From contig CBFIFQ010000001.1 in NCBI GenBank assembly GCA_965661905.1, positions 1,138 through 65,137 of the forward strand: DNA of 64,000 nt, written 5' to 3'. A program made the position numbers and the translations under genes. The stretch is from Opitutales bacterium (lineage in GTDB: Bacteria; Verrucomicrobiota; Verrucomicrobiia; Opitutales; Seribacteraceae). Below are positions 1-64,000 of the stretch, piece after piece. Positions within the stretch are counted from its first letter, which is position 1; the number at the start of each line of letters is the position of its first letter. The notes under the pieces are model-generated. The model saw nothing but the letters and a program-made list of their open reading frames with translations. It searched no databases and was not told where the DNA came from.

Positions 1-506
1 AACTCAAGAATATCTTGCCTGTCCGACGGGATCCGTCCACCCATACCCGGATCACACCAAGCATCAACTCCATGATAGGCCCCTTTCGCCTTAACAATAA
101 GAGGGCGTTGGGTGTATTGCCTTGCCACCCGAATTGCCCAGGTCGTCAGGTCAGACCCATTTTTGGCAAAGACAGCCCAATCAGCAAATTCAATTCGGCT
201 CACAAGTTTCTCTGCCAATTCAACCATAACCGGAGAAGGCTGGTTAAAAACGGCACCCCTATCTCTTTGCTTACTTGCAGCTTCTTCAATTTCAGGGTTT
301 GAGTAACCGTGTAAAATGGCACCAAACCCACACATAAAGTCCAACCACTCCTTACCATCGACATCAGTAAAGGTATGTCCTGCAGCTTCCTGGCAATAAT
401 GAGGAAAGCAATCAGGGAGACCTGCGGCCGGAGCCACATGCCCATAGATTCCCCCTGGAATTACTTGCTGGGCCCTTTTAAAAAAGTTGGAGGAATTATT
501 TTGCAT
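1..506 (-). CDS. class-III PLP-dependent aminotransferase (glutamate-1-semialdehyde aminomutase-like); 5' part only, runs off the left edge
   Basis: Absent from the ORF track because it has no stop in the window. Hand translation of the minus strand from ATG 506-504 gives MQNNSSNFFKRAQQVIPGGIYGHVAPAAGLPDCFPHYCQEAAGHTFTDVDGKEWLDFMCGFGAILHGYSNPEIEEAASKQRDRGAVFNQPSPVMVELAEKL...VKAKGAYHGVDAW, open to position 1. These are the usual N-terminal landmarks of class-III aminotransferases. Confidence 0.7.
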   Translation of the reverse strand, partial: MQNNSSNFFKRAQQVIPGGIYGHVAPAAGLPDCFPHYCQEAAGHTFTDVDGKEWLDFMCGFGAILHGYSNPEIEEAASKQRDRGAVFNQPSPVMVELAEKLVSRIEFADWAVFAKNGSDLTTWAIRVARQYTQRPLIVKAKGAYHGVDAWCDPGMGGRIPSDRQDILE

Positions 507-1203
507 GAAATTTTTGAAGTGGCGAGGGTACTTCGCGGGAAACAATTCTAGCAACAAAACCAAATTTATCCAACAAAGGTATCCTTCCAGCAACCATTAT
601 ATTACCGAGAGCTGGATCTGCAAGAGGGTCGATTTGGCCACAGGCTCCCCGTATCGCAGAACCTAGGTTTTTAAAGTCTAAGACGACAGATGGTTCAGTG
701 TCAGGTTTTTCTGAAGTGCATTTCCATACATCTTCGTTAGACCGAAAAATTCTGCCCAAGAAAAATTTTTCATGAAGGTAACAGTCGATGGTTCCTTTTT
801 CATCTCTCATTAAATCCTGGACAGATGGGTGATGATTTAGGTAGCACGCGGTCGCTTCAAGTCCTGCTTGGAAAAATATTTTTACATCTTGTTTACCTGG
901 GCTTTGGTTGTACAAATCCTTGATCTCCATGAGGGCTCTTATGCCTTTGTAGGAGACGATTGGATTGATACAGAGGGGGATAATTTCAGGTAAAGCAAAC
1001 CCCTGTCTTACAGCATGTAATAAATTATCATTATCAAAAACAATTTCATCACCTGCAGTTAAAGAAATTTTGGAATTTGTCAGGATGCGGGCAGATAGCT
1101 TATAGAAATTAGGTTTATGTCTCTGGATTTCAACACTCATTGCTTCCAGTGACCGAGCAACAGCCCATGCTGGAAGTTGACCTATTGCCGGCATATTATT
1201 CAT
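496..1203 (-). CDS. hypothetical protein with possible SCP2-like C-terminal domain
   Basis: The ORF track gives 496..1230 with a TTG start. ATGs at 1203 and 1194 straddle the upstream stop (1196-1198), so the start is ambiguous. The C-terminus VVLDFKNLGSAIRGACGQIDPLADPALGNIMVAGRIPLLDKFGF resembles the end of SCP2 lipid-binding domains. Confidence 0.45.
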   Translation of the reverse strand: MNNMPAIGQLPAWAVARSLEAMSVEIQRHKPNFYKLSARILTNSKISLTAGDEIVFDNDNLLHAVRQGFALPEIIPLCINPIVSYKGIRALMEIKDLYNQSPGKQDVKIFFQAGLEATACYLNHHPSVQDLMRDEKGTIDCYLHEKFFLGRIFRSNEDVWKCTSEKPDTEPSVVLDFKNLGSAIRGACGQIDPLADPALGNIMVAGRIPLLDKFGFVARIVSREVPSPLQKFHAK

Positions 1204-2308
1204 CTTTTGTAAGCTCCAAAAGAATATCAATAATCGGTGGATACTTAGGCAAAGTTACCCCCAAGCTTGGGATGCCTGTGGATAAAAGAGCGGGCAACTC
1301 TTGGGGGGTTCTAATACTTACGTACCTGCCGGTTTTTAATTCCCAATAGTTTAAGTTGTTGGTTTCCTGTGGCATCACTCCCCCCCAAAGGTTGAAAATC
1401 ATAGGTGTATTCATTGCCACTGCCTCAGCGCTTAATCCTGCACCCGGTCTTGCCAAAAGACAGGCGGCATGGGATAGCAACGCGACCATGCCTTCAGCAT
1501 CAACTTTGGATAGGGCAATCAGTTTCACTTTACTTTTACCAGCCTGAGAAATTAGATTCTTTAATGTTGTTTCGTTTTTTCCACACAAAGCCACGACTTG
1601 CCTGTATTTGTGCAAATTTATGGAACGAGTAAGTTCCCTGTAAACTTGGGGGTGATTGTTTGTTCCATTTGCCCCAGTGCCTAGAAGGATGAATTTTTCC
1701 TCAGGGTTAATCCCCAAAGACTTTAAATATTTAGTCGTTCTATGAATATCTTTCTCTCGGTAGAACGGTTCCCTTAGTATAAACCCAGCCTCCTTCACTT
1801 TATTCTGAGGCATTCCATATTTGATGGCTGCTTCGCAGGTGGATGAAAACGGTCCGGTAAAAAGATCCGTGTGGGGGTTAACCCAATGCTTGCTAAACCC
1901 ATGACCATCTGCAAACTCCCCGCAATAAACTACAAACCTGACAGCAGGGTTCCAGGTTTTGGCTAGCTTAAAGTAAGCATGATTCAGGTGAGCATGAACG
2001 CTTAGTATAATATCAGGTTTGTGATCCCTAATGGACTGAAGAAATTTTTTTTTACCAAGCAACATTCTTGTGCTGCGGTGGAGCTTTGCATGCTCAAGAA
2101 AAGAAAAATAAAAGGTATGAAGCCATGGTGCTTTTTTTTGGATAACATTATAAAGCTCAGTGCCGAAACGGTAGAAAATTGATCCGGATTCCAGGGGGTG
2201 GGTAACCACGGCTTCCCTGCCCTTCCCTTTTTTCCACCAGGATTGAAGGGCGAAAGCTCTCATGTCATGACCGCCTCCAGTCGATGCACTAAGAATGAGC
2301 AGTTTCAT
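1196..2308 (-). CDS. MGDG-synthase/UgtP-like diacylglycerol glycosyltransferase (GT28-type GT-B fold)
   Basis: The N-terminus MKLLILSASTGGGHDMRAFAL matches the family motif. The C-terminal half (ILLGTGANG...ALCGKN...ARPGAGLSAEAVAMNTPMI) looks like a GT-B sugar-nucleotide binding half. Confidence 0.75.
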   Translation of the reverse strand: MKLLILSASTGGGHDMRAFALQSWWKKGKGREAVVTHPLESGSIFYRFGTELYNVIQKKAPWLHTFYFSFLEHAKLHRSTRMLLGKKKFLQSIRDHKPDIILSVHAHLNHAYFKLAKTWNPAVRFVVYCGEFADGHGFSKHWVNPHTDLFTGPFSSTCEAAIKYGMPQNKVKEAGFILREPFYREKDIHRTTKYLKSLGINPEEKFILLGTGANGTNNHPQVYRELTRSINLHKYRQVVALCGKNETTLKNLISQAGKSKVKLIALSKVDAEGMVALLSHAACLLARPGAGLSAEAVAMNTPMIFNLWGGVMPQETNNLNYWELKTGRYVSIRTPQELPALLSTGIPSLGVTLPKYPPIIDILLELTKDE

Positions 2309-2345
2309 AATCGCTTGAGGATTAATTATTAGATAACAGATTGGT

Positions 2346-2369
2346 GCTGTAATGGTAACCCCTTACAGC
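2346..2369 (-). terminator. weak hairpin downstream of the DUF1015 gene (gctgtaa / 10-nt loop / ttacagc)
   Basis: A 7-bp inverted repeat lies 17 nt past the stop at 2386. No U-tract follows on the minus strand, so this is at best a weak terminator or processing site. Confidence 0.25.
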
Positions 2370-2385
2370 CAATGAAGTGTTTCTA

Positions 2386-3624
2386 CTACTGAAGCTCGTG
2401 GATGAACAAACCACTTCGAAGCTTTGGTTCAAACCAAGTTGTTTTAGGCGGCATAATTTCTCCAGCATCTGCAATGGCGAGGAGCTCAGCCATGGATACG
2501 GGAAAAAGGGCAAAGGCGACTGCCATTTCACCAGAGTCTACCCGCCGTTCCAGTTCGCCTAAACCACGGATACCCCCAACAAAATCAATCCTTGTATCTT
2601 TCCGTAAGTCTTGAATACCAAGAATCGGATCCAGGACTTTCTCCGACAAAAGAGTGACATCCAGGTTCTCCTTGGGGTTATCCGAAGAAATAACTTCCTT
2701 CGGGTTCAAGCTATACCACTTCTTATCAAGATACATGGAAAAAACACCCTTAATTGAAGGACTTTGAGCGGACTCCAATTCTGAGATTTCAAAAATTCGC
2801 TGAAGCTTCTCCTTGAATTGATCAGTGGACATGCCATTCAGGTCTTGAACTACTCGGTTATAATCAAAGATTTTTAACTGATCATCTGAAAATAAAACCG
2901 CCATAAAAAAATTATATTCTTCCGTTCCATCATGGTTAGGGTTGTTATCCTTCTTTTGCTGCCCTACCCTCGCAGCTGCCGCTGTACGGTGGTGTCCATC
3001 TGCCACATAAAGATCCGGAACAGACTTGAAATCATTTTCAATCCTCGAGATAGAAGATTCATCATCGATAACCCAGAGCTCATGCCGGATGCCATCATCC
3101 GCGGTAAAGTCATAGACCGGGTCCGATTGAGTCGCGTTCGTAATTACCTGATTGATGGAATCAAGCCCGCGGTAAGAAAAAAATACAGGTTCTGCGTTGG
3201 CATTTTGAGTTTCCACATGCCTGACCCGGTCATTTTCCTTGGCAGTCCTGGTCAGCTCATGCTTCTTGATATGACCGTCATAATATTCCTGATAATGACA
3301 GCAGCCGACGATTCCAGTCTGTTCACGACCATCCATGGTTAACCGATAGATATAAAAGGATGGAGTTGCATCTTTTTCAATAATTTGTTCGGAGCGTAAA
3401 AAATTGAGATTTTCAAGTCCCTGGTTGTATACATTTGCACCATAAGGATCAATGTCATCAGGCAGTTCAAGTTCTGGCTTAATCACCCGAAGAAATGAAT
3501 ATTTATTGCCCTCTGCCTCTTGCCTGGCTTCCTGGGCGTTTAATACATCGTAAGGACGGGATGCAACATCTTTTGCATACTCAGGTTTTGGGCGTAGTGC
3601 TCTAAAAGGTTTGAAGGTGGCCAT
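2386..3624 (-). CDS. DUF1015 family protein
   Basis: The N-terminus MATFKPFRALRPKPEYAKDVASRPYDVL and the internal LYVADGHHRTAAA motif are typical of DUF1015. Confidence 0.8.
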   Translation of the reverse strand: MATFKPFRALRPKPEYAKDVASRPYDVLNAQEARQEAEGNKYSFLRVIKPELELPDDIDPYGANVYNQGLENLNFLRSEQIIEKDATPSFYIYRLTMDGREQTGIVGCCHYQEYYDGHIKKHELTRTAKENDRVRHVETQNANAEPVFFSYRGLDSINQVITNATQSDPVYDFTADDGIRHELWVIDDESSISRIENDFKSVPDLYVADGHHRTAAAARVGQQKKDNNPNHDGTEEYNFFMAVLFSDDQLKIFDYNRVVQDLNGMSTDQFKEKLQRIFEISELESAQSPSIKGVFSMYLDKKWYSLNPKEVISSDNPKENLDVTLLSEKVLDPILGIQDLRKDTRIDFVGGIRGLGELERRVDSGEMAVAFALFPVSMAELLAIADAGEIMPPKTTWFEPKLRSGLFIHELQ

Positions 3625-3670
3625 AGTTACTATTTAGGAAGTTTTTAAGATAAGCGGAAAAACTTGATCC

Positions 3671-3973
3671 TTACTCTTCAGCTTTTTTCTCAAGCGAAGC
3701 ATTTTTTTTGGCTTTGAATTGCTCAATCAACTTTTTGGCTGAACCGGCCGCCAGTGTACTTTTGAGTAATCCACCTTGGCTTGGTAAGCCCGATACAGCT
3801 GCTGCTTGGTTTGAGGATTGCATCTCCTCTAAGATTTCTCTCCGGAAAATTGAAATGGAGCGAGGGGCAGAGATTCCAATCTTTACTGAATCCCCCTCTA
3901 TTTTAGTGATCGAAATCTCAATTTCATCACCAATTTTTATACCCTGCTCTACTTTACGAGATAATATCAACAT
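3671..3973 (-). CDS. csrA: carbon storage regulator CsrA with a long C-terminal tail (100 aa)
   Basis: [47 protein letters not shown] is the canonical CsrA core. It lies directly downstream of fliW. An extra tail of about 45 aa is rich in Ala, Lys and Ser. Confidence 0.9.
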
Positions 3974-3990
3974 GGTCTCAAATAGTAAAA

Positions 3991-4446
3991 TTAGAGACCT
4001 TCACCACCAACATCAAGAATGTGGCGGGCAGAATAATCTTCATGATTATTGATGATACATTGCTTGCCGACCAATGTCTTGCGGTTCACGATAATGGGAC
4101 CGACAAGGTTAAGTGAAATTTTACTCGCTTGCTCAGGAAGCAAGGTGACGATGTTGAGGATCATCGTATCTTCAGGTCCTGTTATTCCAAGTACCTTAAT
4201 ATCAGCATCTGCTATTTCGACAGAATAATCAGGCAATACACCACCTGGCTCTAGCACAACAAAAGCCAAGCCATCTTCCTGCTCTTCCCGCAACCACATG
4301 AAGGGTAATTCCTCTCTGTCAAACATGAGTTCCATGTTCCGGATTTTAGAAAAACCAAACAAACCCTGAGGGAGCGAGATTTTGTTTTGACTTGTGGAGG
4401 AGTCAAGGTCCGGGTTATTGGAGTCCTCTCCTAAATTCAGTTTCAT
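3991..4446 (-). CDS. fliW: flagellar assembly factor FliW
   Basis: [18 protein letters not shown]...[20 protein letters not shown]...[21 protein letters not shown] match FliW family landmarks. The flgL-fliW-csrA synteny supports the call. Confidence 0.85.
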
Positions 4447-4453
4447 AAAGAAA

Positions 4454-7400
4454 TTACAAGTAATTCAATAAAGAAGTGTTCAGCAGTTGAGCACCAACCT
4501 GCATAGCAGCCTGATAGGCAGTGGATACCCTCGAAAGCCTCATAATGGTCTCGGATAAATCGATATCCAGGTCTCGGGATACTCTCTGATCAAGTTGCAT
4601 GAAGTAATCTTCATCATGGGCCTTGACGGTTTCCATACGAACCATGCTGGCAGTAAGTTCCCCCATTTTATCGATAATATTGTCTTCGAGCTCAATAAGT
4701 CTCTTTTCTGAATCCTCGACTTCCTGGGAATAAAAAGAAGGGGTTGCGTTTGCTAACCCATCACGAAGCTCTACGAGAGTATTGACCACATCACCCAATT
4801 CGGCGGTGCCTCCATCTGCAGAATTTAAGAAGGATGAAATAGCACTGTCTTTGCCCACATAAAACTCTGAATTATTTTCAGAACCCATGTAGGTTACATT
4901 TACAATCTCACCTTTCTCGTTACGGTGATCAAGAAAGGTTTTCGAACCTGTGGCAAAAGAAAAAGTGTCTCCAATTCGAGGACCGATAGGTGCGAGGCTC
5001 GTAATAGGCTCAGTGGGTTCATTGATCTCAAAACCGGCGATTCTGAATGGACCAGGGTCATTGGGGTTTTCTTGCCACAATATTGATGCCTCAAGAGATT
5101 CCTGCCCAACCTGAATCGTAACCTTTGTGAAATCTTCAGGGATATTGCCATCTTGAAAAAAGTACCTACCCGCTTCCTCAACTTTTAACCCAACTATATT
5201 ACCGTTTGCATCGACAACAGCTTTTGCGGATGCATCCGAACCGGCTGCACCAGCAGTTGGGATTGAGACTATGGGTGCATCATCACGGGTAGCATCAAAT
5301 TGAAGGACATGCTGCAGTGGGTTTTCTACAATTTCCCATATGTAATTTGCGACCTGACTTTGACCATCCACACTTGGTATAAGTTCAGAATCAGGAAGCA
5401 CCATTTCTGTAGAGCCAAGAAAATCGGCTGATGGAAGAAAATTATTAAAATTATCCCGCATACTCCGATAGTATTGACCATCGTATAACACAATGTCACC
5501 TGAGTGATATGTTTTATTGGAAGACCACTCAGACCCTTGTGTTCGTACCTCAGCAGGCACTTTAATCATTTTATTATCTGCCAGAAGGGCTTCAAACGCT
5601 GCATTACTATCTATATTGGTAGCTTCTGTCGCCACATAGTAAGCTTTCTCTTCCTGGTGGAAGATGTATTCACCGGTGTCTAAGGCAATGTCCGTATTTT
5701 CAGCTTCACTCGAAAATACTGTTTCCTGTCCTTCCCTCGGCAGTGCTGTCAGCTTGAAGACTGTACCATCGCTACGAGCCGAAGCTTCTCGAATATTGGC
5801 AATGGGAGCTGAAGGGTTTGTGGGATCAAAACCTTCAACATTGGTATCAGTATTCGAATTTGCAGTGGCAATGTAATACTTGTCTAGGGATTCATCGTAG
5901 ATGTATTCCCCTTTCAATAAATTAAATGGTTCGCCTTCTACTATGGGTACAACATTGGGCGGGAATTGATCTTGTATGGACAGCCATAAGGAGCTGTCAG
6001 TAGCTAAGGTGTCATCAGTTGGAATGAAATATTGACCATCTAACTGCTCAATAGGCTGTTCAAAGGTGATCATTTGACTGGAAATGATCTGACTTCCCTC
6101 AGCCGCTGCAGCAAGCCTATACTCTTGGGTTTGGTGGTCAAAGTAGACCGTCCCTTCAGACTCGGAACCTGATACATCGAAAGTTGCAACTGGGTAAGAA
6201 ATGGTCTTTACCTTTTCTTCAGCTAGTAAATCTAAATCCTCGGGAGTTGTATCAACTGGCAGTGCATCTTGAGAGAAAAGGAGGATATTGCTATTATGGG
6301 CCTTAGCTTCAGAAAATTCATTAAACAACCTACCATCCAAGGAAACATGAAATTCTTTAAGGGTTGTACCCGTTGCCTGTACATTCCAATCTTCACGGTC
6401 AACGCTGTACCCTGATGGTAGTTCTTTCCAGTAAGTCGATATTCCTTCAGCAGGTTTGTGATTGAAATTATCATTTATTTGAGACTCCCAAAGTTTGCCT
6501 TCAAATTCGGTGATACTTCCAAGTTCATAGGTCTGGAGCCTTTTCCATGGATCGGAATGGGTAACGGAAAGGCGAGATGTACCATCTGAAGAAGAAATCC
6601 CCACATTAATTTCTTGTGTCCAGGTTGGGTCAATCGAATCTTCAGGGATTTCTTCGTAGGTAACGCCTTCATTTTCTACTCCAACCGTAATGGGACTAAA
6701 GAACTCTTGAGTAACTGAGTTGACCGCTTGAAAAGGAGATGCACTGAAGTAGGTGGGAGCAACTTCATCAAAGTTTAGGTTGGCATTCGTAGCTTGATCA
6801 AGAACATCAGCACTGACATTGGTTATTACCCCATTTATTTTACCAGAAAGTGTCGCTATGGAAGTGCCAAGACTCGACCATTTTGCAGATCTTCCTGGGT
6901 TTGTGACGTCGAAGTCAGCAGATGTGGAGTCGCTACTTATGGCAACAGATGCTTCGTAGTAAATTCCGTTGTGCCTGACAACTGCACCCTGCTCGTAGTT
7001 TTTCACTTCCCAATCTGTAGAAAGAGAGGAAACCGAATCTTCATCAAATGAATAAAAGTCGCTGCCATCATGCACCACATCACCAGCTGAGTAATTGGCA
7101 AAGGCATCAAATTGCCCCTTCATAATTTCGCCTGCAACTACAACCTGCTGATTGTTTGCCTGAAGTACATCACCTGAGGTGTAAGCTAGGTTGGGGTTAA
7201 AGGTTGAAAGCCCTGCGGGGTTATGCGGAACATCATTGCTCAGCGTGCCGTTTGGATCAAGGACTTTGTGCCAGGCTCCATCGTGAAAGACGAAGTCATT
7301 TTCAGCATATTCATCAGGTCCCCAGTTCCCCTTGACGGGATCTTGGAACTGCAAGAAGCGTGGGTTGTCTGGGTCCGTGATATCATCCAAAACCTTGTCT

Positions 7401-8434
7401 CCTGCCTTAAAAGAAAGTTTATCGCTCCAAAGAGAAAAAGAACCATTCGGTGCTTCAAAGACGGCATCATCCACAATTTTCTTTTCGGAGGGAGTCAGGG
7501 TTTCGTAGGAAGAGCCTGGGTAAAGAATCTCAGTCTGCGCTGCTCTTTTTTGAGCAATTTGGTTAGGATAATAATGACTTGCGTCCCACTGCGTCCGGTA
7601 CTCTGCCTTGGCGTCGTAGGACTTCCCGACAGTGCCGTAAACTAATAAGTCGCCATTTGTAGATATTTCCGAATATAGTTTTATATCCGATTTCCGAGGA
7701 GTTTCAGAACCAACCGATCCACGGATGAAAGCCCTGTAGTTTTCACCTTCAGGTTCAAGAGGTTCAAAGTCAGAAAGTATCTCAGGGTCTTCGTTAATTA
7801 ACTTATTCGCAAGTTCAGTAATTTTATCAGTAGTTAATCCATCAGCAGTTGCTTCAATTACATATTCCCTTCCGTTTAAATGAATAACCACTTGTTCACC
7901 TGCCTTGATCTGCCTGGAACCATCGGCTCCAATATCACCCACAAAGCTCGAATTTAAAGATATAGTTGATCTTTGCTCTTGGCCCAATTGAATTTCAGAA
8001 TTCCCAAACTCAGGCTTTAATTGAGTGCCAGCAAAAAGGGAGCGCCCTCTATGCCTGGCGTTAACCCGATTCAGTGCTTCCTCAATGAGTTGATTGATCT
8101 CATTGCCATAGGTCTCCATAGCAGGGCCGTTAAGGCTGGAACCGGCAACCCTTGATATTTCCTGGGCACGCTGGTTAAGTTCCCTCAGGTTATCTAAGTT
8201 TAGATGCCCAGCATTAAGGAATTCAGAGGCATAAGAAGCATTTCTTTGATACTGGGCAAGTTTCCCCTTTTCAGTATCGATATCGATGACGCGGCCAAGA
8301 CGCATGCCATCATCTTCCGGTAGAGTGATTTTTTGCCCACTCGAAATTTGTTTATCCAATTTATAGCGCTGCATATCCAAGTCACGAATGGTATTCGTGA
8401 TGGAGTCAGAAACACTAAGGTTAGGTAAACGCAT
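4454..8434 (-). CDS. flgL: flagellar hook-associated protein 3 (FlgL), giant 1326-aa form
   Basis: Flagellin-type N-terminal helices (SITNTIRDLDMQRYKLDKQISSGQKI...) and C-terminal helices (DLSETIMRLSRVSTAYQAAMQVGAQLLNTSLLNYL). It follows flgK directly. There is no Cys in 1326 residues. Confidence 0.85.
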   Translation of the reverse strand: MRLPNLSVSDSITNTIRDLDMQRYKLDKQISSGQKITLPEDDGMRLGRVIDIDTEKGKLAQYQRNASYASEFLNAGHLNLDNLRELNQRAQEISRVAGSSLNGPAMETYGNEINQLIEEALNRVNARHRGRSLFAGTQLKPEFGNSEIQLGQEQRSTISLNSSFVGDIGADGSRQIKAGEQVVIHLNGREYVIEATADGLTTDKITELANKLINEDPEILSDFEPLEPEGENYRAFIRGSVGSETPRKSDIKLYSEISTNGDLLVYGTVGKSYDAKAEYRTQWDASHYYPNQIAQKRAAQTEILYPGSSYETLTPSEKKIVDDAVFEAPNGSFSLWSDKLSFKAGDKVLDDITDPDNPRFLQFQDPVKGNWGPDEYAENDFVFHDGAWHKVLDPNGTLSNDVPHNPAGLSTFNPNLAYTSGDVLQANNQQVVVAGEIMKGQFDAFANYSAGDVVHDGSDFYSFDEDSVSSLSTDWEVKNYEQGAVVRHNGIYYEASVAISSDSTSADFDVTNPGRSAKWSSLGTSIATLSGKINGVITNVSADVLDQATNANLNFDEVAPTYFSASPFQAVNSVTQEFFSPITVGVENEGVTYEEIPEDSIDPTWTQEINVGISSSDGTSRLSVTHSDPWKRLQTYELGSITEFEGKLWESQINDNFNHKPAEGISTYWKELPSGYSVDREDWNVQATGTTLKEFHVSLDGRLFNEFSEAKAHNSNILLFSQDALPVDTTPEDLDLLAEEKVKTISYPVATFDVSGSESEGTVYFDHQTQEYRLAAAAEGSQIISSQMITFEQPIEQLDGQYFIPTDDTLATDSSLWLSIQDQFPPNVVPIVEGEPFNLLKGEYIYDESLDKYYIATANSNTDTNVEGFDPTNPSAPIANIREASARSDGTVFKLTALPREGQETVFSSEAENTDIALDTGEYIFHQEEKAYYVATEATNIDSNAAFEALLADNKMIKVPAEVRTQGSEWSSNKTYHSGDIVLYDGQYYRSMRDNFNNFLPSADFLGSTEMVLPDSELIPSVDGQSQVANYIWEIVENPLQHVLQFDATRDDAPIVSIPTAGAAGSDASAKAVVDANGNIVGLKVEEAGRYFFQDGNIPEDFTKVTIQVGQESLEASILWQENPNDPGPFRIAGFEINEPTEPITSLAPIGPRIGDTFSFATGSKTFLDHRNEKGEIVNVTYMGSENNSEFYVGKDSAISSFLNSADGGTAELGDVVNTLVELRDGLANATPSFYSQEVEDSEKRLIELEDNIIDKMGELTASMVRMETVKAHDEDYFMQLDQRVSRDLDIDLSETIMRLSRVSTAYQAAMQVGAQLLNTSLLNYL

Positions 8435-8443
8435 ATAGGTAAA

Positions 8444-11400
8444 TTATTTAACCAAACCAAGCACAACAAGTTCTAGCATTTTGTCGAGAGTATTTAGAAC
8501 CCGTGCGGAGGCCTGAAATGATCTTTGAAATTGCATCAGGTCAGATACTTCCTCATCAATTGATACAGAACTAACGGCACGTCGTTGGTCTAAAAGAAGA
8601 GTTTCGAGAGACTTTTGGTGAGCATGGTTGTCATTGAGGTCAGCCAGTGAATTGCCAATATCCGCATTCATTGTAGAGATGTGATCAGTGAATTCACCAT
8701 CGTTGGCTAAGTCTGCAATTTTAAAGGCAACCTCATTAGCCCCTTCTGCAAAATCATGAGTTGATTTAAGGTTTTCTACGGAAAGGTCATTATCGACCCT
8801 GAGACTTGTAGCAAGGTTCCAGTCATTTTGCAGGACGGCATCAAAAGAAAAATTGTCCCCAATAATAAATGCTTTCTCACCTTGTTCGATCCTAAAAGGA
8901 ATCGTTTCATAAGCAAGTAGTAGTGATCTGCCATCATCATCAGTCCCAACAAGTTTGTCATTCCCAGGGTAGCTTTCATCCAATTCGAGAGTTACATGCT
9001 GCATCTTATCAGCTGAAGCATAAAACTGATAGATGTCTGCATTATTAGGATCATCAAGGAATAACTTTAAGTCATCACTCTCTCGAACTAGTGCTTGGTT
9101 GGGGACTTGTTCAGGGAAAATGGGGGTAGTATTAACAATAGTAAAGGTATCAGACTCGGCTGTAGGGAGCGTCATGTTTACTTCATCCCTAAAAAGTTGC
9201 AATTCTCCTGTGCCCTCAACGCCATAAAGACCATATTCTTCTTCCATGATCAGGTTGTTTCCTGCAACTGCGCGGGTAAGGAAGGCATCAAAACCAAAAA
9301 GATACCCACCCTGGTCGTCATCCGGGTTATAAATAGCATTCACTTGAGTGACGAAGTCCGAAACGAGATCGTTCAAACTCGTCCGAAACCTTTCCATTTC
9401 GTTCGCCCTTGCTGATTGATATCCGTGGATAGCACCTGCACTCAGGTCCAACTCTATACCATCCGAAAAAATTGCGTCTGATGAAGGAAATGAATTGCCC
9501 GCATTGAGGATATTAAAAGTCGTAATTTCACCATTCTTAACAACGGCCTCAGCAATGCCAATGTTAACTTCCTGAAGAGTCCCATTGGCAAGGTTATGAC
9601 CAGAGGATGAAATCTTTCGGATTACACTGTTAGGATCCCCATCCACGACTTTGGGGTTAAAAACATGGAAGTTAGATGCCCACTCTGAAGAGGAAGGATC
9701 AAAGGATGCAATAACTGCCGGATCAGTTATGATTGAAGGAGCGGAATCAACTATGAAATGCTGATCATTTAGCTCATCATAGTATACCTCATTATCAAAA
9801 AACTGAAGGGTTCCCTGGGTTGTATCCAGGTTCTTGACGCTTGAGTCTACAAAGGAGTTAAGCCTAACAAAAGAATCGGATTCATCGTAATTCGGGATGT
9901 CACCTTCAGCGATATCTTGAACTGCAAGGTAGTAGAGCCTTTCATTATTATTGTTAAGACTTGAAATAATATCACCTTTAGCAATTGATAACTCACCATT
10001 TTCATCCAGTCCTTCTTCTTTGGCATTTGCCATAGAGGGCAGGCTGTCTCCAATTACCCATAGGGAGTCCAAAGTTTGGTCGCCTGCTGCTTTAGGGACT
10101 TGCTGTTCGTTTTCTGTGTCTCCTTCGAGTATCCCGGAAAGGTCGGTTCCTTTGCTTACATTAGAAAACACTTGGTAATAAGTGCCTTGGTAAAGGATAA
10201 CTTCACCAGCTAAATATGTACGGCTAGCTAATCCATCTTCACCTAATTCCTCAGAGACAGGGGCAACTTCTTCTGTGGCTTGAAGGAATTTGCCTTCGTA
10301 ATAAATTTGGTCACCTTGCTGGAAAGTCTCAATATCAGAATGTCGCTTTTTTATCTCCTGCACTTGACCATTAGGTGCTGTGGAAATCTTCATAAACTTC
10401 CGTGTATCACTGACATCGTCACCCTTTTGGGTATTGGTAAGGGCTTGGTAGTAGGAATCCCCCCGATAAAAGACATCACCTTCTTTGCGAGCAATTTCCG
10501 TGAGAAAAGGGACCGTGTTAGCTTGACCTCCTCCAGTAACATTCGACATTTCTTCTCCATCATCAACCGGGGCATTAATCCCAGCTTCACCCACTATGAC
10601 AGCTTCTGCGTTCTCTCCTTGAGTGTTTCCTGTGACATCTACATTAACGAGAGGATCTCCTTGCTGTACTTCGTCACCTTCTTGAACAAAAACTTCATTG
10701 ACCGTTCCGCCTTTAGGAGCGGAAACAATCTCTCCTGTATCTGTTTCAACAAGATTTGATGTGGGCTTGGGAGGAAGTAAAGAAACTAAGATCGGTCCCT
10801 CAGAATCGTTGTACAAAGAACCTCCATCCAATACCTCAAAACGACCCAGGTTGCCATTGGCGTCAATTTTTGCTCTTACTTTAGCCGCTTTTCCATTGGG
10901 GTCATTGGGGGCTGCAATTACAAATTCCTGTCCCCAGTCGTTGGTAATATTTTTGGGACCCATTGGGTCAAGGAGGTTTACCTTCTCATTGGCAGTACCC
11001 TGAACATACAAGTTTAGGAAACCGGAGGGTTTTCCATCGACCACATCTTCCTCGACTTTGAAATCCATTAATTGAGACAACTCTTCAAGAAGAGCTTGCC
11101 GTTTATCACGATAGGTTACCGCTTTGCCTTTATCCTGAAGCTCAAAGCGGCGTACTTGCTTGTTGGTTTCATGCAGTTGAGCTAGCACCCGGTTTACATC
11201 ATCAACGGATCTTTTAACAGTTTCGGAAAGATCTTCTTCAATGGAATCCAAGCTGCTACCTGCATCATTAAACCTTTTGACCAAGGTGCCAACTTTGTTG
11301 AAAAGTTCCTGTTTTATGGTTGGCTCATCAGGTGAGGCGGACAACTCTTGAAAGGCATTAAAAAAATCATTGAGGGCACGGGTCAGACTGCCTGGGGCAA

Positions 11401-11764
11401 GGTCACTGTCATGAAGGTCATCCAGCCCGACATTTATACCGTTTCGGGTTATAGTTTCACCGAGTGCACCCTGAAGAAGGCTAAGGATCTCCTGTTGAGC
11501 TTCCAAGCTTGCGGTTTCAGACAACTCATTGACCACTCGTCTATCCAGGAGCTCCGACCTTGCATGTTCAAGCCCTGCTGCTTCAAGACCTGATGTCTGA
11601 AGTTCACCAAAGCTACCGTACATTACACCTTCCCGGGCCAAAACTTTTTGGCGGGCATAAGTTTCGTCATTTACATGGGCTAAATTTTGGCCAGCAATTT
11701 CCGCAGTCTTCGCATGATAGCGTAAGGCTTCGCTGTTTTTGCTTATTTCTCCAAGTAAAGACAT
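8444..11764 (-). CDS. flgK: flagellar hook-associated protein 1 (FlgK), 1106-aa form
   Basis: The N-terminal axial-protein motif (AEIAGQNLAHVNDETYARQKV) and the FlgK C-terminus (VSIDEEVSDLMQFQRSFQASARVLNTLDKMLE) are present. It lies between flgN and flgL and is Cys-free. Confidence 0.9.
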   Translation of the reverse strand: MSLLGEISKNSEALRYHAKTAEIAGQNLAHVNDETYARQKVLAREGVMYGSFGELQTSGLEAAGLEHARSELLDRRVVNELSETASLEAQQEILSLLQGALGETITRNGINVGLDDLHDSDLAPGSLTRALNDFFNAFQELSASPDEPTIKQELFNKVGTLVKRFNDAGSSLDSIEEDLSETVKRSVDDVNRVLAQLHETNKQVRRFELQDKGKAVTYRDKRQALLEELSQLMDFKVEEDVVDGKPSGFLNLYVQGTANEKVNLLDPMGPKNITNDWGQEFVIAAPNDPNGKAAKVRAKIDANGNLGRFEVLDGGSLYNDSEGPILVSLLPPKPTSNLVETDTGEIVSAPKGGTVNEVFVQEGDEVQQGDPLVNVDVTGNTQGENAEAVIVGEAGINAPVDDGEEMSNVTGGGQANTVPFLTEIARKEGDVFYRGDSYYQALTNTQKGDDVSDTRKFMKISTAPNGQVQEIKKRHSDIETFQQGDQIYYEGKFLQATEEVAPVSEELGEDGLASRTYLAGEVILYQGTYYQVFSNVSKGTDLSGILEGDTENEQQVPKAAGDQTLDSLWVIGDSLPSMANAKEEGLDENGELSIAKGDIISSLNNNNERLYYLAVQDIAEGDIPNYDESDSFVRLNSFVDSSVKNLDTTQGTLQFFDNEVYYDELNDQHFIVDSAPSIITDPAVIASFDPSSSEWASNFHVFNPKVVDGDPNSVIRKISSSGHNLANGTLQEVNIGIAEAVVKNGEITTFNILNAGNSFPSSDAIFSDGIELDLSAGAIHGYQSARANEMERFRTSLNDLVSDFVTQVNAIYNPDDDQGGYLFGFDAFLTRAVAGNNLIMEEEYGLYGVEGTGELQLFRDEVNMTLPTAESDTFTIVNTTPIFPEQVPNQALVRESDDLKLFLDDPNNADIYQFYASADKMQHVTLELDESYPGNDKLVGTDDDGRSLLLAYETIPFRIEQGEKAFIIGDNFSFDAVLQNDWNLATSLRVDNDLSVENLKSTHDFAEGANEVAFKIADLANDGEFTDHISTMNADIGNSLADLNDNHAHQKSLETLLLDQRRAVSSVSIDEEVSDLMQFQRSFQASARVLNTLDKMLELVVLGLVK

Positions 11765-11780
11765 CTTAAAATATCAATGA

Positions 11781-12308
11781 TTATGCAGACTCGTTAATAC
11801 TGGACCGGTTATGAGCAAGATTTTGCACATTACCGGTACGACTGTAGGTTTTGGAATGGGCACTGGGGTTGGTGACGCTGAGTATCTGCTCCGTTACCTC
11901 GGATAAGCGGCTGAGTAGGCGTTGGTTTTGCTCAATTTTTGAGCGAACTTTACTGATAAGGTTGTTAATTTCCTCCACTAAACTCTCAAACATAGGGCGG
12001 GTAACATCTGGGAAGTGTGGTATGAGCTCTGAAAGATTTGATTCAGATGAAACCCCAAATGAATGAGCTAAACTTGTGACAAACCCCTGCCTTCTTCTTT
12101 GTAAAATTTGGCTGGCTTCCATCTGGGTTTGAACAGATTGATTGATCTCAAGCAGGCTTTCTGGTCTGCGGTCTAGGATGTTTTGCTGCTGAGCGGAAAG
12201 CAGACCGAGCAAGCTTCCATATTCCTGGAGTTCATCGCGAAGTAAACCAAGCAGGTCTTCCCAGGTAAAGTTGGCGGTAGGCACTGAATTCTGTACAAAT
12301 GATGACAT
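11781..12308 (-). CDS. flgN: FlgN-like export chaperone
   Basis: The ATG at 12308 lies just after the flgJ stop (12319). The longer 12404 start would overlap flgJ. The helical WEDLLGLLRDELQEYGSLLGLLSAQQQNILDRRPESLLEIN fits FlgN, as does the position upstream of flgK. Confidence 0.6.
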   Translation of the reverse strand: MSSFVQNSVPTANFTWEDLLGLLRDELQEYGSLLGLLSAQQQNILDRRPESLLEINQSVQTQMEASQILQRRRQGFVTSLAHSFGVSSESNLSELIPHFPDVTRPMFESLVEEINNLISKVRSKIEQNQRLLSRLSEVTEQILSVTNPSAHSKTYSRTGNVQNLAHNRSSINESA

Positions 12309-12318
12309 GTTGAAAAAA

Positions 12319-12657
12319 TTATTTCTTTTCAGGTTCTGGTATAGGTGAACCTGGTTTTGAAAGTTGTTGCTGAAGAATATTGGAAACACCAAAACCTCCA
12401 CCACTGGCTACGCTTTCCGAAATTGCATCGGTAAAGAAGTGACGATACATACGGTGCGCTCCTCCATCTTCATTAAAAACGCCTTTAAACATGGGCTTAA
12501 GGGCTTCTTTTAAAAACTGTTTTACGAGAACAGACTCAAACTGCTGGCTGACTGCCGCAATCTTTTGGTTTTCAGAAGCATTCTTGGAATGAGCCATTTC
12601 CATAAGCATGGAAGAGTCCATGCCCACATATTTACTGCCTGTGTCGTTTACTTCCAT
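12319..12657 (-). CDS. flgJ: FlgJ-like rod-binding protein (no muramidase domain)
   Basis: KIAAVSQQFESVLVKQFLKEALKPMF...GGGFGVSNILQQQL matches the rod-binding domain. The ATG at 12657 follows the flgI stop at 12659-12661. The protein is only about 112 aa, so the glucosaminidase half is absent. Confidence 0.75.
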   Translation of the reverse strand: MEVNDTGSKYVGMDSSMLMEMAHSKNASENQKIAAVSQQFESVLVKQFLKEALKPMFKGVFNEDGGAHRMYRHFFTDAISESVASGGGFGVSNILQQQLSKPGSPIPEPEKK

Positions 12658-12658
12658 G

Positions 12659-13774
12659 TTAGTTAATAATGAGTTCTGCCTGCAGAGCTCCAGCATTTTT
12701 GATTGATTGTAGGATAGATGTCATCTCCCGAGTAGTAAGACCCAACTTGTTTAATGCGGAGGCCAATTCATTAACCGTTGATGCCCCTGGGGGGTCCAAC
12801 TCGTCCAGTGATTCAAAACGACCAACCTCTTCGATGAGTTCTGCATTCTCACCTTGTAAAACCTGTGTGGCCCCCTGAGAGAAAGGCAGCGGTTGACTAA
12901 CACCCGTGGTTGGGTTGAGGAAAAGGGTGATATTGCTGCTGCTTACGGCGACAGGAGAAATTCTTACATTTTGAGTGGCAACAATTGTACCGGTTCGTTC
13001 GTTGATGATTACGCGAGCGGGGACATCGGGCTTTACATCAATTCCACCAATAGCAGCTATAAAATTAGTGGATTGACCGCGAAAATTTTGAGGAAGGCGA
13101 ACATTAACGACACCACCATCTTCAGCAATGGAGGTACCAGGGTAAAATTTGTTGATAGCATCAGCAATTTTGACCGCAGTTAAATGGTTGGGCGAGCGAA
13201 GCAGGAGATCGAGCGATCCTGCGCGGAGTACATTGCTTTCAATTTCTTTTTCAACCAAGGCACCATTTGATACAATACCAACCGTGGGGTGATTTACTTG
13301 TACATTGGCACCTCCTGCATTGCCCGCAGACAATCCACCGATAGAAACAGGGCCTTGGGCAACTGAATAAACCTTACCATCTGCACCTTGTAATGGAGTT
13401 TGAAGTAAAATGCCACCCTGTAGGGAATCAGCATTACCAATGGAGGATACCGTCACATCCATTCGTGAGCCTTCTTTGGCAAAAGGTCCGATATTGGCTG
13501 TCACCATGACAGCGGCTATATTCCTAGATTTATCCGCCTTGTCTGCACGAATCCCAAGTCTTTCAAGGGAATTAAGAATACCGAGTTCCGTGTATTCAAT
13601 CCGTGAGTCACCCTGCCCTGCCAGTCCCGTTACAATACCGTAGCCAAAAAGTTGATTGCTTCGAGCGCCACGAATGTCAGTGAGATCTTTTATTTGGGCA
13701 CCATTCACGGAGAAAGCCCCGACTAGAAAGAAGAGGCAAGAATAAGTAAGAATCTGTAATTTCGATATATTCAC
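12659..13774 (-). CDS. flgI: flagellar P-ring protein FlgI
   Basis: It has a signal peptide, the motif GYGIVTGLAGQGDS, and the C-terminus LNKLGLTTREMTSILQSIKNAGALQAELIIN. Confidence 0.95.
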   Translation of the reverse strand: MNISKLQILTYSCLFFLVGAFSVNGAQIKDLTDIRGARSNQLFGYGIVTGLAGQGDSRIEYTELGILNSLERLGIRADKADKSRNIAAVMVTANIGPFAKEGSRMDVTVSSIGNADSLQGGILLQTPLQGADGKVYSVAQGPVSIGGLSAGNAGGANVQVNHPTVGIVSNGALVEKEIESNVLRAGSLDLLLRSPNHLTAVKIADAINKFYPGTSIAEDGGVVNVRLPQNFRGQSTNFIAAIGGIDVKPDVPARVIINERTGTIVATQNVRISPVAVSSSNITLFLNPTTGVSQPLPFSQGATQVLQGENAELIEEVGRFESLDELDPPGASTVNELASALNKLGLTTREMTSILQSIKNAGALQAELIIN

Positions 13775-13778
13775 TTCA

Positions 13779-14426
13779 TTAAAAAGGATTTAAAATAGCT
13801 GCCAACTTTTGGTACCAACTTTCTTTCTGGGCGTCATTAAGGCTCCCTTTTGAAACAAATTCGATTTGAGCATCTGCGATGTACTGAGAGGATACTATAT
13901 TACGGTAGCGGAGACCATCTTTGAAGCCGAACCCTATATCCTCCTGGCGAACAATGCCCTTAAGAACCGCGTAGTAACTCTCCCCCGAGAAGGTAACCAT
14001 TCTTGCTCCTTCAAGAACAAGGTTTCCATTGGGTAGAACATCGATGACCACAACACTTACGCGACCCTTAAGATCCTGCGTGTTTGCAATCGAACCGCCA
14101 CCCTGGTTGGAAGTTTTGGATTCAATTTCGGTTCCGGGCAAACCGCCATTGTGCGTACCCATTTTGCTGTTGGCAAAAAGGAATTGATTCACGGCATTTT
14201 CAATCTGTGACTGGCGGTTTCTTACCGAATTTTGAGAGGCTGCCAGGGATGAACTCTCTGAAACATCTATTGTGATTAGATCCCCCACGGCATAAGCTCT
14301 TTTCCCTGCAAAAATACTTCTTTGCGTATTTGTACTTTTATTCCAAAGCGAAGTCGCTCCAACGAAACTGCAGGGAAGCAGTGCTAAAATCAAGCAGCAG
14401 GTGAAATGTAAATTCCTGAAACTCAT
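13779..14426 (-). CDS. flgH: flagellar L-ring lipoprotein FlgH
   Basis: It has a signal/lipobox-like N-terminus and the FlgH core SLWNK...SIFAGKRAYAVGDLITIDVSESS. Confidence 0.9.
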   Translation of the reverse strand: MSFRNLHFTCCLILALLPCSFVGATSLWNKSTNTQRSIFAGKRAYAVGDLITIDVSESSSLAASQNSVRNRQSQIENAVNQFLFANSKMGTHNGGLPGTEIESKTSNQGGGSIANTQDLKGRVSVVVIDVLPNGNLVLEGARMVTFSGESYYAVLKGIVRQEDIGFGFKDGLRYRNIVSSQYIADAQIEFVSKGSLNDAQKESWYQKLAAILNPF

Positions 14427-15250
14427 AAGTGAACCTTCACACTGTTTTCGTTGAGTACTTTCGCATGAAAAATCTTATCAGAGGATAGGTTTTTGATTTT
14501 AACCAACCCTCCCTCAACACCACTCTCCAGGGCCATTCCTTTCATCGTTACATAAATACCGTTTCCTGATGCATAAACATCAACAACTTTCCCTTTTTGA
14601 ACGAGGGTAACCTTGGAAAGTTGATTCCAGCGGATAGCAGAGTTGGGTTTGATGCTGGAAGAAAGTTGGTAACCGCTGAGCTTGGCAGTAGCTGGTACGG
14701 CACCAGCAAATTGCTTCAGCACATCAACCGGGCGTGCTGTAAACATAGAATCATCAAGGCGGGCACCTCTGGAAAATTGCTTATCGCTAAAAAAGACATC
14801 GACATAATGGGCCAGGCGAATCGGTTCTGCGAAATTGCCTACGAGAACGCCCTGATCCCAAATAGAAAAACGAACAAAAGTACTGGATGCCAACTCATCC
14901 GGCATGCAATCATTCACTTTAACCATAAAATTGGAACCAATATCGAAGGCTTTCCAATCCCGGGTAAGAAAAGCTGATACTTTACCCGATGCTTGGTACC
15001 TGTGAGACAGGACTTCGCTTAATTTCTTTTCAACAAGCAGGCGTCCCAGGGAAACCTTGGACGAAGGAACATACTGAACTTCCGTAAGAGTAAGATTTTG
15101 GGAAGGAACGACAAGACCCGCTGCTTTTTCATATTCTTTTTCAACTACAGATTCGGCACCAAAGGAAATCGGTTCCAAAAACCTACCCACTTCACCATGT
15201 AAAAAAACAAAGGTGCAAAGGGAAAGAAAAAGAATGAAATTAAAGTACAT
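14423..15250 (-). CDS. flgA: flagellar P-ring assembly chaperone FlgA
   Basis: It has a signal peptide and a C-terminal SAF-like segment (LVQKGKVVDVYASGNGIYVTMKGMALESGVEGGLVKIKNLSSDKIFHAKV). It sits between flgG and flgH. Confidence 0.8.
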   Translation of the reverse strand: MYFNFILFLSLCTFVFLHGEVGRFLEPISFGAESVVEKEYEKAAGLVVPSQNLTLTEVQYVPSSKVSLGRLLVEKKLSEVLSHRYQASGKVSAFLTRDWKAFDIGSNFMVKVNDCMPDELASSTFVRFSIWDQGVLVGNFAEPIRLAHYVDVFFSDKQFSRGARLDDSMFTARPVDVLKQFAGAVPATAKLSGYQLSSSIKPNSAIRWNQLSKVTLVQKGKVVDVYASGNGIYVTMKGMALESGVEGGLVKIKNLSSDKIFHAKVLNENSVKVHL

Positions 15251-15252
15251 GA

Positions 15253-16035
15253 TTATCTTTTGAGCTGATTAACTCTGGCAAGCATATCATCGGATGTTTG
15301 GATTGACTTAGAATTGATCTCATATGCCCGTTGAGCGATAATCATGTTTACCATTTCTTCAACCACATTAACATTGGACATTTCCAGGTAACCTTGTTGC
15401 AGGACACCAAAACCATTTTCGCCGGGAGCACCGATCTCTGGAGCACCACTAGCTTCTGTTTCAGTAAATAAATTACCGCCTTGTGCTTTCAGTCCGGCAG
15501 GATTCGGAAAGCGGACGAGTTCCAGCTGTCCGATGATTTGACTACCATCCGCAGTTTCAACTGAGACTTCGCCGGTAGGTGATACAAAAACATTAGTCAC
15601 CTCTGGGTCGATTTGGAGACCCGCGGCAAGTGGCAAGGCATCCGCAGTTGTGATTTGACCGTCAGGGCCAATTTTGAAGGCACCATCTCGGGTGTAGGCC
15701 TCGGTACCATCTGGTTTTTCAACCTGGAAAAAACCAACACCGTCAATCGCCACATCCATTTTTTCACTTGTTTGAGTCAACTGGCCTTGTGTGAAAATTT
15801 TGGCAGTGGATACCACTTTCGTACCGTTACCCATCTCAACCCCAGTTGGGATTACATTACCTGCACCAGTCTGACCACCTGCTTGACGAGGGTTTTGATA
15901 GAGAAGGTCCTGGAACTCAATCTTATTCTTCTTGTAGCCCGTGGTGTTTACATTGGCGATGTTATTGGATATAACATTGAGGTTAAGTTGCTGGGCTTGC
16001 ATGCCCGTTGCTCCGGAATAAAGTGATAAGTTCAT
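15253..16035 (-). CDS. flgG: flagellar distal rod protein FlgG
   Basis: NVISNNIANVNTTGYKK at the N-terminus and LQQGYLEMSNVNVVEEMVNMIIAQRAYEINSKSIQTSDDML at the C-terminus. Confidence 0.95.
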   Translation of the reverse strand: MNLSLYSGATGMQAQQLNLNVISNNIANVNTTGYKKNKIEFQDLLYQNPRQAGGQTGAGNVIPTGVEMGNGTKVVSTAKIFTQGQLTQTSEKMDVAIDGVGFFQVEKPDGTEAYTRDGAFKIGPDGQITTADALPLAAGLQIDPEVTNVFVSPTGEVSVETADGSQIIGQLELVRFPNPAGLKAQGGNLFTETEASGAPEIGAPGENGFGVLQQGYLEMSNVNVVEEMVNMIIAQRAYEINSKSIQTSDDMLARVNQLKR

Positions 16036-16043
16036 AGATTAAA

Positions 16044-16805
16044 TTATTGGGTTTGGCCTAAAGTACCAATGGCTTTGCCTATATTTTGGTCGAAAGTTTG
16101 AATCATTTTTTGGTTAGCTTCATGAGCCCTTGAAACTTCAATAAGGCCAATCATCTCTTCAATCGCTGAAACATTGCTGCTCTCGAGGTAGCCTTGCATG
16201 ATGGTGAACTGGGCAGGATCCGCTGGTTCAGGAGCGATGTTTTCTTCTTTAGGAACAAAGCCACCACCTACTTTCTGCAAATCCATCAAAGGGTCATCAA
16301 AAACAAAAACACCGACTTGACCAATATTCTGCCCGTCTTGGTATATGAGACCTTCCTTATCAATGCTCAGGTCTCCTCCACCTGGAACAGTCTGTATTGC
16401 AGATCCTCCAGTGTCGGAAAACTCATGACCCATGCTGTTGACCATATTTCCGTTGGCGTTTACATAAAATTGACCGTCACGGGTGTAAACAGAATCACCA
16501 TTTGCATTTTGAAGGGCAAAAAAACCATCGCCACGGAGAGCCATATCCATGGGGTTGTTGGTTTCCCTCATTTCACCTTCATTGAAATCAACTTGGTTCT
16601 TCATGACTGGAAATGACCCGGGCATTTCATTGCGAAGTCTATCGTGAGTGCTGCGGGCAATTTCACCGCCTTCGACAGCTTCGAAACTAACAGCAACTTT
16701 CTTGAAGCCTGCCACATGACTGGCGGCAATGTTGTTGGCAATTACATTTTGGTACTGCTCAAGACCGCGTAAAGCTGAAGCGTTTTCGAATAATGACAAG
16801 TTCAC
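16044..16805 (-). CDS. flgF: flagellar proximal rod protein FlgF
   Basis: It uses a GTG start. MNLSLFENASALRG parallels the FlgG N-terminus. The C-terminus is IMQGYLESSNVSAIEEMIGLIEVSRAHEANQKMIQTFD. Confidence 0.9.
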   Translation of the reverse strand: MNLSLFENASALRGLEQYQNVIANNIAASHVAGFKKVAVSFEAVEGGEIARSTHDRLRNEMPGSFPVMKNQVDFNEGEMRETNNPMDMALRGDGFFALQNANGDSVYTRDGQFYVNANGNMVNSMGHEFSDTGGSAIQTVPGGGDLSIDKEGLIYQDGQNIGQVGVFVFDDPLMDLQKVGGGFVPKEENIAPEPADPAQFTIMQGYLESSNVSAIEEMIGLIEVSRAHEANQKMIQTFDQNIGKAIGTLGQTQ

Positions 16806-16816
16806 GGCTCATGTTA

Positions 16817-16832
16817 AGCAAAATGCATGCCA
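16817..16832 (-). promoter_or_regulatory. sigma-54 (-24/-12) promoter candidate for the flgF block
   Basis: The minus strand reads TGGCATGCATTTTGCT, with GG-N10-GC spacing and TGGCA/TTGC cores. The conserved -12 C is at 16818, 12 nt before the GTG start at 16805. Confidence 0.6.
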
Positions 16833-16908
16833 TTAATTTGACTATTCAGGCCGGGAAGGCTGGCTTGCAAGAAGTAATAAAACCTCTTGGCGGGAATTTG
16901 GCGCAAGC

Positions 16909-17181
16909 CTAATACTGGCAACCAATTGTAAGCAGTCGACCGTCTTCCAAATGAATAACTATTTTTTGGGGTATATTATCTTCAGAGACAACCTCGACCT
17001 TAGGGCAGTTGGCTTCATCAAAAATCACCTCAGTTTCTAAGGTTGATTCTGGGTTAGCCCCCAATTGACCACCCATATTCTCGACCTCACCGGTGTTTTT
17101 TTCAAGGAATGGCCTAAAGGATGGCTTAATTCCATTCTCTGAATCTGAATTGATACCTCTTCCTGATAAATAGCCTTGCAT
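16909..17181 (-). CDS. hypothetical 90-aa protein downstream of motB
   Basis: ORF only. It is co-directional and lies 31 nt after motB. No motif was recognised, and it is not FlgM-like by eye. Confidence 0.35.
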   Translation of the reverse strand: MQGYLSGRGINSDSENGIKPSFRPFLEKNTGEVENMGGQLGANPESTLETEVIFDEANCPKVEVVSEDNIPQKIVIHLEDGRLLTIGCQY

Positions 17182-17212
17182 AATAATTCTAAAAGCAGTT
17201 CCCGTACCGAAA

Positions 17213-18022
17213 TTATTTAAATTGGGCGAGATCTTCCTTACTCATGTCCAGAACCAGACTAAGTTCAACCCTACGGTTTTTGTCGTGCTGATTTGGATAG
17301 CGAGTATCATTGGGTTTGGTGTGGCCATGCCCGGTAATTCTTTCAAGTTTTTCTTCCAGGTCACCCGCTGAGTAGTAATTTAATGCATCGACGACTTCTT
17401 TAGCCTGAAGTAAAGACATTTCCCATGCCCCTTCTCCGTTTTTCCCGATGCTAGACTGAAGGTGGTTGGTGTGAGAGTCGACTCTGTATACCAGAACATG
17501 CTGTGAAAGAAGCCAGGACATCCTCAAGATAACTTTTTTGCCATGGGGTGTAAGGCTGGCTGATGAATTTTCAAATAGAGGTTTATCATCACCGTGGAAG
17601 AGCACTACTTTTAATCCTTCTGAAGTTGCTTCAATCTGAATAACAGAATCATCTATCTCGTGCAGTTTAAGCCGCGTATACCAATCCTGAGCAATTCGGT
17701 GGAGGACATCAATATCGATCGATGTTGTATCATCCGTGTTCCTCATGGTGGTATCGGAGCGTCCCACAATTTGGTCAACCATACTACCTGGTCTCGCATC
17801 TTTTTGCTCAATTGGTGTCGACTTAGGGACACCTGCCTTGTAAGGATCCCGAAAAAAGCGAGTGGTGGCGATGATAACCTCTTCATCCTGGGATAAAATC
17901 CAAAGAACCAGGAATAAAGACATCATTCCTGTTACAAAGTCAGCATAGGCAACTTTCCAGGCACCACCATGAGCGAAATTGCGCCTTTTTGAAAAGACAT
18001 TACTCTTGGTGTTAAATGGCAT
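17213..18022 (-). CDS. motB: flagellar stator protein MotB (OmpA-like C-terminus)
   Basis: AWKVAYADFVTGMMSLFLVLWIL is the MotB transmembrane/plug motif, and NRRVELSLVL is the OmpA-like end. The ATG at 18022 avoids the overlap with motA that the 18115 start would create. Confidence 0.85.
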   Translation of the reverse strand: MPFNTKSNVFSKRRNFAHGGAWKVAYADFVTGMMSLFLVLWILSQDEEVIIATTRFFRDPYKAGVPKSTPIEQKDARPGSMVDQIVGRSDTTMRNTDDTTSIDIDVLHRIAQDWYTRLKLHEIDDSVIQIEATSEGLKVVLFHGDDKPLFENSSASLTPHGKKVILRMSWLLSQHVLVYRVDSHTNHLQSSIGKNGEGAWEMSLLQAKEVVDALNYYSAGDLEEKLERITGHGHTKPNDTRYPNQHDKNRRVELSLVLDMSKEDLAQFK

Positions 18023-18044
18023 ACTTATCCGGCAGTGGTTATGA

Positions 18045-18905
18045 TCAAGCTCCCTTGGCAGCCTCTTTGCACTTCTCCTCAAGGTCATCTGCGGTAGGTT
18101 GTATCTGCTTGTCAAGAGATCTACGCCCTATTTCCACAGCCATAATTGGAGACAAACCGGTGGCAAAGCCCGAAACGGATCTTTCAACAATTCTGTAATA
18201 CAAGAATTCCTGAGTTTGGTTGAGTGATACAAGTCGCCCAAGCGGTATCCCAATTCCATAAGCAAGGAAAATACCAAGGAATGTACCACTCAAAGCAGCC
18301 GCGACTTTATAACCAACAGACTCAGGATCTTCTAGGTTGGACATGGTGTTAATAATACCGAGAACCGCAGCCACGATACCGACGCCGGGCAAGGCGTCAG
18401 CAATCATCTCAATCGCCTTTACAGAGCGAGTGGCTTCCGCTTCACGGCTTTGTAGTTCTGCGTTTAAGATTCCACCAATTTCTCCTGGCTTACATCTACC
18501 ATCAACGATGGGTCTGAGTGAATTACATAAAAATTCAACCAGGCCTGCATCGTTCAAGAAAGACGGGTACTTTGTGAAAATTGAGCTGTTTTGTGGATCA
18601 CTCACATGTTCGTCAAGGGCTGGGGTTCCTTTCCGGCGACCAAGCATGAAGAGTTCATAGAGTAAAACAAGAAGGTCGATAAACTTACCCTGGTTGGCGA
18701 TCCCCCCCTTGAATGCCTTAATGATATCTGACTTCAGGCTCATAAGAACACTTTTCGGACTGGATACTACCAGGATGCCCAAGCCGATTCCACAGATGAT
18801 CATGATTTCACCAGGGTGGATCAGGGAAATTGGATTTCCTCCAGCAGTTACAAAACCTCCAATACAAGAGACGAAAACGATGACTATACCAACAGCAAGT
18901 AACAT
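18045..18905 (-). CDS. motA: flagellar stator protein MotA
   Basis: It has the four-TM MotA/TolQ/ExbB architecture, 286 aa, and lies immediately upstream of motB. Confidence 0.9.
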   Translation of the reverse strand: MLLAVGIVIVFVSCIGGFVTAGGNPISLIHPGEIMIICGIGLGILVVSSPKSVLMSLKSDIIKAFKGGIANQGKFIDLLVLLYELFMLGRRKGTPALDEHVSDPQNSSIFTKYPSFLNDAGLVEFLCNSLRPIVDGRCKPGEIGGILNAELQSREAEATRSVKAIEMIADALPGVGIVAAVLGIINTMSNLEDPESVGYKVAAALSGTFLGIFLAYGIGIPLGRLVSLNQTQEFLYYRIVERSVSGFATGLSPIMAVEIGRRSLDKQIQPTADDLEEKCKEAAKGA

Positions 18906-18914
18906 AGTAAGAAA

Positions 18915-19721
18915 TTATTTAGATTCTAATGTTTGAAAGTTTGAACGAAGGCATAAAAGAGAGTGTGAAAGAATTTGACTGATCCGACCTTCGCTCAAGC
19001 TAAAGATTTGAGCGATTTCTGACAACTTTAATTCTTCATAGTAATAAAGCATCAGTATTTTCTTATTTTGCTCGGGTAAATTCTTGATAAGATCTCTTAG
19101 TATTTTTACCTTTTCTTTTTTCTCCGCACGGTCAGGTGCAGAAATATCGGTTGGGTCCGAGAGGGTTTCGGAGAGAGGGAGGTTTTCTTCACTGGCACCA
19201 AAAGAATCAGAGCTTCCTCCATCGATCGGAATAAAGGTTACGGGTTGAGTTTGCTTAAGCAGTGTTTCATATTCAGCCTGAGATAATCCGAGTTCATTTT
19301 TGATTTCCGATATGGAAGGAGCACGATTATGCTTGGACTCAAAGGATGCAATTGTAGCTTGTAGCGACTTAGCTTTTGCCCGATTTGAGCGCGGCAGGGA
19401 ATCAATGCGTCTTAATTCGTCAAGCAGGGCACCTTTAATCCTAAGCGTTGCATAGTTACCAAAAGCTTTACCTTTGGTTGAATCAAATTTATTGACTGCT
19501 ACAACAAGGGCACGAGCCCCAATTCCATACATGTCTTCAGTTTCATAACTTTCGGGGAAATGGTGTCTTAATCGAGATACAATAGACTTAACCAGAGGAA
19601 GATAATTCTCAATCCATTCATTGCGGGACTTTTCATCTTTCATTGCCTGCCTGTATTTTTCAGCAGCTTTTTTCATCCCTTGGAGGGAATACCCGTGGTC
19701 TGCTTGTGCTGGAATACTCAT
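18915..19721 (-). CDS. fliA: flagellar sigma factor FliA (sigma-28)
   Basis: Sigma-70 region 2 (YLPLVKSIVSRL...GIGARALVVAVNKFDSTKGKAFGNYATLRIKGALLDELR) and region 4 (ILMLYYYEELKLSEIAQIFSLSEGRISQI). It sits within the flagellar operon. Confidence 0.9.
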   Translation of the reverse strand: MSIPAQADHGYSLQGMKKAAEKYRQAMKDEKSRNEWIENYLPLVKSIVSRLRHHFPESYETEDMYGIGARALVVAVNKFDSTKGKAFGNYATLRIKGALLDELRRIDSLPRSNRAKAKSLQATIASFESKHNRAPSISEIKNELGLSQAEYETLLKQTQPVTFIPIDGGSSDSFGASEENLPLSETLSDPTDISAPDRAEKKEKVKILRDLIKNLPEQNKKILMLYYYEELKLSEIAQIFSLSEGRISQILSHSLLCLRSNFQTLESK

Positions 19722-19761
19722 CTAGCTTCTGGTTCCTTGGGAAAGATATGTAGAATCAGTG

Positions 19762-20103
19762 TCATGCTTTGACCCCTTGATTGGCTTCGGTCCTAGCCAC
19801 AGATTTTTTGTTGTTTGTAAGTTTTTGCCTCTCTTGACGAGGAGTCACCCTGTCTTTTCTTGGGGATTCAGCTTCGGGAACTGATGCGGTATCCCCAACG
19901 CGTGCCGAAGGAGAATGCATGATGCCATTTAAGATAAAGCCCAGAAGATATCTGCCGAAGATTGAAAAGACTAAGCACCCACCTGTCCCATAGACGAGTG
20001 CGACAATTGTATCTTTCTGTATAATGGAAGAAACGAGGAAAAAGAGTACGAAGCCGGTGAAACCAGATAAACAAAAGAAGAATTTAGCGTCGTCTTTTAT
20101 CAT
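19762..20103 (-). CDS. small two-TM membrane protein with a basic tail, in the slot normally held by flhG
   Basis: Two hydrophobic segments (FFFCLSGFTGFVLFFLVSSII and ALVYGTGGCLVFSIFGRYLLGFIL) are followed by an Arg/Lys-rich tail. No P-loop is present. Confidence 0.5.
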   Translation of the reverse strand: MIKDDAKFFFCLSGFTGFVLFFLVSSIIQKDTIVALVYGTGGCLVFSIFGRYLLGFILNGIMHSPSARVGDTASVPEAESPRKDRVTPRQERQKLTNNKKSVARTEANQGVKA

Positions 20104-20106
20104 GAG

Positions 20107-21270
20107 TTATCGGTGTTGATAGGAAGAGAACCCTTTGGCATAAAGTTCTTCGGGAAAAGTTCTTGATATCATTTGATTTAAAACGCCTGTGGTGAAGTCC
20201 CCTGTAACATTTTGCCCATTGCAGATACAAAGGGGAGTAAGATTACTTCTTATGATTAAAGGCCAAAGCTTGGTTGAGTTTGAGATTTCGTCGAAATGGG
20301 TAATGGCGAGATGGGTAGCACCTAGATGATTGGCTGTATTTATGTTTCTAAACAAAACATCTTTGTCATAGGCTCCATTTATAACAAGAACCCGAGTGCC
20401 CACTTCAAGCTCATCCAGGGTGGATTTCGTTTGGGACCAGTCATCCAGGTTGGACAGTGAAAGCCCAGGGAAGTCCAAATAGAGCGGGGATTGATCGGAC
20501 GCGGCGGGCACAGACTCGGCTTGCCTGTAAAGTGTAACACCTACAACTTCACAGAATATTCGCAGGGCGTCATCTGGGTTTGGTACGCCACTCTCAACCT
20601 TCAAGACCATGGGGGAAGTCTTGTTCATGAAAACTTCATGGGCAAGAAACTTGCACAAAGTTGTAGTCTTCCCAACGCCAGGTGACCCGATGAGGGCAAT
20701 CTTACTCGTAGTTTTCACTTCTGATGACGACCTGTAGCGATCGGACAACCCAACCGTTATGTGTTTAAGTGCATCCGCCAAGGGTAAGTCTTTAACATCA
20801 CCCCAGTTTGGCCAAGATTGTATATCCCTCAGCAAAGTCTGGTCGAAACCTGTTTTTTGTAGGAGCGAAAGAGTATCATTCTCCAAAATCAAACCGGCAT
20901 CGTTATCAAGCGAATCGATTTTGGGTATGCCCTGCGGCAATGCATTGGCTGGCCCATTCTGAACATTACTATTCACTGAATCTAGTTTAACTGAAGACTC
21001 TTTCAACTCTGTCTGTGCATCCTTATTTTCGCCATCCACCTCCTTTTCCGAAGATATGACCGGGGGTTGGATTTCTGCAATCACTTCAAGCTTGGGTGAT
21101 GAAATAAAACGTTTCAGCCCTTCCCCTCCAACTTGCCTGACGGAAAGCACTTTTGCATGATCACCGAGTTTCTCCCTAATGACACGCACAGCTTCTTCAG
21201 CAGAACGGACAATAAGCTTGTAACGCTTACCAGCGTTTTGCTCCTTTCTTTTTTCGGTTACAACTTCCAT
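20107..21270 (-). CDS. flhF: flagellar SRP-type GTPase FlhF
   Basis: It has the B-domain-like N-terminus YKLIVRSAEEAVRVIREKLG and the P-loop IALIGSPGVGKTTTLCKFLA. It lies after flhA. Confidence 0.85.
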   Translation of the reverse strand: MEVVTEKRKEQNAGKRYKLIVRSAEEAVRVIREKLGDHAKVLSVRQVGGEGLKRFISSPKLEVIAEIQPPVISSEKEVDGENKDAQTELKESSVKLDSVNSNVQNGPANALPQGIPKIDSLDNDAGLILENDTLSLLQKTGFDQTLLRDIQSWPNWGDVKDLPLADALKHITVGLSDRYRSSSEVKTTSKIALIGSPGVGKTTTLCKFLAHEVFMNKTSPMVLKVESGVPNPDDALRIFCEVVGVTLYRQAESVPAASDQSPLYLDFPGLSLSNLDDWSQTKSTLDELEVGTRVLVINGAYDKDVLFRNINTANHLGATHLAITHFDEISNSTKLWPLIIRSNLTPLCICNGQNVTGDFTTGVLNQMISRTFPEELYAKGFSSYQHR

Positions 21271-21279
21271 GACGAAATA

Positions 21280-23508
21280 TTAAGCAGCGACAGGCACATC
21301 TCCGTGCGAATTTTGTTTATCCATAGCGTTCACAATATCCTCAGGCAATTGTTGACCTGCGAGAGCAATCGCTCCAAATGGCTCAATTTGTGTCTCAGCG
21401 GGTAATTCTTGATAGGCTAAAACTACAAGTTGAGGGTAAGACGGTTCCATGAATCTTCTAAAAGCAAGTCGGAGTTCAGCAGTGGTCACAATGACTGGTG
21501 TCATACCGTTCTCACTCATCTCTTTAATTTTAGGCTCAATTTCTTTAATGATTCCTTCGGTCAATTGGGGATCCATAACTAAACCTATATCAAATTGACT
21601 CCGCTTCACACGGGAAATCAAAGTCTGCTCAAGGGTGGGCTCAAAAGTCATGGCAACCAGTTTGTTGGGCTCTGACTCAAATTCTTTAATAAAATACATT
21701 CCCAGTCTTTTTCTTGTCTGTTCAGATAAATCGTCTGGGTTTTTGGTAAGGCCAGCCATATCAGCTATGGTTTCAAGAATTAAGGTGAGATTCTTAACAG
21801 GTATACGCTCTCTCAGTAAATTTTGGAGGGTTCTTTGAATAACACCTACATTTACAAGATCAGGCAATAACTCACTGACCAATGTGGGGTTTTTGTCTTT
21901 AATTAAGTCAAGGAGCCTTTGAGTACCCTCTCTCTCTAAAATGAGATGGGCTGTACGCTTTAACACATCAGCCAAATGAGTAACTAAAACAGATGACGGA
22001 TCAACAACGGTACAACCCTCAACTTCTGCATTTCGTTTTTCATTTTCAGGGATCCACATGGCACTAATCCCAAACACAGGTTCTGTAGTTGGAATACCAT
22101 TAAGTTTACTTGCGTCCCCTCCCCCCATGCTCATAGCCAAAGCACGATCCGGAATAACGCTTGCACGAGTCACTTCTTTACCCCGAAGCAGGAAGCGATA
22201 CTCATTCGGCTCAAGCTCAATGTTGTCACGCACTCCGATCGTAGGTAAAAGCATTCCCATTTCTTTGGCAAAATTAGTTCTCGCCCCGGTGATCCTCTCA
22301 AGTAAGTCACCGCCCTTTTTCTTGTCTGCAAGGACCAAAAGACCGTAACCCATCTCAAGACCAAATACTTCCTGCTCAATGGCACTTTCCATGGGTGACA
22401 ACTGGGGAGCATCGGGAGATACCTGAGTGGTATTTCCTCCTGCCTGCGGAGCCGGCAAGCCTTTCGCTCCACCTTGGCCCTGGTTGGCAATCTGAGGGTG
22501 ACTTTCTGTGACATCCTGTAAGGTTGCGTCCTTGGATTTTTCTGAAAAATAGTAAGCAGCACCAAAACAAAGGATAGCGAGGATAAAGAAAGGCCAGAAG
22601 GTCTCGGAAAGAAAGAATGCAAACATCAAAAGCATAGCGCCTGCGATCCCAATTGCTTTGGGATAAACCGTTAGTTGACGACCGACAAACTCCCCTAAAT
22701 TTGACTCTTCAGAGGATCTGGTGACAAGTATACCCGCAGCAATCGATACTATAATTGCCGGTATCTGGGTAACCAAACCATCACCTATGGATAAAATAGT
22801 GTAGGTTTGAAGGGAGTCAGACATGGTCATGTCCCGCTGGAAATATCCGATTAAAATACCACCGATAATATTAACCACAGTGATGAAAATTCCAGCTACT
22901 GCATCCCCTCTAACGAATTTACTCGCACCGTCCATGGAGCCGTAGAAGTCGGCATCTTTTTGGATTTTTTCACGCCTCTCAAGGGCTTGTGCTTCCGTGA
23001 TAACACCCGAATTCATTTCGGCATCAATCGACATTTGTTTTCCGGGCATGGCATCTAGAGTGAACCTTGCAGTAACCTCGGCTATTCTGCCCGCACCTTT
23101 TGTGATAACAACAAAATTAATGATGACTAAAATTAAGAATATCACAGCCCCAACTACATAGTTTCCACCAACCACGAATGTTCCAAAAGAGTGGATGACC
23201 GAACCCGCATCTCCATCAAGCAAGATGAGTCGGGTCGAGGCCACATTTAGTCCAAGACGATACAGCGTGACTGCCAAGAGTAAGGTGGGGAAGACCGAAA
23301 ACTCAGGCGGGTCCTTGACATAGATAACCGTGAGAAGGATAAGCAGGGATATCGCGATGCTGAACACAAGCAGTATGCTGAGTATATCCTTGTGAATCGG
23401 AAGAACTAGCAGGAGCACCGCCCCAAATAAACCAAAAACAAAGCCCAAATCTGAATTCCCCCCGAAACGAGCAAAGAAAGAGCGAATGTTTTGTAAGACT
23501 CCGCTCAT
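21280..23508 (-). CDS. flhA: flagellar export gate protein FlhA
   Basis: 742 aa, with the KFVRGDAVAGI motif, an N-terminal TM domain and a large cytoplasmic domain. Confidence 0.95.
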   Translation of the reverse strand: MSGVLQNIRSFFARFGGNSDLGFVFGLFGAVLLLVLPIHKDILSILLVFSIAISLLILLTVIYVKDPPEFSVFPTLLLAVTLYRLGLNVASTRLILLDGDAGSVIHSFGTFVVGGNYVVGAVIFLILVIINFVVITKGAGRIAEVTARFTLDAMPGKQMSIDAEMNSGVITEAQALERREKIQKDADFYGSMDGASKFVRGDAVAGIFITVVNIIGGILIGYFQRDMTMSDSLQTYTILSIGDGLVTQIPAIIVSIAAGILVTRSSEESNLGEFVGRQLTVYPKAIGIAGAMLLMFAFFLSETFWPFFILAILCFGAAYYFSEKSKDATLQDVTESHPQIANQGQGGAKGLPAPQAGGNTTQVSPDAPQLSPMESAIEQEVFGLEMGYGLLVLADKKKGGDLLERITGARTNFAKEMGMLLPTIGVRDNIELEPNEYRFLLRGKEVTRASVIPDRALAMSMGGGDASKLNGIPTTEPVFGISAMWIPENEKRNAEVEGCTVVDPSSVLVTHLADVLKRTAHLILEREGTQRLLDLIKDKNPTLVSELLPDLVNVGVIQRTLQNLLRERIPVKNLTLILETIADMAGLTKNPDDLSEQTRKRLGMYFIKEFESEPNKLVAMTFEPTLEQTLISRVKRSQFDIGLVMDPQLTEGIIKEIEPKIKEMSENGMTPVIVTTAELRLAFRRFMEPSYPQLVVLAYQELPAETQIEPFGAIALAGQQLPEDIVNAMDKQNSHGDVPVAA

Positions 23509-24629
23509 GAAAATGCTTTGGCCGTGGGCATCTTAGCCAGAAGTCGCCTAGCCTTGAGACGGTGAAAATAGTAAGCATGTTTTTTGTAAACTTCAGCGAG
23601 GATGGAAGCAACAACTTGGTACATCTGAAGAGGGATAGGCTCGCCTACCCTCCCTAACGCAAAAAGAGTTTGAGCAACTGGTTTGTTCTCAATCATGGGA
23701 ACTTCATGCTCCTTTGCTATTAATTTTATTCTTCTGGCCAATAGATTATCTCCTTTCGCGACAACTATAGGAGCATTATCCGTGCCTTTTTCATATTTTA
23801 ATGCAACTGCATAGTGTGTAGGGTTAGTAACGACCACATCTGCTGTTGAAACATCCGTAACACCTTGCCCTCCCAGAAGTTCCATCGCTTTCTTTCTCTG
23901 GGCAGTCTTGACTTCAGCAGAAACCTCCTTGCTTTTCCTCTCTTCCTTTACTTCTTGCTTAGTCATTTTCATTTCCTCGTCATGCTCTTTCTTCTTAATA
24001 AAGTAGTTTATAATCGCAATGATCCCTAGCATTAAAAGCAAGATAGTGAACATTACGAGGAAGAGTTTATAGATAAATTCAGGCAAATGCTGAATTGGTA
24101 CGGGGGCATAAAATATCGGGTCATCAAGAAAAATGATTAAAGTAAGCCAAACAACAGTCCCGATGGCTAAAAACTTCATTAAATCAATGAAAAATGTCTT
24201 TAATGCTTTTAAGCCAAAAATTCTTTGTGTGCCGGTTATGGGGTTTAGCTTACTCAGTTTTGGTTCGATAGCTTTGGGCGTAAAACGAAAGCCTGTCTGT
24301 AAGCCTTCTGCGATTAAAGCAGCAACGAAACAGGCTACCAAAAGTGGCAGTACAATAAGGGCAAGGGAGAAATAAGAGGAAGTCAGGGTGTGAGCAACTC
24401 CCTCATGACTTGCCTGTATGGAATCAATATTTTCAAGAATTGACTTGGTGAAAGTAAGTAGTTCCGAGGCTTTTGCGGGTGCCAAAAATACAAATACAAG
24501 TACACCCGCAAGCATTGTTAAAGTCATTGCAATTTCAGGAGCTTTGGCAAATTGCCCTTTAGACCTTGATTCGGAAAGCCTTTTTTCTGTAGGGGGCTCA
24601 GTCTTAGAACTTTTATCAACATCTGCCAT
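23505..24629 (-). CDS. flhB: flagellar export switch protein FlhB
   Basis: KTEPPTEKRLSESRSKGQFAKAPE at the N-terminus and the NPTH autocleavage site (VVVTNPTHYAVAL). Confidence 0.95.
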   Translation of the reverse strand: MADVDKSSKTEPPTEKRLSESRSKGQFAKAPEIAMTLTMLAGVLVFVFLAPAKASELLTFTKSILENIDSIQASHEGVAHTLTSSYFSLALIVLPLLVACFVAALIAEGLQTGFRFTPKAIEPKLSKLNPITGTQRIFGLKALKTFFIDLMKFLAIGTVVWLTLIIFLDDPIFYAPVPIQHLPEFIYKLFLVMFTILLLMLGIIAIINYFIKKKEHDEEMKMTKQEVKEERKSKEVSAEVKTAQRKKAMELLGGQGVTDVSTADVVVTNPTHYAVALKYEKGTDNAPIVVAKGDNLLARRIKLIAKEHEVPMIENKPVAQTLFALGRVGEPIPLQMYQVVASILAEVYKKHAYYFHRLKARRLLAKMPTAKAFS

Positions 24630-24641
24630 AACCGTATAAAA

Positions 24642-25406
24642 CTATCCGTTTTGGATAATATCTAGCATGATGGATACAGAACGCTTACTCCCATCAAGTA
24701 TGTATGATGTGATCAGCAAAATCGAGGATACAAGTAGAACCAAACCGGAGAGGATTCGAATCGAAAAACTCGTCATGAATACATTCATTTTAGGAACCGC
24801 TTTTCCCAGAACAGCAAAGGAAATGTTAATCATGAAGTTGAGGGCAATGAAAGGAGCTGCAATTAAGGTACCTATCACAAAAACGTTGGAAATTTCACGG
24901 GCAAATTCCACCATCGGGCTTGCGGACAAGAAATAATTCCCAATAGGTAAAATCTCGAAGCTCAAAGTAAATGCTTTTAAAATGTCATAGTGTATTCCCG
25001 CGACAAAGAAGATTAGCAAACTAAAGTAATACAGGAGGGTTGTTATTGTAGCATCAGTAGAACCCAGTAGAGGGTTTACACTACTGCTTGCCATAAGGCC
25101 GATTTCATAGGAAATAAGGTGCCCCGCAAGCTCAACTGCAAAAAATATCATCCGGACAGTCATAGCGAGAAGGAGTCCTATACAAATTTCGTTCAATGAA
25201 AGCAAAATTGCCCCGGCAAAATGATTTGCAATCTCCAGGTTTGCTGGAACCAAGGGGTTTATCAAAATCGACAACAATAAGCCAAAAGCGGTCCGAATCT
25301 TAACAGGTATTAGTTTTCCGGCGAAAAGTGGAATCCCTAGAAAAAAAGCACCCGTCCGAAGGAAAACGAGTACCCATACTACGATTTCCCCGGCCTCAAT
25401 GGTCAT
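24642..25406 (-). CDS. fliR: flagellar export protein FliR
   Basis: A polytopic 254-aa protein in the fliPQR-flhB order. Confidence 0.9.
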   Translation of the reverse strand: MTIEAGEIVVWVLVFLRTGAFFLGIPLFAGKLIPVKIRTAFGLLLSILINPLVPANLEIANHFAGAILLSLNEICIGLLLAMTVRMIFFAVELAGHLISYEIGLMASSSVNPLLGSTDATITTLLYYFSLLIFFVAGIHYDILKAFTLSFEILPIGNYFLSASPMVEFAREISNVFVIGTLIAAPFIALNFMINISFAVLGKAVPKMNVFMTSFSIRILSGLVLLVSSILLITSYILDGSKRSVSIMLDIIQNG

Positions 25407-25672
25407 TGTGCCATTGTTGGAATCAAATTAAACATAGATATACAAAATTCAGTCATCGTTTTAAGGATAAAGTTGGCCGAAAGCACAATAGCCAGCGATA
25501 CACAAATCAGCTTGGGTACAAAGGTTAAAGTTTGTTCCTGAAGGCTGGTAATAGACTGCACAAAACTTATGGCAAGCCCGACGACTAACGCGGTGCCAAG
25601 AATAGGTACAGAAATGAGAAGACCGGTCTGAAGAAGGTTTCTCATGATATCCACTGCCAATTCCATTGTCAT
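25403..25672 (-). CDS. fliQ: flagellar export protein FliQ
   Basis: 89 aa, two TM segments, with VPILGTALVVGLAISFVQSITSLQEQTLTFVPK typical of FliQ. Confidence 0.9.
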   Translation of the reverse strand: MTMELAVDIMRNLLQTGLLISVPILGTALVVGLAISFVQSITSLQEQTLTFVPKLICVSLAIVLSANFILKTMTEFCISMFNLIPTMAQ

Positions 25673-25691
25673 AATTCTATCTCTCCCTCTT

Positions 25692-26456
25692 TTATGAAAT
25701 ATTAAAACTGTTTACCAAGGATTGTATAACTAAATACCACCCATCAACCAAAACAAATAATAGTAACTTGAAAGGCATAGAAATCACCACAGGAGGCATC
25801 ATCATCATTCCCATAGACATCAAAGATGAAGCCACAATGAAGTCGACGATAATAAATGGAATGAAAATGAGAAATCCCATTTGGAAGGCGGTTCTTAATT
25901 CGCTTAAGACAAAGGAAGGTACCACAATGCTGAGCGGCAATTGATCCCGCGTCATTGCTCCTTGCTTGGATATTTCCAGAAAAAACTGGGCATCTTCCTG
26001 GCGAGTCTGATTGAGCATAAAGTTTTTCATATGGGCAGTAGCAACCAATAGCGCATCTCCTGACTTCATGGTATTAGCCATGTACGGTGTCACAGCGTCA
26101 TCGTAGATTTTATCCCAAACAGGGCCCATAACAAAAAAAGTGAGAAACAGAGAAAGTCCGACAATTATCTGGCTCGAAGGAGCCGCATTTACACCGATTG
26201 CATTTCTAACGAAACCTAAAACTATGACCATGCGGGTAAAGCAAGTCATCATCATAATAATTGAGGGTCCCAAGGTAAGAATCGTCATCGCAATTACCAA
26301 TTGGATGGCAACACCGAAATCTCCCTCGTCATTGGACCCAGTGACATCTATCCTCAACCCAGGGGCACCCGTACCCGTTGTTTGGCTGTAAAGATCTCCG
26401 ACTTGTAGCCCACCAAGTAAGATCAATAATGTCAGGAGTTTAAGATATGTCTTCAT
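25692..26456 (-). CDS. fliP: flagellar export protein FliP
   Basis: A signal-like N-terminus followed by LTLGPSIIMMMTCFTRMVIVLGFVRNAIG and FLIFIPFIIVDFIVASSLMSMGMMMMPP. Confidence 0.95.
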   Translation of the reverse strand: MKTYLKLLTLLILLGGLQVGDLYSQTTGTGAPGLRIDVTGSNDEGDFGVAIQLVIAMTILTLGPSIIMMMTCFTRMVIVLGFVRNAIGVNAAPSSQIIVGLSLFLTFFVMGPVWDKIYDDAVTPYMANTMKSGDALLVATAHMKNFMLNQTRQEDAQFFLEISKQGAMTRDQLPLSIVVPSFVLSELRTAFQMGFLIFIPFIIVDFIVASSLMSMGMMMMPPVVISMPFKLLLFVLVDGWYLVIQSLVNSFNIS

Positions 26457-26790
26457 TCTGAGATGAGGGGGAAGAAACCGTGACGAATTCCGCGTCCTCT
26501 AATTTGGATAGATGACTGATTGCATTTGGGTTTACACCGATTAGGTGCTTTTCTTTTCCATATTGGGCAACCACAAGATATTGCCTATTTCCCAGTGGGC
26601 AGGTGTCGGCAATTAAGATCTTTCCTTTATTTTCACTAAAAGCACGAAATTGTTTTTTTCGATTATAATGAGTGATAAAATAAGCACAAGAAGCGAGGAC
26701 GCCCAAAAAAGCGAGGACACGAACCCACATCCATGATGTATCAGGTATCGCTTCTGCTGACGAAAGAATTGTTGCGGTCCATGAAACCAA
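26440..26790 (-). CDS. fliO: FliO-like protein
   Basis: A single TM segment is followed by ILIADTCPLGNRQYLVVAQYGKEKHLIGVNPNAISHL. It sits between fliN and fliP. Confidence 0.6.
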   Translation of the reverse strand: MVSWTATILSSAEAIPDTSWMWVRVLAFLGVLASCAYFITHYNRKKQFRAFSENKGKILIADTCPLGNRQYLVVAQYGKEKHLIGVNPNAISHLSKLEDAEFVTVSSPSSQNEDIS

Positions 26791-26837
26791 TTTATGACCT
26801 CATTAAGATTGAGCTGCAGATTATCGCAAAAGGTGGA

Positions 26838-27098
26838 TCAGGTTGGAGAATCAATGATTTCAGTTATCTTGAGACCAAAACGATCATCAATAACTACAAC
26901 TTCACCATGGGCAATGAGCTTTCCATTAACAAGCAATCCCACGGGGTCTTTGGCATTTTGTTTAAGCTGTATCTGAGCACCTGGGCTCAACTCAACAACT
27001 TCTTTCATTGGTAATTCTGCTGTACCCAACTGGACGGTAACACTAACCTTAACGTCCATAACGATATCCATTTTTTTACTATCCATGGTTTTTTCCAA
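26838..27098 (-). CDS. fliN: flagellar C-ring protein FliN
   Basis: SpoA domain: VTVQLGTAELPMKEVVELSPGAQIQLKQNAKDPVGLLVNGKLIAHGEVVVIDDRFGLKITEI. Confidence 0.85.
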   Translation of the reverse strand: MEKTMDSKKMDIVMDVKVSVTVQLGTAELPMKEVVELSPGAQIQLKQNAKDPVGLLVNGKLIAHGEVVVIDDRFGLKITEIIDSPT

Positions 27099-28089
27099 TC
27101 AACTTAACTGCGTCTGCAATACTTTCATTTACCTGAAAAGCAACTTGATCGCCTTCCAACCCAACTTCACCTGTGAAGCAGGTTCTGTTTTCAATTCTTA
27201 ATTTCGTTTGTTTGATGAGTGCAGGGTCCATTTCGATTACATCATCAACATCTAAATTGGTTAAATCACGAAGAGAAAGCTCAAAGGCATCCCACTCTGC
27301 TGAAACATGTACGGGAATATTGTCGTAAACCTCATGCCACCTCGGCGGCCTCGGCGCCTTTTTCTCTTCACTTGATGCCGCTGCAAGCAAGCGACTCAGT
27401 ACAGGTTCCATCGTGTAGTAAGGCACTGCAATCCTCATGGGACCGGATACATCGCCAAAGGATGCTTCCATACTCATAATAAGCATCATTGCATCAGAAG
27501 GCGAAGTCTGTAAAAATTTCCCTGTACTTTCAGAACCTATGATACTTGGGGTTAAAGACATCGTGGACTCCCATTGCTTACACCATTCTTGGAGGATGAT
27601 TTGATTGAAATCCTCAACTAGAGCTTTTTCAATATCTGTCAGCCCTCTCTCTTCTGGGTTGGTTGAGCCTCGACCACCAAGTATTCGATCAACAACGGTT
27701 GCAGAAAGGTGAGAATTGACATCCAGCAAGCAGACCCCATTCAGTTCCTGCATTTTGAACATGGTAACACAGGAAGGCGTTTTGATAGACTGAGTGAAAT
27801 TTGAGTAAAGATCAGCAGTCAGGTCTTCCAGTTCAAGGTTAAACTCAATGCGTAAAAACATCGAGAGGTGACCGGCTAAGTAATAGGCGAACTGCTCTGA
27901 TTTTGTGCGCAATTTGCTTAAGTCTGCATCAGATAAAACGATAGGATTTGTAAAATCATATTTTTTACAACTTAAGCCGGAAGATGCCGAGACTTTGGTT
28001 CCGTCATGAAGAAAAATCGGATGACCTGAAGATCCTTCGATTTCTGATAAATCAAAGCTTTCGTCTTCAAAATTTGAATCAGCTGCCAT
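27079..28089 (-). CDS. fliM: flagellar C-ring protein FliM
   Basis: 336 aa, with an acidic N-terminal peptide, a FliM middle domain and a C-terminal SpoA-like segment. It lies between fliL and fliN. Confidence 0.9.
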   Translation of the reverse strand: MAADSNFEDESFDLSEIEGSSGHPIFLHDGTKVSASSGLSCKKYDFTNPIVLSDADLSKLRTKSEQFAYYLAGHLSMFLRIEFNLELEDLTADLYSNFTQSIKTPSCVTMFKMQELNGVCLLDVNSHLSATVVDRILGGRGSTNPEERGLTDIEKALVEDFNQIILQEWCKQWESTMSLTPSIIGSESTGKFLQTSPSDAMMLIMSMEASFGDVSGPMRIAVPYYTMEPVLSRLLAAASSEEKKAPRPPRWHEVYDNIPVHVSAEWDAFELSLRDLTNLDVDDVIEMDPALIKQTKLRIENRTCFTGEVGLEGDQVAFQVNESIADAVKLIGKNHG

Positions 28090-28099
28090 CAGAAATCCT

Positions 28100-28639
28100 T
28101 TACTGGACTACAAACTGAGTGAAATAGATCTGACGGATCAGGTCGCTTTCACCGTCACGATATTTACGAAGAACTGAAGAAAAGCCTTTTTTTAAGTCTA
28201 CCCTAACCCTTTCCTGAAAACCATCCAACTGAGCATCCTCATAGGTGTAAGCCCCCATTATTGCCAGTGCCTTATCCCGAATACGGTGTTCGTTCATTTC
28301 AAGAACTTTTTCAAAATCGCCAGCCAGACCTTCAAGCTTCAACTCAAGATTTATGTACCTAGATTTTATTGGCCCCCCCAGGTTGGTAATTAGAGAAGTC
28401 AGCTCGTAATACTTTTCCTCACCAGATGGTTCCATGTCAAGAGGCTGACCGCCTTCAATGATTTGTGGTTTTATTGTTTCCTCAGGCTTATTCATTTGAA
28501 TAAGAAAAAACATTGCACCGACTGTGAGTGCGGGGGCCAGGACAATGGCAATCAGGGCAGGAACAAGGTTCCCTCCGCTGGGTTTGGTTTCAGTAGAAGG
28601 ATTATTATCGGGTAGTTCGTCTAATTGAGCTGCACACAT
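28100..28639 (-). CDS. fliL: flagellar basal-body-associated protein FliL
   Basis: A single TM segment followed by YYELTSLITNLGGPIKSRYINLELKLE and IYFTQFVVQ. Confidence 0.8.
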   Translation of the reverse strand: MCAAQLDELPDNNPSTETKPSGGNLVPALIAIVLAPALTVGAMFFLIQMNKPEETIKPQIIEGGQPLDMEPSGEEKYYELTSLITNLGGPIKSRYINLELKLEGLAGDFEKVLEMNEHRIRDKALAIMGAYTYEDAQLDGFQERVRVDLKKGFSSVLRKYRDGESDLIRQIYFTQFVVQ

Positions 28640-28663
28640 ATCTAAATAAGTTGAGTGAAAAAG

Positions 28664-29518
28664 CTATCGTTTAAGGTTTACTGCTTCAGTTAAAATGGCA
28701 TCCGAGGTTGTGATGACACGGGATCCTGCCTGAAAGGACCTTTGGTAAGAGATCATAGCAGCGAATTCATTGGTTAAATCCACATTTGATAATTCGAGGG
28801 CATATTGCTTGATCTTGCCATTGGAACCAACGGCAGGGATGGTGTTATCCAAAATACCTGCCAAATTCTGGCCTTCTTGCCCGTTTGAATAAAAACCGTT
28901 ACCCACCCTCCTGAGGTATTGAGGGGACTGGAAGTTTGCGATCTTAAGCTGACCGGATTTCCGAATAATATCTTCACCCTCACGATTTACCACAAGATTA
29001 ACCACACCATCTTCCTCAATCCTCCGGGTAAGAAGGGTCTCTCCATCTTCAAGCCCTACTGTCATCGGTTTCCCGTCAACATCAAGTAATTGGAATCGGT
29101 ATTGATCCCGGGTGACAACAAATCCTTCCACCGTAGATTCGAAAGCACCAGCTCTAGTGTAGAAAAAGTCACCGGTGGTTGGGTCTTGCAATTCGAAAAA
29201 ACCACCAGCATTTGGCAGAGCTTCACCCTGAATTGCGATATCTAAATCCAATCCAGTTACCTCAATAGTGCCTTGGTTAAAGTCTGATGAAAGTGAACTA
29301 ACATGAACACCTGTGCCATGTTGCTGAATATTGTTGCTGGGGACACCATCAGCACCAGACTCTGCATCATTGACATGCATGTAAAAGTTATCAGAAAAAT
29401 TTGCTCGAGATGCCTTGTAGCCAAGTGAATTAACATTGGCGATATTGTTCCCCAATACTTGCAAGCCTTGAGTAAGACTCTTCAAGGAAGAAACGCCGTT
29501 ATGTAGAGAAGGTATCAT
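28664..29518 (-). CDS. flgE: flagellar hook protein FlgE (short, 284 aa)
   Basis: The N-terminus has LGNNIANVNSLGYKASRANF and the C-terminus has LSNVDLTNEFAAMISYQRSFQAGSRVITTSDAIL. It follows flgD. Confidence 0.85.
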   Translation of the reverse strand: MIPSLHNGVSSLKSLTQGLQVLGNNIANVNSLGYKASRANFSDNFYMHVNDAESGADGVPSNNIQQHGTGVHVSSLSSDFNQGTIEVTGLDLDIAIQGEALPNAGGFFELQDPTTGDFFYTRAGAFESTVEGFVVTRDQYRFQLLDVDGKPMTVGLEDGETLLTRRIEEDGVVNLVVNREGEDIIRKSGQLKIANFQSPQYLRRVGNGFYSNGQEGQNLAGILDNTIPAVGSNGKIKQYALELSNVDLTNEFAAMISYQRSFQAGSRVITTSDAILTEAVNLKR

Positions 29519-29521
29519 CTT

Positions 29522-29959
29522 CTAGGATTCACTTGGTAAACTTACCTTGACGATAGAGGATGGATCGTAGTCTTTGCCTTCAACGATCACAGATATTTTT
29601 CCGTCTTCAGATTTTTCTACGGAATTGACCATACCACTCACCTCTTGACCCTGATCTTTAATGAACACCATCTTACCTAGGTAAGCTTGAGCAACCATAT
29701 CTTTCTGTGAGTCAGCAAAAGTCTCAAATCCCTTGGAGAATTGCTCCATTTGCTCAAGGGACGCAATGTTAGCCATCTGCGAAATAAACTCTGTATCCTT
29801 CATCGGTTCTAGTGGATCTTGGTTGCTTATCTGGCTGGTCAAGAGTTGAAGAAAATCCTCCATTTGTAAAGTCGCAGAGCTTTTGGACCCAGTATTCGCC
29901 TCAGGGGCAGTTCTGGGATTGTTAGTTAAAGTCTGGGCAGAGGCAATTGAGTCAATCAT
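29522..29959 (-). CDS. flgD: hook capping/assembly protein FlgD
   Basis: FLQLLTSQISNQDPLEPMKDTEFISQMANIASLEQM is the canonical FlgD motif. Confidence 0.85.
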   Translation of the reverse strand: MIDSIASAQTLTNNPRTAPEANTGSKSSATLQMEDFLQLLTSQISNQDPLEPMKDTEFISQMANIASLEQMEQFSKGFETFADSQKDMVAQAYLGKMVFIKDQGQEVSGMVNSVEKSEDGKISVIVEGKDYDPSSIVKVSLPSES

Positions 29960-29970
29960 TGTAATTAAGG

Positions 29971-30906
29971 TTAAGCGGCTAAGGGATTGAGTGAGTCCAT
30001 CTCTTGGTAGGAACTGTACACAGATATTTTAAGACCATTTATCCCCGAAAGGGAATCTCCGTCGAGAAACGAAAGTTGCTCTTTTGAGCGTAAGTCTGGA
30101 CAAATTAACGACAGGGAAAGATGTGACCCGTCCTTTTGTAGGCGAACTCCAAGCTTCCCGCCACTAGGCAGGTCGAGGGCAAACCTTATAACTTTTCTGT
30201 CAAACTTTGATATGTAAGCAATGCGAGGCGGGATTGCATCTTGAACAAACTGCTTAAGTGCTTTCTGGGCAGTGCTGTGATTCAACGAATCGCTTTTACC
30301 TGAGAAGGCTGCGGCAGTAAGATTCGATTCAGTTGCATTCATGGATGAGTTGACTAAAGCATTTTTTGCGCCACCACCTTTTTTCTTTTTTCCGTGATCT
30401 TTTGATCCAGTATTTTCATGCTCAGAAGGTAGATCTCTTGAAGATTTATCAACAGGTATCTCTTTGGTGGTCTTAGCCTCTTTCGGAGGGACTAGGGTTA
30501 TAGCCCTATCCGGGGCAGATTGTGTCCCCCTATTGGCCACAGGCATAGTGACCATGGAAGGTAATTTTTTGGGTGCAAGTGAATTTTGAGATAGCCATTT
30601 GGAAATTACTGGACTGGCACTTCCTTTGACAGTAACAGGGACATTCTGGTGACTATTTAATTGTGGGGAGTTGGCTGACTTTCCTTTTGCCTTAGGTGAT
30701 GAAGGCAGTTTTGCTTGTACGCTTGGTTGATCAGACGATGAAGGCTTTGATCCATTCGTCTTGGATTGCTTGCGTAAGTTAGACTCAAAGGTTGCATTAA
30801 TTTTGGGCGGAAGCCAAAAAGAACCATTTTTGCCTATCGGTTGGTGGGCCGAATACAAGGAAGTCGAAGAACGAGCAGTGGATGGAATCTGTGAAACTGA
30901 ATCCAT
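29971..30906 (-). CDS. fliK: hook-length control protein FliK-like
   Basis: A Ser/Pro/Lys-rich low-complexity body with a C-terminal domain (FALDLPSGGKLGVRLQKDGSHLSLSLICPD). It sits between the ylxF-like gene and flgD. Confidence 0.55.
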   Translation of the reverse strand: MDSVSQIPSTARSSTSLYSAHQPIGKNGSFWLPPKINATFESNLRKQSKTNGSKPSSSDQPSVQAKLPSSPKAKGKSANSPQLNSHQNVPVTVKGSASPVISKWLSQNSLAPKKLPSMVTMPVANRGTQSAPDRAITLVPPKEAKTTKEIPVDKSSRDLPSEHENTGSKDHGKKKKGGGAKNALVNSSMNATESNLTAAAFSGKSDSLNHSTAQKALKQFVQDAIPPRIAYISKFDRKVIRFALDLPSGGKLGVRLQKDGSHLSLSLICPDLRSKEQLSFLDGDSLSGINGLKISVYSSYQEMDSLNPLAA

Positions 30907-30911
30907 TCTTA

Positions 30912-31580
30912 TTAATTCTGGATGGATACGGGTGCATTCCCGTCTATATCCAAACTAGGCAGTAAGCCCCGGTCCCTCATGGCCAAGGCGTCCGCCAGCT
31001 CAATCATAGCATCATCGTCGCTGTTAAGCATGAATGCAATGATAGGGGCTTTATCCTCAGCTTTTAGAAGCTCAAAAATCGTAAGGGCTTGCTCAAATTT
31101 TCTTTTTTGCCTCCAATTCTGAATCTCAACACTTGCAACTTCTGGCCCCATTTCCACCCATCTTTTTGATGTATCTTTATATTCCTTAAGTTTTTCTTCG
31201 CTTAGGTCTTGTCCCTGTTTTGCCTCGAAATCCGCAAGGCGATCCTCCAAATCTTCCCGGATTTGATTGAGTTCACGCTTCTGTTTTTCAAGAGACTCTA
31301 AATCCATAGAAATCGCAGACTCTCTTGCGTCCAATTCATTTTCTCTTTCAATAAGTCTTTCTTTTAATGCAGCTAACTCCTTAGAAAGTTGATTCATCGA
31401 ATGCGTTTCAGCTGGCGAGTAGCTCGTGTCATCGGCATCAAATTCAACGCTAGTAAACTCCGCCTTAATTATCGGTTTAGGCTTAAATAAAGCATCGTAA
31501 TTGAGTGTAAGCATGATGCCTGCACTTGCCACTGATAAAATGACGGCAGCCACTACAATGAGTGAAGGAGATATTTTCAT
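30912..31580 (-). CDS. membrane-anchored coiled-coil protein (YlxF/MotE-like position)
   Basis: An N-terminal TM segment, a long coiled coil and a C-terminal helical segment. It occupies the ylxF slot between fliJ and fliK. Confidence 0.4.
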   Translation of the reverse strand: MKISPSLIVVAAVILSVASAGIMLTLNYDALFKPKPIIKAEFTSVEFDADDTSYSPAETHSMNQLSKELAALKERLIERENELDARESAISMDLESLEKQKRELNQIREDLEDRLADFEAKQGQDLSEEKLKEYKDTSKRWVEMGPEVASVEIQNWRQKRKFEQALTIFELLKAEDKAPIIAFMLNSDDDAMIELADALAMRDRGLLPSLDIDGNAPVSIQN

Positions 31581-32035
31581 GATAATGGTGGATTTAAGTT
31601 ATATGCGAATCGACTACCAATGATGTCATCGATTTCATTTTCCTCTTTCTTTAGCTGGTTACGCGAATGCTCTGCTTTTTGCATTGTTTTAAGTTTTTCT
31701 AAACTTTTGAACTCGGCATCCGCTTTTAAGAATAAATTTCTTTTCGCTTCTTGGATTTTTTTGGCATTTTGAAGCTCTCCATGTATTTCGATGATTTTGT
31801 TCTTTGATTCAACCACAGTCCGTTGGTGGTTTTGCTCATCTTGCCCGTAAAAATCAGAAGATCGTTTGAATTTTATGTAGTTTTGTAATTCCTTCAGCTG
31901 TTCTTCACGCTCTTGAAGGGATTTGCCTAGTCGGTTAAATTCTTGAATTGATTCCCCGTATGACTTAAGGCTCTGTTCACGGGCCGATTCTCTTAAGTGC
32001 ATCAAGGTTTTGAGCCTAAAATTGAACGCTTTCAT
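31577..32035 (-). CDS. fliJ: flagellar export chaperone/stalk protein FliJ
   Basis: MKAFNFRLKTLMHLRESAREQSL... is a coiled coil of 152 aa, directly after fliI. Confidence 0.7.
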   Translation of the reverse strand: MKAFNFRLKTLMHLRESAREQSLKSYGESIQEFNRLGKSLQEREEQLKELQNYIKFKRSSDFYGQDEQNHQRTVVESKNKIIEIHGELQNAKKIQEAKRNLFLKADAEFKSLEKLKTMQKAEHSRNQLKKEENEIDDIIGSRFAYNLNPPLS

Positions 32036-33354
32036 GTGGAGATTGATTTGAGTAAATTAAAGCTCTCAGTGCGTGGATAAAGTTCATCGTAAGATTGCTT
32101 TAAGAACGATGTGATGGAAGCAAACTTAGCAATGGCTTCATCGATTTTGGGGTTACTATTTTTTACATAAGCCCCAACATTAATAAGGTCTTCGTTTTGC
32201 TTGTAAGTGGAGAGTAAATCGCGAGCTTTGGATATTAATTCAATTTCTTCTTTCGTGCATACCGCTCGATCTAATCTGCTCACACTTTTGAGCACATCAA
32301 CTGCAGGAAAATGGTTGGCATTTGCTAATTGTCTGTCCAGGACAATGTGACCATCAAGAAAGCCCCTGACCGCATCTGCAACAGGCTCATTCATATCATC
32401 TCCTTCAACCAAAACCGTGTATATTGCCGTAATAGAACCTTGATCTGTGGAACCAGTACGCTCAAGGAGTTTAGGAAGAACAGAGAATACCGAGGGGACA
32501 TAACCTCTGCTTGCCGGTGGTTCACCGGATGCCAGTCCGATCTCTCGTTGTGCCATGGCAAAGCGTGTCAAGGAATCCATCAATAATAGGACATTGCGAC
32601 CTTCGTCTCGAAAGCCTTCTGCAATGGCAGTGGCTAGCGTAGAAGCCCTAATTCTCATTGGAGCAGGCTGGTCAGAGGTAGATACTACAATAATGGATTT
32701 GGCCATTCCTTCCGGGCCGAGGTCATTCTCAATAAACTCTTTGAGTTCTCTGCCCCTCTCACCGACCAAAGAGATAACATTTACATCTGACTCAGAACCT
32801 CGACCAATCATACCAAGAAGAACAGACTTCCCTACTCCACTGCCGGAGAAAATACCAACCCTCTGTCCCTTGCCCAGAGGTGTAAAAGTATCAATGGACT
32901 TAATGCCTGTACTGAATGATTCAGATATTAGCTTGCGGTCAAGAGGACCTGGCGGATCTGCGTAAAAACCATCTCTGACATTAGCCAATAAAGGGCCCTT
33001 GTTATCGATCGGTCTCCCCATGCCATCGATCACTCTTCCTAACAATGCATTACCACTTGGGACATTATTGGAATTCTTTTGAGAGATAACATTACACCCT
33101 GGGTGGATAAGGTGGATGCTATCAATGGGCATCAGCAGGACCTTGTTTTCCTGAAAACCAACGACTTGCGCTTCAGTGCTTTCTTGATGCCGGTCAGATG
33201 TAATAGAGCAGACTTGCCCTATACAAACCTCGGGGCCCTCTGATTCAATAATTAAGCCAGTAACTTTTCGGACAGTACCAATTTTGTCATGGGTACGGGC
33301 ACCCTTAACGCCCTTTTCAATCAAGGAAAAGCGCTCATGTAAGGAATCAATCAC
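32032..33354 (-). CDS. fliI: flagellum-specific ATPase FliI
   Basis: Walker A is GIFSGSGVGKSVLLGMI and Walker B is VLLLMDSLTRFA. I place the start at GTG 33354, which overlaps the fliH stop and leaves about 24 aa before IGTVRKVTG. The track start at 33558 would overlap fliH by 212 nt. Confidence 0.9.
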   Translation of the reverse strand: MIDSLHERFSLIEKGVKGARTHDKIGTVRKVTGLIIESEGPEVCIGQVCSITSDRHQESTEAQVVGFQENKVLLMPIDSIHLIHPGCNVISQKNSNNVPSGNALLGRVIDGMGRPIDNKGPLLANVRDGFYADPPGPLDRKLISESFSTGIKSIDTFTPLGKGQRVGIFSGSGVGKSVLLGMIGRGSESDVNVISLVGERGRELKEFIENDLGPEGMAKSIIVVSTSDQPAPMRIRASTLATAIAEGFRDEGRNVLLLMDSLTRFAMAQREIGLASGEPPASRGYVPSVFSVLPKLLERTGSTDQGSITAIYTVLVEGDDMNEPVADAVRGFLDGHIVLDRQLANANHFPAVDVLKSVSRLDRAVCTKEEIELISKARDLLSTYKQNEDLINVGAYVKNSNPKIDEAIAKFASITSFLKQSYDELYPRTESFNLLKSIST

Positions 33355-34057
33355 CTTGAATCTCCTCTTCAAGTCTACGGAGTTTAGTGGCAATCCTGCC
33401 GTCAAGTAAGCCAAACCTGCTTTTGACTTGGCAGTCACCAGATTGTAAGGAAGCGTCTTCAAAAAATTTGACATTCGGATATCCCTCAAGCAAAGCATCA
33501 TCTCCATCAATTCCATCGAATATTCCGGCGATGGCGCTGGCAAACCCCTCATCTTCATCAGAACTAGATGAGGTAGGCTCCTTATCTTTGTCGGAAAGTG
33601 ATTTCAGGAGACCAAGATCGTCCTTAGAGAGAAAAACCTCCAGGCTCTCTTGGTCATCATTAAAATCTTCAATCATGGACTTAACCAACGATTCAATCAT
33701 TTCTGCATCAAGCTGAATACTTCCTAATACGCTTTCAGTTGTATTGACGACAAGCTTGGGTAACCTGGTGTTCAACTCATTAAGCACATCATCTATTTTT
33801 TGCTGAATAGAGGCAAGTAATGCATTTTGGCGGCTTGCGTAATCTTCCCTAAGTTTTTTTATTTCCTTTTGATAATAATCAGATGCTTCTTGCTTCCCCT
33901 GCTCATACGACTTCTTATTATTTTCTGTTACTTCAATAAGAGGGACCGCAGGTTGCTCAACAGAAATTACTGAAAAACCCTGAGGTGGACGAGGGAATGA
34001 AATTGCCTTACTGTACGACAATGTCGCTTCCTCCCGTATCGAGGATAATTTCTTCAT
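33347..34057 (-). CDS. fliH: flagellar export protein FliH
   Basis: The C-terminus is FEDASLQSGDCQVKSRFGLLDGRIATKLRRLEEE, and the gene lies between fliG and fliI. The start is uncertain: ATG 34057, TTG 34021, or the track start 34141, which overlaps fliG by 134 nt. Confidence 0.7.
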   Translation of the reverse strand: MKKLSSIREEATLSYSKAISFPRPPQGFSVISVEQPAVPLIEVTENNKKSYEQGKQEASDYYQKEIKKLREDYASRQNALLASIQQKIDDVLNELNTRLPKLVVNTTESVLGSIQLDAEMIESLVKSMIEDFNDDQESLEVFLSKDDLGLLKSLSDKDKEPTSSSSDEDEGFASAIAGIFDGIDGDDALLEGYPNVKFFEDASLQSGDCQVKSRFGLLDGRIATKLRRLEEEIQGD

Positions 34058-35054
34058 CCTCTTCGAGTTCGCGAACGATTTGAATGACTCGATCTTGTGC
34101 GGACTCAATTTCAGAAAGTCTCTTGGGACCAAGGAAGCCAAGTTGTTCCTCTAATGCTTCGACTGCCCTCTTGGACATTGTTGAGTAAATAACTTTTTTG
34201 AGTTCAGCTGAAGCATTCTTCATGGCAATAACAAGGTCATCTTGGTCAACCTCTTTCGTAATCTTTGAAATGTCACCAGCACTGAGCCTGACAAGGTCCT
34301 CGAAGCGGAACATTCTCTGCCTTATCGATCCACCCAGCTTGGGGTTTCTCTTCTCGATACTTTTAAGTAATTCCTTGCCTTCATCTTTATCAAACCAATT
34401 AAGAAGTTCAGCCGCAGATTTAACTCCACCGGTTTTAACACGGGGAGACTGACCTTTTTTACCCATTCTACTGCCAAGTGTATTTGCCACGACTTCAATT
34501 TGATCCATTGGAGTAGTTTCCATAGCACCCACTCTTTCAATAACTTGCTCCTGAATATTTGGGGGCATCATTTGAAGGACCTCTGAACCTTTGTCAGCAT
34601 CAACATTAGCGAGTACAAAAGCAATGGTTTGAGGCTGCTCGAATCTCAATACATTGTAAATTTGTCCAGGATCCATTTCCTTGATGTCATCCATGAAGTC
34701 AAGGGAATCACGGACAGGGGCGATCCGGTTCATCATATTGTTTGCCTTGTAATCACCATGAGCTAGCTCAAGGGTTTTTTGGGCAAAATTTAGGCCACCA
34801 AGATTGGAATTCACCGATGACTCGATAATTTCCGAGAACTCATCCAGCACGCAATCCTTTAATTCTTGATCAACAATCGCGAAATCACCAATGCGTTTGC
34901 AAATGCTTTCTGAGTCCTTGGAGTCAAATCTTTTCAAGAGAGTCGAAGCAGCATCTTCTCCTAATGCGATCATAAGCAGAGCAAGCTTCTCATGCTTCGA
35001 CATCTTTTTGTAGCGGTCTTCTACGCTTTCTTCTTCTTCTTCGACTTCCTGCAT
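34008..35054 (-). CDS. fliG: flagellar rotor protein FliG
   Basis: LSKHEKLALLMIALGEDAAS at the N-terminus and MSKRAVEALEEQLGFLGPKRLSEIESAQDRVIQIVRELEEDEEI at the C-terminus. Confidence 0.95.
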   Translation of the reverse strand: MQEVEEEEESVEDRYKKMSKHEKLALLMIALGEDAASTLLKRFDSKDSESICKRIGDFAIVDQELKDCVLDEFSEIIESSVNSNLGGLNFAQKTLELAHGDYKANNMMNRIAPVRDSLDFMDDIKEMDPGQIYNVLRFEQPQTIAFVLANVDADKGSEVLQMMPPNIQEQVIERVGAMETTPMDQIEVVANTLGSRMGKKGQSPRVKTGGVKSAAELLNWFDKDEGKELLKSIEKRNPKLGGSIRQRMFRFEDLVRLSAGDISKITKEVDQDDLVIAMKNASAELKKVIYSTMSKRAVEALEEQLGFLGPKRLSEIESAQDRVIQIVRELEEDEEIILDTGGSDIVVQ

Positions 35055-35081
35055 CGCCTCAAGTAAATAGTTTGATAGATA

Positions 35082-36638
35082 TTAAGAAGATCCGGTCTCC
35101 AAGTACTTCCTCAGTGCCGTGCTTACATTATCCGGTTTTTCCTGGATAAGATCGTTAAGAAGTTCAGGAGTAAGACCACTACCTAAGCTTCGGGTGCCAG
35201 CAAGCATTTGCTGATCGTCTTCATCCAAAACTTGAACTTCAGCCTCGCTAGGCTTGAATTTCTTAAGCATTCTAAGGAAAACAAAGAAAATCGCCAGGGC
35301 TAATACAATGCCAAGAAGATTTTTAAGATGGGGACCATAGGTATCAAGAAGGTGCTGAAATTGATTAAGGGTTTCACCAGTTGGGCCCGCGTAGGATGGC
35401 TGAAATTCAACTTCATGGACCGTAACATGAGTCGCTAAATCAGACTGGTCAAAGCGGGCACCGATTGCATTAACAACCGCCCCATGAATGCTATCAATTT
35501 CAGCAGGAGTCCGCGGGGCATCCCCTTTGGCAATAAGCACCGCAGCACTGCGACCGATAATGGCACCAGGCTCTTGTACAGTTTCATTTAAAGTACGACT
35601 AATTTCAAAGTCAGTGGTTTTGGATTCTCTTTTTTCGTCACTCTGAGCCATGATAGGGTCATCGGAAGAAGCGTCCTGACTGACATTAGGAATATTAGCC
35701 CCCATGCCGGTGGCGGTATTTTGCGGTTGTGTTTCTACCGTGGTCGCAGAGTCTTTATCTGTTGTTTGAGTCCGGGGTACTTGCCCATCAGGGTCAAACT
35801 TTTCGTCTAATAACGTGGAAGATTTGGTGTCCAAGTTAACTGAAACTCGAGCGACAACCTTGTCTTTACCAACGATCCGGGCAAGCATGGTTTCTATCTT
35901 TTGCTCAAGCCTTCTTTCTTGTGCCTGATAAGCTTTCATCATCTGACCAGCAACTCCAGCAACGCCATCTGAGTCTGCTTCATCAGAAAGAAGATTTCCC
36001 TGGTTATCCATCACAGCAACATTTGATTTATTGACACCCTTTACAGCTCTGGCCACAAGGAATTGAATGGCGTTAACATTCGGCTTATCTAAGGTATTCC
36101 CGCCAGTATCTACATAGACTGAAGCACTTGGGCGATCATTTGGGTCTTCACTCAAAAGCAAGTTATTTTCAGGCTTTACCACGAAAACCTTTGCGGAGCG
36201 AATTGCATCCATCATCGTAATTGTACGGGCTAACTCACCCTGAATCGCTCGGGTATGATTGGTTCTTTGGACAAAATCACTAATTCCGAAGTTGCCTTCG
36301 TCGAAAATTTCAAAACCCACATCTCCGCTTTTAGGCAAGCCTTTCATCGCAAGTTCCATCCGCATAGCCGCACGCTTCTCTTCGGGAACAAGGATAGTGT
36401 CCCCTGACTCACTATACTCAAAAGGCACTTGATTGCTCTTCAGCACATCTACAACTTCGCCAAGGTCCTTAGCATCTGCACCACTAACAAGCACCCTCAT
36501 ATCTGAGTTGCCACCAGACCAGGATAAAATACCTATACTTAAGCCTATTATGCCAATTAGGGCGGCACTTAAACCCAACTTCCTTGAAGCTGGAAGCTGG
36601 CTCCACAGCTCATTTAATTTTTCAAATCTTTCTTTCAT
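35082..36638 (-). CDS. fliF: flagellar MS-ring protein FliF
   Basis: 518 aa with N- and C-terminal TM segments and a YscJ/FliF-type periplasmic region. It lies between fliE and fliG. Confidence 0.95.
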   Translation of the reverse strand: MKERFEKLNELWSQLPASRKLGLSAALIGIIGLSIGILSWSGGNSDMRVLVSGADAKDLGEVVDVLKSNQVPFEYSESGDTILVPEEKRAAMRMELAMKGLPKSGDVGFEIFDEGNFGISDFVQRTNHTRAIQGELARTITMMDAIRSAKVFVVKPENNLLLSEDPNDRPSASVYVDTGGNTLDKPNVNAIQFLVARAVKGVNKSNVAVMDNQGNLLSDEADSDGVAGVAGQMMKAYQAQERRLEQKIETMLARIVGKDKVVARVSVNLDTKSSTLLDEKFDPDGQVPRTQTTDKDSATTVETQPQNTATGMGANIPNVSQDASSDDPIMAQSDEKRESKTTDFEISRTLNETVQEPGAIIGRSAAVLIAKGDAPRTPAEIDSIHGAVVNAIGARFDQSDLATHVTVHEVEFQPSYAGPTGETLNQFQHLLDTYGPHLKNLLGIVLALAIFFVFLRMLKKFKPSEAEVQVLDEDDQQMLAGTRSLGSGLTPELLNDLIQEKPDNVSTALRKYLETGSS

Positions 36639-36647
36639 TCAATGACC

Positions 36648-37064
36648 CTATACTTGCATTCTCATGAGCTCTTTGTAGGAATCAACAAGCTTATTCCGAA
36701 CTTCGATCATCAGATTGAATGCAACCCCTGCCTCCTGAGATTTAACAACCGCTTCGTGAATGTTGTCAGAACGACCCAGAATTAAATCTTGGGTCTCTTG
36801 CTTGGAAATCTTTTTCTTCTGATCTACCCCTTTGACAAAATCTTCAAACATTTGAGCAAAGCCTGGTGCCGTAACTCTTTCCGTAGAAGATGTTTTATCA
36901 ATCGTAATGGGTTGGACACCATTGGTAAGTGCCTGCCCAGGTATGTTATTGAGCTGAGAAAGCTCAGCATTTTGGGCAAATCGGTTGGCCTGTACATTGG
37001 GTTGAAGATTGGGGTTTTGACTAAGAAGATCAGTCAAACTTGGTAAGCTGGTTATTGCGTCCAT
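36648..37064 (-). CDS. fliE: flagellar hook-basal body protein FliE
   Basis: The C-terminus is HEAVVKSQEAGVAFNLMIEVRNKLVDSYKELMRMQV. Confidence 0.85.
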   Translation of the reverse strand: MDAITSLPSLTDLLSQNPNLQPNVQANRFAQNAELSQLNNIPGQALTNGVQPITIDKTSSTERVTAPGFAQMFEDFVKGVDQKKKISKQETQDLILGRSDNIHEAVVKSQEAGVAFNLMIEVRNKLVDSYKELMRMQV

Positions 37065-37075
37065 AAGAATAAAAA

Positions 37076-37516
37076 TTATTTGCCGATGGCAAGAGCTTGT
37101 TGGGCCATCCTGCGCGAAGTTTTAACCACGGTTAAGTTTGCCTCGTATGCTCTAGAAGCACTAATTAAGTCGATCATTTCCCTGGAAACATCGACATTTG
37201 GCATCTCAACCATACCATCTTCATTGGCGTGAGGATGACCAGGGTTGTAGATCATGCGGCCAGGCGTTTGATCGTCATAGACATCCACAACCCGTACCCC
37301 CTGATAGAGGTTTTCATCCACGTAGCCGGGTGTTCTTCTCTCAGGAGTCTTGATGTATTCCTCAAAGGCGACTTCTTTTCTTTGATAAACATTACCATCG
37401 GCATCTTGTGTGGTATTGGAGTTAGCGATATTTTGGGCAATAATTTCAAGGCGGATTTTTTCGGCTGACAAGGCACTGCCCGTCGACTCAATCCCCGGAA
37501 TGAGATTCATAGTCAT
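37076..37516 (-). CDS. flgC: flagellar rod protein FlgC
   Basis: IAQNIANSNTT and MPNVDVSREMIDLISASRAYEANLTVVKTSRRMAQQAL. Confidence 0.95.
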   Translation of the reverse strand: MTMNLIPGIESTGSALSAEKIRLEIIAQNIANSNTTQDADGNVYQRKEVAFEEYIKTPERRTPGYVDENLYQGVRVVDVYDDQTPGRMIYNPGHPHANEDGMVEMPNVDVSREMIDLISASRAYEANLTVVKTSRRMAQQALAIGK

Positions 37517-37519
37517 AAG

Positions 37520-37909
37520 TTACACCCTCCCTCTGATAGCTAGGTTAAGTTCCTTGATCGAGCCTCCGACCGCACCGCTGAGATACTCATAGTTGAGTGC
37601 ATTGCGATTCATGGCTAGCATTTCTTCATCAAGCTGCACGGTGTTCCCATCCATGCGAACCGGTTTTGCCTGCCTGTCCTCAAGGCTTCTGGGGAGAAGA
37701 GATTTAACCCTGCTAAAATCCTTGCGATCAACTGCTCTCCTAAGTTCGACTGAAAAAGTTTTAGGTAAATCGCGACGCTTGAAGCCTGGGGTTTCAACAT
37801 TTGCTAAATTGTTGGATAACGCCTCATGACGAAGGTGGGTAGCATCAAGTAGTTTCTTGGAAACCAAATAGTTTTCCTGTGAATAAAGATTGTCTAAAAT
37901 TACAGCCAT
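37520..37909 (-). CDS. flgB: flagellar rod protein FlgB
   Basis: LSNNLANVETPGFKRRDL lies about 31 aa after the ATG at 37909. The track start at 37939 would place the sigma-54 promoter inside the CDS. Confidence 0.9.
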   Translation of the reverse strand: MAVILDNLYSQENYLVSKKLLDATHLRHEALSNNLANVETPGFKRRDLPKTFSVELRRAVDRKDFSRVKSLLPRSLEDRQAKPVRMDGNTVQLDEEMLAMNRNALNYEYLSGAVGGSIKELNLAIRGRV

Positions 37910-37922
37910 TTGTGGCAAACAA

Positions 37923-37938
37923 TGCAAGGATTGCGCCA
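37923..37938 (-). promoter_or_regulatory. sigma-54 (-24/-12) promoter candidate for the flgB block
   Basis: The minus strand reads TGGCGCAATCCTTGCA, with GG-N10-GC spacing and TGGC/TTGCA cores. The -12 C is at 37924, with 14 nt between it and the ATG at 37909. Confidence 0.65.
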
Positions 37939-38084
37939 AAAAATGTCGACATTCTTAGGTGAATTAACAGCGGATTAAGTAATTCGAAATCAATTTTTAC
38001 AGGTAAAAGGGTAATTTGCTAGGTAATTTTTTCCCTTTCCCTCTTTTTAAGTCTAATTTTATTGTCTGATTTTTTTTTTGATGA

Positions 38085-39686
38085 ATGATGAATGGTTCAT
38101 ACATGAAATCTCCAAATTTTGAGAATTGCCAAATCTGGCTTTGTCCGAAGGGAAAAATTTTAAACTGCTCAGAATCTTTTGCGTCCTGGGTTGGCAGAAG
38201 CACACAGGAACTGATAAATCATTCATTTCAGGCATTGATTACATCCCTTAATCATTCTTGGAGTGGAATTGTAAAGAATGGCTTGAAGGAAAAAAACTTT
38301 GAGGGCTTCCTGCCTTTTGAAAGCCATGACGGAAGCTCATCACTTGGGGTACACTTAACCTGTTTGAGCTCTCCTGATCATACCGTCATATCTTTGTCCC
38401 CTGCCCTCGCACCTCATGAAGATTTAAAAAAAGCGTTTATGGGTGACCTGATGAATGACCCACGTGCCTTAGCCAATACTTTAATAAGATTACAGAAGGC
38501 TGAGAGCCGATTATCGGATTATATTAGTAATTTCCCGGGTATCTTTTTCACCCAACGACCGGACCTGACTTTCAGCTATCTTTCAAGAGGTATTCAAAAG
38601 CTTTTCCCGAAAGAACATAAGGAGTTTTCTAGAAATGGAGGTTTATTTGTTAGTAAGATTTTCGAGCAAGATCGGGAGCACTTTCATCATATGCTTTCCA
38701 CTCACTCGCAAAAACCCGAAACATTTAGCTTTAGTTACCGGGTAGAACTTCCCCCTACTGGGCAGTTAATCTATCTCTTAGATGTCAGGACCCCGATCTT
38801 GACGGCAACGAACCGATTACTTGGGTATGATGGAGTTTTCATTGACATTACACGGCAAGCAATCGCGGAACACCGTGTTTCCAATTCTGTCTGGAGAGAA
38901 GGGTTGGCAACATTGACCAATGGATTGGTTCATGACTTCAGCAATCTGATGGCTGGTATTTATTCCATATCAGAACTCTATCATGGCATGGTTGAAAAAG
39001 ATGACCCCATGGCAAATGGCCTGGGTCAAATTCGTAAAAGCACCATGCAAGCCCAGAAGTTGGTCAGAAGGATTATCGATTTACATCGGGAAAAACCTGC
39101 AACCCGAGCGATCCACGACATTCGATTACTGCTGAAGGATCAAATGGATTTAATTCAGATCATTATTCCTCGAAGTGCTAAAATTAAGACTGATTTCGGG
39201 AAAGAACCACTTCCTGTCTTCCTTGAAGAGACTGGATTCAGGCAGGTTGTTTTAAACTTGGCAATTAATGCCCGTGATGCAATCCCCCGAAATGGGAAAA
39301 TTAAAATCATTGCCCGCATGGTGAAGAAGGGAGACCGTATGATGAAAGGGGCATGGGGCGGCGAAAGAGTAGCTTCAGTCAGGGGGGCAGAGATATCCTT
39401 TAGTGATAATGGGTGCGGTGTTTCGGCTGAGATTGCTGAGTATTTATTTGATCCTTTCTTTACCACTAAAGAATCTGCAAGTGGATCTGGTTTTGGGCTC
39501 TACAATTCCAAGCTTTTCATTGAAGATCACAATGGCGAGATTGGTTTCACATCAACTCCCGGACATGGATCTGTATTTTATCTTTTTATTCCTTTTGCTT
39601 TGCTAGACGAAGATAGTGAAAGGAATGTTAAAACTGCTAAAAGAGCGAGCCGAGAATTCTCAAAAAAAAGGCAGTCTCGTAAATAA
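38085..39686 (+). CDS. cytoplasmic PAS-domain sensor histidine kinase (no receiver domain)
   Basis: H-box LVHDFSNLMAGI, N-box VVLNLAINARDAI, G1 FSDNGCGV, F/G2 LFDPFFTTK...GSGFGLYNSKLFIEDHNGEI. No TM segment is present. It is divergent from flgB. Confidence 0.85.
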   Translation: MMNGSYMKSPNFENCQIWLCPKGKILNCSESFASWVGRSTQELINHSFQALITSLNHSWSGIVKNGLKEKNFEGFLPFESHDGSSSLGVHLTCLSSPDHTVISLSPALAPHEDLKKAFMGDLMNDPRALANTLIRLQKAESRLSDYISNFPGIFFTQRPDLTFSYLSRGIQKLFPKEHKEFSRNGGLFVSKIFEQDREHFHHMLSTHSQKPETFSFSYRVELPPTGQLIYLLDVRTPILTATNRLLGYDGVFIDITRQAIAEHRVSNSVWREGLATLTNGLVHDFSNLMAGIYSISELYHGMVEKDDPMANGLGQIRKSTMQAQKLVRRIIDLHREKPATRAIHDIRLLLKDQMDLIQIIIPRSAKIKTDFGKEPLPVFLEETGFRQVVLNLAINARDAIPRNGKIKIIARMVKKGDRMMKGAWGGERVASVRGAEISFSDNGCGVSAEIAEYLFDPFFTTKESASGSGFGLYNSKLFIEDHNGEIGFTSTPGHGSVFYLFIPFALLDEDSERNVKTAKRASREFSKKRQSRK

Positions 39687-40112
39687 TTATTCAATTACTG
39701 GGGTCACCACACCCTTGTTGTAGTTTATCCTGGAGCGTATCCTGTTATCCTTGTCATACATAATCATTTCTCCGTGGAGAATCCCGTTTTGATAGTGAGC
39801 CTCGACCCTCGAGCCATCCTTTGAGCTAAATATGCTTAGACCATTAAGTTTACCATCGAGGTAACGCTTTTCCTTGGAGGCATTCAGGTCTTTAGTCACA
39901 AGAAGGCCTTCAAATTTCTTTTTTGTCTTAGCATTTATTAAGGTTATCGAATCATTTAAATCTGTTTCCAATTCAAATTGATCCGCAAACTCACTTTCGG
40001 TGCCAACCCACGCAGAAGGATTATCCGTCAGCCCACTGCCCTCATTTTGGTTCTCACAATTCACCAGAAAGACAGCATAGGAGCATATAGATAGGCGAAA
40101 AAAAAGCGTCAT
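39687..40112 (-). CDS. putative lipoprotein with MORN-variant (YwqK-like) repeats
   Basis: A signal-like N-terminus ends in FLVNC. Repeats such as YLDGKLNGLSIFSSKDGSRVEAHYQNGILHGEMIMYDKDNRIRSRINYNKG follow. Confidence 0.45.
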   Translation of the reverse strand: MTLFFRLSICSYAVFLVNCENQNEGSGLTDNPSAWVGTESEFADQFELETDLNDSITLINAKTKKKFEGLLVTKDLNASKEKRYLDGKLNGLSIFSSKDGSRVEAHYQNGILHGEMIMYDKDNRIRSRINYNKGVVTPVIE

Positions 40113-40117
40113 AGTAA

Positions 40118-40675
40118 TTAAACGAAATCGGCAAACTCGTAGAGCTGTGGATCCCGGGTTAGTTTTTTTGGCTTGTTTTTTTTGGCCTTCACGCCGGACC
40201 GGCTTTCCTTTTCTTCAGTATTTGAATCAGTACCATCGGTAAAATCACCCATTTGGTCTTCTAAAATATCTGGGTCAACTCCCTCCTCGAGTTTTCGCAC
40301 AACTTCCTCCATTTGCTGGTCCATTTTTTCCCCGGTCAAATCACACATTTTTCTCATTAGGGAACCCATTTGCTTCGGGTCTGGGTTATCGTCATCCATT
40401 CCTTTCATAGAATTTTCCAGCTCCTGCATTACCGCATTGGCTTTTTTTGGGTCTAAACCATCAAATGGGTTTGCGTTGTCAGAATCACTGTCTCCATTAT
40501 CTTGGCTTTCGGCGTCGTCAGAATTCCCGGTTATGGAAAAAGCAGAAAGTAATTTTTTCATTTTATGCTTTTTGCCATCTGGGCAATAAGGAACCCTGTC
40601 TGCAAATGATAATGAACGGGCAAAAAAAGAATAAATCTTACCGGTTGATGGAGAATAAAACTCGTATATTGGCAT
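40118..40675 (-). CDS. FmdB-like protein with a degenerate zinc ribbon and an acidic disordered tail
   Basis: MPIYEFYSPSTGKIYSFF...VPYCPDGKKHKMKKLLSAF parallels the FmdB N-terminus (MPIYEY.C..CG...CP.CG), but only one Cys remains. Confidence 0.4.
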   Translation of the reverse strand: MPIYEFYSPSTGKIYSFFARSLSFADRVPYCPDGKKHKMKKLLSAFSITGNSDDAESQDNGDSDSDNANPFDGLDPKKANAVMQELENSMKGMDDDNPDPKQMGSLMRKMCDLTGEKMDQQMEEVVRKLEEGVDPDILEDQMGDFTDGTDSNTEEKESRSGVKAKKNKPKKLTRDPQLYEFADFV

Positions 40676-40871
40676 TTGAATTGTTTGAAGCGTTATAACT
40701 CATCATAATAATGATATCATAAATGCCATCAAAACATTTTCGGTCAAGATCGCAATCTCTAGCAATCAGGTAGGTTATATTGTTGCGATTCTGTACACTT
40801 TTTTTCTGCAGGCTTTAACAGGGATTCCTCAACCTGATTACTTAGAGCATGCAAATGCAAACACATTACTC

Positions 40872-41189
40872 GTGCTACTTTCCCAAGAAGTTTTTGACTA
40901 CCCTTTCTGGCTTCAGGACCTAAGTCACTTTCCTTTATTTTTTGTTTTCACCTGGCTTTGGGCACGGTGCAACGGGCCAATCTCAAGTGAGTCCTTAAAG
41001 TCTACAGTCAGCCTCGTTTCCTTAACCATAGGATACGCCATTGGAAATGAATTAATGCAGTTTTTTATTCCGAACCGATTCCCTTCACTTGGAGATTTGA
41101 TCATGAACTTATTTGGTGTAATAAGCAGTCTCTTATCTCACAAGTACTATTATTACAGGGTGATAAAACGAAGAGGAATATCCCCCTAA
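40872..41189 (+). CDS. VanZ-like membrane protein (start uncertain)
   Basis: GYAIGNELMQFFIPNRFPSLGDLIMNLFGVISSLL matches the VanZ core. The frame is open from 40689, but the first canonical start is GTG 40872. Confidence 0.55.
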   Translation: MLLSQEVFDYPFWLQDLSHFPLFFVFTWLWARCNGPISSESLKSTVSLVSLTIGYAIGNELMQFFIPNRFPSLGDLIMNLFGVISSLLSHKYYYYRVIKRRGISP

Positions 41190-42457
41190 GAATGTAAGGC
41201 AGCTTCTCTCTCAAGAATTGTGGGGTGAGAGTAGTGAAAAGCAGAAATCCACTTATGGGGAAGTGGGTAAGTTAAATTTTCCTTGTAAAGTTTTCGTAGT
41301 GCGTGAACTAGGGGCATGGGATCCCCCATGATTTCTTTTGCAAAATTATCCGCTTCGTACTCATGCTTTCTGGACAGGATATTGCTTATCGGGCTGAACC
41401 AATAAGTCAGGAAACCCAAACTCAATGAGAAAAGTACTATAACTGAAGATAAAGAACCGTGCAGCTCAGTTGGAAATTGCACCGATTTGTAAATCCAGGG
41501 GCTTGATAAGGCGTAGGCAATAAAACCAAACATGAGTAAACCTGTAATAAATGATAAAATAAGTTTTTTGGGGATATGACCTTTTATGTAATGACCCACT
41601 TCATGAGCTAAGACCGCCTCAATTTCTTCCGGTTTCATTTGCTCAATCAAGGTGTCATACAAAACAATCCTTCGAAACTTACCAAAGCCGGTAAAAAAGG
41701 CATTGGAATGACCAGACCTTTTGCTTCCATCTATGACTTCAATGGTATGGGCATGAAAACCACTTCTCTCTGCAAGAGAAATCAGCCTATCCTTAAGTTC
41801 CCCATCTTCCAGGGGGCTAAGCTTGTTAAATAAAGGAAGAATTAGCTTGGGCCAAAGGACCATCATCACAAGCTGGATAAAGAAAAATATAAGAAAAGAG
41901 AGAACCCACCAAAAAACTGGAAATATAGTCGAAAGCTGGCGATATAAAAAAATGAGAAGAGACAATATTAAGAAACCAAGAATAAAACCAATAATTACTC
42001 CCTTAATCTTATCCGTTACCCAGAGTTTTTTTGTGGATTTATTGAAACCATATTTTACCTCAATAACGAATTGATTATACCAATCCAAAGGCAATGCTGG
42101 AATTTGAAGAAGAAAAAGGAATATACATGTAAAAAAGGCACTTGCCCAAACACTAGCTTGAGCAGATGTGTTAAACTCCTGAAAATACCAAGGCATAAGC
42201 ACTAAGAAAACAGGAACAAAAACAAGGAATCCAATGATTTCCTCTAGGTTTGAAAAGCGGGATTTAACCAATGAATAGCTAGACGTCTTACCCCAAGTTT
42301 CGCCATCCATAATACTGGACACTCCTTGGGGAGGTTTGGACTTCATACTCTTAATTTTTGATTCATTTTTCCACTTGAGTATGAGTTGGCAAATGAGTTG
42401 CAAAAAAGCGGCCGCGATAATAGTGATCTGAAGGTTGGACATGGCACGCATTATCAA
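41186..42457 (-). CDS. M48-family zinc metalloprotease (Ste24/CAAX-protease-like)
   Basis: A multi-TM N-terminal half, the HEXXH motif in AVLAHEVGHYIKGH, a downstream EYEADNFA, and a length of 423 aa. Confidence 0.85.
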   Translation of the reverse strand: MIMRAMSNLQITIIAAAFLQLICQLILKWKNESKIKSMKSKPPQGVSSIMDGETWGKTSSYSLVKSRFSNLEEIIGFLVFVPVFLVLMPWYFQEFNTSAQASVWASAFFTCIFLFLLQIPALPLDWYNQFVIEVKYGFNKSTKKLWVTDKIKGVIIGFILGFLILSLLIFLYRQLSTIFPVFWWVLSFLIFFFIQLVMMVLWPKLILPLFNKLSPLEDGELKDRLISLAERSGFHAHTIEVIDGSKRSGHSNAFFTGFGKFRRIVLYDTLIEQMKPEEIEAVLAHEVGHYIKGHIPKKLILSFITGLLMFGFIAYALSSPWIYKSVQFPTELHGSLSSVIVLFSLSLGFLTYWFSPISNILSRKHEYEADNFAKEIMGDPMPLVHALRKLYKENLTYPLPHKWISAFHYSHPTILEREAALHS

Positions 42458-42536
42458 GATCGTTAGGGTTTTGTCGAACGCAATAGAAATGTTTCGAAGA
42501 TTGATTTAAGTTGAAGATATACTAGTATGTTCTTCG

Positions 42537-42788
42537 ATGACAGTTTCCGATCAGCCAATTACTGAGCAAGGCAAGCAATCCTTCGAGAGCGCAATTCAAT
42601 CATTAGAAAGTATTGTCCTAGGATTAGAGGATGGAGATGTTGAGTTAAACGACTTAGTTAAAAAGTACAAAGAAGGTGTTGAGTTATTAAAATACTGCAG
42701 GGCTAAAGTTGAGTCGGCCGAGCTAACCCTCAAAGAAGTAAATAAATCGAAACTCATTCTCCCGGATGAAACTTTAGATGATAAATAG
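42537..42788 (+). CDS. xseB: exodeoxyribonuclease VII small subunit
   Basis: SFESAIQSLESIVLGLEDGDVELNDLVKKYKEGVELLKYCRAKVESAE. It lies immediately upstream of dxs. Confidence 0.85.
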   Translation: MTVSDQPITEQGKQSFESAIQSLESIVLGLEDGDVELNDLVKKYKEGVELLKYCRAKVESAELTLKEVNKSKLILPDETLDDK

Positions 42789-44697
42789 CCCTCTCTTAGA
42801 ATCCTTAAAATCGCCGGCTGACCTCAAGGGTTTCAACTCTTCTCAACTCGAGCTACTCTCAAGCGAAATCCGAGAGCGCATTATTCACGCTACTTCCATT
42901 AATGGTGGCCATGTTGGCCCCAATTTAGGCGTAGTCGAGCTTACCATTGCATTACACTTAGCATTTGAATCTCCTCGCGATTCTTTTTGCTGGGATGTTT
43001 CCCATCAGGGTTATGTGCACAAGCTACTGACAGGACGAATCGATGAGCGTTTTGATAAAATCCGGAATACTGACGGATACAGTGGCTTTTTATCTAGGGA
43101 CGAAAGCGAACATGACGCTTATGGGGCTGGCCACGCAGGAACCGCACTCTCAGCTGCATTGGGAATGTGTATGGCCAGAGATTTAAATAAAGGGGACGAG
43201 CATGTTGTGGCTATCGCAGGGGATGCTGCTTTCACTTGTGGTATTACCTTGGAAGCACTCAACAACATCGCCTGTTCGACCAAGAAGTTCATCCTTGTAC
43301 TCAATGATAATGAGTGGTCTATTGCCAAAAATGTTGGTGCCTTCTCAAGGTACTTCAACGAGTTAATAGCGAATCCCATTTACAATAAATTCCACAAAGA
43401 CGCAGAGGCTTTTCTATCTGCTATGCCCGGCGGAAAATCTTTAATGAAATTCGTTTCCAAGGCGAAGCGTGACACAAAAGAATTATTGGCCCCTTCCAGT
43501 ATTTTTGAAAAACTTGGCATTCGATATCTCGGCCCGATTGATGGCCACGACATAGATTCCCTCGTTCATTTTTTTGAATTCGCAAAACAGTCCGATGAAC
43601 CCATCGTATTGCATATCTTGACCGAGAAAGGTCGGGGCTATCCTGTTGCACTCAAAGAGCCGGAGAAATGGCATGGTTCCGGGCCATTCGATAAGGATTC
43701 GGGCGTAATGGTAAGTTCACCTGCAGGTTCTCCCCCCAAATACCAAGATGTTTTTGGTAATGCACTTTCTTTGATTGCAACCAGTGATGACCGTGTGGTG
43801 GGTATCACCGCTGCGATGCCAAGTGGAACTGGCTTGGACTCTTTCCAGGAGAACTTCCCGGGGCGATTCTTTGATGTTGGCATTGCCGAAGAACATGCAG
43901 TCTTACTTGCGGCAGGTATGGCTTGTAAAGGACTTCGCCCCGTCTGTGGAATTTATTCAACTTTTCTCCAGCGTGCCTTTGATCCGATCGTGCATGATGT
44001 TTGCTTGCAAAATTTACCCGTCACTTTTTGCCTTGATCGGGCTGGTTTATCACCGAACGATGGCCCTACTCACCATGGGCTGTTTGATATTTCCTATTTA
44101 AGTTGCGTCCCTAATGCAGTAATTATGCAACCTCGCCACGAAGACGAATTGCAGGACATGCTCTACACTTCCATTAATCATGATGGCCCATCTTTCATCC
44201 GTTATCCACGAGGAACTGCTCTTGGTGTGCCAATTTCCCCTTCTCCTAATTCGCTGGACATTGGGAAAGCTGAAGTTATCGAGGAGGGGACTTTAGGGGC
44301 GATCTGGGCGATTGGTGACTTTGTTGCCGAAGCCCTATCAATCAATCAATTGATTAACGATGAATATGGCAAAAAATTCACCATTGTAAACGCCAGGTTT
44401 ATCAAACCTTTGGACGCAGGCTTGCTTTCCGAACATGGAAAAAAATACAAGTTAATTGCCACGATGGAAGATGGTGTTTTGCGAGGCGGGTTTGGTTCAT
44501 CGGTTGTTGATTTCCTGAATGACCTCAAGTCAGACTCAGATGTTCTTAGGTTTGGTTGGCCCGACAAATTTATTTCTCACGGAAGTTCGGTTACTCAACT
44601 CAGAAAAGAACACTCCCTTGACCTGCAGTCTATTTACAAAAAACTTTGTGCGGCCCTGCCAGGTAAATTGATAGCCCAAAACCATTTAGTTTCCTAG
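42778..44697 (+). CDS. dxs: 1-deoxy-D-xylulose-5-phosphate synthase
   Basis: INGGHVGPNLGVVELTIALH, GAGHAGTALSAALGM and GDAAFTCGITLEALNN (ThDP motif). Length is 639 aa. Confidence 0.95.
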   Translation: MINSPLLESLKSPADLKGFNSSQLELLSSEIRERIIHATSINGGHVGPNLGVVELTIALHLAFESPRDSFCWDVSHQGYVHKLLTGRIDERFDKIRNTDGYSGFLSRDESEHDAYGAGHAGTALSAALGMCMARDLNKGDEHVVAIAGDAAFTCGITLEALNNIACSTKKFILVLNDNEWSIAKNVGAFSRYFNELIANPIYNKFHKDAEAFLSAMPGGKSLMKFVSKAKRDTKELLAPSSIFEKLGIRYLGPIDGHDIDSLVHFFEFAKQSDEPIVLHILTEKGRGYPVALKEPEKWHGSGPFDKDSGVMVSSPAGSPPKYQDVFGNALSLIATSDDRVVGITAAMPSGTGLDSFQENFPGRFFDVGIAEEHAVLLAAGMACKGLRPVCGIYSTFLQRAFDPIVHDVCLQNLPVTFCLDRAGLSPNDGPTHHGLFDISYLSCVPNAVIMQPRHEDELQDMLYTSINHDGPSFIRYPRGTALGVPISPSPNSLDIGKAEVIEEGTLGAIWAIGDFVAEALSINQLINDEYGKKFTIVNARFIKPLDAGLLSEHGKKYKLIATMEDGVLRGGFGSSVVDFLNDLKSDSDVLRFGWPDKFISHGSSVTQLRKEHSLDLQSIYKKLCAALPGKLIAQNHLVS

Positions 44698-47600
44698 GGA
44701 AACAGACTCCATTCCTTTAATTCGTAATCATACTTTGCCCCCTGCCCTTGTACTTGTTGCCGGCAGTACAGCCATTTGCTGTCACTATTGCTGTATAGAT
44801 ACCCTTCGTTATTCTCCGCATTCCAATAAGTTGGATTAGTCCAATACCAGGGGCCTTTATTACTTTTAAACCAGAGTCCATTAGTATTTTTTTCCGGGTA
44901 AAGCCACACCCAACCCCAAGTCGTATGAAAGGACCACCCCGAAGCAGTAGTTATAAAGTCTCCTATCCAGCCACGGCTCCAACCGCCGGGCAACTCAACA
45001 GCATCTGTTGTATTTTCTCCGAGGTATGGTTTGATGATAATTTCACTGGATTCTTCGGTTTTGAGCCCTGAACTATCAACCGCGAGTATTGATATTGGGT
45101 GAGTACCGATTTTATCTGGGTAGGCTGTACCTGAGATGACCAACTTATTGGCCTCACTCTTACTGAAGGTTAGCCAGTCTGGCAGGTTAGGCTGAACCAC
45201 AAATGTTTCGCCATCAGGATCAAACGAATGGACCAATATCTCAATATCTTCATATTGCTCAAAGGCATATTCATTTTTAAGTAATACTCTAGGCTTAAAT
45301 ACTGAACTATTCTTAACCATTAATGGATGATTTAAGCTGAACACTTCCCCCCTCTCATTAGTTAGCACAAAGCTTACATTATAGATAATATCCTGGAGGC
45401 TGTAAGGAGGTTGGCCAGAAAGGCTTCCTGACCCATCTTCATTTATACGCAAATGGATCCAGTCAGGCAGACTTGAGTTTTGCTCGGCAATTATACTATC
45501 GTGCATCCAAGGCCCTGTTTTAAAAGGGAAAGTAAAGAAAGAGTTTGAAGAAATGGCCTGTGGTAACTGCGGAGACATACCTGGTTGATTGAGTGGGGGT
45601 CCTAGGCTCGCAAGAGTAATGACTCTTTCACTTAAAGAGAGATCATCGGAGTAGGCAAAGAGGATATTGTTTTCACGAATTGGGCTTATTGTGTCTATTT
45701 TTTGAACTCCGAGCTCAGTGGGGATAAAAGAATCATGGATATGCAAAGTACTCGGTTCTAGCTTTGCGAGATAAGTGCCGGGTCCTGCACTGTCTGTCTC
45801 CAATGAATTCAATGGATTGAACCTTTTTGAAAAAGTTGCGGAGAGGAATAAGTAACCATCCTTACTAATTTTGAAATCTGTCAACCGGTCAGTACCTTCC
45901 CCGCCATACCCTGAAAGAGATTCGCAAGTAAGATCTTGGTTAAAGCTGGCAACAAATATGTCTAGTCCTGAAGTAGAAACGACTTCATGATCTCCAACTG
46001 AAATGGAGCCATCAAACTCACCCGCTAAGTAGAATTTGTTATCTACTGAATTGTGTAACAAGCAATTACTCCTTACGGCACCACTACCAGATAATATCGT
46101 GATTTCACCTTCCAAACCGTTGCCATTGATCTTTGAAATGAAAGATGCCTTCCCGTCATTATAATAGACTTCATTCCCCCAGTTGAATTCTCTGTCAAAA
46201 TTCCCCGAAATAACTATCTGATTACCAAGTGAAACATGACCTGTTATTTGATCCATGTAAGTACCGCCAATCGGCCGAAAGCTTTGCAATTGATTGCTAG
46301 AAAATTGAGCCAAAAAACCGTCCTGGAGACCACGGGGAAATAATGGATTGCTGCCCCCACGATTGTATGCTCCCCACATTTGCCCTGAAACGGTAAAGGA
46401 CTCTTTACTGCCCACAACCGATAGAGATAAAAGGTCCTCATCTGAACTGAGAATTTCCAGAAGCTTTATTTCGCCATTTAATGATAATTCGGCAACAAAG
46501 ACATTGTACCCATCAGAACCCACATAATTCTGGTTGTTTATGGAAAGATCATTTCTGAATGTACCGCAAATCATTATTTCCCCTGTTGAACTTTGGGTGA
46601 CGGAACTAATGGCAGCTTCACTGGAAGAATTAATTGCTATCATATGAGTTAGGCTTAAGTTCGAATCGGTTAGTAAAATGAATCCATACCTAATTCCAGT
46701 TTTTTGGATTTCAACCCCCTGATAAGAGATAGCTGAAATCGCATTTCCGGCGATAAGTTTTGCTTGGTGATCTAATTCTATAATCTCAATAATCTTACCA
46801 TTTCCCTTGATACTTCTTGTCGAATGGAAGTCAGGGATCTGACCTGAATAATTCAGAGCATTATTTTTCTTAATTTGATAATCAATACTTACTTGTGAAC
46901 TGGCCCCATCGAGATCAAAAGATTGAACAACGATCGTGCCCCTGTCCTCACGGTTTGGTATTACACCAAAAATAGTTGCCTTTCCGTCACCTTCATTTTG
47001 AAGAGTTAGGTAATCTGGTGCGTTGACCAACCTAAATTCTGCAAAATTTCTATTGACTAAAGAAATTTCCTTAGAGAAAAATTCTCCTCCGAGCAATAGT
47101 AAGTCATTGATTTCCTTAAATTGAACAGGTGGTCTACTTTCAAATTTAATGAGAAGCGATTCGTTGGGCTGGGTTTGAGTTAAGTCATAAGAATCTATAA
47201 TCAGCCCCTGTTCCGAAGTAATTTTTAGAGCGGTTGTGCCATAACGATTCATCAGTAGAGTCGCGTTGCCTTCATCTCCATCGCCCAAAATATCTTTTTG
47301 CCAAATAACATCGCCATTCATCTGTTGGAGTTTTAAAATTGAATGATCTTTGGGGCTATTTTCTTCTCCTCCGCTTAGCATATCAGGCTCCTGGGTATAG
47401 CTTACCAAAGCCATTATGTTGCCAAAAGGAGTAACTCTAATAGAATCGGTAGAAAGGTTTATCCCAGGGCCCAAGTCGTTTTGCCATAAAATGTTTAAAT
47501 CTGAAGAAAGCTTTAAGATCAAAGATGAATTTTCTTCACTTACGGCAATTACTTCTTCTGTGTTTTTAACATAGTCACCACCGGTTTTGATTCTTAACGA

Positions 47601-50600
47601 TTGAGAATAGTCACAACTCAGGTAAAGGTTGGTCCCATCAACAGTTAGGTTCTTACATTGACTAAAGTTACTAGACTCAAAGCTTATGGAATATTCTATG
47701 TCCAGGTGCGAGTTCAGTCCCAGAGCTAAGCCGTAAGGTTTACTCCCCACCTTCAATACATTGCATGCGATAATAGCACCATGTTGACTGAAGGAAATAT
47801 CACTTAAAATATTGCTTCCACTGCGCCCAAACTTGGTATGATGCAGGATATCACCAGATGGACTTAAGCGAAGCATGAAAATATCTGAAGCATCATCATA
47901 AGACTCATATGTAATGCTCTCGTCAATGTACAACTCTCCTCGAAAACTTCCTCCTAAAAGTATCTCGTGATCATCGGAAGTATCAATATGTAAATCTTCT
48001 GTTTCGTTGTTTGAATGGAAAGTCTTCACCCACAATAAATCACCCGAAGTTGTTATTTTGATGAGAAATGTGGAATGAGGACTGTTGCTAGCTGTAGACT
48101 TATCGGCGACCTTGAGGTTTTCAGAAAAGACTCCTGCTGCATATAGATACCCACTTTTTTGGTTTAGCCTGTTAATTTTAACATTCTTACCCTCCAGTTC
48201 TATGATCCATGGCCATGTTTTGGAAGTAGCATCAAGCTCACCAATGAATAATTTATTGCCAGGTAACTCAACTTGTTCAACCTTTAAGGATGCATCCAAT
48301 AAATGGATGCTTTGAGTTAATCTTCCAGCTAAGAAAAAAGTTTCCGTGCCAGATAGCAATGCATGAAGTTGGGTGGCAGAGTCTAAGTAGGATGCATGCG
48401 CGAATTCGAGAGGCGACTCATCATAAATTTTTAGAAACCTAAAGTCTTTTGCGGTATTGCCTTGGGCATCAGAAACTTCATAGGTCAGCGTGGTAAACCC
48501 CTCTTTTTCATAATCAACTTCTGGGGAGACCGTAACATTCTCAGTAAGGTCACCCCCTCTATGGTCTAATGCATAATACCCAGGCTCGCTGTAGCCCTGC
48601 CCCGTATTTAGCTGAATAAGCTTCTCGCCCAGCAAATGAATTTCAGGTGGAACTTTACTTGTAACATTAACTGAAACATTCTTTGAAGCTGAGACTCCGT
48701 TTGATGATGTAACTTTAAAAGTAACGCCATAAACTCCCGAAAGATTGTCAGGCACATTGCCTGTAAGACGAATTTTCTCTGCGGAAATCACTTCTAGCTT
48801 TAACCAGTCTGGACCACTCGTCAGAAGACTGGTGATGCCGCTGCCAGAATGAATAATTGAAAAATCAACAGCCAGGGTATCATTTGGCTCAATGGAAATG
48901 TTATCGTCACCGCTTATTACAGGGGCTTCATTGCCCTCAACAATAATCGCATTAATTAAGACCTCATCGGTTTTTTTACCATCCGTAACAAAAAGAGTAA
49001 AAGAATCAGTCCCAGCTCCTATGAAGTCAGGATGATAGGTTAAGCTGTCAACGACTCCATAGGTTGCCAGGATTGAAACCTCTCCGTACTTTGGCTTATT
49101 ACTCGGTTTAATCTCCCAAGTGAGAAGATCTCCATCGGGATCAATGGCGGTAAGTTGATTGAGATTACCAGAAAGAATTTCTCCACTATGCGAAAAAACC
49201 ATAGACATTTCATCACCCGTTTGAATGATGGGGCTTCGGTTTGAGCCATTAACTTCCAGACTAAAATGGGTCATATCAAATGCTCCACCTTCATCGACGG
49301 CAGAAATTGAAACAGGAATAGTTCTCCCTACACCTTCCTCCGGAAATAACCCTGAAAGGATTGCTCCTTCTTCATTCTCCAGTAGCTTGATATTTGCAAA
49401 CCCCGGGTCAAGCCAAGTAGGTAAAAACAGCTTGTAACTCAAATCGGCCGAATCATCGTCCTGAGCCAAAATTTCAATATTAAATTGGTCTCCTTGCTGA
49501 AACTGAAAAAAGGTTGATGTGGGCTTTACAAAATAAGGGTTATCCGGGATAGATCTAAGATATACTTCAATCTTCAGTTCGGCTTTTCTTATTCCGTCTG
49601 ATGCTTCTAAAGTAAATTCATCATATCCGTTGAGGTTTGGTTTAGGGTTGTAAGTAAAATTAACGGGTCGTAGACCATCTCCTTTCACCAATAGGTCACT
49701 GCCGCTTACCGGTGCTTTGCCTACGGCCCATGAAATCTCTTTGCTGAATTCATTGGGGTCAGGGTCGTAACACCCATAATTTGTCGGTGGATTCCACCCT
49801 CGAGCACCATCTCCATCTTCATCCATGAAAATCCGTACTTTTTTTATAGGGGAATTACTCAAGGTTGAGTAAAAAACTGGAGGATAATTATCTACACGAA
49901 TTACAAGGTCAAAGACCTGCTCAACGATTGTTGATCCGTCTGTTGCTTCAAATGCAATTTGATAACGACCTATATCAGAGGGGGATGCTAAACCAGAAAG
50001 TATTGCAGTCCCGTTCTCGCCCAGTGTAAATTTCAACCAACTGGGTAAAGAGCTGACACATGAAATCGTAGGGGCCACACCATCGGCGTCATAAGCTTGA
50101 ACCTGATAATGATAAGGACTTTCATCATTCCATGAAATAAGGTCATCCTTATCGCTTGGAGGAGAAGATATAAAAACAGGCTCATCGCTTGTATTCTCTA
50201 CATCCACTTTTATTTCGATCAAAGAGCTCTTGGGGGGAGAGCCAAGAGCTCCGCCAGAATCTGTCACTTCAATAATAAACAAATCTTCACCTGAAAAGTT
50301 AGAATCTGGCTGATAAATTAAATCACTGCCATCTGGCTCGATAGAGGCCTCTCCCCCGGATGGGCTTAATGCAATGCCCCAGATGAGATCTTCAGGCAAT
50401 GTATGGTCGTCCGAAGCTGAGAATGAGATAGGAACCCAGGTCTCAGGGAGATCCTCTGTCATGGAAATATGATACTCACTATTCTCAACAGATGGTGGGG
50501 CGTTATGTACAATTACATTGATCTGCAAATCCTGAGAATTACTGAGCTGGGTCTCGTCTTCTGCGGAAAAAGTAACAATAACCTGTCCTTCATCATTATG

Positions 50601-53600
50601 TGATGGGTTTCCCGAAATTTTGATAATTCCACGAGACAAAGCGGTGTCATCAATAATAACCCAATCCGGGACATTGGAGGCATTAAATTTCATACCTACA
50701 AGTGAATCACCATCTAAAACATTAAAAGTCACATTTAAGTCATCATCATCCGAAATGGTAATACTTGAAGGTAAATTACTAAATACAGGAGCATCGTCTA
50801 AAGTTTCGATTACAACCTCAAAGGAAGCCTGATCTGTATTTATTCCATCAGTGAAAATAATAGAGAAATCATCGGCACCACTGTAATTGCCGTCTGGCAT
50901 ATATTGAATCTCTAGTTCTTTTTCTAAGTTTATTGTAACCTGAAGGTCTCCATGCTTTGGTTCAACCTCAAATAAAGCAGATATTTTTTGCTTATCCGGG
51001 TCAATAATCCGCTCACCCTGACTTCTCCAAATTTCATCTTCTTTAATGTAGAGCCTATTTTCAGAAGGAAAGGTGAGCATAGGAGGTGTATTCTCACTCA
51101 AAACTCCCAGGATGAATGATTGACTGGCAATATTGTTATTGTCATCACGAACGCTAAGCTCAACAGGATACTCCCCCTCCACTCCTGCAGGAGGAATACC
51201 TCGGAGAATCGCCTTTCCATTTTGAGATTCCACAACGGATAACCAGGCTGGTATGGTGCTATCAATCGAAAGTGTGAGGGCTTGCCCAACATCACCATCT
51301 TCAGTGACTATTTTATATTCCCATGGGTACTCAACTACAGCGTCGGAATAATGAGGAATACTTTTAAAAACAGGATCATCTTCGATGCTGTTGACCACTA
51401 CGGTGAAAGAAACCGAATCCTTTGCATTCTCATCATTTTGCTCTGAAACCAGCACGGAGAAATTATCAATCCCAGAAAAATTACCATCTGGCGTATATAA
51501 AACAGTGACACTCTCGCCATCAGCTACAAGTTCTACTGAGCCATTGGACGGTTGATAAAATATAGACCATGCAAAGCTAGTTACGGTTTCATCGGGATCA
51601 GAGGCAGTGAGAAGAATACTTGGCCAGGAAATAGGGTTTTGATCTTCATCTATGTAATAAATTCGGCTTTCATTGCCACTTATGAGCGGAGGATAATTAG
51701 CAGGTATAACACTTACAAAATAAGATTGCTCTACCCTGTTGCCATAGTCGTCTTCAAGGGTAACGAATATGGTGCTCGCTATTCCATCATTATAGTCCTC
51801 CCATGACGGTGTTCCTGTCATAGACAGATTGTCATCGCTCAGGCTCAACCAACTGGGTAAGCCATCAACTTTGATGGCAAAATTATCATTTTCATCAGGG
51901 TCAAAAACCTCAAAAACATGTGAATATAAAACACCTTCATTTGCAAAGCTTGATGGCACTGGAGATAGTAAGGTGGGTGCATCGTTTACACCCTCTATAT
52001 CAATCACTACAGTGAGATCTGTAAACTTAGGAAAATTTGCATCATCGTCTGTTATGCGAACCTGAAATGACCTTTCGCCATGAGCATGAGATAACGGGAT
52101 GAAAATTATGTGTTCGCGTGGATCTAAAACTTGATTTTCTAAAGCCACAGTTCCGTCACTTGGGGCTTGCAGTAAAGTGAAGTTGAGACCGTCACCATCA
52201 GGGTCATAAATATCCAGCGATTGTATTGCAGTCAGCCAATCCTGTTCCTCAAAGTCTTCGGTGAGTTCTAGGGTAACAGTCGAGGCTTCTAGACCATTGA
52301 AGGTAACCACAGGTGGTTCATTGCGGGGATATATGAGCAGACTAAACATTTGCTCAGCTGGAGTACTCCCGGAACTATCGTCACAAATTAATGAAAAAGA
52401 GTGTTCATAGACGCCATTGGTAAAGCTCAAGGATTCTCCCGATGGAGTGCCGGTTATTATGTACTCTCCAGTTTGACTTCCTTCAACTAAGGTGAGTCCA
52501 CCCGGGAACTGGTCGCCTGCCTTAAGACTGACATTCAGCAAATCACTATCTACATCTTCAACGCTCAAGGAAAAAGTAAACATTTCCCCGACCATGGCAA
52601 CCGGCAGTGTGTGCAATGGCGTGTCTACATTAATAAACTCCGGTGTATCATTCACCGGAGAGATCGTAATTTCAATCGTTTGATCCGAAGATAATTCCCC
52701 CACTGTACTGGTAATAACATAATTCTGTGTGCCTGATTCATTATCAAAAGGAGAGAACTCAAAGAATCCTGTGACTTCATTAATCACTCCATCACCTAGT
52801 AAAGTCGAGTCAGCTGCCAAAGACCAGGTGATCGGATAATCAAAAGGGTGACTTGCGTTAAAATCGTAGGTCAGGACTGAGGAGTCTTCCAGAATGGAGA
52901 AATTATTTTCTGAATCGATGTCCCAAAGAGGAGGAAGGCTTGGTTTCACCGTAGCACTTGACCAACTTGGGTTGTGAAAAGCTTGAATCCCACCACTTGC
53001 AGCGGCTGAACTGCTCTCCTCAGGAGAACCGACTATAATCATCCCTTCTCTCGCAGCAAGCGGTGAATGGGTACTTGACCCAGCGACTACGGTAGACTGG
53101 TTTAAATCAAGAGTAGAGATAAGATCCCAGTCATTTGAACCTTCAAGGTTTCCATAAACATAGACCAACCCATGAGACCCTGCCCCGGGAGAACTCGAAA
53201 TTAATAAATCGCCGCTTGATTCAAGGTCGGTAGAGAAAAGCTGATCCGCTGTACTTGTGGGAGGGGAAACCACAGCCACCTCAGTCCAAACTTCATCAAA
53301 TTGTTCAAATATATAAACTACCCCAGTATCGACCCCAGTATCATCTCCCTTAACCGCACCGATAAAAATAAAATTTTCAGATATACGCACAGATGAACCA
53401 AAACGGTCCCCAGCTGAGAGAGAGGATGGGGCGATTTGTTGAGACTGGACCCAATCTCCAGATTCATCCAAACCAAAAACATAAGCAACTCCAGAATCAG
53501 TACCATTGATTGTATCCCCTGCCCCAGGCGCACCGATCACAATTATATTATCTTTAAGATCAAGATCGTACCCAAAGTTATCATTGATCACACCATCTTC

Positions 53601-54851
53601 TGCCTGAAGGTTTGAATGGAATGTGAGCCCACTATCAATTTCAAAGAGTGAAACTTTACCCTTATCGCTTCCATACTGGGTAGAACTAACTGCCAACCAT
53701 TGCTCGGACATACTCAAACTAAACCCAAAAGTATCAAGTGTGGCAGGGTTATTGCCGACTATTTTCTCGACCAAGGCATATTGTTCATCTTCATCCTTCT
53801 GATAAAAGAAAACAGACCCTTCTAAGCTTTCAGAATCGGGAGCGGAAACAGCCAGGTATTCATCAAAGCATGCCACGGATGCACCAAATTTCATATTTTC
53901 AGTTTGATGATCGAGGGGAGGAGTTATTTCTTGGTAAAGTGAGTAAGACAAATCATCTAATTGATTATAAACATAAGCTTTCCCGGTGAGGGAATCCTCG
54001 CCGTATGCACCAATAATAAGTTGATTCACTGAGTTAACAGAAAGGGCGTAGCCAAATCTTGCTTCCAGTTGTGGGTCCTGCGACTCAAGTAAGGTAAAGC
54101 TCTGATAAGGAATGACCTGAAGCACCCCGTGGTTTGCATTAGAGGCGGAGTTGTAATAATAGAAGTTCTCTTGTTCAGATCCTTCAAGTTTCGGGGTAAA
54201 TAGAAGGTAGGCTTCAGGTCCGGTACTGGCGTTATTAAAAACAGAGGAGCCAGACAACAAGGTGCTGTCAAGGTCAGTACTAATAACCAACCTTTGATTT
54301 GAATGGTTCGTGAAATTATAATAACAGTTTGAAAAGAGACGGATTTGCGGGAAATTATCTTCACCTCTTTGAAAGGCTTGATCTGCATCGCTCCAGTTTA
54401 AATCAATTACTTCGTAGCTGGCTGAAGGCGAAAGGACAGTGAATTCTTGAATCATGTCCTCATGACTAGTGCAGAAATAATACAGGGAACCCTCAAAATC
54501 CAATGGTATAGTCACTTGAAGAGTATCCCCTGATCCAGTAAGAGGACCCCCTACAACCAGATCAGATGTGATATCCCCATAATTCTCCCCAATCATGAAT
54601 GGATGGGATTCCGATATACTGTTAGCGGTAAAATTATAGGTCTCTCCTCGGTAAAGAGGACGACTCAGAAAATCTGTAACTAAGCCGTTTGGATCGGTAA
54701 AGGTATAAAAGGGCGCATTGGAATCTCCACCACCAACTGTAAAGCCTATTGAAAAAGAGTCATCCTGACCGCAAACGATTGCTGGTCCGAGAGTAAAAAT
54801 AGGCAAAACGGATAACCATAATGAACGGTAGAATATCCGGATTAATTGCAT
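44694..54851 (-). CDS. giant secreted multidomain adhesin-like protein (about 3385 aa)
   Basis: One uninterrupted ORF. The ATG at 54851 gives the signal peptide MQLIRIFYRSLWLSVLPIFTLGPAIVCGQ. The track start at 54860 is TTG. The domain sub-features below give the contents. Confidence 0.85.
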   Translation of the reverse strand: MQLIRIFYRSLWLSVLPIFTLGPAIVCGQDDSFSIGFTVGGGDSNAPFYTFTDPNGLVTDFLSRPLYRGETYNFTANSISESHPFMIGENYGDITSDLVVGGPLTGSGDTLQVTIPLDFEGSLYYFCTSHEDMIQEFTVLSPSASYEVIDLNWSDADQAFQRGEDNFPQIRLFSNCYYNFTNHSNQRLVISTDLDSTLLSGSSVFNNASTGPEAYLLFTPKLEGSEQENFYYYNSASNANHGVLQVIPYQSFTLLESQDPQLEARFGYALSVNSVNQLIIGAYGEDSLTGKAYVYNQLDDLSYSLYQEITPPLDHQTENMKFGASVACFDEYLAVSAPDSESLEGSVFFYQKDEDEQYALVEKIVGNNPATLDTFGFSLSMSEQWLAVSSTQYGSDKGKVSLFEIDSGLTFHSNLQAEDGVINDNFGYDLDLKDNIIVIGAPGAGDTINGTDSGVAYVFGLDESGDWVQSQQIAPSSLSAGDRFGSSVRISENFIFIGAVKGDDTGVDTGVVYIFEQFDEVWTEVAVVSPPTSTADQLFSTDLESSGDLLISSSPGAGSHGLVYVYGNLEGSNDWDLISTLDLNQSTVVAGSSTHSPLAAREGMIIVGSPEESSSAAASGGIQAFHNPSWSSATVKPSLPPLWDIDSENNFSILEDSSVLTYDFNASHPFDYPITWSLAADSTLLGDGVINEVTGFFEFSPFDNESGTQNYVITSTVGELSSDQTIEITISPVNDTPEFINVDTPLHTLPVAMVGEMFTFSLSVEDVDSDLLNVSLKAGDQFPGGLTLVEGSQTGEYIITGTPSGESLSFTNGVYEHSFSLICDDSSGSTPAEQMFSLLIYPRNEPPVVTFNGLEASTVTLELTEDFEEQDWLTAIQSLDIYDPDGDGLNFTLLQAPSDGTVALENQVLDPREHIIFIPLSHAHGERSFQVRITDDDANFPKFTDLTVVIDIEGVNDAPTLLSPVPSSFANEGVLYSHVFEVFDPDENDNFAIKVDGLPSWLSLSDDNLSMTGTPSWEDYNDGIASTIFVTLEDDYGNRVEQSYFVSVIPANYPPLISGNESRIYYIDEDQNPISWPSILLTASDPDETVTSFAWSIFYQPSNGSVELVADGESVTVLYTPDGNFSGIDNFSVLVSEQNDENAKDSVSFTVVVNSIEDDPVFKSIPHYSDAVVEYPWEYKIVTEDGDVGQALTLSIDSTIPAWLSVVESQNGKAILRGIPPAGVEGEYPVELSVRDDNNNIASQSFILGVLSENTPPMLTFPSENRLYIKEDEIWRSQGERIIDPDKQKISALFEVEPKHGDLQVTINLEKELEIQYMPDGNYSGADDFSIIFTDGINTDQASFEVVIETLDDAPVFSNLPSSITISDDDDLNVTFNVLDGDSLVGMKFNASNVPDWVIIDDTALSRGIIKISGNPSHNDEGQVIVTFSAEDETQLSNSQDLQINVIVHNAPPSVENSEYHISMTEDLPETWVPISFSASDDHTLPEDLIWGIALSPSGGEASIEPDGSDLIYQPDSNFSGEDLFIIEVTDSGGALGSPPKSSLIEIKVDVENTSDEPVFISSPPSDKDDLISWNDESPYHYQVQAYDADGVAPTISCVSSLPSWLKFTLGENGTAILSGLASPSDIGRYQIAFEATDGSTIVEQVFDLVIRVDNYPPVFYSTLSNSPIKKVRIFMDEDGDGARGWNPPTNYGCYDPDPNEFSKEISWAVGKAPVSGSDLLVKGDGLRPVNFTYNPKPNLNGYDEFTLEASDGIRKAELKIEVYLRSIPDNPYFVKPTSTFFQFQQGDQFNIEILAQDDDSADLSYKLFLPTWLDPGFANIKLLENEEGAILSGLFPEEGVGRTIPVSISAVDEGGAFDMTHFSLEVNGSNRSPIIQTGDEMSMVFSHSGEILSGNLNQLTAIDPDGDLLTWEIKPSNKPKYGEVSILATYGVVDSLTYHPDFIGAGTDSFTLFVTDGKKTDEVLINAIIVEGNEAPVISGDDNISIEPNDTLAVDFSIIHSGSGITSLLTSGPDWLKLEVISAEKIRLTGNVPDNLSGVYGVTFKVTSSNGVSASKNVSVNVTSKVPPEIHLLGEKLIQLNTGQGYSEPGYYALDHRGGDLTENVTVSPEVDYEKEGFTTLTYEVSDAQGNTAKDFRFLKIYDESPLEFAHASYLDSATQLHALLSGTETFFLAGRLTQSIHLLDASLKVEQVELPGNKLFIGELDATSKTWPWIIELEGKNVKINRLNQKSGYLYAAGVFSENLKVADKSTASNSPHSTFLIKITTSGDLLWVKTFHSNNETEDLHIDTSDDHEILLGGSFRGELYIDESITYESYDDASDIFMLRLSPSGDILHHTKFGRSGSNILSDISFSQHGAIIACNVLKVGSKPYGLALGLNSHLDIEYSISFESSNFSQCKNLTVDGTNLYLSCDYSQSLRIKTGGDYVKNTEEVIAVSEENSSLILKLSSDLNILWQNDLGPGINLSTDSIRVTPFGNIMALVSYTQEPDMLSGGEENSPKDHSILKLQQMNGDVIWQKDILGDGDEGNATLLMNRYGTTALKITSEQGLIIDSYDLTQTQPNESLLIKFESRPPVQFKEINDLLLLGGEFFSKEISLVNRNFAEFRLVNAPDYLTLQNEGDGKATIFGVIPNREDRGTIVVQSFDLDGASSQVSIDYQIKKNNALNYSGQIPDFHSTRSIKGNGKIIEIIELDHQAKLIAGNAISAISYQGVEIQKTGIRYGFILLTDSNLSLTHMIAINSSSEAAISSVTQSSTGEIMICGTFRNDLSINNQNYVGSDGYNVFVAELSLNGEIKLLEILSSDEDLLSLSVVGSKESFTVSGQMWGAYNRGGSNPLFPRGLQDGFLAQFSSNQLQSFRPIGGTYMDQITGHVSLGNQIVISGNFDREFNWGNEVYYNDGKASFISKINGNGLEGEITILSGSGAVRSNCLLHNSVDNKFYLAGEFDGSISVGDHEVVSTSGLDIFVASFNQDLTCESLSGYGGEGTDRLTDFKISKDGYLFLSATFSKRFNPLNSLETDSAGPGTYLAKLEPSTLHIHDSFIPTELGVQKIDTISPIRENNILFAYSDDLSLSERVITLASLGPPLNQPGMSPQLPQAISSNSFFTFPFKTGPWMHDSIIAEQNSSLPDWIHLRINEDGSGSLSGQPPYSLQDIIYNVSFVLTNERGEVFSLNHPLMVKNSSVFKPRVLLKNEYAFEQYEDIEILVHSFDPDGETFVVQPNLPDWLTFSKSEANKLVISGTAYPDKIGTHPISILAVDSSGLKTEESSEIIIKPYLGENTTDAVELPGGWSRGWIGDFITTASGWSFHTTWGWVWLYPEKNTNGLWFKSNKGPWYWTNPTYWNAENNEGYLYSNSDSKWLYCRQQVQGQGAKYDYELKEWSLFP
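44697..44990 (-). other. Trp/Tyr-rich C-terminal module of the giant protein
   Basis: GGWSRGWIGDFITTASGWSFHTTWGWVWLYPEKNTNGLWFKSNKGPWYWTNPTYWNAENNEGYLYSNSDSKWLY. No LPXTG, PEP-CTERM or hydrophobic anchor is visible. Confidence 0.5.
45591..48413 (-). repeat. SBBP-like beta-propeller repeat region, preceded by a DUF5011-like Ig domain at 48417-48650
   Basis: Recurrent 'G.f.g.l.i' and 'sGD.lW.k.fg' units: GYLYAAGVFSENLKV, SGDLLWVKTFHS, ILLGGSFRGELYI, SGDILHHTKFG, NGDVIWQKDILG, IMICGTFRNDLSI, IVISGNFDREFNWG, FYLAGEFDGSISVG. Confidence 0.45.
48651..52913 (-). repeat. tandem cadherin-like / dystroglycan-type Ig modules (more than 12 copies)
   Basis: There are recurrent boundary motifs (VNDTPEF, GVNDAPTL, IEDDPVF, LDDAPVF, TSDEPVF, NEAPVI). 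There are also recurrent motifs of the form 'LP.WL.l....g.a.lsG.P....G.Y.v', such as LPSWLSLSDDNLSMTGTPS, IPAWLSVVESQNGKAILRGIPP and LPSWLKFTLGENGTAILSGLASP. Confidence 0.6.
52986..54059 (-). repeat. about seven FG-GAP (integrin-alpha-type beta-propeller) repeats
   Basis: FGYALSVNSVNQLIIGAYGED, FGASVACFDEYLAVSAPDSE, FGFSLSMSEQWLAVSS, FGYDLDLKDNIIVIGAPGAGD and FGSSVRISENFIFIGAVKGDD, plus two degenerate copies at about 55-aa spacing. Confidence 0.65.
54432..54755 (-). other. cupredoxin-like N-terminal domain with a possible type-1 copper ligand set
   Basis: SESHPFMIG...(44 aa)...GSLYYFCTSHEDM gives the pattern His...Cys-x2-His-x2-Met, the same spacing as amicyanin CTPHPFM. Confidence 0.4.
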
Positions 54852-54976
54852 ACACAACAATCAATCAAAAAACTTATATTTGCAAAGCTTTTAGGGTGCA
54901 GAATGATGAGTTTTGATTAAGAAAAAAGGATCCTTTATGAAATAACTCTATGCTACATTAAAAATTCTCAAAAAAG

Positions 54977-56260
54977 TCAAGTTGGCTGGCCCGCGGGTGC
55001 GGCAAATTTCTCAACCGGATATACTGTGTCAATTTGAGAAAGTAAGAAACTTGTAGGAGTATAATTACGGAAAAGCTCAACCGTATCGCCATTTTTGAGC
55101 ATCACAACCGAAGTAACCGTAATTTCAGGAGTTTTTGGAGGAGCAAATAAAATATCGTCGTGGGAAGCATTTAGCCTGGAATTAAATAAATCTGGCGTAA
55201 GATTGCCACCGAGGTGATCACTTCGACCTGTAGCCACATGGCAAGTACCTAATATTTTCTCGTCCTGAATATCCTTGCCCGAAAAAGGGAGTAATTGAGT
55301 ACCAAAACCTAGTTCACCAATAATCCCGGTAGCGGGATCATCAAGTAGTTGCTGATTGCGTTCACTAACAAGTGATGCATCTCCTTCTATCAAAATCGCT
55401 TTTTGAATGGCTCCATCAGACACAACCATTTCGGCAAGGGTACCGTCAGAATAGCGGAAGGGAAAGGATCCATTAGCACTGGTTGGCACAAAATAAACTT
55501 CACCGGCCGGTAAGTTAGCCACATCTGGTTTTCCAAAAGGACAAAGACCATGGCTTTTTTGAGCAGTTTGTTGGTCACAATCGATGGTCAGGGAAAGTGT
55601 TTCCCCCAACACTTCAAAATTCAGTTCAAAGGCATCTGCCTTATCTAAGGCACTTCGAAAGACTTCTGCTTGTTCACTGATCTTCCGGTAGTCAACGGAC
55701 AGACCTGAGCCAAGGATCGTATCATTGACTCCATGAAGAGTCGCTCCACGAAAATTGTATTTCTTTGCCATCGCGGTAAGCGGAGCAGTTAACGAATAAT
55801 CAGTGATTGCCAAAATAATATCATACTTGGAACAAATATCTTTCTCGAGTGAAAGGTGTTTCCCGTTTTCATCGGAGGCATCATCCTCGGGGTCTAAATT
55901 GCTCCCACCCGTGGTTTTGAATGCAAAAAAATCTACAGATGAATACCCAACCTCAGCTGAGCCCCCATCATTGAGGGAATCGTAAAAATATTTTTTGGCA
56001 TATTGCTGCACTTGAAAACCATCATGATTCATGAAAGCAAAATCTTTCATTAGTCCGATATCAGGTAAGTCAATTAAGATACAAGCGGTAAGTTCCTCAT
56101 CGGTTTTACCAAAACAAGTGGTTAACAACCTGCTGAGAGAAAAGGCTTCGAATTCGTTCAAGTTTGGTGTGTACATGAATGTTAGCTTATATCGATGTTC
56201 TAGCATGCCAAATAATTCTTGATCAATCACGGGGTTAACAGGACTGATTGTGGGCATCAT
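54977..56260 (-). CDS. M29-like (aminopeptidase T/S-like) protein
   Basis: NLPAGEVYFVPTSANGSF, GELGFGTQ, DEKILGTCHVATGRS and NASHDDILF parallel the M29 motifs (P.eEvf.aP, GEfa.GtN, DEKi.GtvH.A.G, S.iH.D). Confidence 0.5.
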   Translation of the reverse strand: MMPTISPVNPVIDQELFGMLEHRYKLTFMYTPNLNEFEAFSLSRLLTTCFGKTDEELTACILIDLPDIGLMKDFAFMNHDGFQVQQYAKKYFYDSLNDGGSAEVGYSSVDFFAFKTTGGSNLDPEDDASDENGKHLSLEKDICSKYDIILAITDYSLTAPLTAMAKKYNFRGATLHGVNDTILGSGLSVDYRKISEQAEVFRSALDKADAFELNFEVLGETLSLTIDCDQQTAQKSHGLCPFGKPDVANLPAGEVYFVPTSANGSFPFRYSDGTLAEMVVSDGAIQKAILIEGDASLVSERNQQLLDDPATGIIGELGFGTQLLPFSGKDIQDEKILGTCHVATGRSDHLGGNLTPDLFNSRLNASHDDILFAPPKTPEITVTSVVMLKNGDTVELFRNYTPTSFLLSQIDTVYPVEKFAAPAGQPT

Positions 56261-56269
56261 TTAAATAAG

Positions 56270-57163
56270 TTATGGCACTGGTCTTGCCCAAAATAATCCG
56301 AGACATGCAAGTACGCCATAAAGGGACACAAAAATCACATTCCACCTCAGCATCTTGTCATACTCTGACTTGCTAGATAAGTTCTTTAACTTTATGCCGC
56401 AGGAAAGACCCAGAGGCAATAGGATCAAAACCGGCGAAATTCGAGAGTCAAAAAGTGGGCATAGAAGCGTCGAAATACCAATACACAGGCAATAAAACAT
56501 TACTCCGAATCTTTTACCGAAAATGACCATCGTTGTTCTTTTTCCGTTGGCTTTGTCTTCTTCAAAGTCACGATAATTATTCACCACTAATATTGAATTT
56601 ACAGCAAAGCCCATACCCAAGCTTACAGCGAATGAAGGTGACCAGGCCATATTCTCCTTACATAAAAGAACATAATGAGTTACCTCAACCGCAACAAAGC
56701 CGTAAAAGAACACAACAAAAACATCGCCCAGACCATTGTACGCAATTGGCCTTGGGCCTCCGGTGTAAAAAATGGCTGAAGCAATGCAGGCACAACCTAC
56801 CCATATTAAATGCAGGGAGCCCTTAGAATTAAATAAGATAAGAAGGCCAGTAAGGAAGCTCAGCAGTAGCACTGCATAAGATGCATTGCGAATATTCTTT
56901 GGATGTAAATCACCGCTTGAAGCGTATCTTTTTGGAGCAATGCTACGATTTCGGTCCGCTCCTTTGATAAAATCATAATAATCATTGGCAAAATTTGTCC
57001 CAATTTGGATCAAGAAGGAAAATAACAAGCACAGAATCAGCAGTTCCCCATCCAGCTTTTTACAACTTGAGAATGCCAATGAGCCCCCCATCAAAACTGG
57101 AAATACACTTGCCACAAGAGTCTTTGGCCTCGTTGCATAAAACCACTGAGTAAAAGAGCTCAC
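56270..57163 (-). CDS. menA: 1,4-dihydroxy-2-naphthoate polyprenyltransferase (UbiA family)
   Basis: WFYATRPKTLVASVFPVLMGGSLAF and NFANDYYDFIKGAD are MenA-type motifs. The protein is polytopic and 297 aa. Confidence 0.8.
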   Translation of the reverse strand: MSSFTQWFYATRPKTLVASVFPVLMGGSLAFSSCKKLDGELLILCLLFSFLIQIGTNFANDYYDFIKGADRNRSIAPKRYASSGDLHPKNIRNASYAVLLLSFLTGLLILFNSKGSLHLIWVGCACIASAIFYTGGPRPIAYNGLGDVFVVFFYGFVAVEVTHYVLLCKENMAWSPSFAVSLGMGFAVNSILVVNNYRDFEEDKANGKRTTMVIFGKRFGVMFYCLCIGISTLLCPLFDSRISPVLILLPLGLSCGIKLKNLSSKSEYDKMLRWNVIFVSLYGVLACLGLFWARPVP

Positions 57164-57169
57164 TTCAAT

Positions 57170-57889
57170 TTACCTGTTGATCGCAAATGGGAACCGAAAA
57201 TGAGAGCGGTATTTTTCAGGAACACGGCGAAAACCATTGGGTGGAACCGGTAATTTATAAGGCCACTGAATATCAACTTGAAGAGCAAGGTACCCATTGC
57301 TAGGGTGGTGCTGGTGGCGGTGCTCATGGGGAAATTGAGTGATTTTAATTAAATAATAGCGTTCCGATTCAGGAATCCATCGGGAAGAATAGGGAGGGGT
57401 TTTCCACTCCTCACCTTCATGACCTATTAAGGATACTGGACTACCGTTGTTTCGATTAAAATATACGGTTCCTCCGGAGTCTTTATCAAATGAAGCAATC
57501 GTTTCTCCCTCCTGATCATTTCCTTCATTATTCAAATATGATGAGTCTTCCTTTCTTACAACTTGCTCAAACACAACCGCACCTCCATCCTGTCTTGCCA
57601 CTAAAAGGAGGACATGCTCTTCATCAGATTTACTGGGCGGGGATGTTGGGTTATACATATCATCTAAGTTCTTGGTGGCGGCGGCCACTAAAGAAAACCC
57701 CACCCTGTCCGTCTCAACCTCAATGGCATCAATCAAACCGTAGGCGGTGTTTTGGTCTTTAACCTTTCCGACTCCTTCGATCCCCCATGGCAGGAAACCT
57801 AGAAGCCCACCGATTAAAAATCCAAAGACAGCCAGTGCTATCACCACCTCCAGTAACGTAAACCCTGATTTTGCTTTCACCCTAGGCAT
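57170..57889 (-). CDS. prepilin-type N-terminal cleavage/methylation domain protein (minor pseudopilin-like)
   Basis: MPRVKAKSG|FTLLEVVIALAVFGF. The ATG at 57889 lies just after the upstream stop, whereas the track start at 57907 is TTG. Confidence 0.7.
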   Translation of the reverse strand: MPRVKAKSGFTLLEVVIALAVFGFLIGGLLGFLPWGIEGVGKVKDQNTAYGLIDAIEVETDRVGFSLVAAATKNLDDMYNPTSPPSKSDEEHVLLLVARQDGGAVVFEQVVRKEDSSYLNNEGNDQEGETIASFDKDSGGTVYFNRNNGSPVSLIGHEGEEWKTPPYSSRWIPESERYYLIKITQFPHEHRHQHHPSNGYLALQVDIQWPYKLPVPPNGFRRVPEKYRSHFRFPFAINR

Positions 57890-57893
57890 ATAA

Positions 57894-58592
57894 TCAGGGG
57901 CTTTCAAAGTCTGAAATTTCTAAAACAGCGAACCCACCAAAATTCCTCATTAAGATACCAGCAATCTTGTTCGGATCATTAAACCTTAGTTTTTCCGTTG
58001 TATTTGCTGGGTTCGGAGAACCCAAAGCAAGGACAAGCATGAGGGATTGCGGGATTCCACCCGATATACTGTCAGGGGGACGAAGATTTCCTGCCCCATC
58101 AAATTCAATGAATTTAAAGCTCGTGCCACTTGATGATTTAACTCTCTTCCCCTTAAATGATTCAGAAAGAATAAATTCATCATCTCCCCCACTCCATGAA
58201 CAAAAAGCATTGGTTCGCCACCCCTCTGCTCGGATGGAAAGGGATTTATTATCAGGCACAAAGTAAACTCCTTCATTCAGGGATATGCTCTCTCGTTTTA
58301 CAACCCAGGAGTCAGTTTGGTTAGTATCCTTAGAGATAATCTCAATGTGCCTAAAAAACTTTTCTTCATCTTCAGGATCTGCATTAACAATAATTCTCGT
58401 CTCAACTCCGGATGAGGCAGCAATGGTTCTCGCCTGATGAAGTACTCCCAATACATTTCGCTGAGATGCGCCTAGTTCCGCACCACCTCCACCGAGCAAA
58501 GAAAAGCCAATTACTCCCATCATTAAACCCACCACGGCTAAGACCACAAGAAGTTCAATTAGAGTAAAGCCTTGGTTTTCTTCAGGGCGCAT
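57894..58592 (-). CDS. prepilin-type N-terminal cleavage/methylation domain protein
   Basis: MRPEENQG|FTLIELLVVLAVVGLMMG. Confidence 0.75.
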   Translation of the reverse strand: MRPEENQGFTLIELLVVLAVVGLMMGVIGFSLLGGGGAELGASQRNVLGVLHQARTIAASSGVETRIIVNADPEDEEKFFRHIEIISKDTNQTDSWVVKRESISLNEGVYFVPDNKSLSIRAEGWRTNAFCSWSGGDDEFILSESFKGKRVKSSSGTSFKFIEFDGAGNLRPPDSISGGIPQSLMLVLALGSPNPANTTEKLRFNDPNKIAGILMRNFGGFAVLEISDFESP

Positions 58593-58616
58593 AATTGGAA
58601 ATAATAAGGGAAATGC

Positions 58617-59336
58617 TCAATCTACCCCAAGGTATTTTTGAATATTCCACGAAAAAACATTTTCAGTATCGGTTTCTCCGCTGGCATCTTGTAAGACAAA
58701 GATACCCACTTTGTCACGAATGATGCCAATTTTTTCTTTGGCTTGCTCAACAATACTGGGATCGTAGTCGTTTTGAAGGGCTTTCACAATGGATTCTACC
58801 GTAGAACTATCCAGTTTGATTAAGCCATCACCATCCTGGTCCACCACAATGTAGATTTTCCTGCCACCCCAGGCATCGGAAAGAAATCGGCCATTGTTAC
58901 TCTCATCTGCTAAATCAATATTACCAAACTCATCTTCAGAAAAGGAATGAAATTCCTTACTTTTTCTGTTTTGAGCCAGTAAATCTCCCGTTAAGTTTTC
59001 CCAGGTAAAGCTATCCGGGTTCCATGATTTCCCCCGCAGAGCGGCAATAAAAGCATTGTGGTCTTCGTCATCACTTAAATCTGCTGGAATTCCCTCAGCA
59101 TCTTCGAGTAAAAAGGGAGGGAAATATTTATAGTGCTCCTTGTACTGATAGATTTGAGTGACCCACGACCTAAAGGTTGCCTGAGTTTTTGTCCCTTTAG
59201 AACCGCCCAATAGATCAAAAACTTTGGGCCCAACAATACCCATCAGTATTCCGATAATGGAAATAACGACAAGGAGTTCAATCAGAGTGAATCCATGCTT
59301 TGTATCTTTTTGTTTATTTTTTTTCATGACTACCAT
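58617..59336 (-). CDS. prepilin-type N-terminal cleavage/methylation domain protein
   Basis: KDTKHG|FTLIELLVVISIIGILMGIV. An alternative ATG at 59327 removes the 7-nt overlap with the upstream gene. Confidence 0.75.
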   Translation of the reverse strand: MVVMKKNKQKDTKHGFTLIELLVVISIIGILMGIVGPKVFDLLGGSKGTKTQATFRSWVTQIYQYKEHYKYFPPFLLEDAEGIPADLSDDEDHNAFIAALRGKSWNPDSFTWENLTGDLLAQNRKSKEFHSFSEDEFGNIDLADESNNGRFLSDAWGGRKIYIVVDQDGDGLIKLDSSTVESIVKALQNDYDPSIVEQAKEKIGIIRDKVGIFVLQDASGETDTENVFSWNIQKYLGVD

Positions 59337-59983
59337 TTTCCGGGTTCGGTGTGAGGGATATTATCCTCATCCATGGGTTCTTTATTTGGTGTTGAGGTAA
59401 GCTCATTGTCGAAGACGGAAGCTTGTCCATCTTTTCCTTTGCTAAAAAGTAAATACCCTGTGTGCCCATCTCTCCTGGGATACTCATATACATAAGGCCT
59501 CTCCCATGGGTCAATAATCACCACTTGCTCTCTCGGTTCCTTTCCTTCTTCATCGACAAAGACTAAATCAATTTCTGCACCCTGCATGAAAACAGATTTA
59601 AAACCTGTATTATTTTCTGAAAACCCAAAAGAAAAAGTATCATTAGGTAAAAAAGACCTACGAATCTCATCGGCTTTTAACACATCTCCAAACCGATCCG
59701 TAATGCCGATTAAAGCATTAAGTAAAAGGGCATTTTTTTCGGTCTCACCGGATAGATCAGAGTCAGGGTTAATGATAGGATAATCACCATACTCAAGTTT
59801 GTACTGGTTGAGGGCAAGTTTCAGTGCCTCAATTTCACTTTCCGCTTTTTTTTCATCTTGGGCACTGAAGAGGAAATGAGCACCTTTGAAAGTTATACCT
59901 GCTAATATCCCAATGATCGTGATAACAACTAGTAACTCAATAAGAGTGAACCCTTTTCGCTTGGTGGTAACATTTTTATTCAT
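59330..59983 (-). CDS. GspG-like major pseudopilin (extended, 217 aa)
   Basis: KRKG|FTLIELLVVITIIGILAGI, then EIEALKLALNQYKLEYGDYP and DPWERPYVYEYP...LLFSKGKDGQ, as in T2SS protein G. Confidence 0.75.
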   Translation of the reverse strand: MNKNVTTKRKGFTLIELLVVITIIGILAGITFKGAHFLFSAQDEKKAESEIEALKLALNQYKLEYGDYPIINPDSDLSGETEKNALLLNALIGITDRFGDVLKADEIRRSFLPNDTFSFGFSENNTGFKSVFMQGAEIDLVFVDEEGKEPREQVVIIDPWERPYVYEYPRRDGHTGYLLFSKGKDGQASVFDNELTSTPNKEPMDEDNIPHTEPGKW

Positions 59984-60031
59984 AAAAGATTATGACCATC
60001 CGTATGAGATTCTTTTTGTCAATGAAATCAT

Positions 60032-61591
60032 CTACCTCCTTCTTTTATATCTTTCCCTAAAAAAATGTAAGGCGTGGGTAAGCTCTGGAAACCTAAAGAT
60101 AAATAAAACGACAAGATAAGAAAATATGCCAACCGGTATGAACAGAATTACTTGAATAAAGTCAGTCGATTTCCCTGGTCCGATATCGACTAGATCCCTG
60201 ATCCATAGAATAGAAACACACATAACAAGTGAACCCATCAATATGGGTAATAAGTATAAAGGTTTAAACGAGATGCTATCCCGAAGCCTCAACTCAGGCG
60301 TTTTCCAAGCAAGGAATACGGTTTGAAATACTGCAGCTATCACATTTGCCCAGGCCAAGCCATGCACTCCATAGGAAAACATGAGCATAACACTCATAAG
60401 GAGGTTTATGACCATACTTATCATAGCTGCATGCAAGGGAACCGTCATGTTTTTCTTAGAATGAAAAACTTTCACCAGAAACCCGGAGCCTGCGTAAAAA
60501 GGAAGGGCGAAAACAGAAATCAAAAGAATTTCAGAAGCAAGCAGAACATTATCTGCAGTAAACATTCCCCAATTGAAAAGCAGGGAAAGTATGGGGGTTG
60601 CCAGAAGTCCTAGCCCGAAGGCAGCAGCAATAGTTACAGCGCAAGTCAGCCGAACTCCCTGAATTACGCAATTTTTGAAGCGGGCCTGATCTGAATCGCC
60701 TGCATACTTGGCCAACTCAGGGAAGAGAACGGTTGATAGAGAAATAGCGAAAATGCCAAGAGGCAGCTCAATGAGCCTGGAACTTAAAAAAAGGTAAGAT
60801 AAGGAGCCTGAGTCATCGAGCGAAAATGCCAGAAATCTTGAGACTAAAATATTCACCTGAGTAACCGCAGCTCCGAGTGCTCCAATCCAAAAAATTTGAT
60901 TCACTTTATCAAGGGCATCGGAAGTACCCAGGTCTAACTTGAATACCCACTTAAGTTTCAATCTCAGCTCAATGGCAGGCAAAAACATCTGGATCAATCC
61001 ACCGATCACAACAGCTCCACTCAGATAAACTGCAACTTCATAAAGAGATAAATTTTTCCAAACACCAAAAACCAAGAGAGTCACGATCATACTCAGGTTA
61101 AGAAGGATTGGCGATATTCCACCTGCCGCAAACCTCCCATGAGAATTTAAGGCACCCACCATGATTGCCGCACAGCATATGAGGGCAACATAGCCAAATG
61201 AAAGGGAATTTAGATAAGAGGCGATGGACCACTTGGGCTCCGCCCAAGCCCAAAAAGAACTGAAGAAAAAAGAGCCCAGGCAGACAAATAAAACCAGAAA
61301 GCAGAGGGCAACAGCCAGTCGGGAAAGTACTTTATTCAACAAATCAAATGCAGCCTGCAAGGATTTAGTCTTTAAACTTGATGCATAAACTGGAATGAAC
61401 GCTGAACTTAATGTGCCCTCCCCTAGCATCCGCCTGAATAGGTTGGGTATGGTGAAGGCTAAAATAAAAGCTTCTCCATAAATCGATGTGCCAAAAACAG
61501 TAAAGAGCAATATGTCTCGGGCTAAGCCCAAAAACCGGGACAAAACAGTAAGGCCACTTAACAGGAATGCATTACTGAATAACCCGGCCAT
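60032..61591 (-). CDS. murJ: lipid II flippase MurJ/MviN
   Basis: SGLTVLSRFLGLARDILLFTVFG at the N-terminus, about 14 TM segments, 519 aa. Confidence 0.9.
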   Translation of the reverse strand: MAGLFSNAFLLSGLTVLSRFLGLARDILLFTVFGTSIYGEAFILAFTIPNLFRRMLGEGTLSSAFIPVYASSLKTKSLQAAFDLLNKVLSRLAVALCFLVLFVCLGSFFFSSFWAWAEPKWSIASYLNSLSFGYVALICCAAIMVGALNSHGRFAAGGISPILLNLSMIVTLLVFGVWKNLSLYEVAVYLSGAVVIGGLIQMFLPAIELRLKLKWVFKLDLGTSDALDKVNQIFWIGALGAAVTQVNILVSRFLAFSLDDSGSLSYLFLSSRLIELPLGIFAISLSTVLFPELAKYAGDSDQARFKNCVIQGVRLTCAVTIAAAFGLGLLATPILSLLFNWGMFTADNVLLASEILLISVFALPFYAGSGFLVKVFHSKKNMTVPLHAAMISMVINLLMSVMLMFSYGVHGLAWANVIAAVFQTVFLAWKTPELRLRDSISFKPLYLLPILMGSLVMCVSILWIRDLVDIGPGKSTDFIQVILFIPVGIFSYLVVLFIFRFPELTHALHFFRERYKRRR

Positions 61592-61618
61592 ATTCTAACG
61601 AGCCAACGAGAGATTAGC

Positions 61619-61939
61619 TCAACAAGAAGAGGAGCATTGTTTTAACAAAGACTTAGCCTCCTCCAAGGGATCATCATGACCCTGCTTTTCAGCAAGATCG
61701 ATGGTTAGAGAAAGATTTCTCTTTGCCCTTTCAAAATCTTCCAGAGCCAGATAGCACTTGCCAAGTCCCAGGGAAGCCATCATCCAGTCATCAGCAAGCT
61801 TCAGGCAAGTAGCAAATTGGTCACAAGCATTTACATAATCTCCTTGCTCATAATAAGCCTGTGCCAAATTGTATCGGTGAAAACGGTTGGTAGGGCTTGC
61901 ATCAAGCTTCTGTATAAAAGCTTGGATTTTATCACTCAT
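61619..61939 (-). CDS. small TPR-repeat protein
   Basis: YNLAQAYYEQGDYVNACDQFATCLKL and LGLGKCYLALEDFERAKRNLSLTI are TPR-like helix pairs. Confidence 0.55.
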   Translation of the reverse strand: MSDKIQAFIQKLDASPTNRFHRYNLAQAYYEQGDYVNACDQFATCLKLADDWMMASLGLGKCYLALEDFERAKRNLSLTIDLAEKQGHDDPLEEAKSLLKQCSSSC

Positions 61940-61951
61940 CTACTTGTAGCA

Positions 61952-62677
61952 CTACCCGAACTTAACGCAGACGGCAGTGGAATTATCTATCCCACCGTTT
62001 TGATTGGCCAGGTCGATAAGGTAGGAAACCGCATCCGCAGGTTCTTGGTTCCGGATGGTTTCTTCAAGCACAGTCTCTTCAATCATATTAGTGACTCCGT
62101 CGGAGCAGATAAAAACAACAGCACCCGCCGATACCTGGAACTGTCCACGATCCACCTCAAAATCAATATCCTGACCCATGCAACGGGTCAAAGTATGCCC
62201 ATAATGCTCGGGCATATCCAGGGCAGCATTTTCCCCATGTTTTTCCAAAAGTTCGTCTCGTAAGGTGTGTGATTTTGAAACCTTACGGAACCCATCTCCA
62301 TCGAGTAAAAAAATGGAAGAATCACCCACATGAGCAAACATGATATTGCCACCCACGACACGGATCCCCGAAAAAGTTGTCCCTATACCATTTTCACCCC
62401 CAACCAGTTCACCGCATTCTATGATATTTCGATGAATTTTATGGGTGATCACATTCATTTCATCAAGACTTTTGCAGCATGAAGAAGACGATATGAGAGA
62501 ATCATAAAATTTGACCGCGAGTTTGGAGGCAAGGTTACCAAATGGCAACCCCCCTACTCCATCAGCAACGGCAAAAATTCCTTTATCGTTATCAACGACA
62601 AAGGAATCCTCATTATTTTCGCGAACGAAACCAACATCGCTGTGTCCGTGTGATGATAATTGCATAGATTTAAACAA
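61952..62677 (-). CDS. PP2C-family Ser/Thr protein phosphatase
   Basis: GHSDVGFVRENNEDSF, FAVADGVGG, FAHVGDSSIF, ICSDGV and DNSTAVCVKF are PP2C motifs. Confidence 0.85.
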   Translation of the reverse strand: MFKSMQLSSHGHSDVGFVRENNEDSFVVDNDKGIFAVADGVGGLPFGNLASKLAVKFYDSLISSSSCCKSLDEMNVITHKIHRNIIECGELVGGENGIGTTFSGIRVVGGNIMFAHVGDSSIFLLDGDGFRKVSKSHTLRDELLEKHGENAALDMPEHYGHTLTRCMGQDIDFEVDRGQFQVSAGAVVFICSDGVTNMIEETVLEETIRNQEPADAVSYLIDLANQNGGIDNSTAVCVKFG

Positions 62678-62730
62678 TATTTTGTTTCATAGCATGAAAG
62701 GCTTAAAGTCAATTTTCAAAACTATACCTT

Positions 62731-64000
62731 TCAAGCTACATCAAAATCTTCGGCTGAATCGCTGATCAGGGAATCTCTTTCAAAGTTTTTTTTGGGCAAT
62801 TCAGCTAAAAATAATCTTCCGTAAGTTTTCTTGAGAACCCTGGAGTCAAGTATCACAAGTTCTCCAACATCTGTCTTTGACCTTATAAGCCTTCCGACTC
62901 CCTGCCTGAATCGAGTGATTGCATTGGGTAATGTCAGCTCAAAAAATGCCTTCTTGCCTTCCTTGATTAGTTTTTCGCTTTTAGCCTCCATCAAAGGATG
63001 GTTGGGGTTTTCAAAGGGAAGCCTGGTTAAAATGACTTGGGACAAGGCAGGCCCTTTTGCATCGAACCCCTTCCAAAAGCTTTCGGCTCCCAGTAAAAGA
63101 ACATCCCCCTCCTCCATCATCCGGGTGCGCAACTCAGACCTTGAATAATCAATACCCTGAGCATAAACCGATCGCTGTTTTTTCTGCCAAATGCTTTTAA
63201 GGTGCTGGTAACAATAGTGCAGGTCTTGGTAGTTTGTAAACAAAGCAAGCGTGCCTCCTTCCATAGAACTGGCAAGCGAATCGAGTGCCTGAACCAGGTA
63301 GTCAAGGTACTTGGACCTGTCCTGAGACATGGGTTCCGGGCAATCTTCAAATACCCTGATATTCATGCTGAACTCATAGTCAAAGGGAGATTGAACGATG
63401 GTTTTCCTGCCCGTATTGCAGCCAGAGGATTCCACGAAGCGTTCGGGGTCCCCCCTGTGGGTCAGGGTCGCACTTGTCATAATAACCGGCGATTTTTTCC
63501 CAAACAGCTCTTCTTTCAAAATACTGGAAACATCCAATGGGGCACTCCTGAGGTGGATGATTTGCTTTTGCTTCCCCGTCCGCTCAATCCAGTAAACACA
63601 ATCTTTGCTCTTAAGCTCTATAATATCCGAAAGGGAGTGGATGTACCCCTGGAATCTCTTGGATTGGTCCAAAAGCTCAATTTTTAAGGTTTCATCTTCA
63701 CAGGTTTCCCCAAGCTCGATCAAGCCACGAGCCACCTTACTTAAAGGCGGTAGAATATCCAAGGGGAGTTGATTGGGTTCAAGAAGCCTCACCCTGTCTT
63801 TCTGACCCAGGTTTGCCGCATGCAGGTGGTTGAAGAAATCTGAAACTGCATGAATGCCCGACTCTACATTGTCAAAGTCAGAAAGGCGGCCAACTGTCTT
63901 TAAGAGACCTTTCCTCTTGGCAGGGTTATACACTCTCCGTAACGAATTTTCCAAGGCCCATGAACTTATGGATATCCCCAAGTGTTCACTTGCTTCATCG
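62731..64000 (-). CDS. DinG/Rad3-type helicase, C-terminal part; the ORF stays open to the right edge
   Basis: VLLLGAESFWKGFDAKGPALSQVILTRLPFENPNHPLMEAKSE and RFRQGVGRLIRSKTDVGELVILDSR match the helicase_C_2 region. The codons at 63982-63999 are also open, so the gene is 5'-truncated by the window. Confidence 0.8.
   Translation of the reverse strand, partial: DEASEHLGISISSWALENSLRRVYNPAKRKGLLKTVGRLSDFDNVESGIHAVSDFFNHLHAANLGQKDRVRLLEPNQLPLDILPPLSKVARGLIELGETCEDETLKIELLDQSKRFQGYIHSLSDIIELKSKDCVYWIERTGKQKQIIHLRSAPLDVSSILKEELFGKKSPVIMTSATLTHRGDPERFVESSGCNTGRKTIVQSPFDYEFSMNIRVFEDCPEPMSQDRSKYLDYLVQALDSLASSMEGGTLALFTNYQDLHYCYQHLKSIWQKKQRSVYAQGIDYSRSELRTRMMEEGDVLLLGAESFWKGFDAKGPALSQVILTRLPFENPNHPLMEAKSEKLIKEGKKAFFELTLPNAITRFRQGVGRLIRSKTDVGELVILDSRVLKKTYGRLFLAELPKKNFERDSLISDSAEDFDVA

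Follow-up and report, generated by a model that had tools for sequence, protein, structure and literature searches.

The hook-filament junction protein FlgL (HAP3) encoded in the window, by which we mean the whole 64,000-nucleotide stretch of the Opitutales bacterium contig that was analyzed, is enlarged ~four-fold by a conserved outer region. This giant FlgL is not a one-off but a lineage-wide trait, and the partner junction protein FlgK (HAP1) is enlarged likewise. On balance, we favor a reading in which the giant FlgL is a junction protein whose outer collar would brace a junction seated on a thin hook and present glycan-binding-type modules. The features that bear on this reading are collected in Table 1.

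Table 1 Features of the giant FlgL and associated flagellar genes in the window.
Feature	Position	Strand	Description or evidence
csrA	3671..3973	minus	Pfam CsrA 76.7 bits; TIGR00202 80.3 bits
fliW	3991..4446	minus	directly downstream of flgL; Pfam FliW 108.7 bits
flgL (HAP3)	4454..8434	minus	single uninterrupted ATG-to-stop frame, 1326 aa plus stop codon
FlgL C-terminal D1/D0 helices, residues 1211-1326	4457..4804	minus	AlphaFold, NF005980, family profile
FlgL outer insert, residues 141-1210	4805..8014	minus	~1070 residues, 117.5 kDa, pI 4.2
FlgL CBM5/12-like module, residues 969-1005	5420..5530	minus	CBM_5_12 best stretch 969-990, 26.6 bits as fragment
FlgL CBM5/12-like module, residues 629-674	6413..6550	minus	HMM E 7.5e-20; most conserved module of the family
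FlgL variable part of insert, residues ~340-605	6620..7417	minus	BLASTP map, dN, pLDDT
FlgL CBM5/12-like module, residues 475-524	6863..7012	minus	CBM_5_12 best stretch 478-501
FlgL partial CBM5/12-like module, residues ~447-470	7025..7096	minus	part of 32-bit CBM_5_12 score, fragment 361-520
FlgL N-terminal D0/D1 helices, residues 1-140	8015..8434	minus	PF00669; phmmer
flgK (HAP1)	8444..11764	minus	1106 aa, ~2x usual size; FlgK_D1 and Flg_bbr_C (Pfam)
FlgK tandem CBM5/12-like hairpin modules, residues ~428-532	10169..10483	minus	Foldseek, BLASTP, Pfam, HMM
flgN (export chaperone family for FlgK/FlgL)	11781..12404	minus	Pfam FlgN 75.3 bits
flgE (minimal hook protein, 284 aa)	28664..29518	minus	Flg_bb_rod, LlgE_F_G_D1, Flg_bbr_C only

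The initial annotation identified this ORF as FlgL, and a curated equivalog model, gene order, and profile-level similarity to solved structures of the junction agree that it is a genuine FlgL. The single frame it described is real and lies on the minus strand, a detail not given there. The FlgL equivalog TIGR02550 scores 135.4 bits (cut-off 127.2) over two stretches, one N-terminal (residues 2-199) and one C-terminal, and the Pfam domain Flagellin_N (PF00669) is found at residues 13-137 with 33.4 bits vs 26.6. Residues 17-140 match Salmonella FlgL in a phmmer search, while the FlgL family profile matches the Salmonella FlgL chain 9go6_L (residues 1-143). At the other end of the protein, positions 149-287 of the FlgL model NF005980 match residues 1180-1326, the long C-terminal helices at residues 1085-1199 of the AlphaFold model correspond to FlgL residues 1211-1325, and the family profile hits 9gsx_A, a 750-aa chain present in 11 copies in the Campylobacter junction structure 9gsx, over residues 702-750 only. 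The entire protein has a mass of 146 kDa, a pI of 4.3, and a net charge of -116. Its lack of Cys, noted previously, holds for this protein but is not a rule of the family, in which 79 of 120 homologues carry one or two.

Full-length collinear homologues of FlgL occur in independent assemblies (93% identity, 1332 aa; 84%, 1327 aa; 65%, 1323 aa), and an unbroken flgL frame of ~1327 codons is present in five genomes. Because these homologues are collinear and equal in length, the continuity of the frame is not an assembly artefact. The whole length of FlgL, including the insert, is under purifying selection, with dN of 0.08-0.25 at saturated dS; in the insert, dN is 0.08-0.18 against a relative with saturated synonymous sites. 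Many insert residues are invariant across 108 sequences. Divergence is nevertheless quicker in FlgL than in FlgK, FliW, and FlgN, with the insert under selection yet evolving faster than its neighbors, and the N-terminal residues 1-140 are 94-97% identical to relatives in which the inserts are only 38-86% identical.

Among 120 listed homologues, 118 represent protein clusters of 1000 aa or more, so that at least 118 such clusters exist. The same locus order is found in 11 Opitutales or Verrucomicrobiota genomes, where FlgK measures 1094-1142 aa and FlgL 1080-1502 aa, and both the location of flgN upstream of flgK and the position of fliW are conserved in related genomes. Enlarged FlgK and FlgL occur across an entire group of marine Verrucomicrobia that are uncultured. 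A literature search found no publication describing such enlarged junction proteins. The counter-evidence foreseen in the initial annotation, related genomes that routinely carry FlgL of this size with a described domain, exists in part: FlgL of this size is routine in related genomes and part of the insert is the already described CBM5/12 domain, but ~800 residues contain no described domain.

The insert occupies the site of the usual D2 domain, between the N- and C-terminal helices, and its boundaries (~141-1210) lie near the previously proposed limits of 140 and 1200 for an insert of ~1050 residues. Residues 141-1199 are acidic (net charge -104; D+E 16.1%) and moderately rich in Ser (9.5%), Thr (6.7%), and Asn (6.1%), in agreement with the composition described earlier. 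No flagellin-type matches were detected inside the insert in Pfam and NCBIfam profile searches, and neither Pfam searches with the whole protein and its fragments nor Foldseek found an enzyme or catalytic domain in FlgL. The earlier view that the region lacks a recognizable enzyme motif thus holds, but the insert is not featureless: the Pfam family CBM_5_12 (PF02839) scores 43.9 bits on the whole of FlgL, against a gathering cut-off of 26.2. Among 1.84 billion representatives, the insert turned up in a single protein family (110 clusters at E ≤ 1e-3). For ~800 of its residues, Pfam, Foldseek, and profile searches gave no sequence or structural neighbor, and an unrecognized activity is therefore possible. 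The AlphaFold model (pLDDT 75.7, pTM 0.66) predicts the insert to be mostly β, with confident parts at residues 146-326 and 606-1176. In contrast, residues ~340-605 mostly have a pLDDT below 65; in a BLASTP map this part is swapped out or missing in most homologues, and identity is lowest, and dN highest, here. The insert is best read as a conserved scaffold (~143-339 and 606-1210), which includes two invariant CBM5/12-type modules, and a fast-evolving cassette (~340-605), which holds further ones.

Pfam, an iterated HMM, and Foldseek support the presence of three to four CBM5/12-type modules in the insert. Fragments of FlgL gave CBM_5_12 scores of 32.0 and 26.6 bits, along with sub-threshold matches of 18.8 and 19.2 bits. 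The iterated HMM detected two to five modules in each of the 120 homologues and none in shuffled controls. In the protein from the window, the HMM matches residues 969-1005 with E 5.8e-14 and residues 475-524 with E 3.5e-7, the latter without a comparable match in the shuffled control, while the partial module at ~447-470 is a weak match when taken alone. In the module at residues 629-674, W630, R632, L633, G639, S651, N656, P661, and W669 are invariant in the 108 sequences, and the aromatic residues W630, Y636, W649, and W669 are conserved. A profile of this module finds matches in Vibrio chitin oligosaccharide deacetylase (its CBM12), in the chitin-binding domains of chitinases, and in All3316. 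Foldseek matches FlgL to the Vibrio deacetylase CBM12, Serratia ChiB, and the chitin-binding domain of S. griseus ChiC (target-normalized TM 0.69) with probabilities of 0.98-1.0; owing to the length of the query, 1200 residues, the corresponding PDB E values are weak (0.002-0.3).

The likeness in fold may not extend to the ligand. Contact with chitin in CBM5/12 domains is made by the Trp in the 'DWAP' sequence of the Vibrio CBM12 or by an aromatic pair. In the HMM alignment, this Trp sits among residues inserted with respect to the FlgL module profile, and an invariant N-x-N-H motif (N656, N658, H659) replaces the Trp that precedes the conserved Pro. At the positions that we take to be those of the aromatic pair in CBM5 domains, the FlgL modules carry I/N, R/D, or V/A. 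With no counterpart of the CBM12 Trp in the FlgL modules, carbohydrate binding, and binding of chitin in particular, appears doubtful from the sequence.

The gene order flgN-flgK-flgL-fliW-csrA sits within a complete flagellar cluster in the window. The enlargement of FlgK was absent from the initial annotation. FlgK is recognized by TIGR02492 (171.8 bits vs a cut-off of 170.75) and by Foldseek matches to solved FlgK structures (E 3e-9 to 4e-4, TM up to 0.63), and it contains ~650 extra residues with CBM5/12-like modules as in FlgL. Its hairpins match the tandem CBM12 of the Vibrio deacetylase with a Foldseek probability of 0.97 over 124 columns, FlgL 967-1035 aligns with FlgK 508-571 in BLASTP (E 1e-4), residues 513-532 give a sub-threshold Pfam CBM_5_12 match of 15 bits, and weak CBM5/12 HMM matches occur at 428-449, 479-497, and 514-531. 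Homologues of FlgK reach 1040-1826 aa, and precomputed assignments place PF02839 in some of them. The hook protein FlgE is as small as the initial annotation stated and consists of the rod/hook D0-D1 domains only, with its gene located between flgD-like and fliL genes.

The solved junction, available for Salmonella and Campylobacter only, contains 11 FlgK and 11 FlgL subunits with D2 facing the outside (PMC12221982). D2 forms a decoration on the D1 ring, and reinforcement of the junction has been proposed as its role (PMC6155364). By analogy, the terminal helices of the giant FlgL (residues 1-140 and 1211-1326) would direct its export via the flagellum's type III system, with FlgN as the chaperone, and the protein would polymerize as the distal 11-subunit layer of the junction, above FlgK and below flagellin. 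The 117-kDa, strongly acidic, mostly β, multi-domain region would stand in for the small or 'bulky' D2. With 11 copies each, the ~650 extra residues of FlgK and the insert of FlgL would place ~2 MDa of outer domains around the junction, giving a junction of ~3 MDa whose outer collar would be large and acidic; alternatively, the outer domains could form flexible arms. Such a collar would most likely brace the junction on its unusually thin, D0/D1-only hook, and would most likely also display modules of a glycan-binding type where the filament begins. It may best be read as either structural or glycan-binding, and classical crystalline chitin is probably not the ligand of its modules.

A possible, though unlikely, alternative is that the junction is adhesive or captures ligands, with the CBM5/12-type modules of FlgL and FlgK acting as functional lectin-like binders. 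These could anchor the base of the flagellum to particles of polysaccharide (chitin, algal glycans, or marine snow, for example), or their target could be the capsule or the glycosylated flagellin of the cell itself. The signatures are present in both proteins, the number and type of modules vary in the fast-evolving cassette as ligand adaptation would predict, and the faster divergence of FlgL relative to FlgK, FliW, and FlgN points in the same direction, as does the finding that the insert as a whole has its best structural neighbors among phage tail or structural proteins composed of the same repeats, proteins that typically bind surfaces. The marine Opitutales in culture bear polar flagella and are both free-living and particle-attached (PMC10284914). 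However, the Trp before the conserved Pro is missing from the module profile, the presumed aromatic-pair positions are occupied by other residues, and each flagellum would have no more than 11 copies, located at the junction and not on the cap or along the filament. The junction also lies about one hook's length from the cell, and with so few copies it is a poor site for an adhesin.

It is improbable that FlgL and FlgK are instead, or additionally, released as soluble glycan-binding proteins in which the FlgL termini serve solely as an export signal. Salmonella secretes hook-associated proteins in excess, some bacteria export non-flagellar proteins via the flagellum, and the insert is bigger than any obvious need of the junction. 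Against this, conservation in FlgL is highest in the terminal D0/D1 regions (94-97% identity), which fits polymerization contacts beyond an export signal, the giant gene fills the sole flgL position of the locus in 11/11 genomes, and FlgL has no detected catalytic domain. Very improbable is a giant flagellin mislabeled as FlgL that, in the manner of the giant flagellins known from marine gammaproteobacteria, would build a thick filament. Shared Pfam domains often lead to confusion between FlgL and flagellin (PMC7018530), flagellins of >1000 aa exist (PMC6248924), and no flagellin gene was found within the window. However, the FlgL equivalog passes its cut-off, whereas the sole flagellin model matched, NF009445, scores 17.3 bits against a cut-off of 450; Pfam finds no Flagellin_C (PF00700) in FlgL, the best solved relatives are FlgL chains, and the gene directly follows flgK, as flgL usually does. 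Finally, a fusion of two or more genes through sequencing or gene-calling error, suggested by the unusual length only, is refuted by the equal-length homologues and by purifying selection over the whole length, and the flagellin-type N and C termini complete an FlgL only when joined.

The favored junction protein with an outer collar resembles several known systems. It belongs to the same family as the D2-containing FlgL of Xanthomonas campestris (crystal structure; PMC6155364) and Salmonella (native junction, 9GO6; PMC12221982), with matching D0/D1 helices, extra material likewise between the N- and C-terminal D1 segments, and a gene likewise after flgK. However, the solved Salmonella chain has 317 residues in total, compared with a multi-domain insert of ~1070 residues here, and the Xanthomonas D2 is a single small β-sandwich (PMC6155364) rather than several domains; Foldseek and the family profile detected no similarity of the insert to either D2. 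Campylobacterota FlgL, with the 'bulky D2' of C. jejuni (9GSX; PRK14692, model length 749) and the Helicobacter protein (PRK08412, model length 827), provides a precedent for an enlarged, exposed outer domain, and FlgK is enlarged in the same organisms, as here. The protein from the window does not belong to this type: the termini alone align (6-139 and 1265-1326), the scores against PRK14692 and PRK08412 are 31.4 and 30 bits vs cut-offs of 878 and 749, and the insert gave no Foldseek match to 9gsx. Its insert is unrelated to that of Campylobacterota FlgL, the protein is 1.6-1.8x longer, and it contains CBM5/12 modules. The Campylobacter hook protein is very large, whereas FlgL here is paired with a minimal one of 284 aa.

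The modules share with CBM5/12 domains (PF02839; Serratia ChiB, Streptomyces ChiC 2D49, Bacillus ChiA1 1ED7, Vibrio 4NY2) the signature W..Y..G[DE].V.Y.G..[YW]...P...W and, according to Foldseek on the predicted structure, the small three-stranded β fold, but they are embedded in a flagellar axial protein rather than a glycoside hydrolase. The best structural neighbors of the insert as a whole are phage tail and structural proteins with chitin-binding type-3/ChiC_BD repeats (BFVD A0A385A118, A0A6B7ERG8, A0A8S5T3E0, A0A6J7WHK8), with Foldseek E values of 3e-13 to 4e-7 over 770-1300 columns. These phage proteins are long, surface-exposed arrays of small β modules of the same type. The global TM is <0.1, and the likeness is therefore limited to repeated local modules rather than overall architecture; the biological context is different, and common descent is not indicated beyond the module. 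Giant flagellins (Bermanella, Oleibacter; PMC6248924) and flagellinolysins (PMC7643111) have inserts for which no sequence relationship to that of FlgL was found, and they make up the filament in thousands of copies, whereas FlgL is a junction protein that would be present in 11. They nonetheless follow the same principle as the giant FlgL, with a D0/D1 core that is kept, a surface region that gains functional domains or is expanded to at least 1000 aa, and export through the flagellar channel.

The giant flgL gene is a single ATG-to-stop frame of 1326 codons on the minus strand, and the plus-strand translation of the same interval is stop-ridden. Its product has a mass of 146.3 kDa, a pI of 4.33, a net charge of -116, and no cysteine, with 9.5% Ser, 6.7% Thr, 6.1% Asn, and 16% Asp plus Glu in residues 141-1199. 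These values bear out the initial annotation, which had described an oversized, cysteine-free FlgL with an acidic insert rich in Ser, Thr, and Asn. GC content is flat over flgL and its neighbors (0.42-0.46). The Pfam domain Flagellin_N matches residues 13-137, the NCBIfam FlgL equivalog TIGR02550 matches the N terminus (2-199) and the C terminus with 135.4 bits, above its cut-off of 127.2, and a further NCBIfam FlgL model matches residues 1180-1326. In the PDB, a family profile built from 108 members matches residues 1-143 of the FlgL chain in the Salmonella junction (9go6_L) and the C terminus of a 750-residue chain present in 11 copies in the Campylobacter junction-cap structure 9gsx. Of the flagellin models, a single one matches, with 17 bits where 450 are required, and Flagellin_C is absent. 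Because of the Pfam, TIGR02550, and structure-profile matches, the weak flagellin score, and the gene order flgH, flgI, flgN, flgK, flgL, fliW, csrA on the minus strand, the open reading frame encodes FlgL and not flagellin.

A full flagellar gene cluster is located farther upstream and comprises motAB, fliA, flhA, flhB, fliPQR, fliMN, fliL, flgE, fliI, fliG, and fliF. The minimal FlgE encoded there contrasts with the giant junction proteins of the same cluster. Flagellin (fliC), fliD, and fliS had no match among the open reading frames scanned in window 1-64000. The regulators fliW and csrA, which are tied to flagellin, directly follow flgL even though fliC was unmatched among these frames, and csrA is followed by a DUF1015 gene at the position that the flagellin gene occupies in Bacillus. 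Elsewhere in the window, a very long open reading frame with FG-GAP repeats and many bacterial Ig, cadherin-like, and He_PIG domains probably encodes a giant cell-surface adhesin.

Coordinates of the features discussed, in window positions
Feature	Position	Strand	Description
DUF1015 gene	2386-3624		
flgL	4454-8434	minus	giant HAP3
Motif common to FlgL and FlgK, FlgL copy	5159-5242	minus	conserved in both family consensus sequences; pairwise BLASTP E 0.09
flgK	8444-11764	minus	HAP1 partner
Lipoyl-like hairpin in FlgK	10640-10726	minus	rejected as a lipoyl domain
Motif common to FlgL and FlgK, FlgK copy	10811-10894	minus	see FlgL copy
flgE	28664-29518	minus	hook protein, 284 aa; D0/D1-type domains only, without outer domains
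Giant adhesin candidate	44694-54860	minus	3388 aa

Giant FlgL is real and, rather than being peculiar to this window, is widespread in one marine lineage. A protein search retrieved at least 127 clusters, and 118 of the 120 listed FlgL homologs have at least 1000 residues (median 1256, maximum 1491), nearly all 120 carrying both Flagellin_N and CBM_5_12. The closest homologs share 93% (1332 aa), 84% (1327 aa), and 65% (1323 aa) identity over their full length. The order flgN-flgK-flgL-fliW is kept in 11 species-representative genomes, all of them MAGs or single-cell genomes labeled Opitutales, Opitutia, or Verrucomicrobiota. On contigs that extend far enough, FlgK measures 1094-1142 aa and FlgL 1080-1502 aa. 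Compared with the relative at 84% identity, dN is 0.02-0.03 in the FlgL termini and 0.08-0.18 in the insert, with synonymous sites saturated; the whole length of FlgL is therefore under purifying selection, a qualitative conclusion stated without a numeric dN/dS ratio because saturation extends even to the closest genome. FlgL is also the fastest-evolving gene of the locus, diverging much faster than its neighbors in loci L001-L011; between the window and L002, for example, identity is 66% for FlgL, 82% for FlgK, 83% for FlgN, and 88% for FliW. Within FlgL, residues 331-605 change fastest (38% identity). Divergence of this kind is characteristic of regions that are exposed at the surface and may be diversifying.

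BLASTP comparison with the homologs divides the protein into residues 1 to ~330 and ~600 to 1326, which are conserved family-wide, and residues ~340-605, which are missing or replaced in most family members. An AlphaFold model of residues 127-1326, calculated with 108 sequences, has a mean pLDDT of 75.7 and a pTM of 0.66. It contains confident, mainly beta regions at 146-326 and 606-1176, a poorly predicted variable part, and long C-terminal helices that begin at residue 1211, these domain boundaries being set from pLDDT, secondary structure, and conservation only. The pTM value suggests that the insert is a fairly defined multi-domain body and not a loose string. When the insert alone was searched against 1.84 billion cluster representatives, it gave 110 matches at E ≤ 1e-3 and 24 at E ≤ 1e-30; the long matches all belong to this FlgL family, and the rest are family fragments and a few short repeat matches. 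The insert is therefore clade-specific, and this search gave no evidence for an origin in a known enzyme or adhesin. Pfam scans of nine overlapping 160-aa insert fragments at E ≤ 1 detected nothing but CBM_5_12; matches to T7 gp1.2, CcmE, Fe-ADH, FGAR-AT_N, and similar families were far below their cut-offs and were treated as noise. Foldseek comparison of the 1200-residue model with the PDB found no neighbor for the non-CBM parts, and matches to GH43, teneurin, and paramyxovirus attachment proteins were rejected (probability ≤0.06). The family-profile search of the PDB likewise returned nothing beyond the FlgL termini and CBM domains.

The modules that were recognized in the insert are of the CBM5/12 type. 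The whole protein matches Pfam CBM_5_12 with 43.9 bits against a cut-off of 26.2, and fragment scans place matches at residues 478-501 and 969-990, with 32 bits for the tandem fragment 361-520 and sub-threshold matches at 412-429 and near 447. Conservation within the insert peaks in residues 629-674, a stretch that bears the CBM5/12 signature, with W630, R632, L633, G639, S651, N656, P661, and W669 invariant in 108 sequences. The profile of this stretch matches CBM12 of the Vibrio chitin oligosaccharide deacetylase and the chitin-binding domains of chitinases (2rts, 1ed7), as well as a baseplate protein of a cyanobacterial contractile injection system. An HMM iterated on the family locates modules at 475-524, 629-674, and 969-1005, and finds two to five in each of 120 homologs and none in shuffled sequences. 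Self-BLAST of FlgL did not find internal repeats, and the modules are therefore too divergent for pairwise detection. In Foldseek searches of the FlgL model, the high-probability PDB matches are CBM5/12 domains only, and the nearest neighbors among predicted viral structures are large tail or structural proteins of phages that consist of chitin-binding type-3 repeats (lowest E 3e-13); global TM-scores for the latter are below 0.1, so that only the repeated local modules are alike.

The partner protein FlgK (1106 aa, 121 kDa) is about twice the usual size and passes the FlgK equivalog model. Its AlphaFold model (pLDDT 75.3, pTM 0.69) matches solved FlgK structures with E of 3e-9 to 4e-4; a further match, to the tandem CBM12 of the Vibrio deacetylase, has a probability of 0.97. 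The insert of FlgK has tandem CBM5/12-like hairpin modules at residues ~428-532, for which there are also three weaker lines of evidence: weak HMM module matches at 428-449, 479-497, and 514-531, a sub-threshold Pfam CBM_5_12 match at 513-532, and the alignment of FlgL 967-1035 to FlgK 508-571 (E 1e-4). FlgK homologs range from 1040 to 1826 aa, and precomputed annotation of the longest includes CBM_5_12. The module evidence from FlgL and FlgK indicates, therefore, that both junction proteins are enlarged with the same kind of module. Hairpins of biotin/lipoyl and HlyD barrel-sandwich domains also match FlgK at ~347-375, with 30.5 bits for Biotin_lipoyl_2 on a fragment. A lipoyl domain was rejected there, as the match covers only a 28-29-residue hairpin with pLDDT <40. 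Separately, FlgL 1065-1092 and FlgK 291-318 have in common the motif A-x-A-x-V-D-A-N-G-N-[IL]-x-G-x-x-V-x-x-x-G-x-[YF], which may be a small shared domain or a contact element between the junction layers.

FlgL and FlgK are usually regarded as a thin adaptor that links the hook to the filament, and we know of no established function for their outer domains. In Salmonella the junction is roughly 15-19 nm wide. Solved junctions contain 11 FlgK and 11 FlgL subunits with the D1 helices buried and D2 facing outward, and a "bulky D2" is described for Campylobacter (PMC12221982). The D2 of Xanthomonas FlgL is an insertion in D1 and was proposed to reinforce the junction (PMC6155364). By analogy with these structures, each FlgL would extend its 117-kDa insert outward, and each FlgK its ~650 extra residues, for a combined addition of ~2 MDa around the junction. 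The identity, anatomy, distribution, and selection of giant FlgL are demonstrated by the results above; the assembly and geometry of such a collar, and any binding by it, are inferred. We consider bracing of the junction and presentation of a surface its most likely role, with moderate confidence in this overall picture.

Functional glycan binding by the collar, whether as an addition to that role or in its place, is a tentative proposal that we consider rather unlikely. The CBM5/12 fold assignment of the FlgL modules is sound. When the FlgL module profile is aligned to Vibrio CBM12, it lacks an equivalent of the tryptophan before the conserved proline and has an invariant N-x-N-H there instead. 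Because we take this tryptophan, or the aromatic pair of CBM5/12, to be the chitin contact, chitin binding by the FlgL modules is doubtful. Still less probable is that the junction of abundant marine Opitutales has become a separate organelle, in which CBM5/12-type modules carried in a fast-evolving cassette of a ~2-MDa collar of 11 FlgL and 11 FlgK would bind specific polysaccharides, so that the flagellar base attaches to particles, senses a surface, or anchors in the cell's own capsule; if true, this would be a new function for junction proteins. A collar formed by the outer domains would be a more extreme elaboration of the junction than any other known, and a natural system for asking whether outer domains serve to brace the junction mechanically, to interact with the cell envelope, or to bind particles.

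The giant CBM-type FlgL family is already present in sequence databases, where JGI labels it FlgL, and is undescribed in the literature found: a search with most subscription journals outside its coverage retrieved nothing relevant on FlgL or FlgK proteins that are giant or carry CBMs, or on flagellar junctions or flagellar imaging in Verrucomicrobiota. NCBI labels FlgL homologs P0033, P0036, P0067, P0075, and P0086 and FlgK homologs P0232, P0297, and P0299 "hypothetical protein", and gives one FlgK homolog the probably mistaken name "biotin/lipoyl-binding protein, partial". Flagellar gene inventories and counts for Verrucomicrobiota genomes and MAGs may therefore miss these junction proteins. 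Throughout a lineage of common marine bacteria, both junction proteins are maintained under selection at two to four times their usual size, with modules of carbohydrate-binding type and a minimal hook. Cultured marine Opitutales such as strain ISCC51 have polar flagella (PMC10284914). The curated FlgL models matched here span model lengths of 287 to 827; the longest are those of Helicobacter and Campylobacter, whose inserts are unrelated to that of the giant FlgL. Giant and enzymatic flagellins follow the same principle as giant FlgL, but in the subunit of the filament (PMC6248924, PMC7643111).

Follow-up and report, generated by a model that had tools for sequence, protein, structure and literature searches.

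Three segments of the oversized hook-associated protein FlgL, beginning at residues 474, 629 and 969, truly belong to the CBM5/12 (ChtBD3) superfamily, and we give about an even chance (probability roughly 0.5) to the reading that they are structural modules of an enlarged collar at the hook–filament junction. The gene lies in the window, the whole stretch of 64,000 nucleotides that was analysed, and Table 1 lists the features discussed here. This FlgL is about four times the normal size, and its source is a marine member of the Opitutales (Verrucomicrobiota).

Table 1. Coordinates of FlgL, FlgK and their regions and units in the window.
Feature	Residues (peptide)	Nucleotides	Strand	Evidence or remark
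flgL (HAP3, hook-filament junction)	1326 aa	4454..8434	-	Insert of ~1050 aa
FlgL N-terminal D0/D1 helical region	1-140	8015..8434	-	Pfam Flagellin_N 33.4 bits, aa 13-137
FlgL variable clade-specific section of insert	326-600	6635..7459	-	Alignment occupancy 0-45%, flanks >90%
Two weak candidates, variable region	412-429 (FNPNLAYTSGDVLQANNQ), 447-463 (NYSAGDVVHDGSDFYSF)	7046..7201	-	
CBM5/12-type unit Lc	474-523 (DWEVKNYEQGAVVRHNGIYYEAS...KWSSLG)	6866..7015	-	Core HMM; variable clade-specific region
CBM5/12-type unit Ld	629-672 (PWKRLQTYELGSITEFEGKLWESQINDNFNHKPAEGISTYWKEL)	6419..6550	-	hhalign and family profile
Candidate degenerate unit Le	841-858 (KGEYIYDESLDKYYIATA; KGEYIY..)	5861..5914	-	hhalign probability 18.8% to Lg
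Candidate degenerate unit Lf	920-938 (TGEYIFHQEEKAYYVATEA; TGEYIF..)	5621..5677	-	Conserved hairpin; hhalign
CBM5/12-type unit Lg	969-1040	5315..5530	-	Pfam CBM_5_12, hhalign, PDB-sequence profile, AF2
FlgL C-terminal D1/D0 helical region	~1195-1326	4457..4852	-	NF005980 aa 1180-1326; Flagellin_C aa 1280-1326
flgK (hook-associated protein 1)	1106 aa	8444..11764	-	TIGR02492 171.8 bits (cutoff 170.75), FlgK_D1, Flg_bbr_C
CBM5/12-type unit in FlgK	513-571 (ASRTYLAGEVILYQGTYYQVF...SLWVI)	10052..10228	-	blastp, core HMM
Weak second FlgK unit	479-493 (ETFQQGDQIYYEGKF)	10286..10330	-	Core HMM 5.4 bits, shuffle maximum 3.5

The original prediction took the host protein to be FlgL, and this assignment is borne out by a TIGR02550 score of 135.4 bits (cutoff 127.2); the gene occupies the usual site in a flagellar cluster, in the order flgN-flgK, flgL, fliW-csrA. 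All six peptide strings that had been singled out are present in its minus-strand open reading frame, with nucleotide coordinates off by 3–9, and the three main ones correspond to residues 474–500 (DWEV..AIS, nt 6935–7015), 629–672 (PWKRL..KEL, nt 6419–6550) and 969–1001 (EWSS..FLP, nt 5432–5530). In the family alignment the N-terminal D0/D1 region is more than 90% conserved; the Flagellin_C match at the other end is weak, and that region itself is very highly conserved in the family. NCBIfam models of large FlgL proteins (749 and 827 positions) align to the termini only. We infer that the insert replaces the D2 domain and would lie on the exposed side; in solved hook–filament junctions, as described in PMC12221982, D2 of both FlgK and FlgL faces the medium, and each flagellum carries 11 FlgL and 11 FlgK subunits. 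Cysteine is absent from the FlgL and FlgK sequences, and the composition of the FlgL unit region is unremarkable (GC 0.42–0.46, matching its flanks).

A PF02839 search of whole FlgL, which had been proposed as a check on the carbohydrate-binding-module pattern, gave 43.9 bits (E = 2.5e-11), above the gathering score of 26.2. Unit Lg reaches 28.0 bits alone, over residues 969–990 and model positions 1–22 of 44; its family profile finds 4ny2 (E = 1e-5) and 1ed7 (E = 4.8e-4) among PDB sequences, and hhalign pairs it with solved CBM12 at 94.3% probability (E = 1e-7). Pfam gives no match to Ld alone. By hhalign Ld aligns with Lg (94.9%, E = 4.7e-8) and with solved CBM12 (78.4%, E = 1.7e-5), its profile matches the PDB sequences 7b5h_AE (E = 0.0018), 4ny2 (E = 0.0058) and 2rts (E = 0.014), and the same profile retrieves, at E-values of 8e-85 to 1e-31, array proteins that score 108–441 bits against Pfam CBM_5_12. 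Lc is sub-threshold alone in Pfam (18.2 bits, E = 0.0026, residues 478–501); a core HMM trained on the units at residues 629 and 969 only scores its residues 478–495 at 17.9 bits, and the maximum over 1000 shuffles of FlgL was 4.2 bits; the shuffle maximum for FlgK was 3.5 bits.

That the resemblance merely reflects the chance composition of an aromatic- and glycine-rich β-hairpin pattern is very improbable. The modules are short, the Pfam matches span only half of the model, and three of the six segments originally listed score weakly or like shuffled sequence, all of which would suit such an explanation. However, core HMM scores of 13.9–52.8 bits were observed where every one of 1000 shuffles stayed below 5 bits, the profile, profile–profile and fold evidence is independent and concordant, and the core W, Y, G, G, Y/W, P and W positions are invariant in 121 FlgL proteins. 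Shuffles, profiles, fold and conservation together essentially refute chance for the units at residues 474, 629 and 969, and the pattern claimed for the three main segments is above chance by Pfam, hhalign and the core HMM.

The 127 FlgL homologues are 774–1491 aa long, nearly all of them over 1000 aa, and keep the start MR[IL]PNLSVS; the named relatives are all marine Opitutales/Opitutia MAGs or SAGs. Overall identity in the family drops to 33–40%, yet Ld and Lg are found in 121 of 121 members, and neither these two units nor the polar residues of their signature vary. The invariant residues of Ld are W, R, L, G, S, N, N, P, W, Y, E, D and W, with a conserved SGY..REDW motif downstream that reaches residue 683. 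In Lg, a loop insertion of about 30 aa (25–50 aa) separates the hairpin from the closing N..W..V strand, and in short homologues the unit is a canonical module of about 45 aa. The region that holds Lc is occupied in just 30–45% of family members. Such modules had been thought undescribed on hook-associated proteins, and full-text literature searches indeed found no description of CBM5/12-type modules on one; PF02839 is, however, already called in public databases on 91 of 120 listed FlgL homologues.

The three weaker copies cannot be told apart from chance. Neither Pfam nor the core HMM matches Lf, which hhalign aligns with Lg at 43.8% probability (E = 2.4e-4); its hairpin (G.YVYD....YYVA) is kept in the family and is predicted as a β-hairpin at residues 324–336 of the AF2 model, and some homologues have two clear extra units directly after this position. 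Le likewise matches neither, and its family occupancy is about 40–65%. Residues 412–429 score 14.2 bits in Pfam (E = 0.046), and the candidate NYSAGD.. (nt 7046–7096) scores 0.8 bits with the core HMM at residues 447–455, inside the shuffle range. The neighbouring FlgK has homologues of 844–1826 aa, mostly over 1000 aa, and its residues 513–571 match FlgL residues 967–1035 (blastp E = 4.7e-5), with 14.7 bits in Pfam (E = 0.032) and 13.9 bits with the core HMM. Among FlgK-like open reading frames adjoining FlgL in other genomes, some of which are fragments, 39 of 49 have at least one core HMM match of at least 8 bits, and precomputed PF02839 calls exist on some FlgK homologues of 1706–1811 aa.

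An AF2 model of FlgL residues 600–1200 (601 residues) has a pLDDT of 85.2 and a pTM of 0.78 (model-internal confidence), and the Lg unit has a pLDDT of 84.4; a pTM of this size over 601 residues points to a single compact body and not to a chain of separate beads. Foldseek matches in the PDB are almost only CBM5/12 domains of chitinases and a deacetylase, and also phage tail fibres, and they include 2d49 (45 columns, rmsd 1.7 Å, TMt 0.67, probability 1.0), ChiB (49 columns, rmsd 3.7 Å) and the tandem CBM12 of 4nyy (E = 3.4e-3). All of these E-values exceed 1e-3, owing to the very small size of the modules, and Foldseek detected nothing beyond CBM5/12 domains for the FlgL insert among PDB folds. 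The best PDB matches of these confident models are CBM5/12 domains, in line with the small β fold that the original prediction had implied.

All profile alignments of the units end after the first ~22–26 residues, before the ligand-binding half. When the units were aligned with MAFFT over their full length to 1ED7, 4ILV, 9JT0 and 4NY2, a His that is at least 90% conserved in Ld fell opposite the invariant Trp of CBM12 (G/D-W-x-P motif), a placement from a single alignment with a 2-residue gap nearby; at this position Lg has V/I/L in the family and Phe in the window. The Y-W/W-W pair of CBM5, which is almost fully conserved and mediates chitin binding (PMC8449059), is absent from the FlgL units in the alignment with solved CBM5/12 modules. 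Since they lack these chitin-binding residues, the units are probably structural building blocks and not proven sugar binders, and classical chitin or cellulose binding by them is unlikely. The original interpretation is supported for structure and homology; for glycan binding, sheath tethering and adhesion the analyses gave no support.

In the structural reading that we prefer, small cysteine-free β modules would travel through the flagellar export channel in the unfolded state and regain their fold outside, where they would act mainly as rigid blocks in a compact multi-domain outer body, and the outer bodies together would surround the junction with an additional collar of roughly 2 MDa. The aromatic chitin-binding site would have been swapped for near-invariant polar residues (N-x-N-H-x-P, and R-E-D-W just after the unit) that most likely serve domain–domain or subunit–subunit packing, or a non-chitin ligand. 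The invariance of both units and the polar signature in so divergent a family speaks for a structural role, as does the fact that the nearest profile and fold relatives are phage fibre-like proteins with long arrays of repeats; against it, conservation of the polar residues suits a ligand site equally as well as an interface. The modules could instead be lectins or adhesins, with a junction collar that binds a glycan (on glycosylated flagellin of the same cell, in a layer resembling a sheath, or in polysaccharides from algae or particles) through a non-canonical site, which we consider possible and rather doubtful. They are true CBM5/12 homologues in a surface-exposed D2 position, their invariant polar and aromatic residues could make a new site, the window's Lg keeps an aromatic residue (Phe) at the binding-Trp position, and receptor-binding phage fibres are among the closest fold relatives. 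On the contig of a 65%-identical FlgL homologue, nonulosonic-acid genes (NeuB, a dehydratase and an aminotransferase) follow flgL at a distance of a few kb, an arrangement that would be compatible with glycosylation of flagellin. Specialists in polysaccharides are reported from the host clade, and an adhesive role would be in keeping with this. However, the units lack both the Y-W/W-W pair (PMC8449059) and the CBM12 Trp, their ligand-binding half is left unmatched by every profile, just 11 copies per flagellum at the filament base are poorly placed for adhesion, and the predicted packing is compact.

A phage-derived or anti-phage insert, with CBM5/12 arrays borrowed from tail fibres and a collar that shields or mimics the site used by flagellotropic phages, seems improbable to us, even though the best E-values do come from phage proteins. 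Matches in BFVD (E = 3.6e-8 to 1e-3) are named ChiC_BD, CBM5/12, Chitin-binding type-3 or tail protein, one 4341-aa phage fibre-like protein with an Mtd_N match holds 38 CBM5/12 units, and the top match of the Ld profile has a sub-threshold N-terminal Mtd_N match. The top PDB match of Lg is the tail fibre of the flagellotropic Agrobacterium phage 7-7-1 (9RKV), the tail fibres of Agrobacterium phage Milano (8FQC) and cyanophage A-1(L) (8KEC) are also among its Foldseek matches, and FlgL residues 968–999 give a weak PHROG tail-fibre match (E = 0.006). The BFVD matches have, however, TM-scores of about 0.1 and rmsd values of 20–50 Å, so the likeness is one of repeated small modules only; the two units are vertically conserved across the family with GC like that of their flanks, and the 7-7-1 paper draws no link between these domains and flagellum binding.

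Solved CBM5 and CBM12 modules (PF02839, SMART ChtBD3) include the ChiA1 ChBD of B. circulans (1ED7), the ChiC ChBD of S. griseus (2D49), the ChiB CBM5 of S. marcescens (1E15) and the CBM12 pair of a Vibrio chitin oligosaccharide deacetylase (4NY2). The FlgL units are likewise all-β and about 45 aa long and share W-x4-Y-x2-G-x-V-x-Y/F-x-G-x2-Y/W ... P ... W with them (hhalign 78–94%, Foldseek probability 0.98–1.0). They differ in that their host is an axial flagellar protein and not a carbohydrate-active enzyme, that His, V/I/L or F stands for the binding Trp and the Y-W/W-W pair is replaced, that they have no disulfides, and that one has a 25–50-aa loop. The phage fibre arrays (9RKV, 8FQC, 8KEC) and All3316 (7B5H) are, like FlgL, non-enzymatic structural proteins with several CBM5/12-type modules; All3316, from the Anabaena contractile injection system, shows 38% identity over 48 Foldseek columns (7b5h_AE). 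In those proteins, which make up trimeric fibres or baseplates, the modules stand in long tandem arrays, whereas FlgL has 2–4 units scattered among other β domains on a flagellin-type D0/D1 scaffold. The bulky D2 of Campylobacter jejuni FlgL is likewise inserted between the N-terminal and the C-terminal helices, with the same expected junction-surface exposure and 11 copies; the Opitutales insert is far larger (about 1050 aa) and FlgK is enlarged too, and the passages of PMC12221982 on the junction proteins report no CBM5/12-type modules for enlarged D2 domains of the C. jejuni type. A survey of flagellin outer domains (682 structural clusters, with proteolytic flagellins cited; PMC11532411), whose text does not mention chitin, carbohydrate, CBM or FlgL, describes foreign domains between D0/D1 helices that are, like the FlgL insert, displayed on the flagellar surface; those domains are on the filament in thousands of copies, whereas the FlgL insert belongs to an 11-copy junction layer.

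The protein that carries the repeat units is, as judged from its sequence, a true FlgL: the NCBIfam equivalog TIGR02550 scores 135.4 bits versus a cutoff of 127.2, Flagellin_N (Pfam) matches aa 13–137 with 33.4 bits versus 26.6, and Flagellin_C (Pfam) matches the final 47 residues weakly, with 12.7 bits versus 23. Its gene lies directly after flgK, as expected for flgL, in the order FlgA-FlgH-FlgI-rod-binding(FlgJ)-FlgN-FlgK-FlgL-FliW-CsrA, and the remaining flagellar genes, FliF to FlgG, MotAB and FliA, are upstream on the same strand. The neighbourhood was compared with that of a 65%-identical FlgL homologue (P0004), and the flagellar gene order of its contig, L001, is as in the window. No flagellin gene was found in the window, nor, where that flank was available, within 6 kb of flgL in 59 related loci, and the GC content is uniform over the region (0.42–0.46). 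Apart from CBM_5_12 the families on FlgL are flagellar only, and no catalytic domain was found on it by Pfam, NCBIfam or Foldseek. The hook-protein-like ORF of the same cluster is merely 284 aa long, compared with the giant FlgK and FlgL, and a very long protein elsewhere in the window looks, from its domains, like a giant surface adhesin.

Coordinates of the features discussed (window positions, except where contig L001 is named)
Feature	Position	Strand	Description
Flagellar supercluster	496-36638	(-)	one strand, FliF through FlgL, FliW, CsrA
flgL	4454..8434	(-)	1326 aa; TIGR02550, Flagellin_N, weak Flagellin_C
FlgL insert	~aa 140 to aa 1195	(-)	occupies D2 domain position
Common motif, FlgL copy	5135-5251	(-)	FlgL aa 1062-1100; A.A.VDANGN.VG..V...G.Y
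Common motif, FlgK copy	10811-10894	(-)	FlgK aa 291-318; same motif
flgK	8444..11764	(-)	1106 aa, FlgL partner, gene before flgL; TIGR02492, FlgK_D1, Flg_bbr_C
Biotin/lipoyl-type hairpin	10640-10726	(-)	FlgK aa 347-375; VSAPKGGTVNEVFVQEGDEVQQGDPLVNV
Hook-protein-like ORF	28664-29518	(-)	Flg_bb_rod, FlgE/F/G D1, Flg_bbr_C
ORFs beside it	29971-30906, 30912-31580		no Pfam match
Adhesin-like protein	44694-54860	(-)	3388 aa; Big_9, He_PIG, FG-GAP_2, Bact_surface_Ig-like, cadherin-like domains
Nonulosonic-acid genes, L001	10491-13848		aminotransferase, Polysacc_synt_2/epimerase-type dehydratase, NeuB, after FliW-CsrA-DUF1015-glycosyltransferase

The original prediction held that the insert contains CBM5/12-like repeats, and all six peptide strings it quoted were found in the minus-strand flgL ORF, displaced by 3–9 nt from the coordinates it gave. 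The profile check that it proposed, with Pfam CBM_5_12 (PF02839), gave 43.9 bits (E 2.5e-11) for whole FlgL, above the gathering threshold of 26.2. When segments were scanned separately, aa 969–990 scored 28.0 bits by itself, aa 478–501 18.2 bits, aa 412–429 14.2 bits and FlgK aa 513–532 14.7 bits, and the PWKRL unit (aa 629) and two "GEYI" hairpins gave zero matches. A core HMM of 29 positions, built solely from the families of the units at aa 629 and aa 969, scored 17.9 bits at FlgL aa 478–495 and 13.9 and 5.4 bits at two FlgK segments; since the top score from 1000 shuffles each of FlgL and FlgK was 4.2 bits, three units in FlgL and one or more in FlgK lie beyond chance. Of three proposed weaker copies, NYSAGD.. 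(aa 447–463) scored 0.8 bits with the core HMM, and KGEYIY.. (aa 841–858) and TGEYIF.. (aa 920–938) reached hhalign probabilities of 19% and 44%; none of the three is thereby established, and by these two methods the support was too weak for us to count the two hairpins as units.

Profile comparisons gave the same assignment for the main units. Against a verified alignment of six solved CBM12 sequences, hhalign returned 94.3% (E 1e-7) for the aa 969 unit and 78.4% (E 1.7e-5) for the aa 629 unit, and the two units matched each other at 94.9% (E 4.7e-8). Among PDB sequences, the aa 969 profile found 4ny2, the tandem CBM12 of a Vibrio chitin deacetylase (E 1e-5), and 1ed7, the ChiA1 chitin-binding domain (E 4.8e-4), and the aa 629 profile found 7b5h_AE (All3316 of the Anabaena contractile injection system, E 0.0018), 4ny2 (E 0.0058) and 2rts (a Pyrococcus chitinase chitin-binding domain, E 0.014). 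When 1.84 billion representatives were searched exhaustively by HMM with the aa 629 profile, 1727 matches reached E ≤ 1e-3, the best being large proteins that have as many as 38 repeats; five of these score 108–441 bits for CBM_5_12, and one sub-threshold match each to Mtd_N and BclA_C among these five hints at phage-fibre-like proteins. That the aa 629 unit is not CBM-like, as its missing Pfam match might suggest, is ruled out by hhalign, by the PDB-sequence and representative searches, and by the Pfam scores of its matches. The three main segments of the prediction (aa 474, 629 and 969) thus proved to be CBM5/12-type beyond chance, the aa 969 unit by Pfam and hhalign, the aa 629 unit by hhalign and the aa 474 unit by the core HMM relative to shuffles.

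The small beta fold, whose absence together with that of a CBM profile match had been named as grounds for abandoning the prediction, is present in AlphaFold2 models and superposes on CBM5/12: the aa 969 unit (30-sequence alignment) was modelled with strands only at a pLDDT of 84.4, and strands predominate in aa 600–1200 (43 sequences; pLDDT 85.2, pTM 0.78). Foldseek matched the aa 969 model in the PDB almost only to CBM5/12 domains (ChiB, ChiC 2d49, Vibrio deacetylases and 1ed7; prob 0.9–0.98), with a TM-score of 0.53 for 2d49, and the 1ed7 superposition had an rmsd of 1.1 Å over 26 columns; further matches were 7b5h_AE and the tail fibres of Agrobacterium phages 7-7-1 and Milano and cyanophage A-1(L). 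For the 601-residue model the best match was the tandem CBM12 of 4nyy (E 3.4e-3; all Foldseek PDB E-values are above 1e-3 because the domains are so short, ~45 residues), followed over 45 columns by 2d49 (rmsd 1.7 Å, TM-score 0.67, prob 1.0), and by ChiB (rmsd 3.7 Å) and 7b5h_AE at 38% identity, which, Foldseek giving no query ranges, we infer to point to the aa 629 unit. The same PDB search found no solved-structure match for other domains of the insert. Among viral predicted structures there were 24 matches at E ≤ 1e-3, the best of them ~1000-aa phage proteins named ChiC_BD, CBM5/12, chitin-binding type-3 or tail protein; with TM-scores of ~0.1, these have repeated modules in common with FlgL, not overall shape. 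A functional link between the 7-7-1 tail-fibre match and flagellum binding was considered and rejected: the paper on this phage mentions no carbohydrate or chitin domain and ascribes initial flagellum contact elsewhere, so the match is a fold analogy only.

Two of the units recur throughout a family. Among 5.8 billion proteins searched, 127 relatives of this FlgL turned up, nearly all 1000–1500 aa long; those with a name come from MAGs of Opitutales, Opitutae or Verrucomicrobia. Of the 120 homologues listed, 91 have a precomputed PF02839 call. When one genome per GTDB species was scanned, 59 loci emerged, every one in a MAG or SAG of Opitutales, Opitutia, Puniceicoccaceae or Verrucomicrobiota, among them Ca. 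Chordibacter forsetii and Ca. Seribacter sulfatis. In the family alignment aa 1–325 are conserved, aa 326–600 are variable and clade-specific (the aa 474 unit lies here), and aa 600–1195 form a conserved insert core that includes both the aa 629–672 unit (consensus HS..WKRL..Y..GD.VE..GKLWES.I..N.NH.P......YWKE, then SGY...REDW) and the aa 969–1040 unit (QG.EWSS...YD.GQIVLY.G.YYQ...FNN, a variable loop, then P.DEF...N..W...PL.HV.KF). These two are in all 121 family proteins, 34 of which have three or four units, and in some homologues the G.YVYD..YYVA hairpin is followed by a tandem pair of additional units, both very clear. The two units of the insert core and their polar signature residues are strictly kept although overall identity falls to 33–40%. 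The motif common to FlgL and FlgK (Table; E 0.12 by blastp when the two proteins were compared), which has no family assignment, is also strongly conserved across the FlgL family.

Do the units keep the residues with which such modules bind chitin? In the family alignments W9 and W48 of the aa 629 unit are invariant and position 15 is a near-invariant aromatic, and W9, Y15 and W72 of the aa 969 unit are invariant; in MAFFT alignments these align with the core aromatics W2, Y8 and W42 of 1ED7. In CjCBM5 the hydrophobic-core Tyr and Trp are Y265 and W299, and a consecutive Y-W or W-W pair, almost fully conserved in CBM5, binds chitin (PMC8449059). The six solved CBM12 sequences all have H27, W33 and P35. 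In the ChiA1 domain we take W687 to be the key binding residue. The profile alignments all end after the N-terminal W...hairpin (Pfam positions 1–22 or 6–29 of 44), and hhalign against CBM12 covers columns 2–27 of 46. Full-length MAFFT alignment with 1ED7, 4ILV, 9JT0 and 4NY2 places N-H-K-P of the aa 629 unit, with a His conserved in ≥90%, opposite CBM12 G/D-W-x-P, and G-V/I-x-P of short-form aa 969 units at the same place; the window's own aa 969 unit has Phe at the CBM12 Trp position, and no aromatic pair follows the hairpin in alignments of either unit. The core residues are thus kept and a near-invariant His or an aliphatic residue takes the place of the exposed Trp, so that, from sequence alone, the surface aromatics of CBM5 (the pair) and CBM12 (the Trp) appear lost.

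By sequence and predicted fold the FlgL units belong to the CBM5/12 superfamily. Because these binding residues are lost and FlgL lies outside the carbohydrate-active enzymes within which CAZy defines such modules, they are to be called CBM5/12-type modules rather than carbohydrate-binding modules. In full-text searches that paired FlgL or hook-associated proteins with carbohydrate-binding modules or chitin-binding domains, only unrelated genome reports came up, and a survey of flagellin outer domains (PMC11532411) mentions neither CBMs nor FlgL. The claim that such modules on a hook-associated protein are undescribed therefore agrees with these searches, but the feature was not hidden, since databases already carry the PF02839 call; as a described biological feature it appears to be new.

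Several FlgK homologues of 1706–1811 aa (from a set of 1706–1826 aa, P0225–P0240) have a Pfam-significant CBM_5_12 call, so that in the wider clade FlgK and FlgL alike make use of this module type. The window FlgK also has a biotin/lipoyl-type hairpin (Biotin_lipoyl 23.9 bits, GA 22.1; Biotin_lipoyl_2 26.5 bits, GA 29.8) that lacks a lysine where modification usually occurs; PF00364 and PF25984 are found on close FlgK homologues, one of which NCBI names "biotin/lipoyl-binding protein".

The paper on the solved hook-filament junction (PMC12221982) describes, for Salmonella and C. jejuni, 11 FlgK and 11 FlgL subunits with D2 outward, FlgL being the distal 11-subunit layer, and a C. jejuni FlgL D2 that is already bulky. 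By analogy the FlgL insert would be displayed on the junction surface. If Salmonella FlgL and FlgK are 317 and 553 aa, as we assume, the extra residues of the two proteins may amount to ~1.9 MDa per flagellum. We favour, with a probability of about 0.5, the reading that the units are scaffold modules whose conserved polar patches would act as interfaces within the junction. On this reading the collar would far exceed in width the Salmonella junction of ~150–190 Å. Arguing for it are the high pTM over 601 residues, the strict retention of two units and their polar signature at such low overall identity, the complete lack of cysteine in both FlgL and FlgK, which suits export in an unfolded state, the loss of the canonical aromatic site, and kinship with the repeat arrays of fibrous phage proteins.

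The same kinship could be read as a phage-derived origin or an anti-phage role of the insert, which we consider improbable, and pure chance resemblance is negligible given the scores relative to shuffles. The main rival is a re-tooled glycan-binding site in the units, a tentative alternative that must accommodate the lost aromatics. On its side, flgL of the related contig L001 is followed a few kb downstream by genes for nonulosonic-acid biosynthesis; they could serve flagellin glycosylation, which their proximity makes plausible. The window counterpart of that region would fall beyond position 1. This Opitutales clade has a polysaccharide lifestyle, which would suit such a site as well. The fullest form of this rival, which as a whole we think rather unlikely, is that giant FlgK and FlgL together form a ~2 MDa lectin-like collar at the hook-filament junction, its re-tooled CBM5/12 modules having a His/Asn-based site instead of the aromatic platform; the ligand would be a specific glycan, either nonulosonic acid on flagellin of the same cell or a sulfated polysaccharide of algae, and the junction, not the filament, would gain an anchoring or adhesive role in marine polysaccharide-degrading Verrucomicrobiota.

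The usual view of junction proteins is of minimal adaptors that link hook and filament mechanically. In this clade, whose members are abundant in the sea, each FlgL subunit would put ~1000 additional residues, and each FlgK ~550, into an exposed body built in part from chitin-binding-type modules. If structural, as the scaffold reading has it, this body would be a new junction architecture that should show up in cryo-ET and may have to do with mechanical load or with anchoring the filament; if glycan-binding, it would make this the first junction to bear a lectin and would tie motility hardware to polysaccharide lifestyle. Re-use of CBM5/12 folds without the canonical binding residues also bears on automated "carbohydrate-binding" annotation. 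An enlarged D2 in a junction protein is of a known kind, and CBM5/12 is a known module; the FlgL of this window uses the one within the other.
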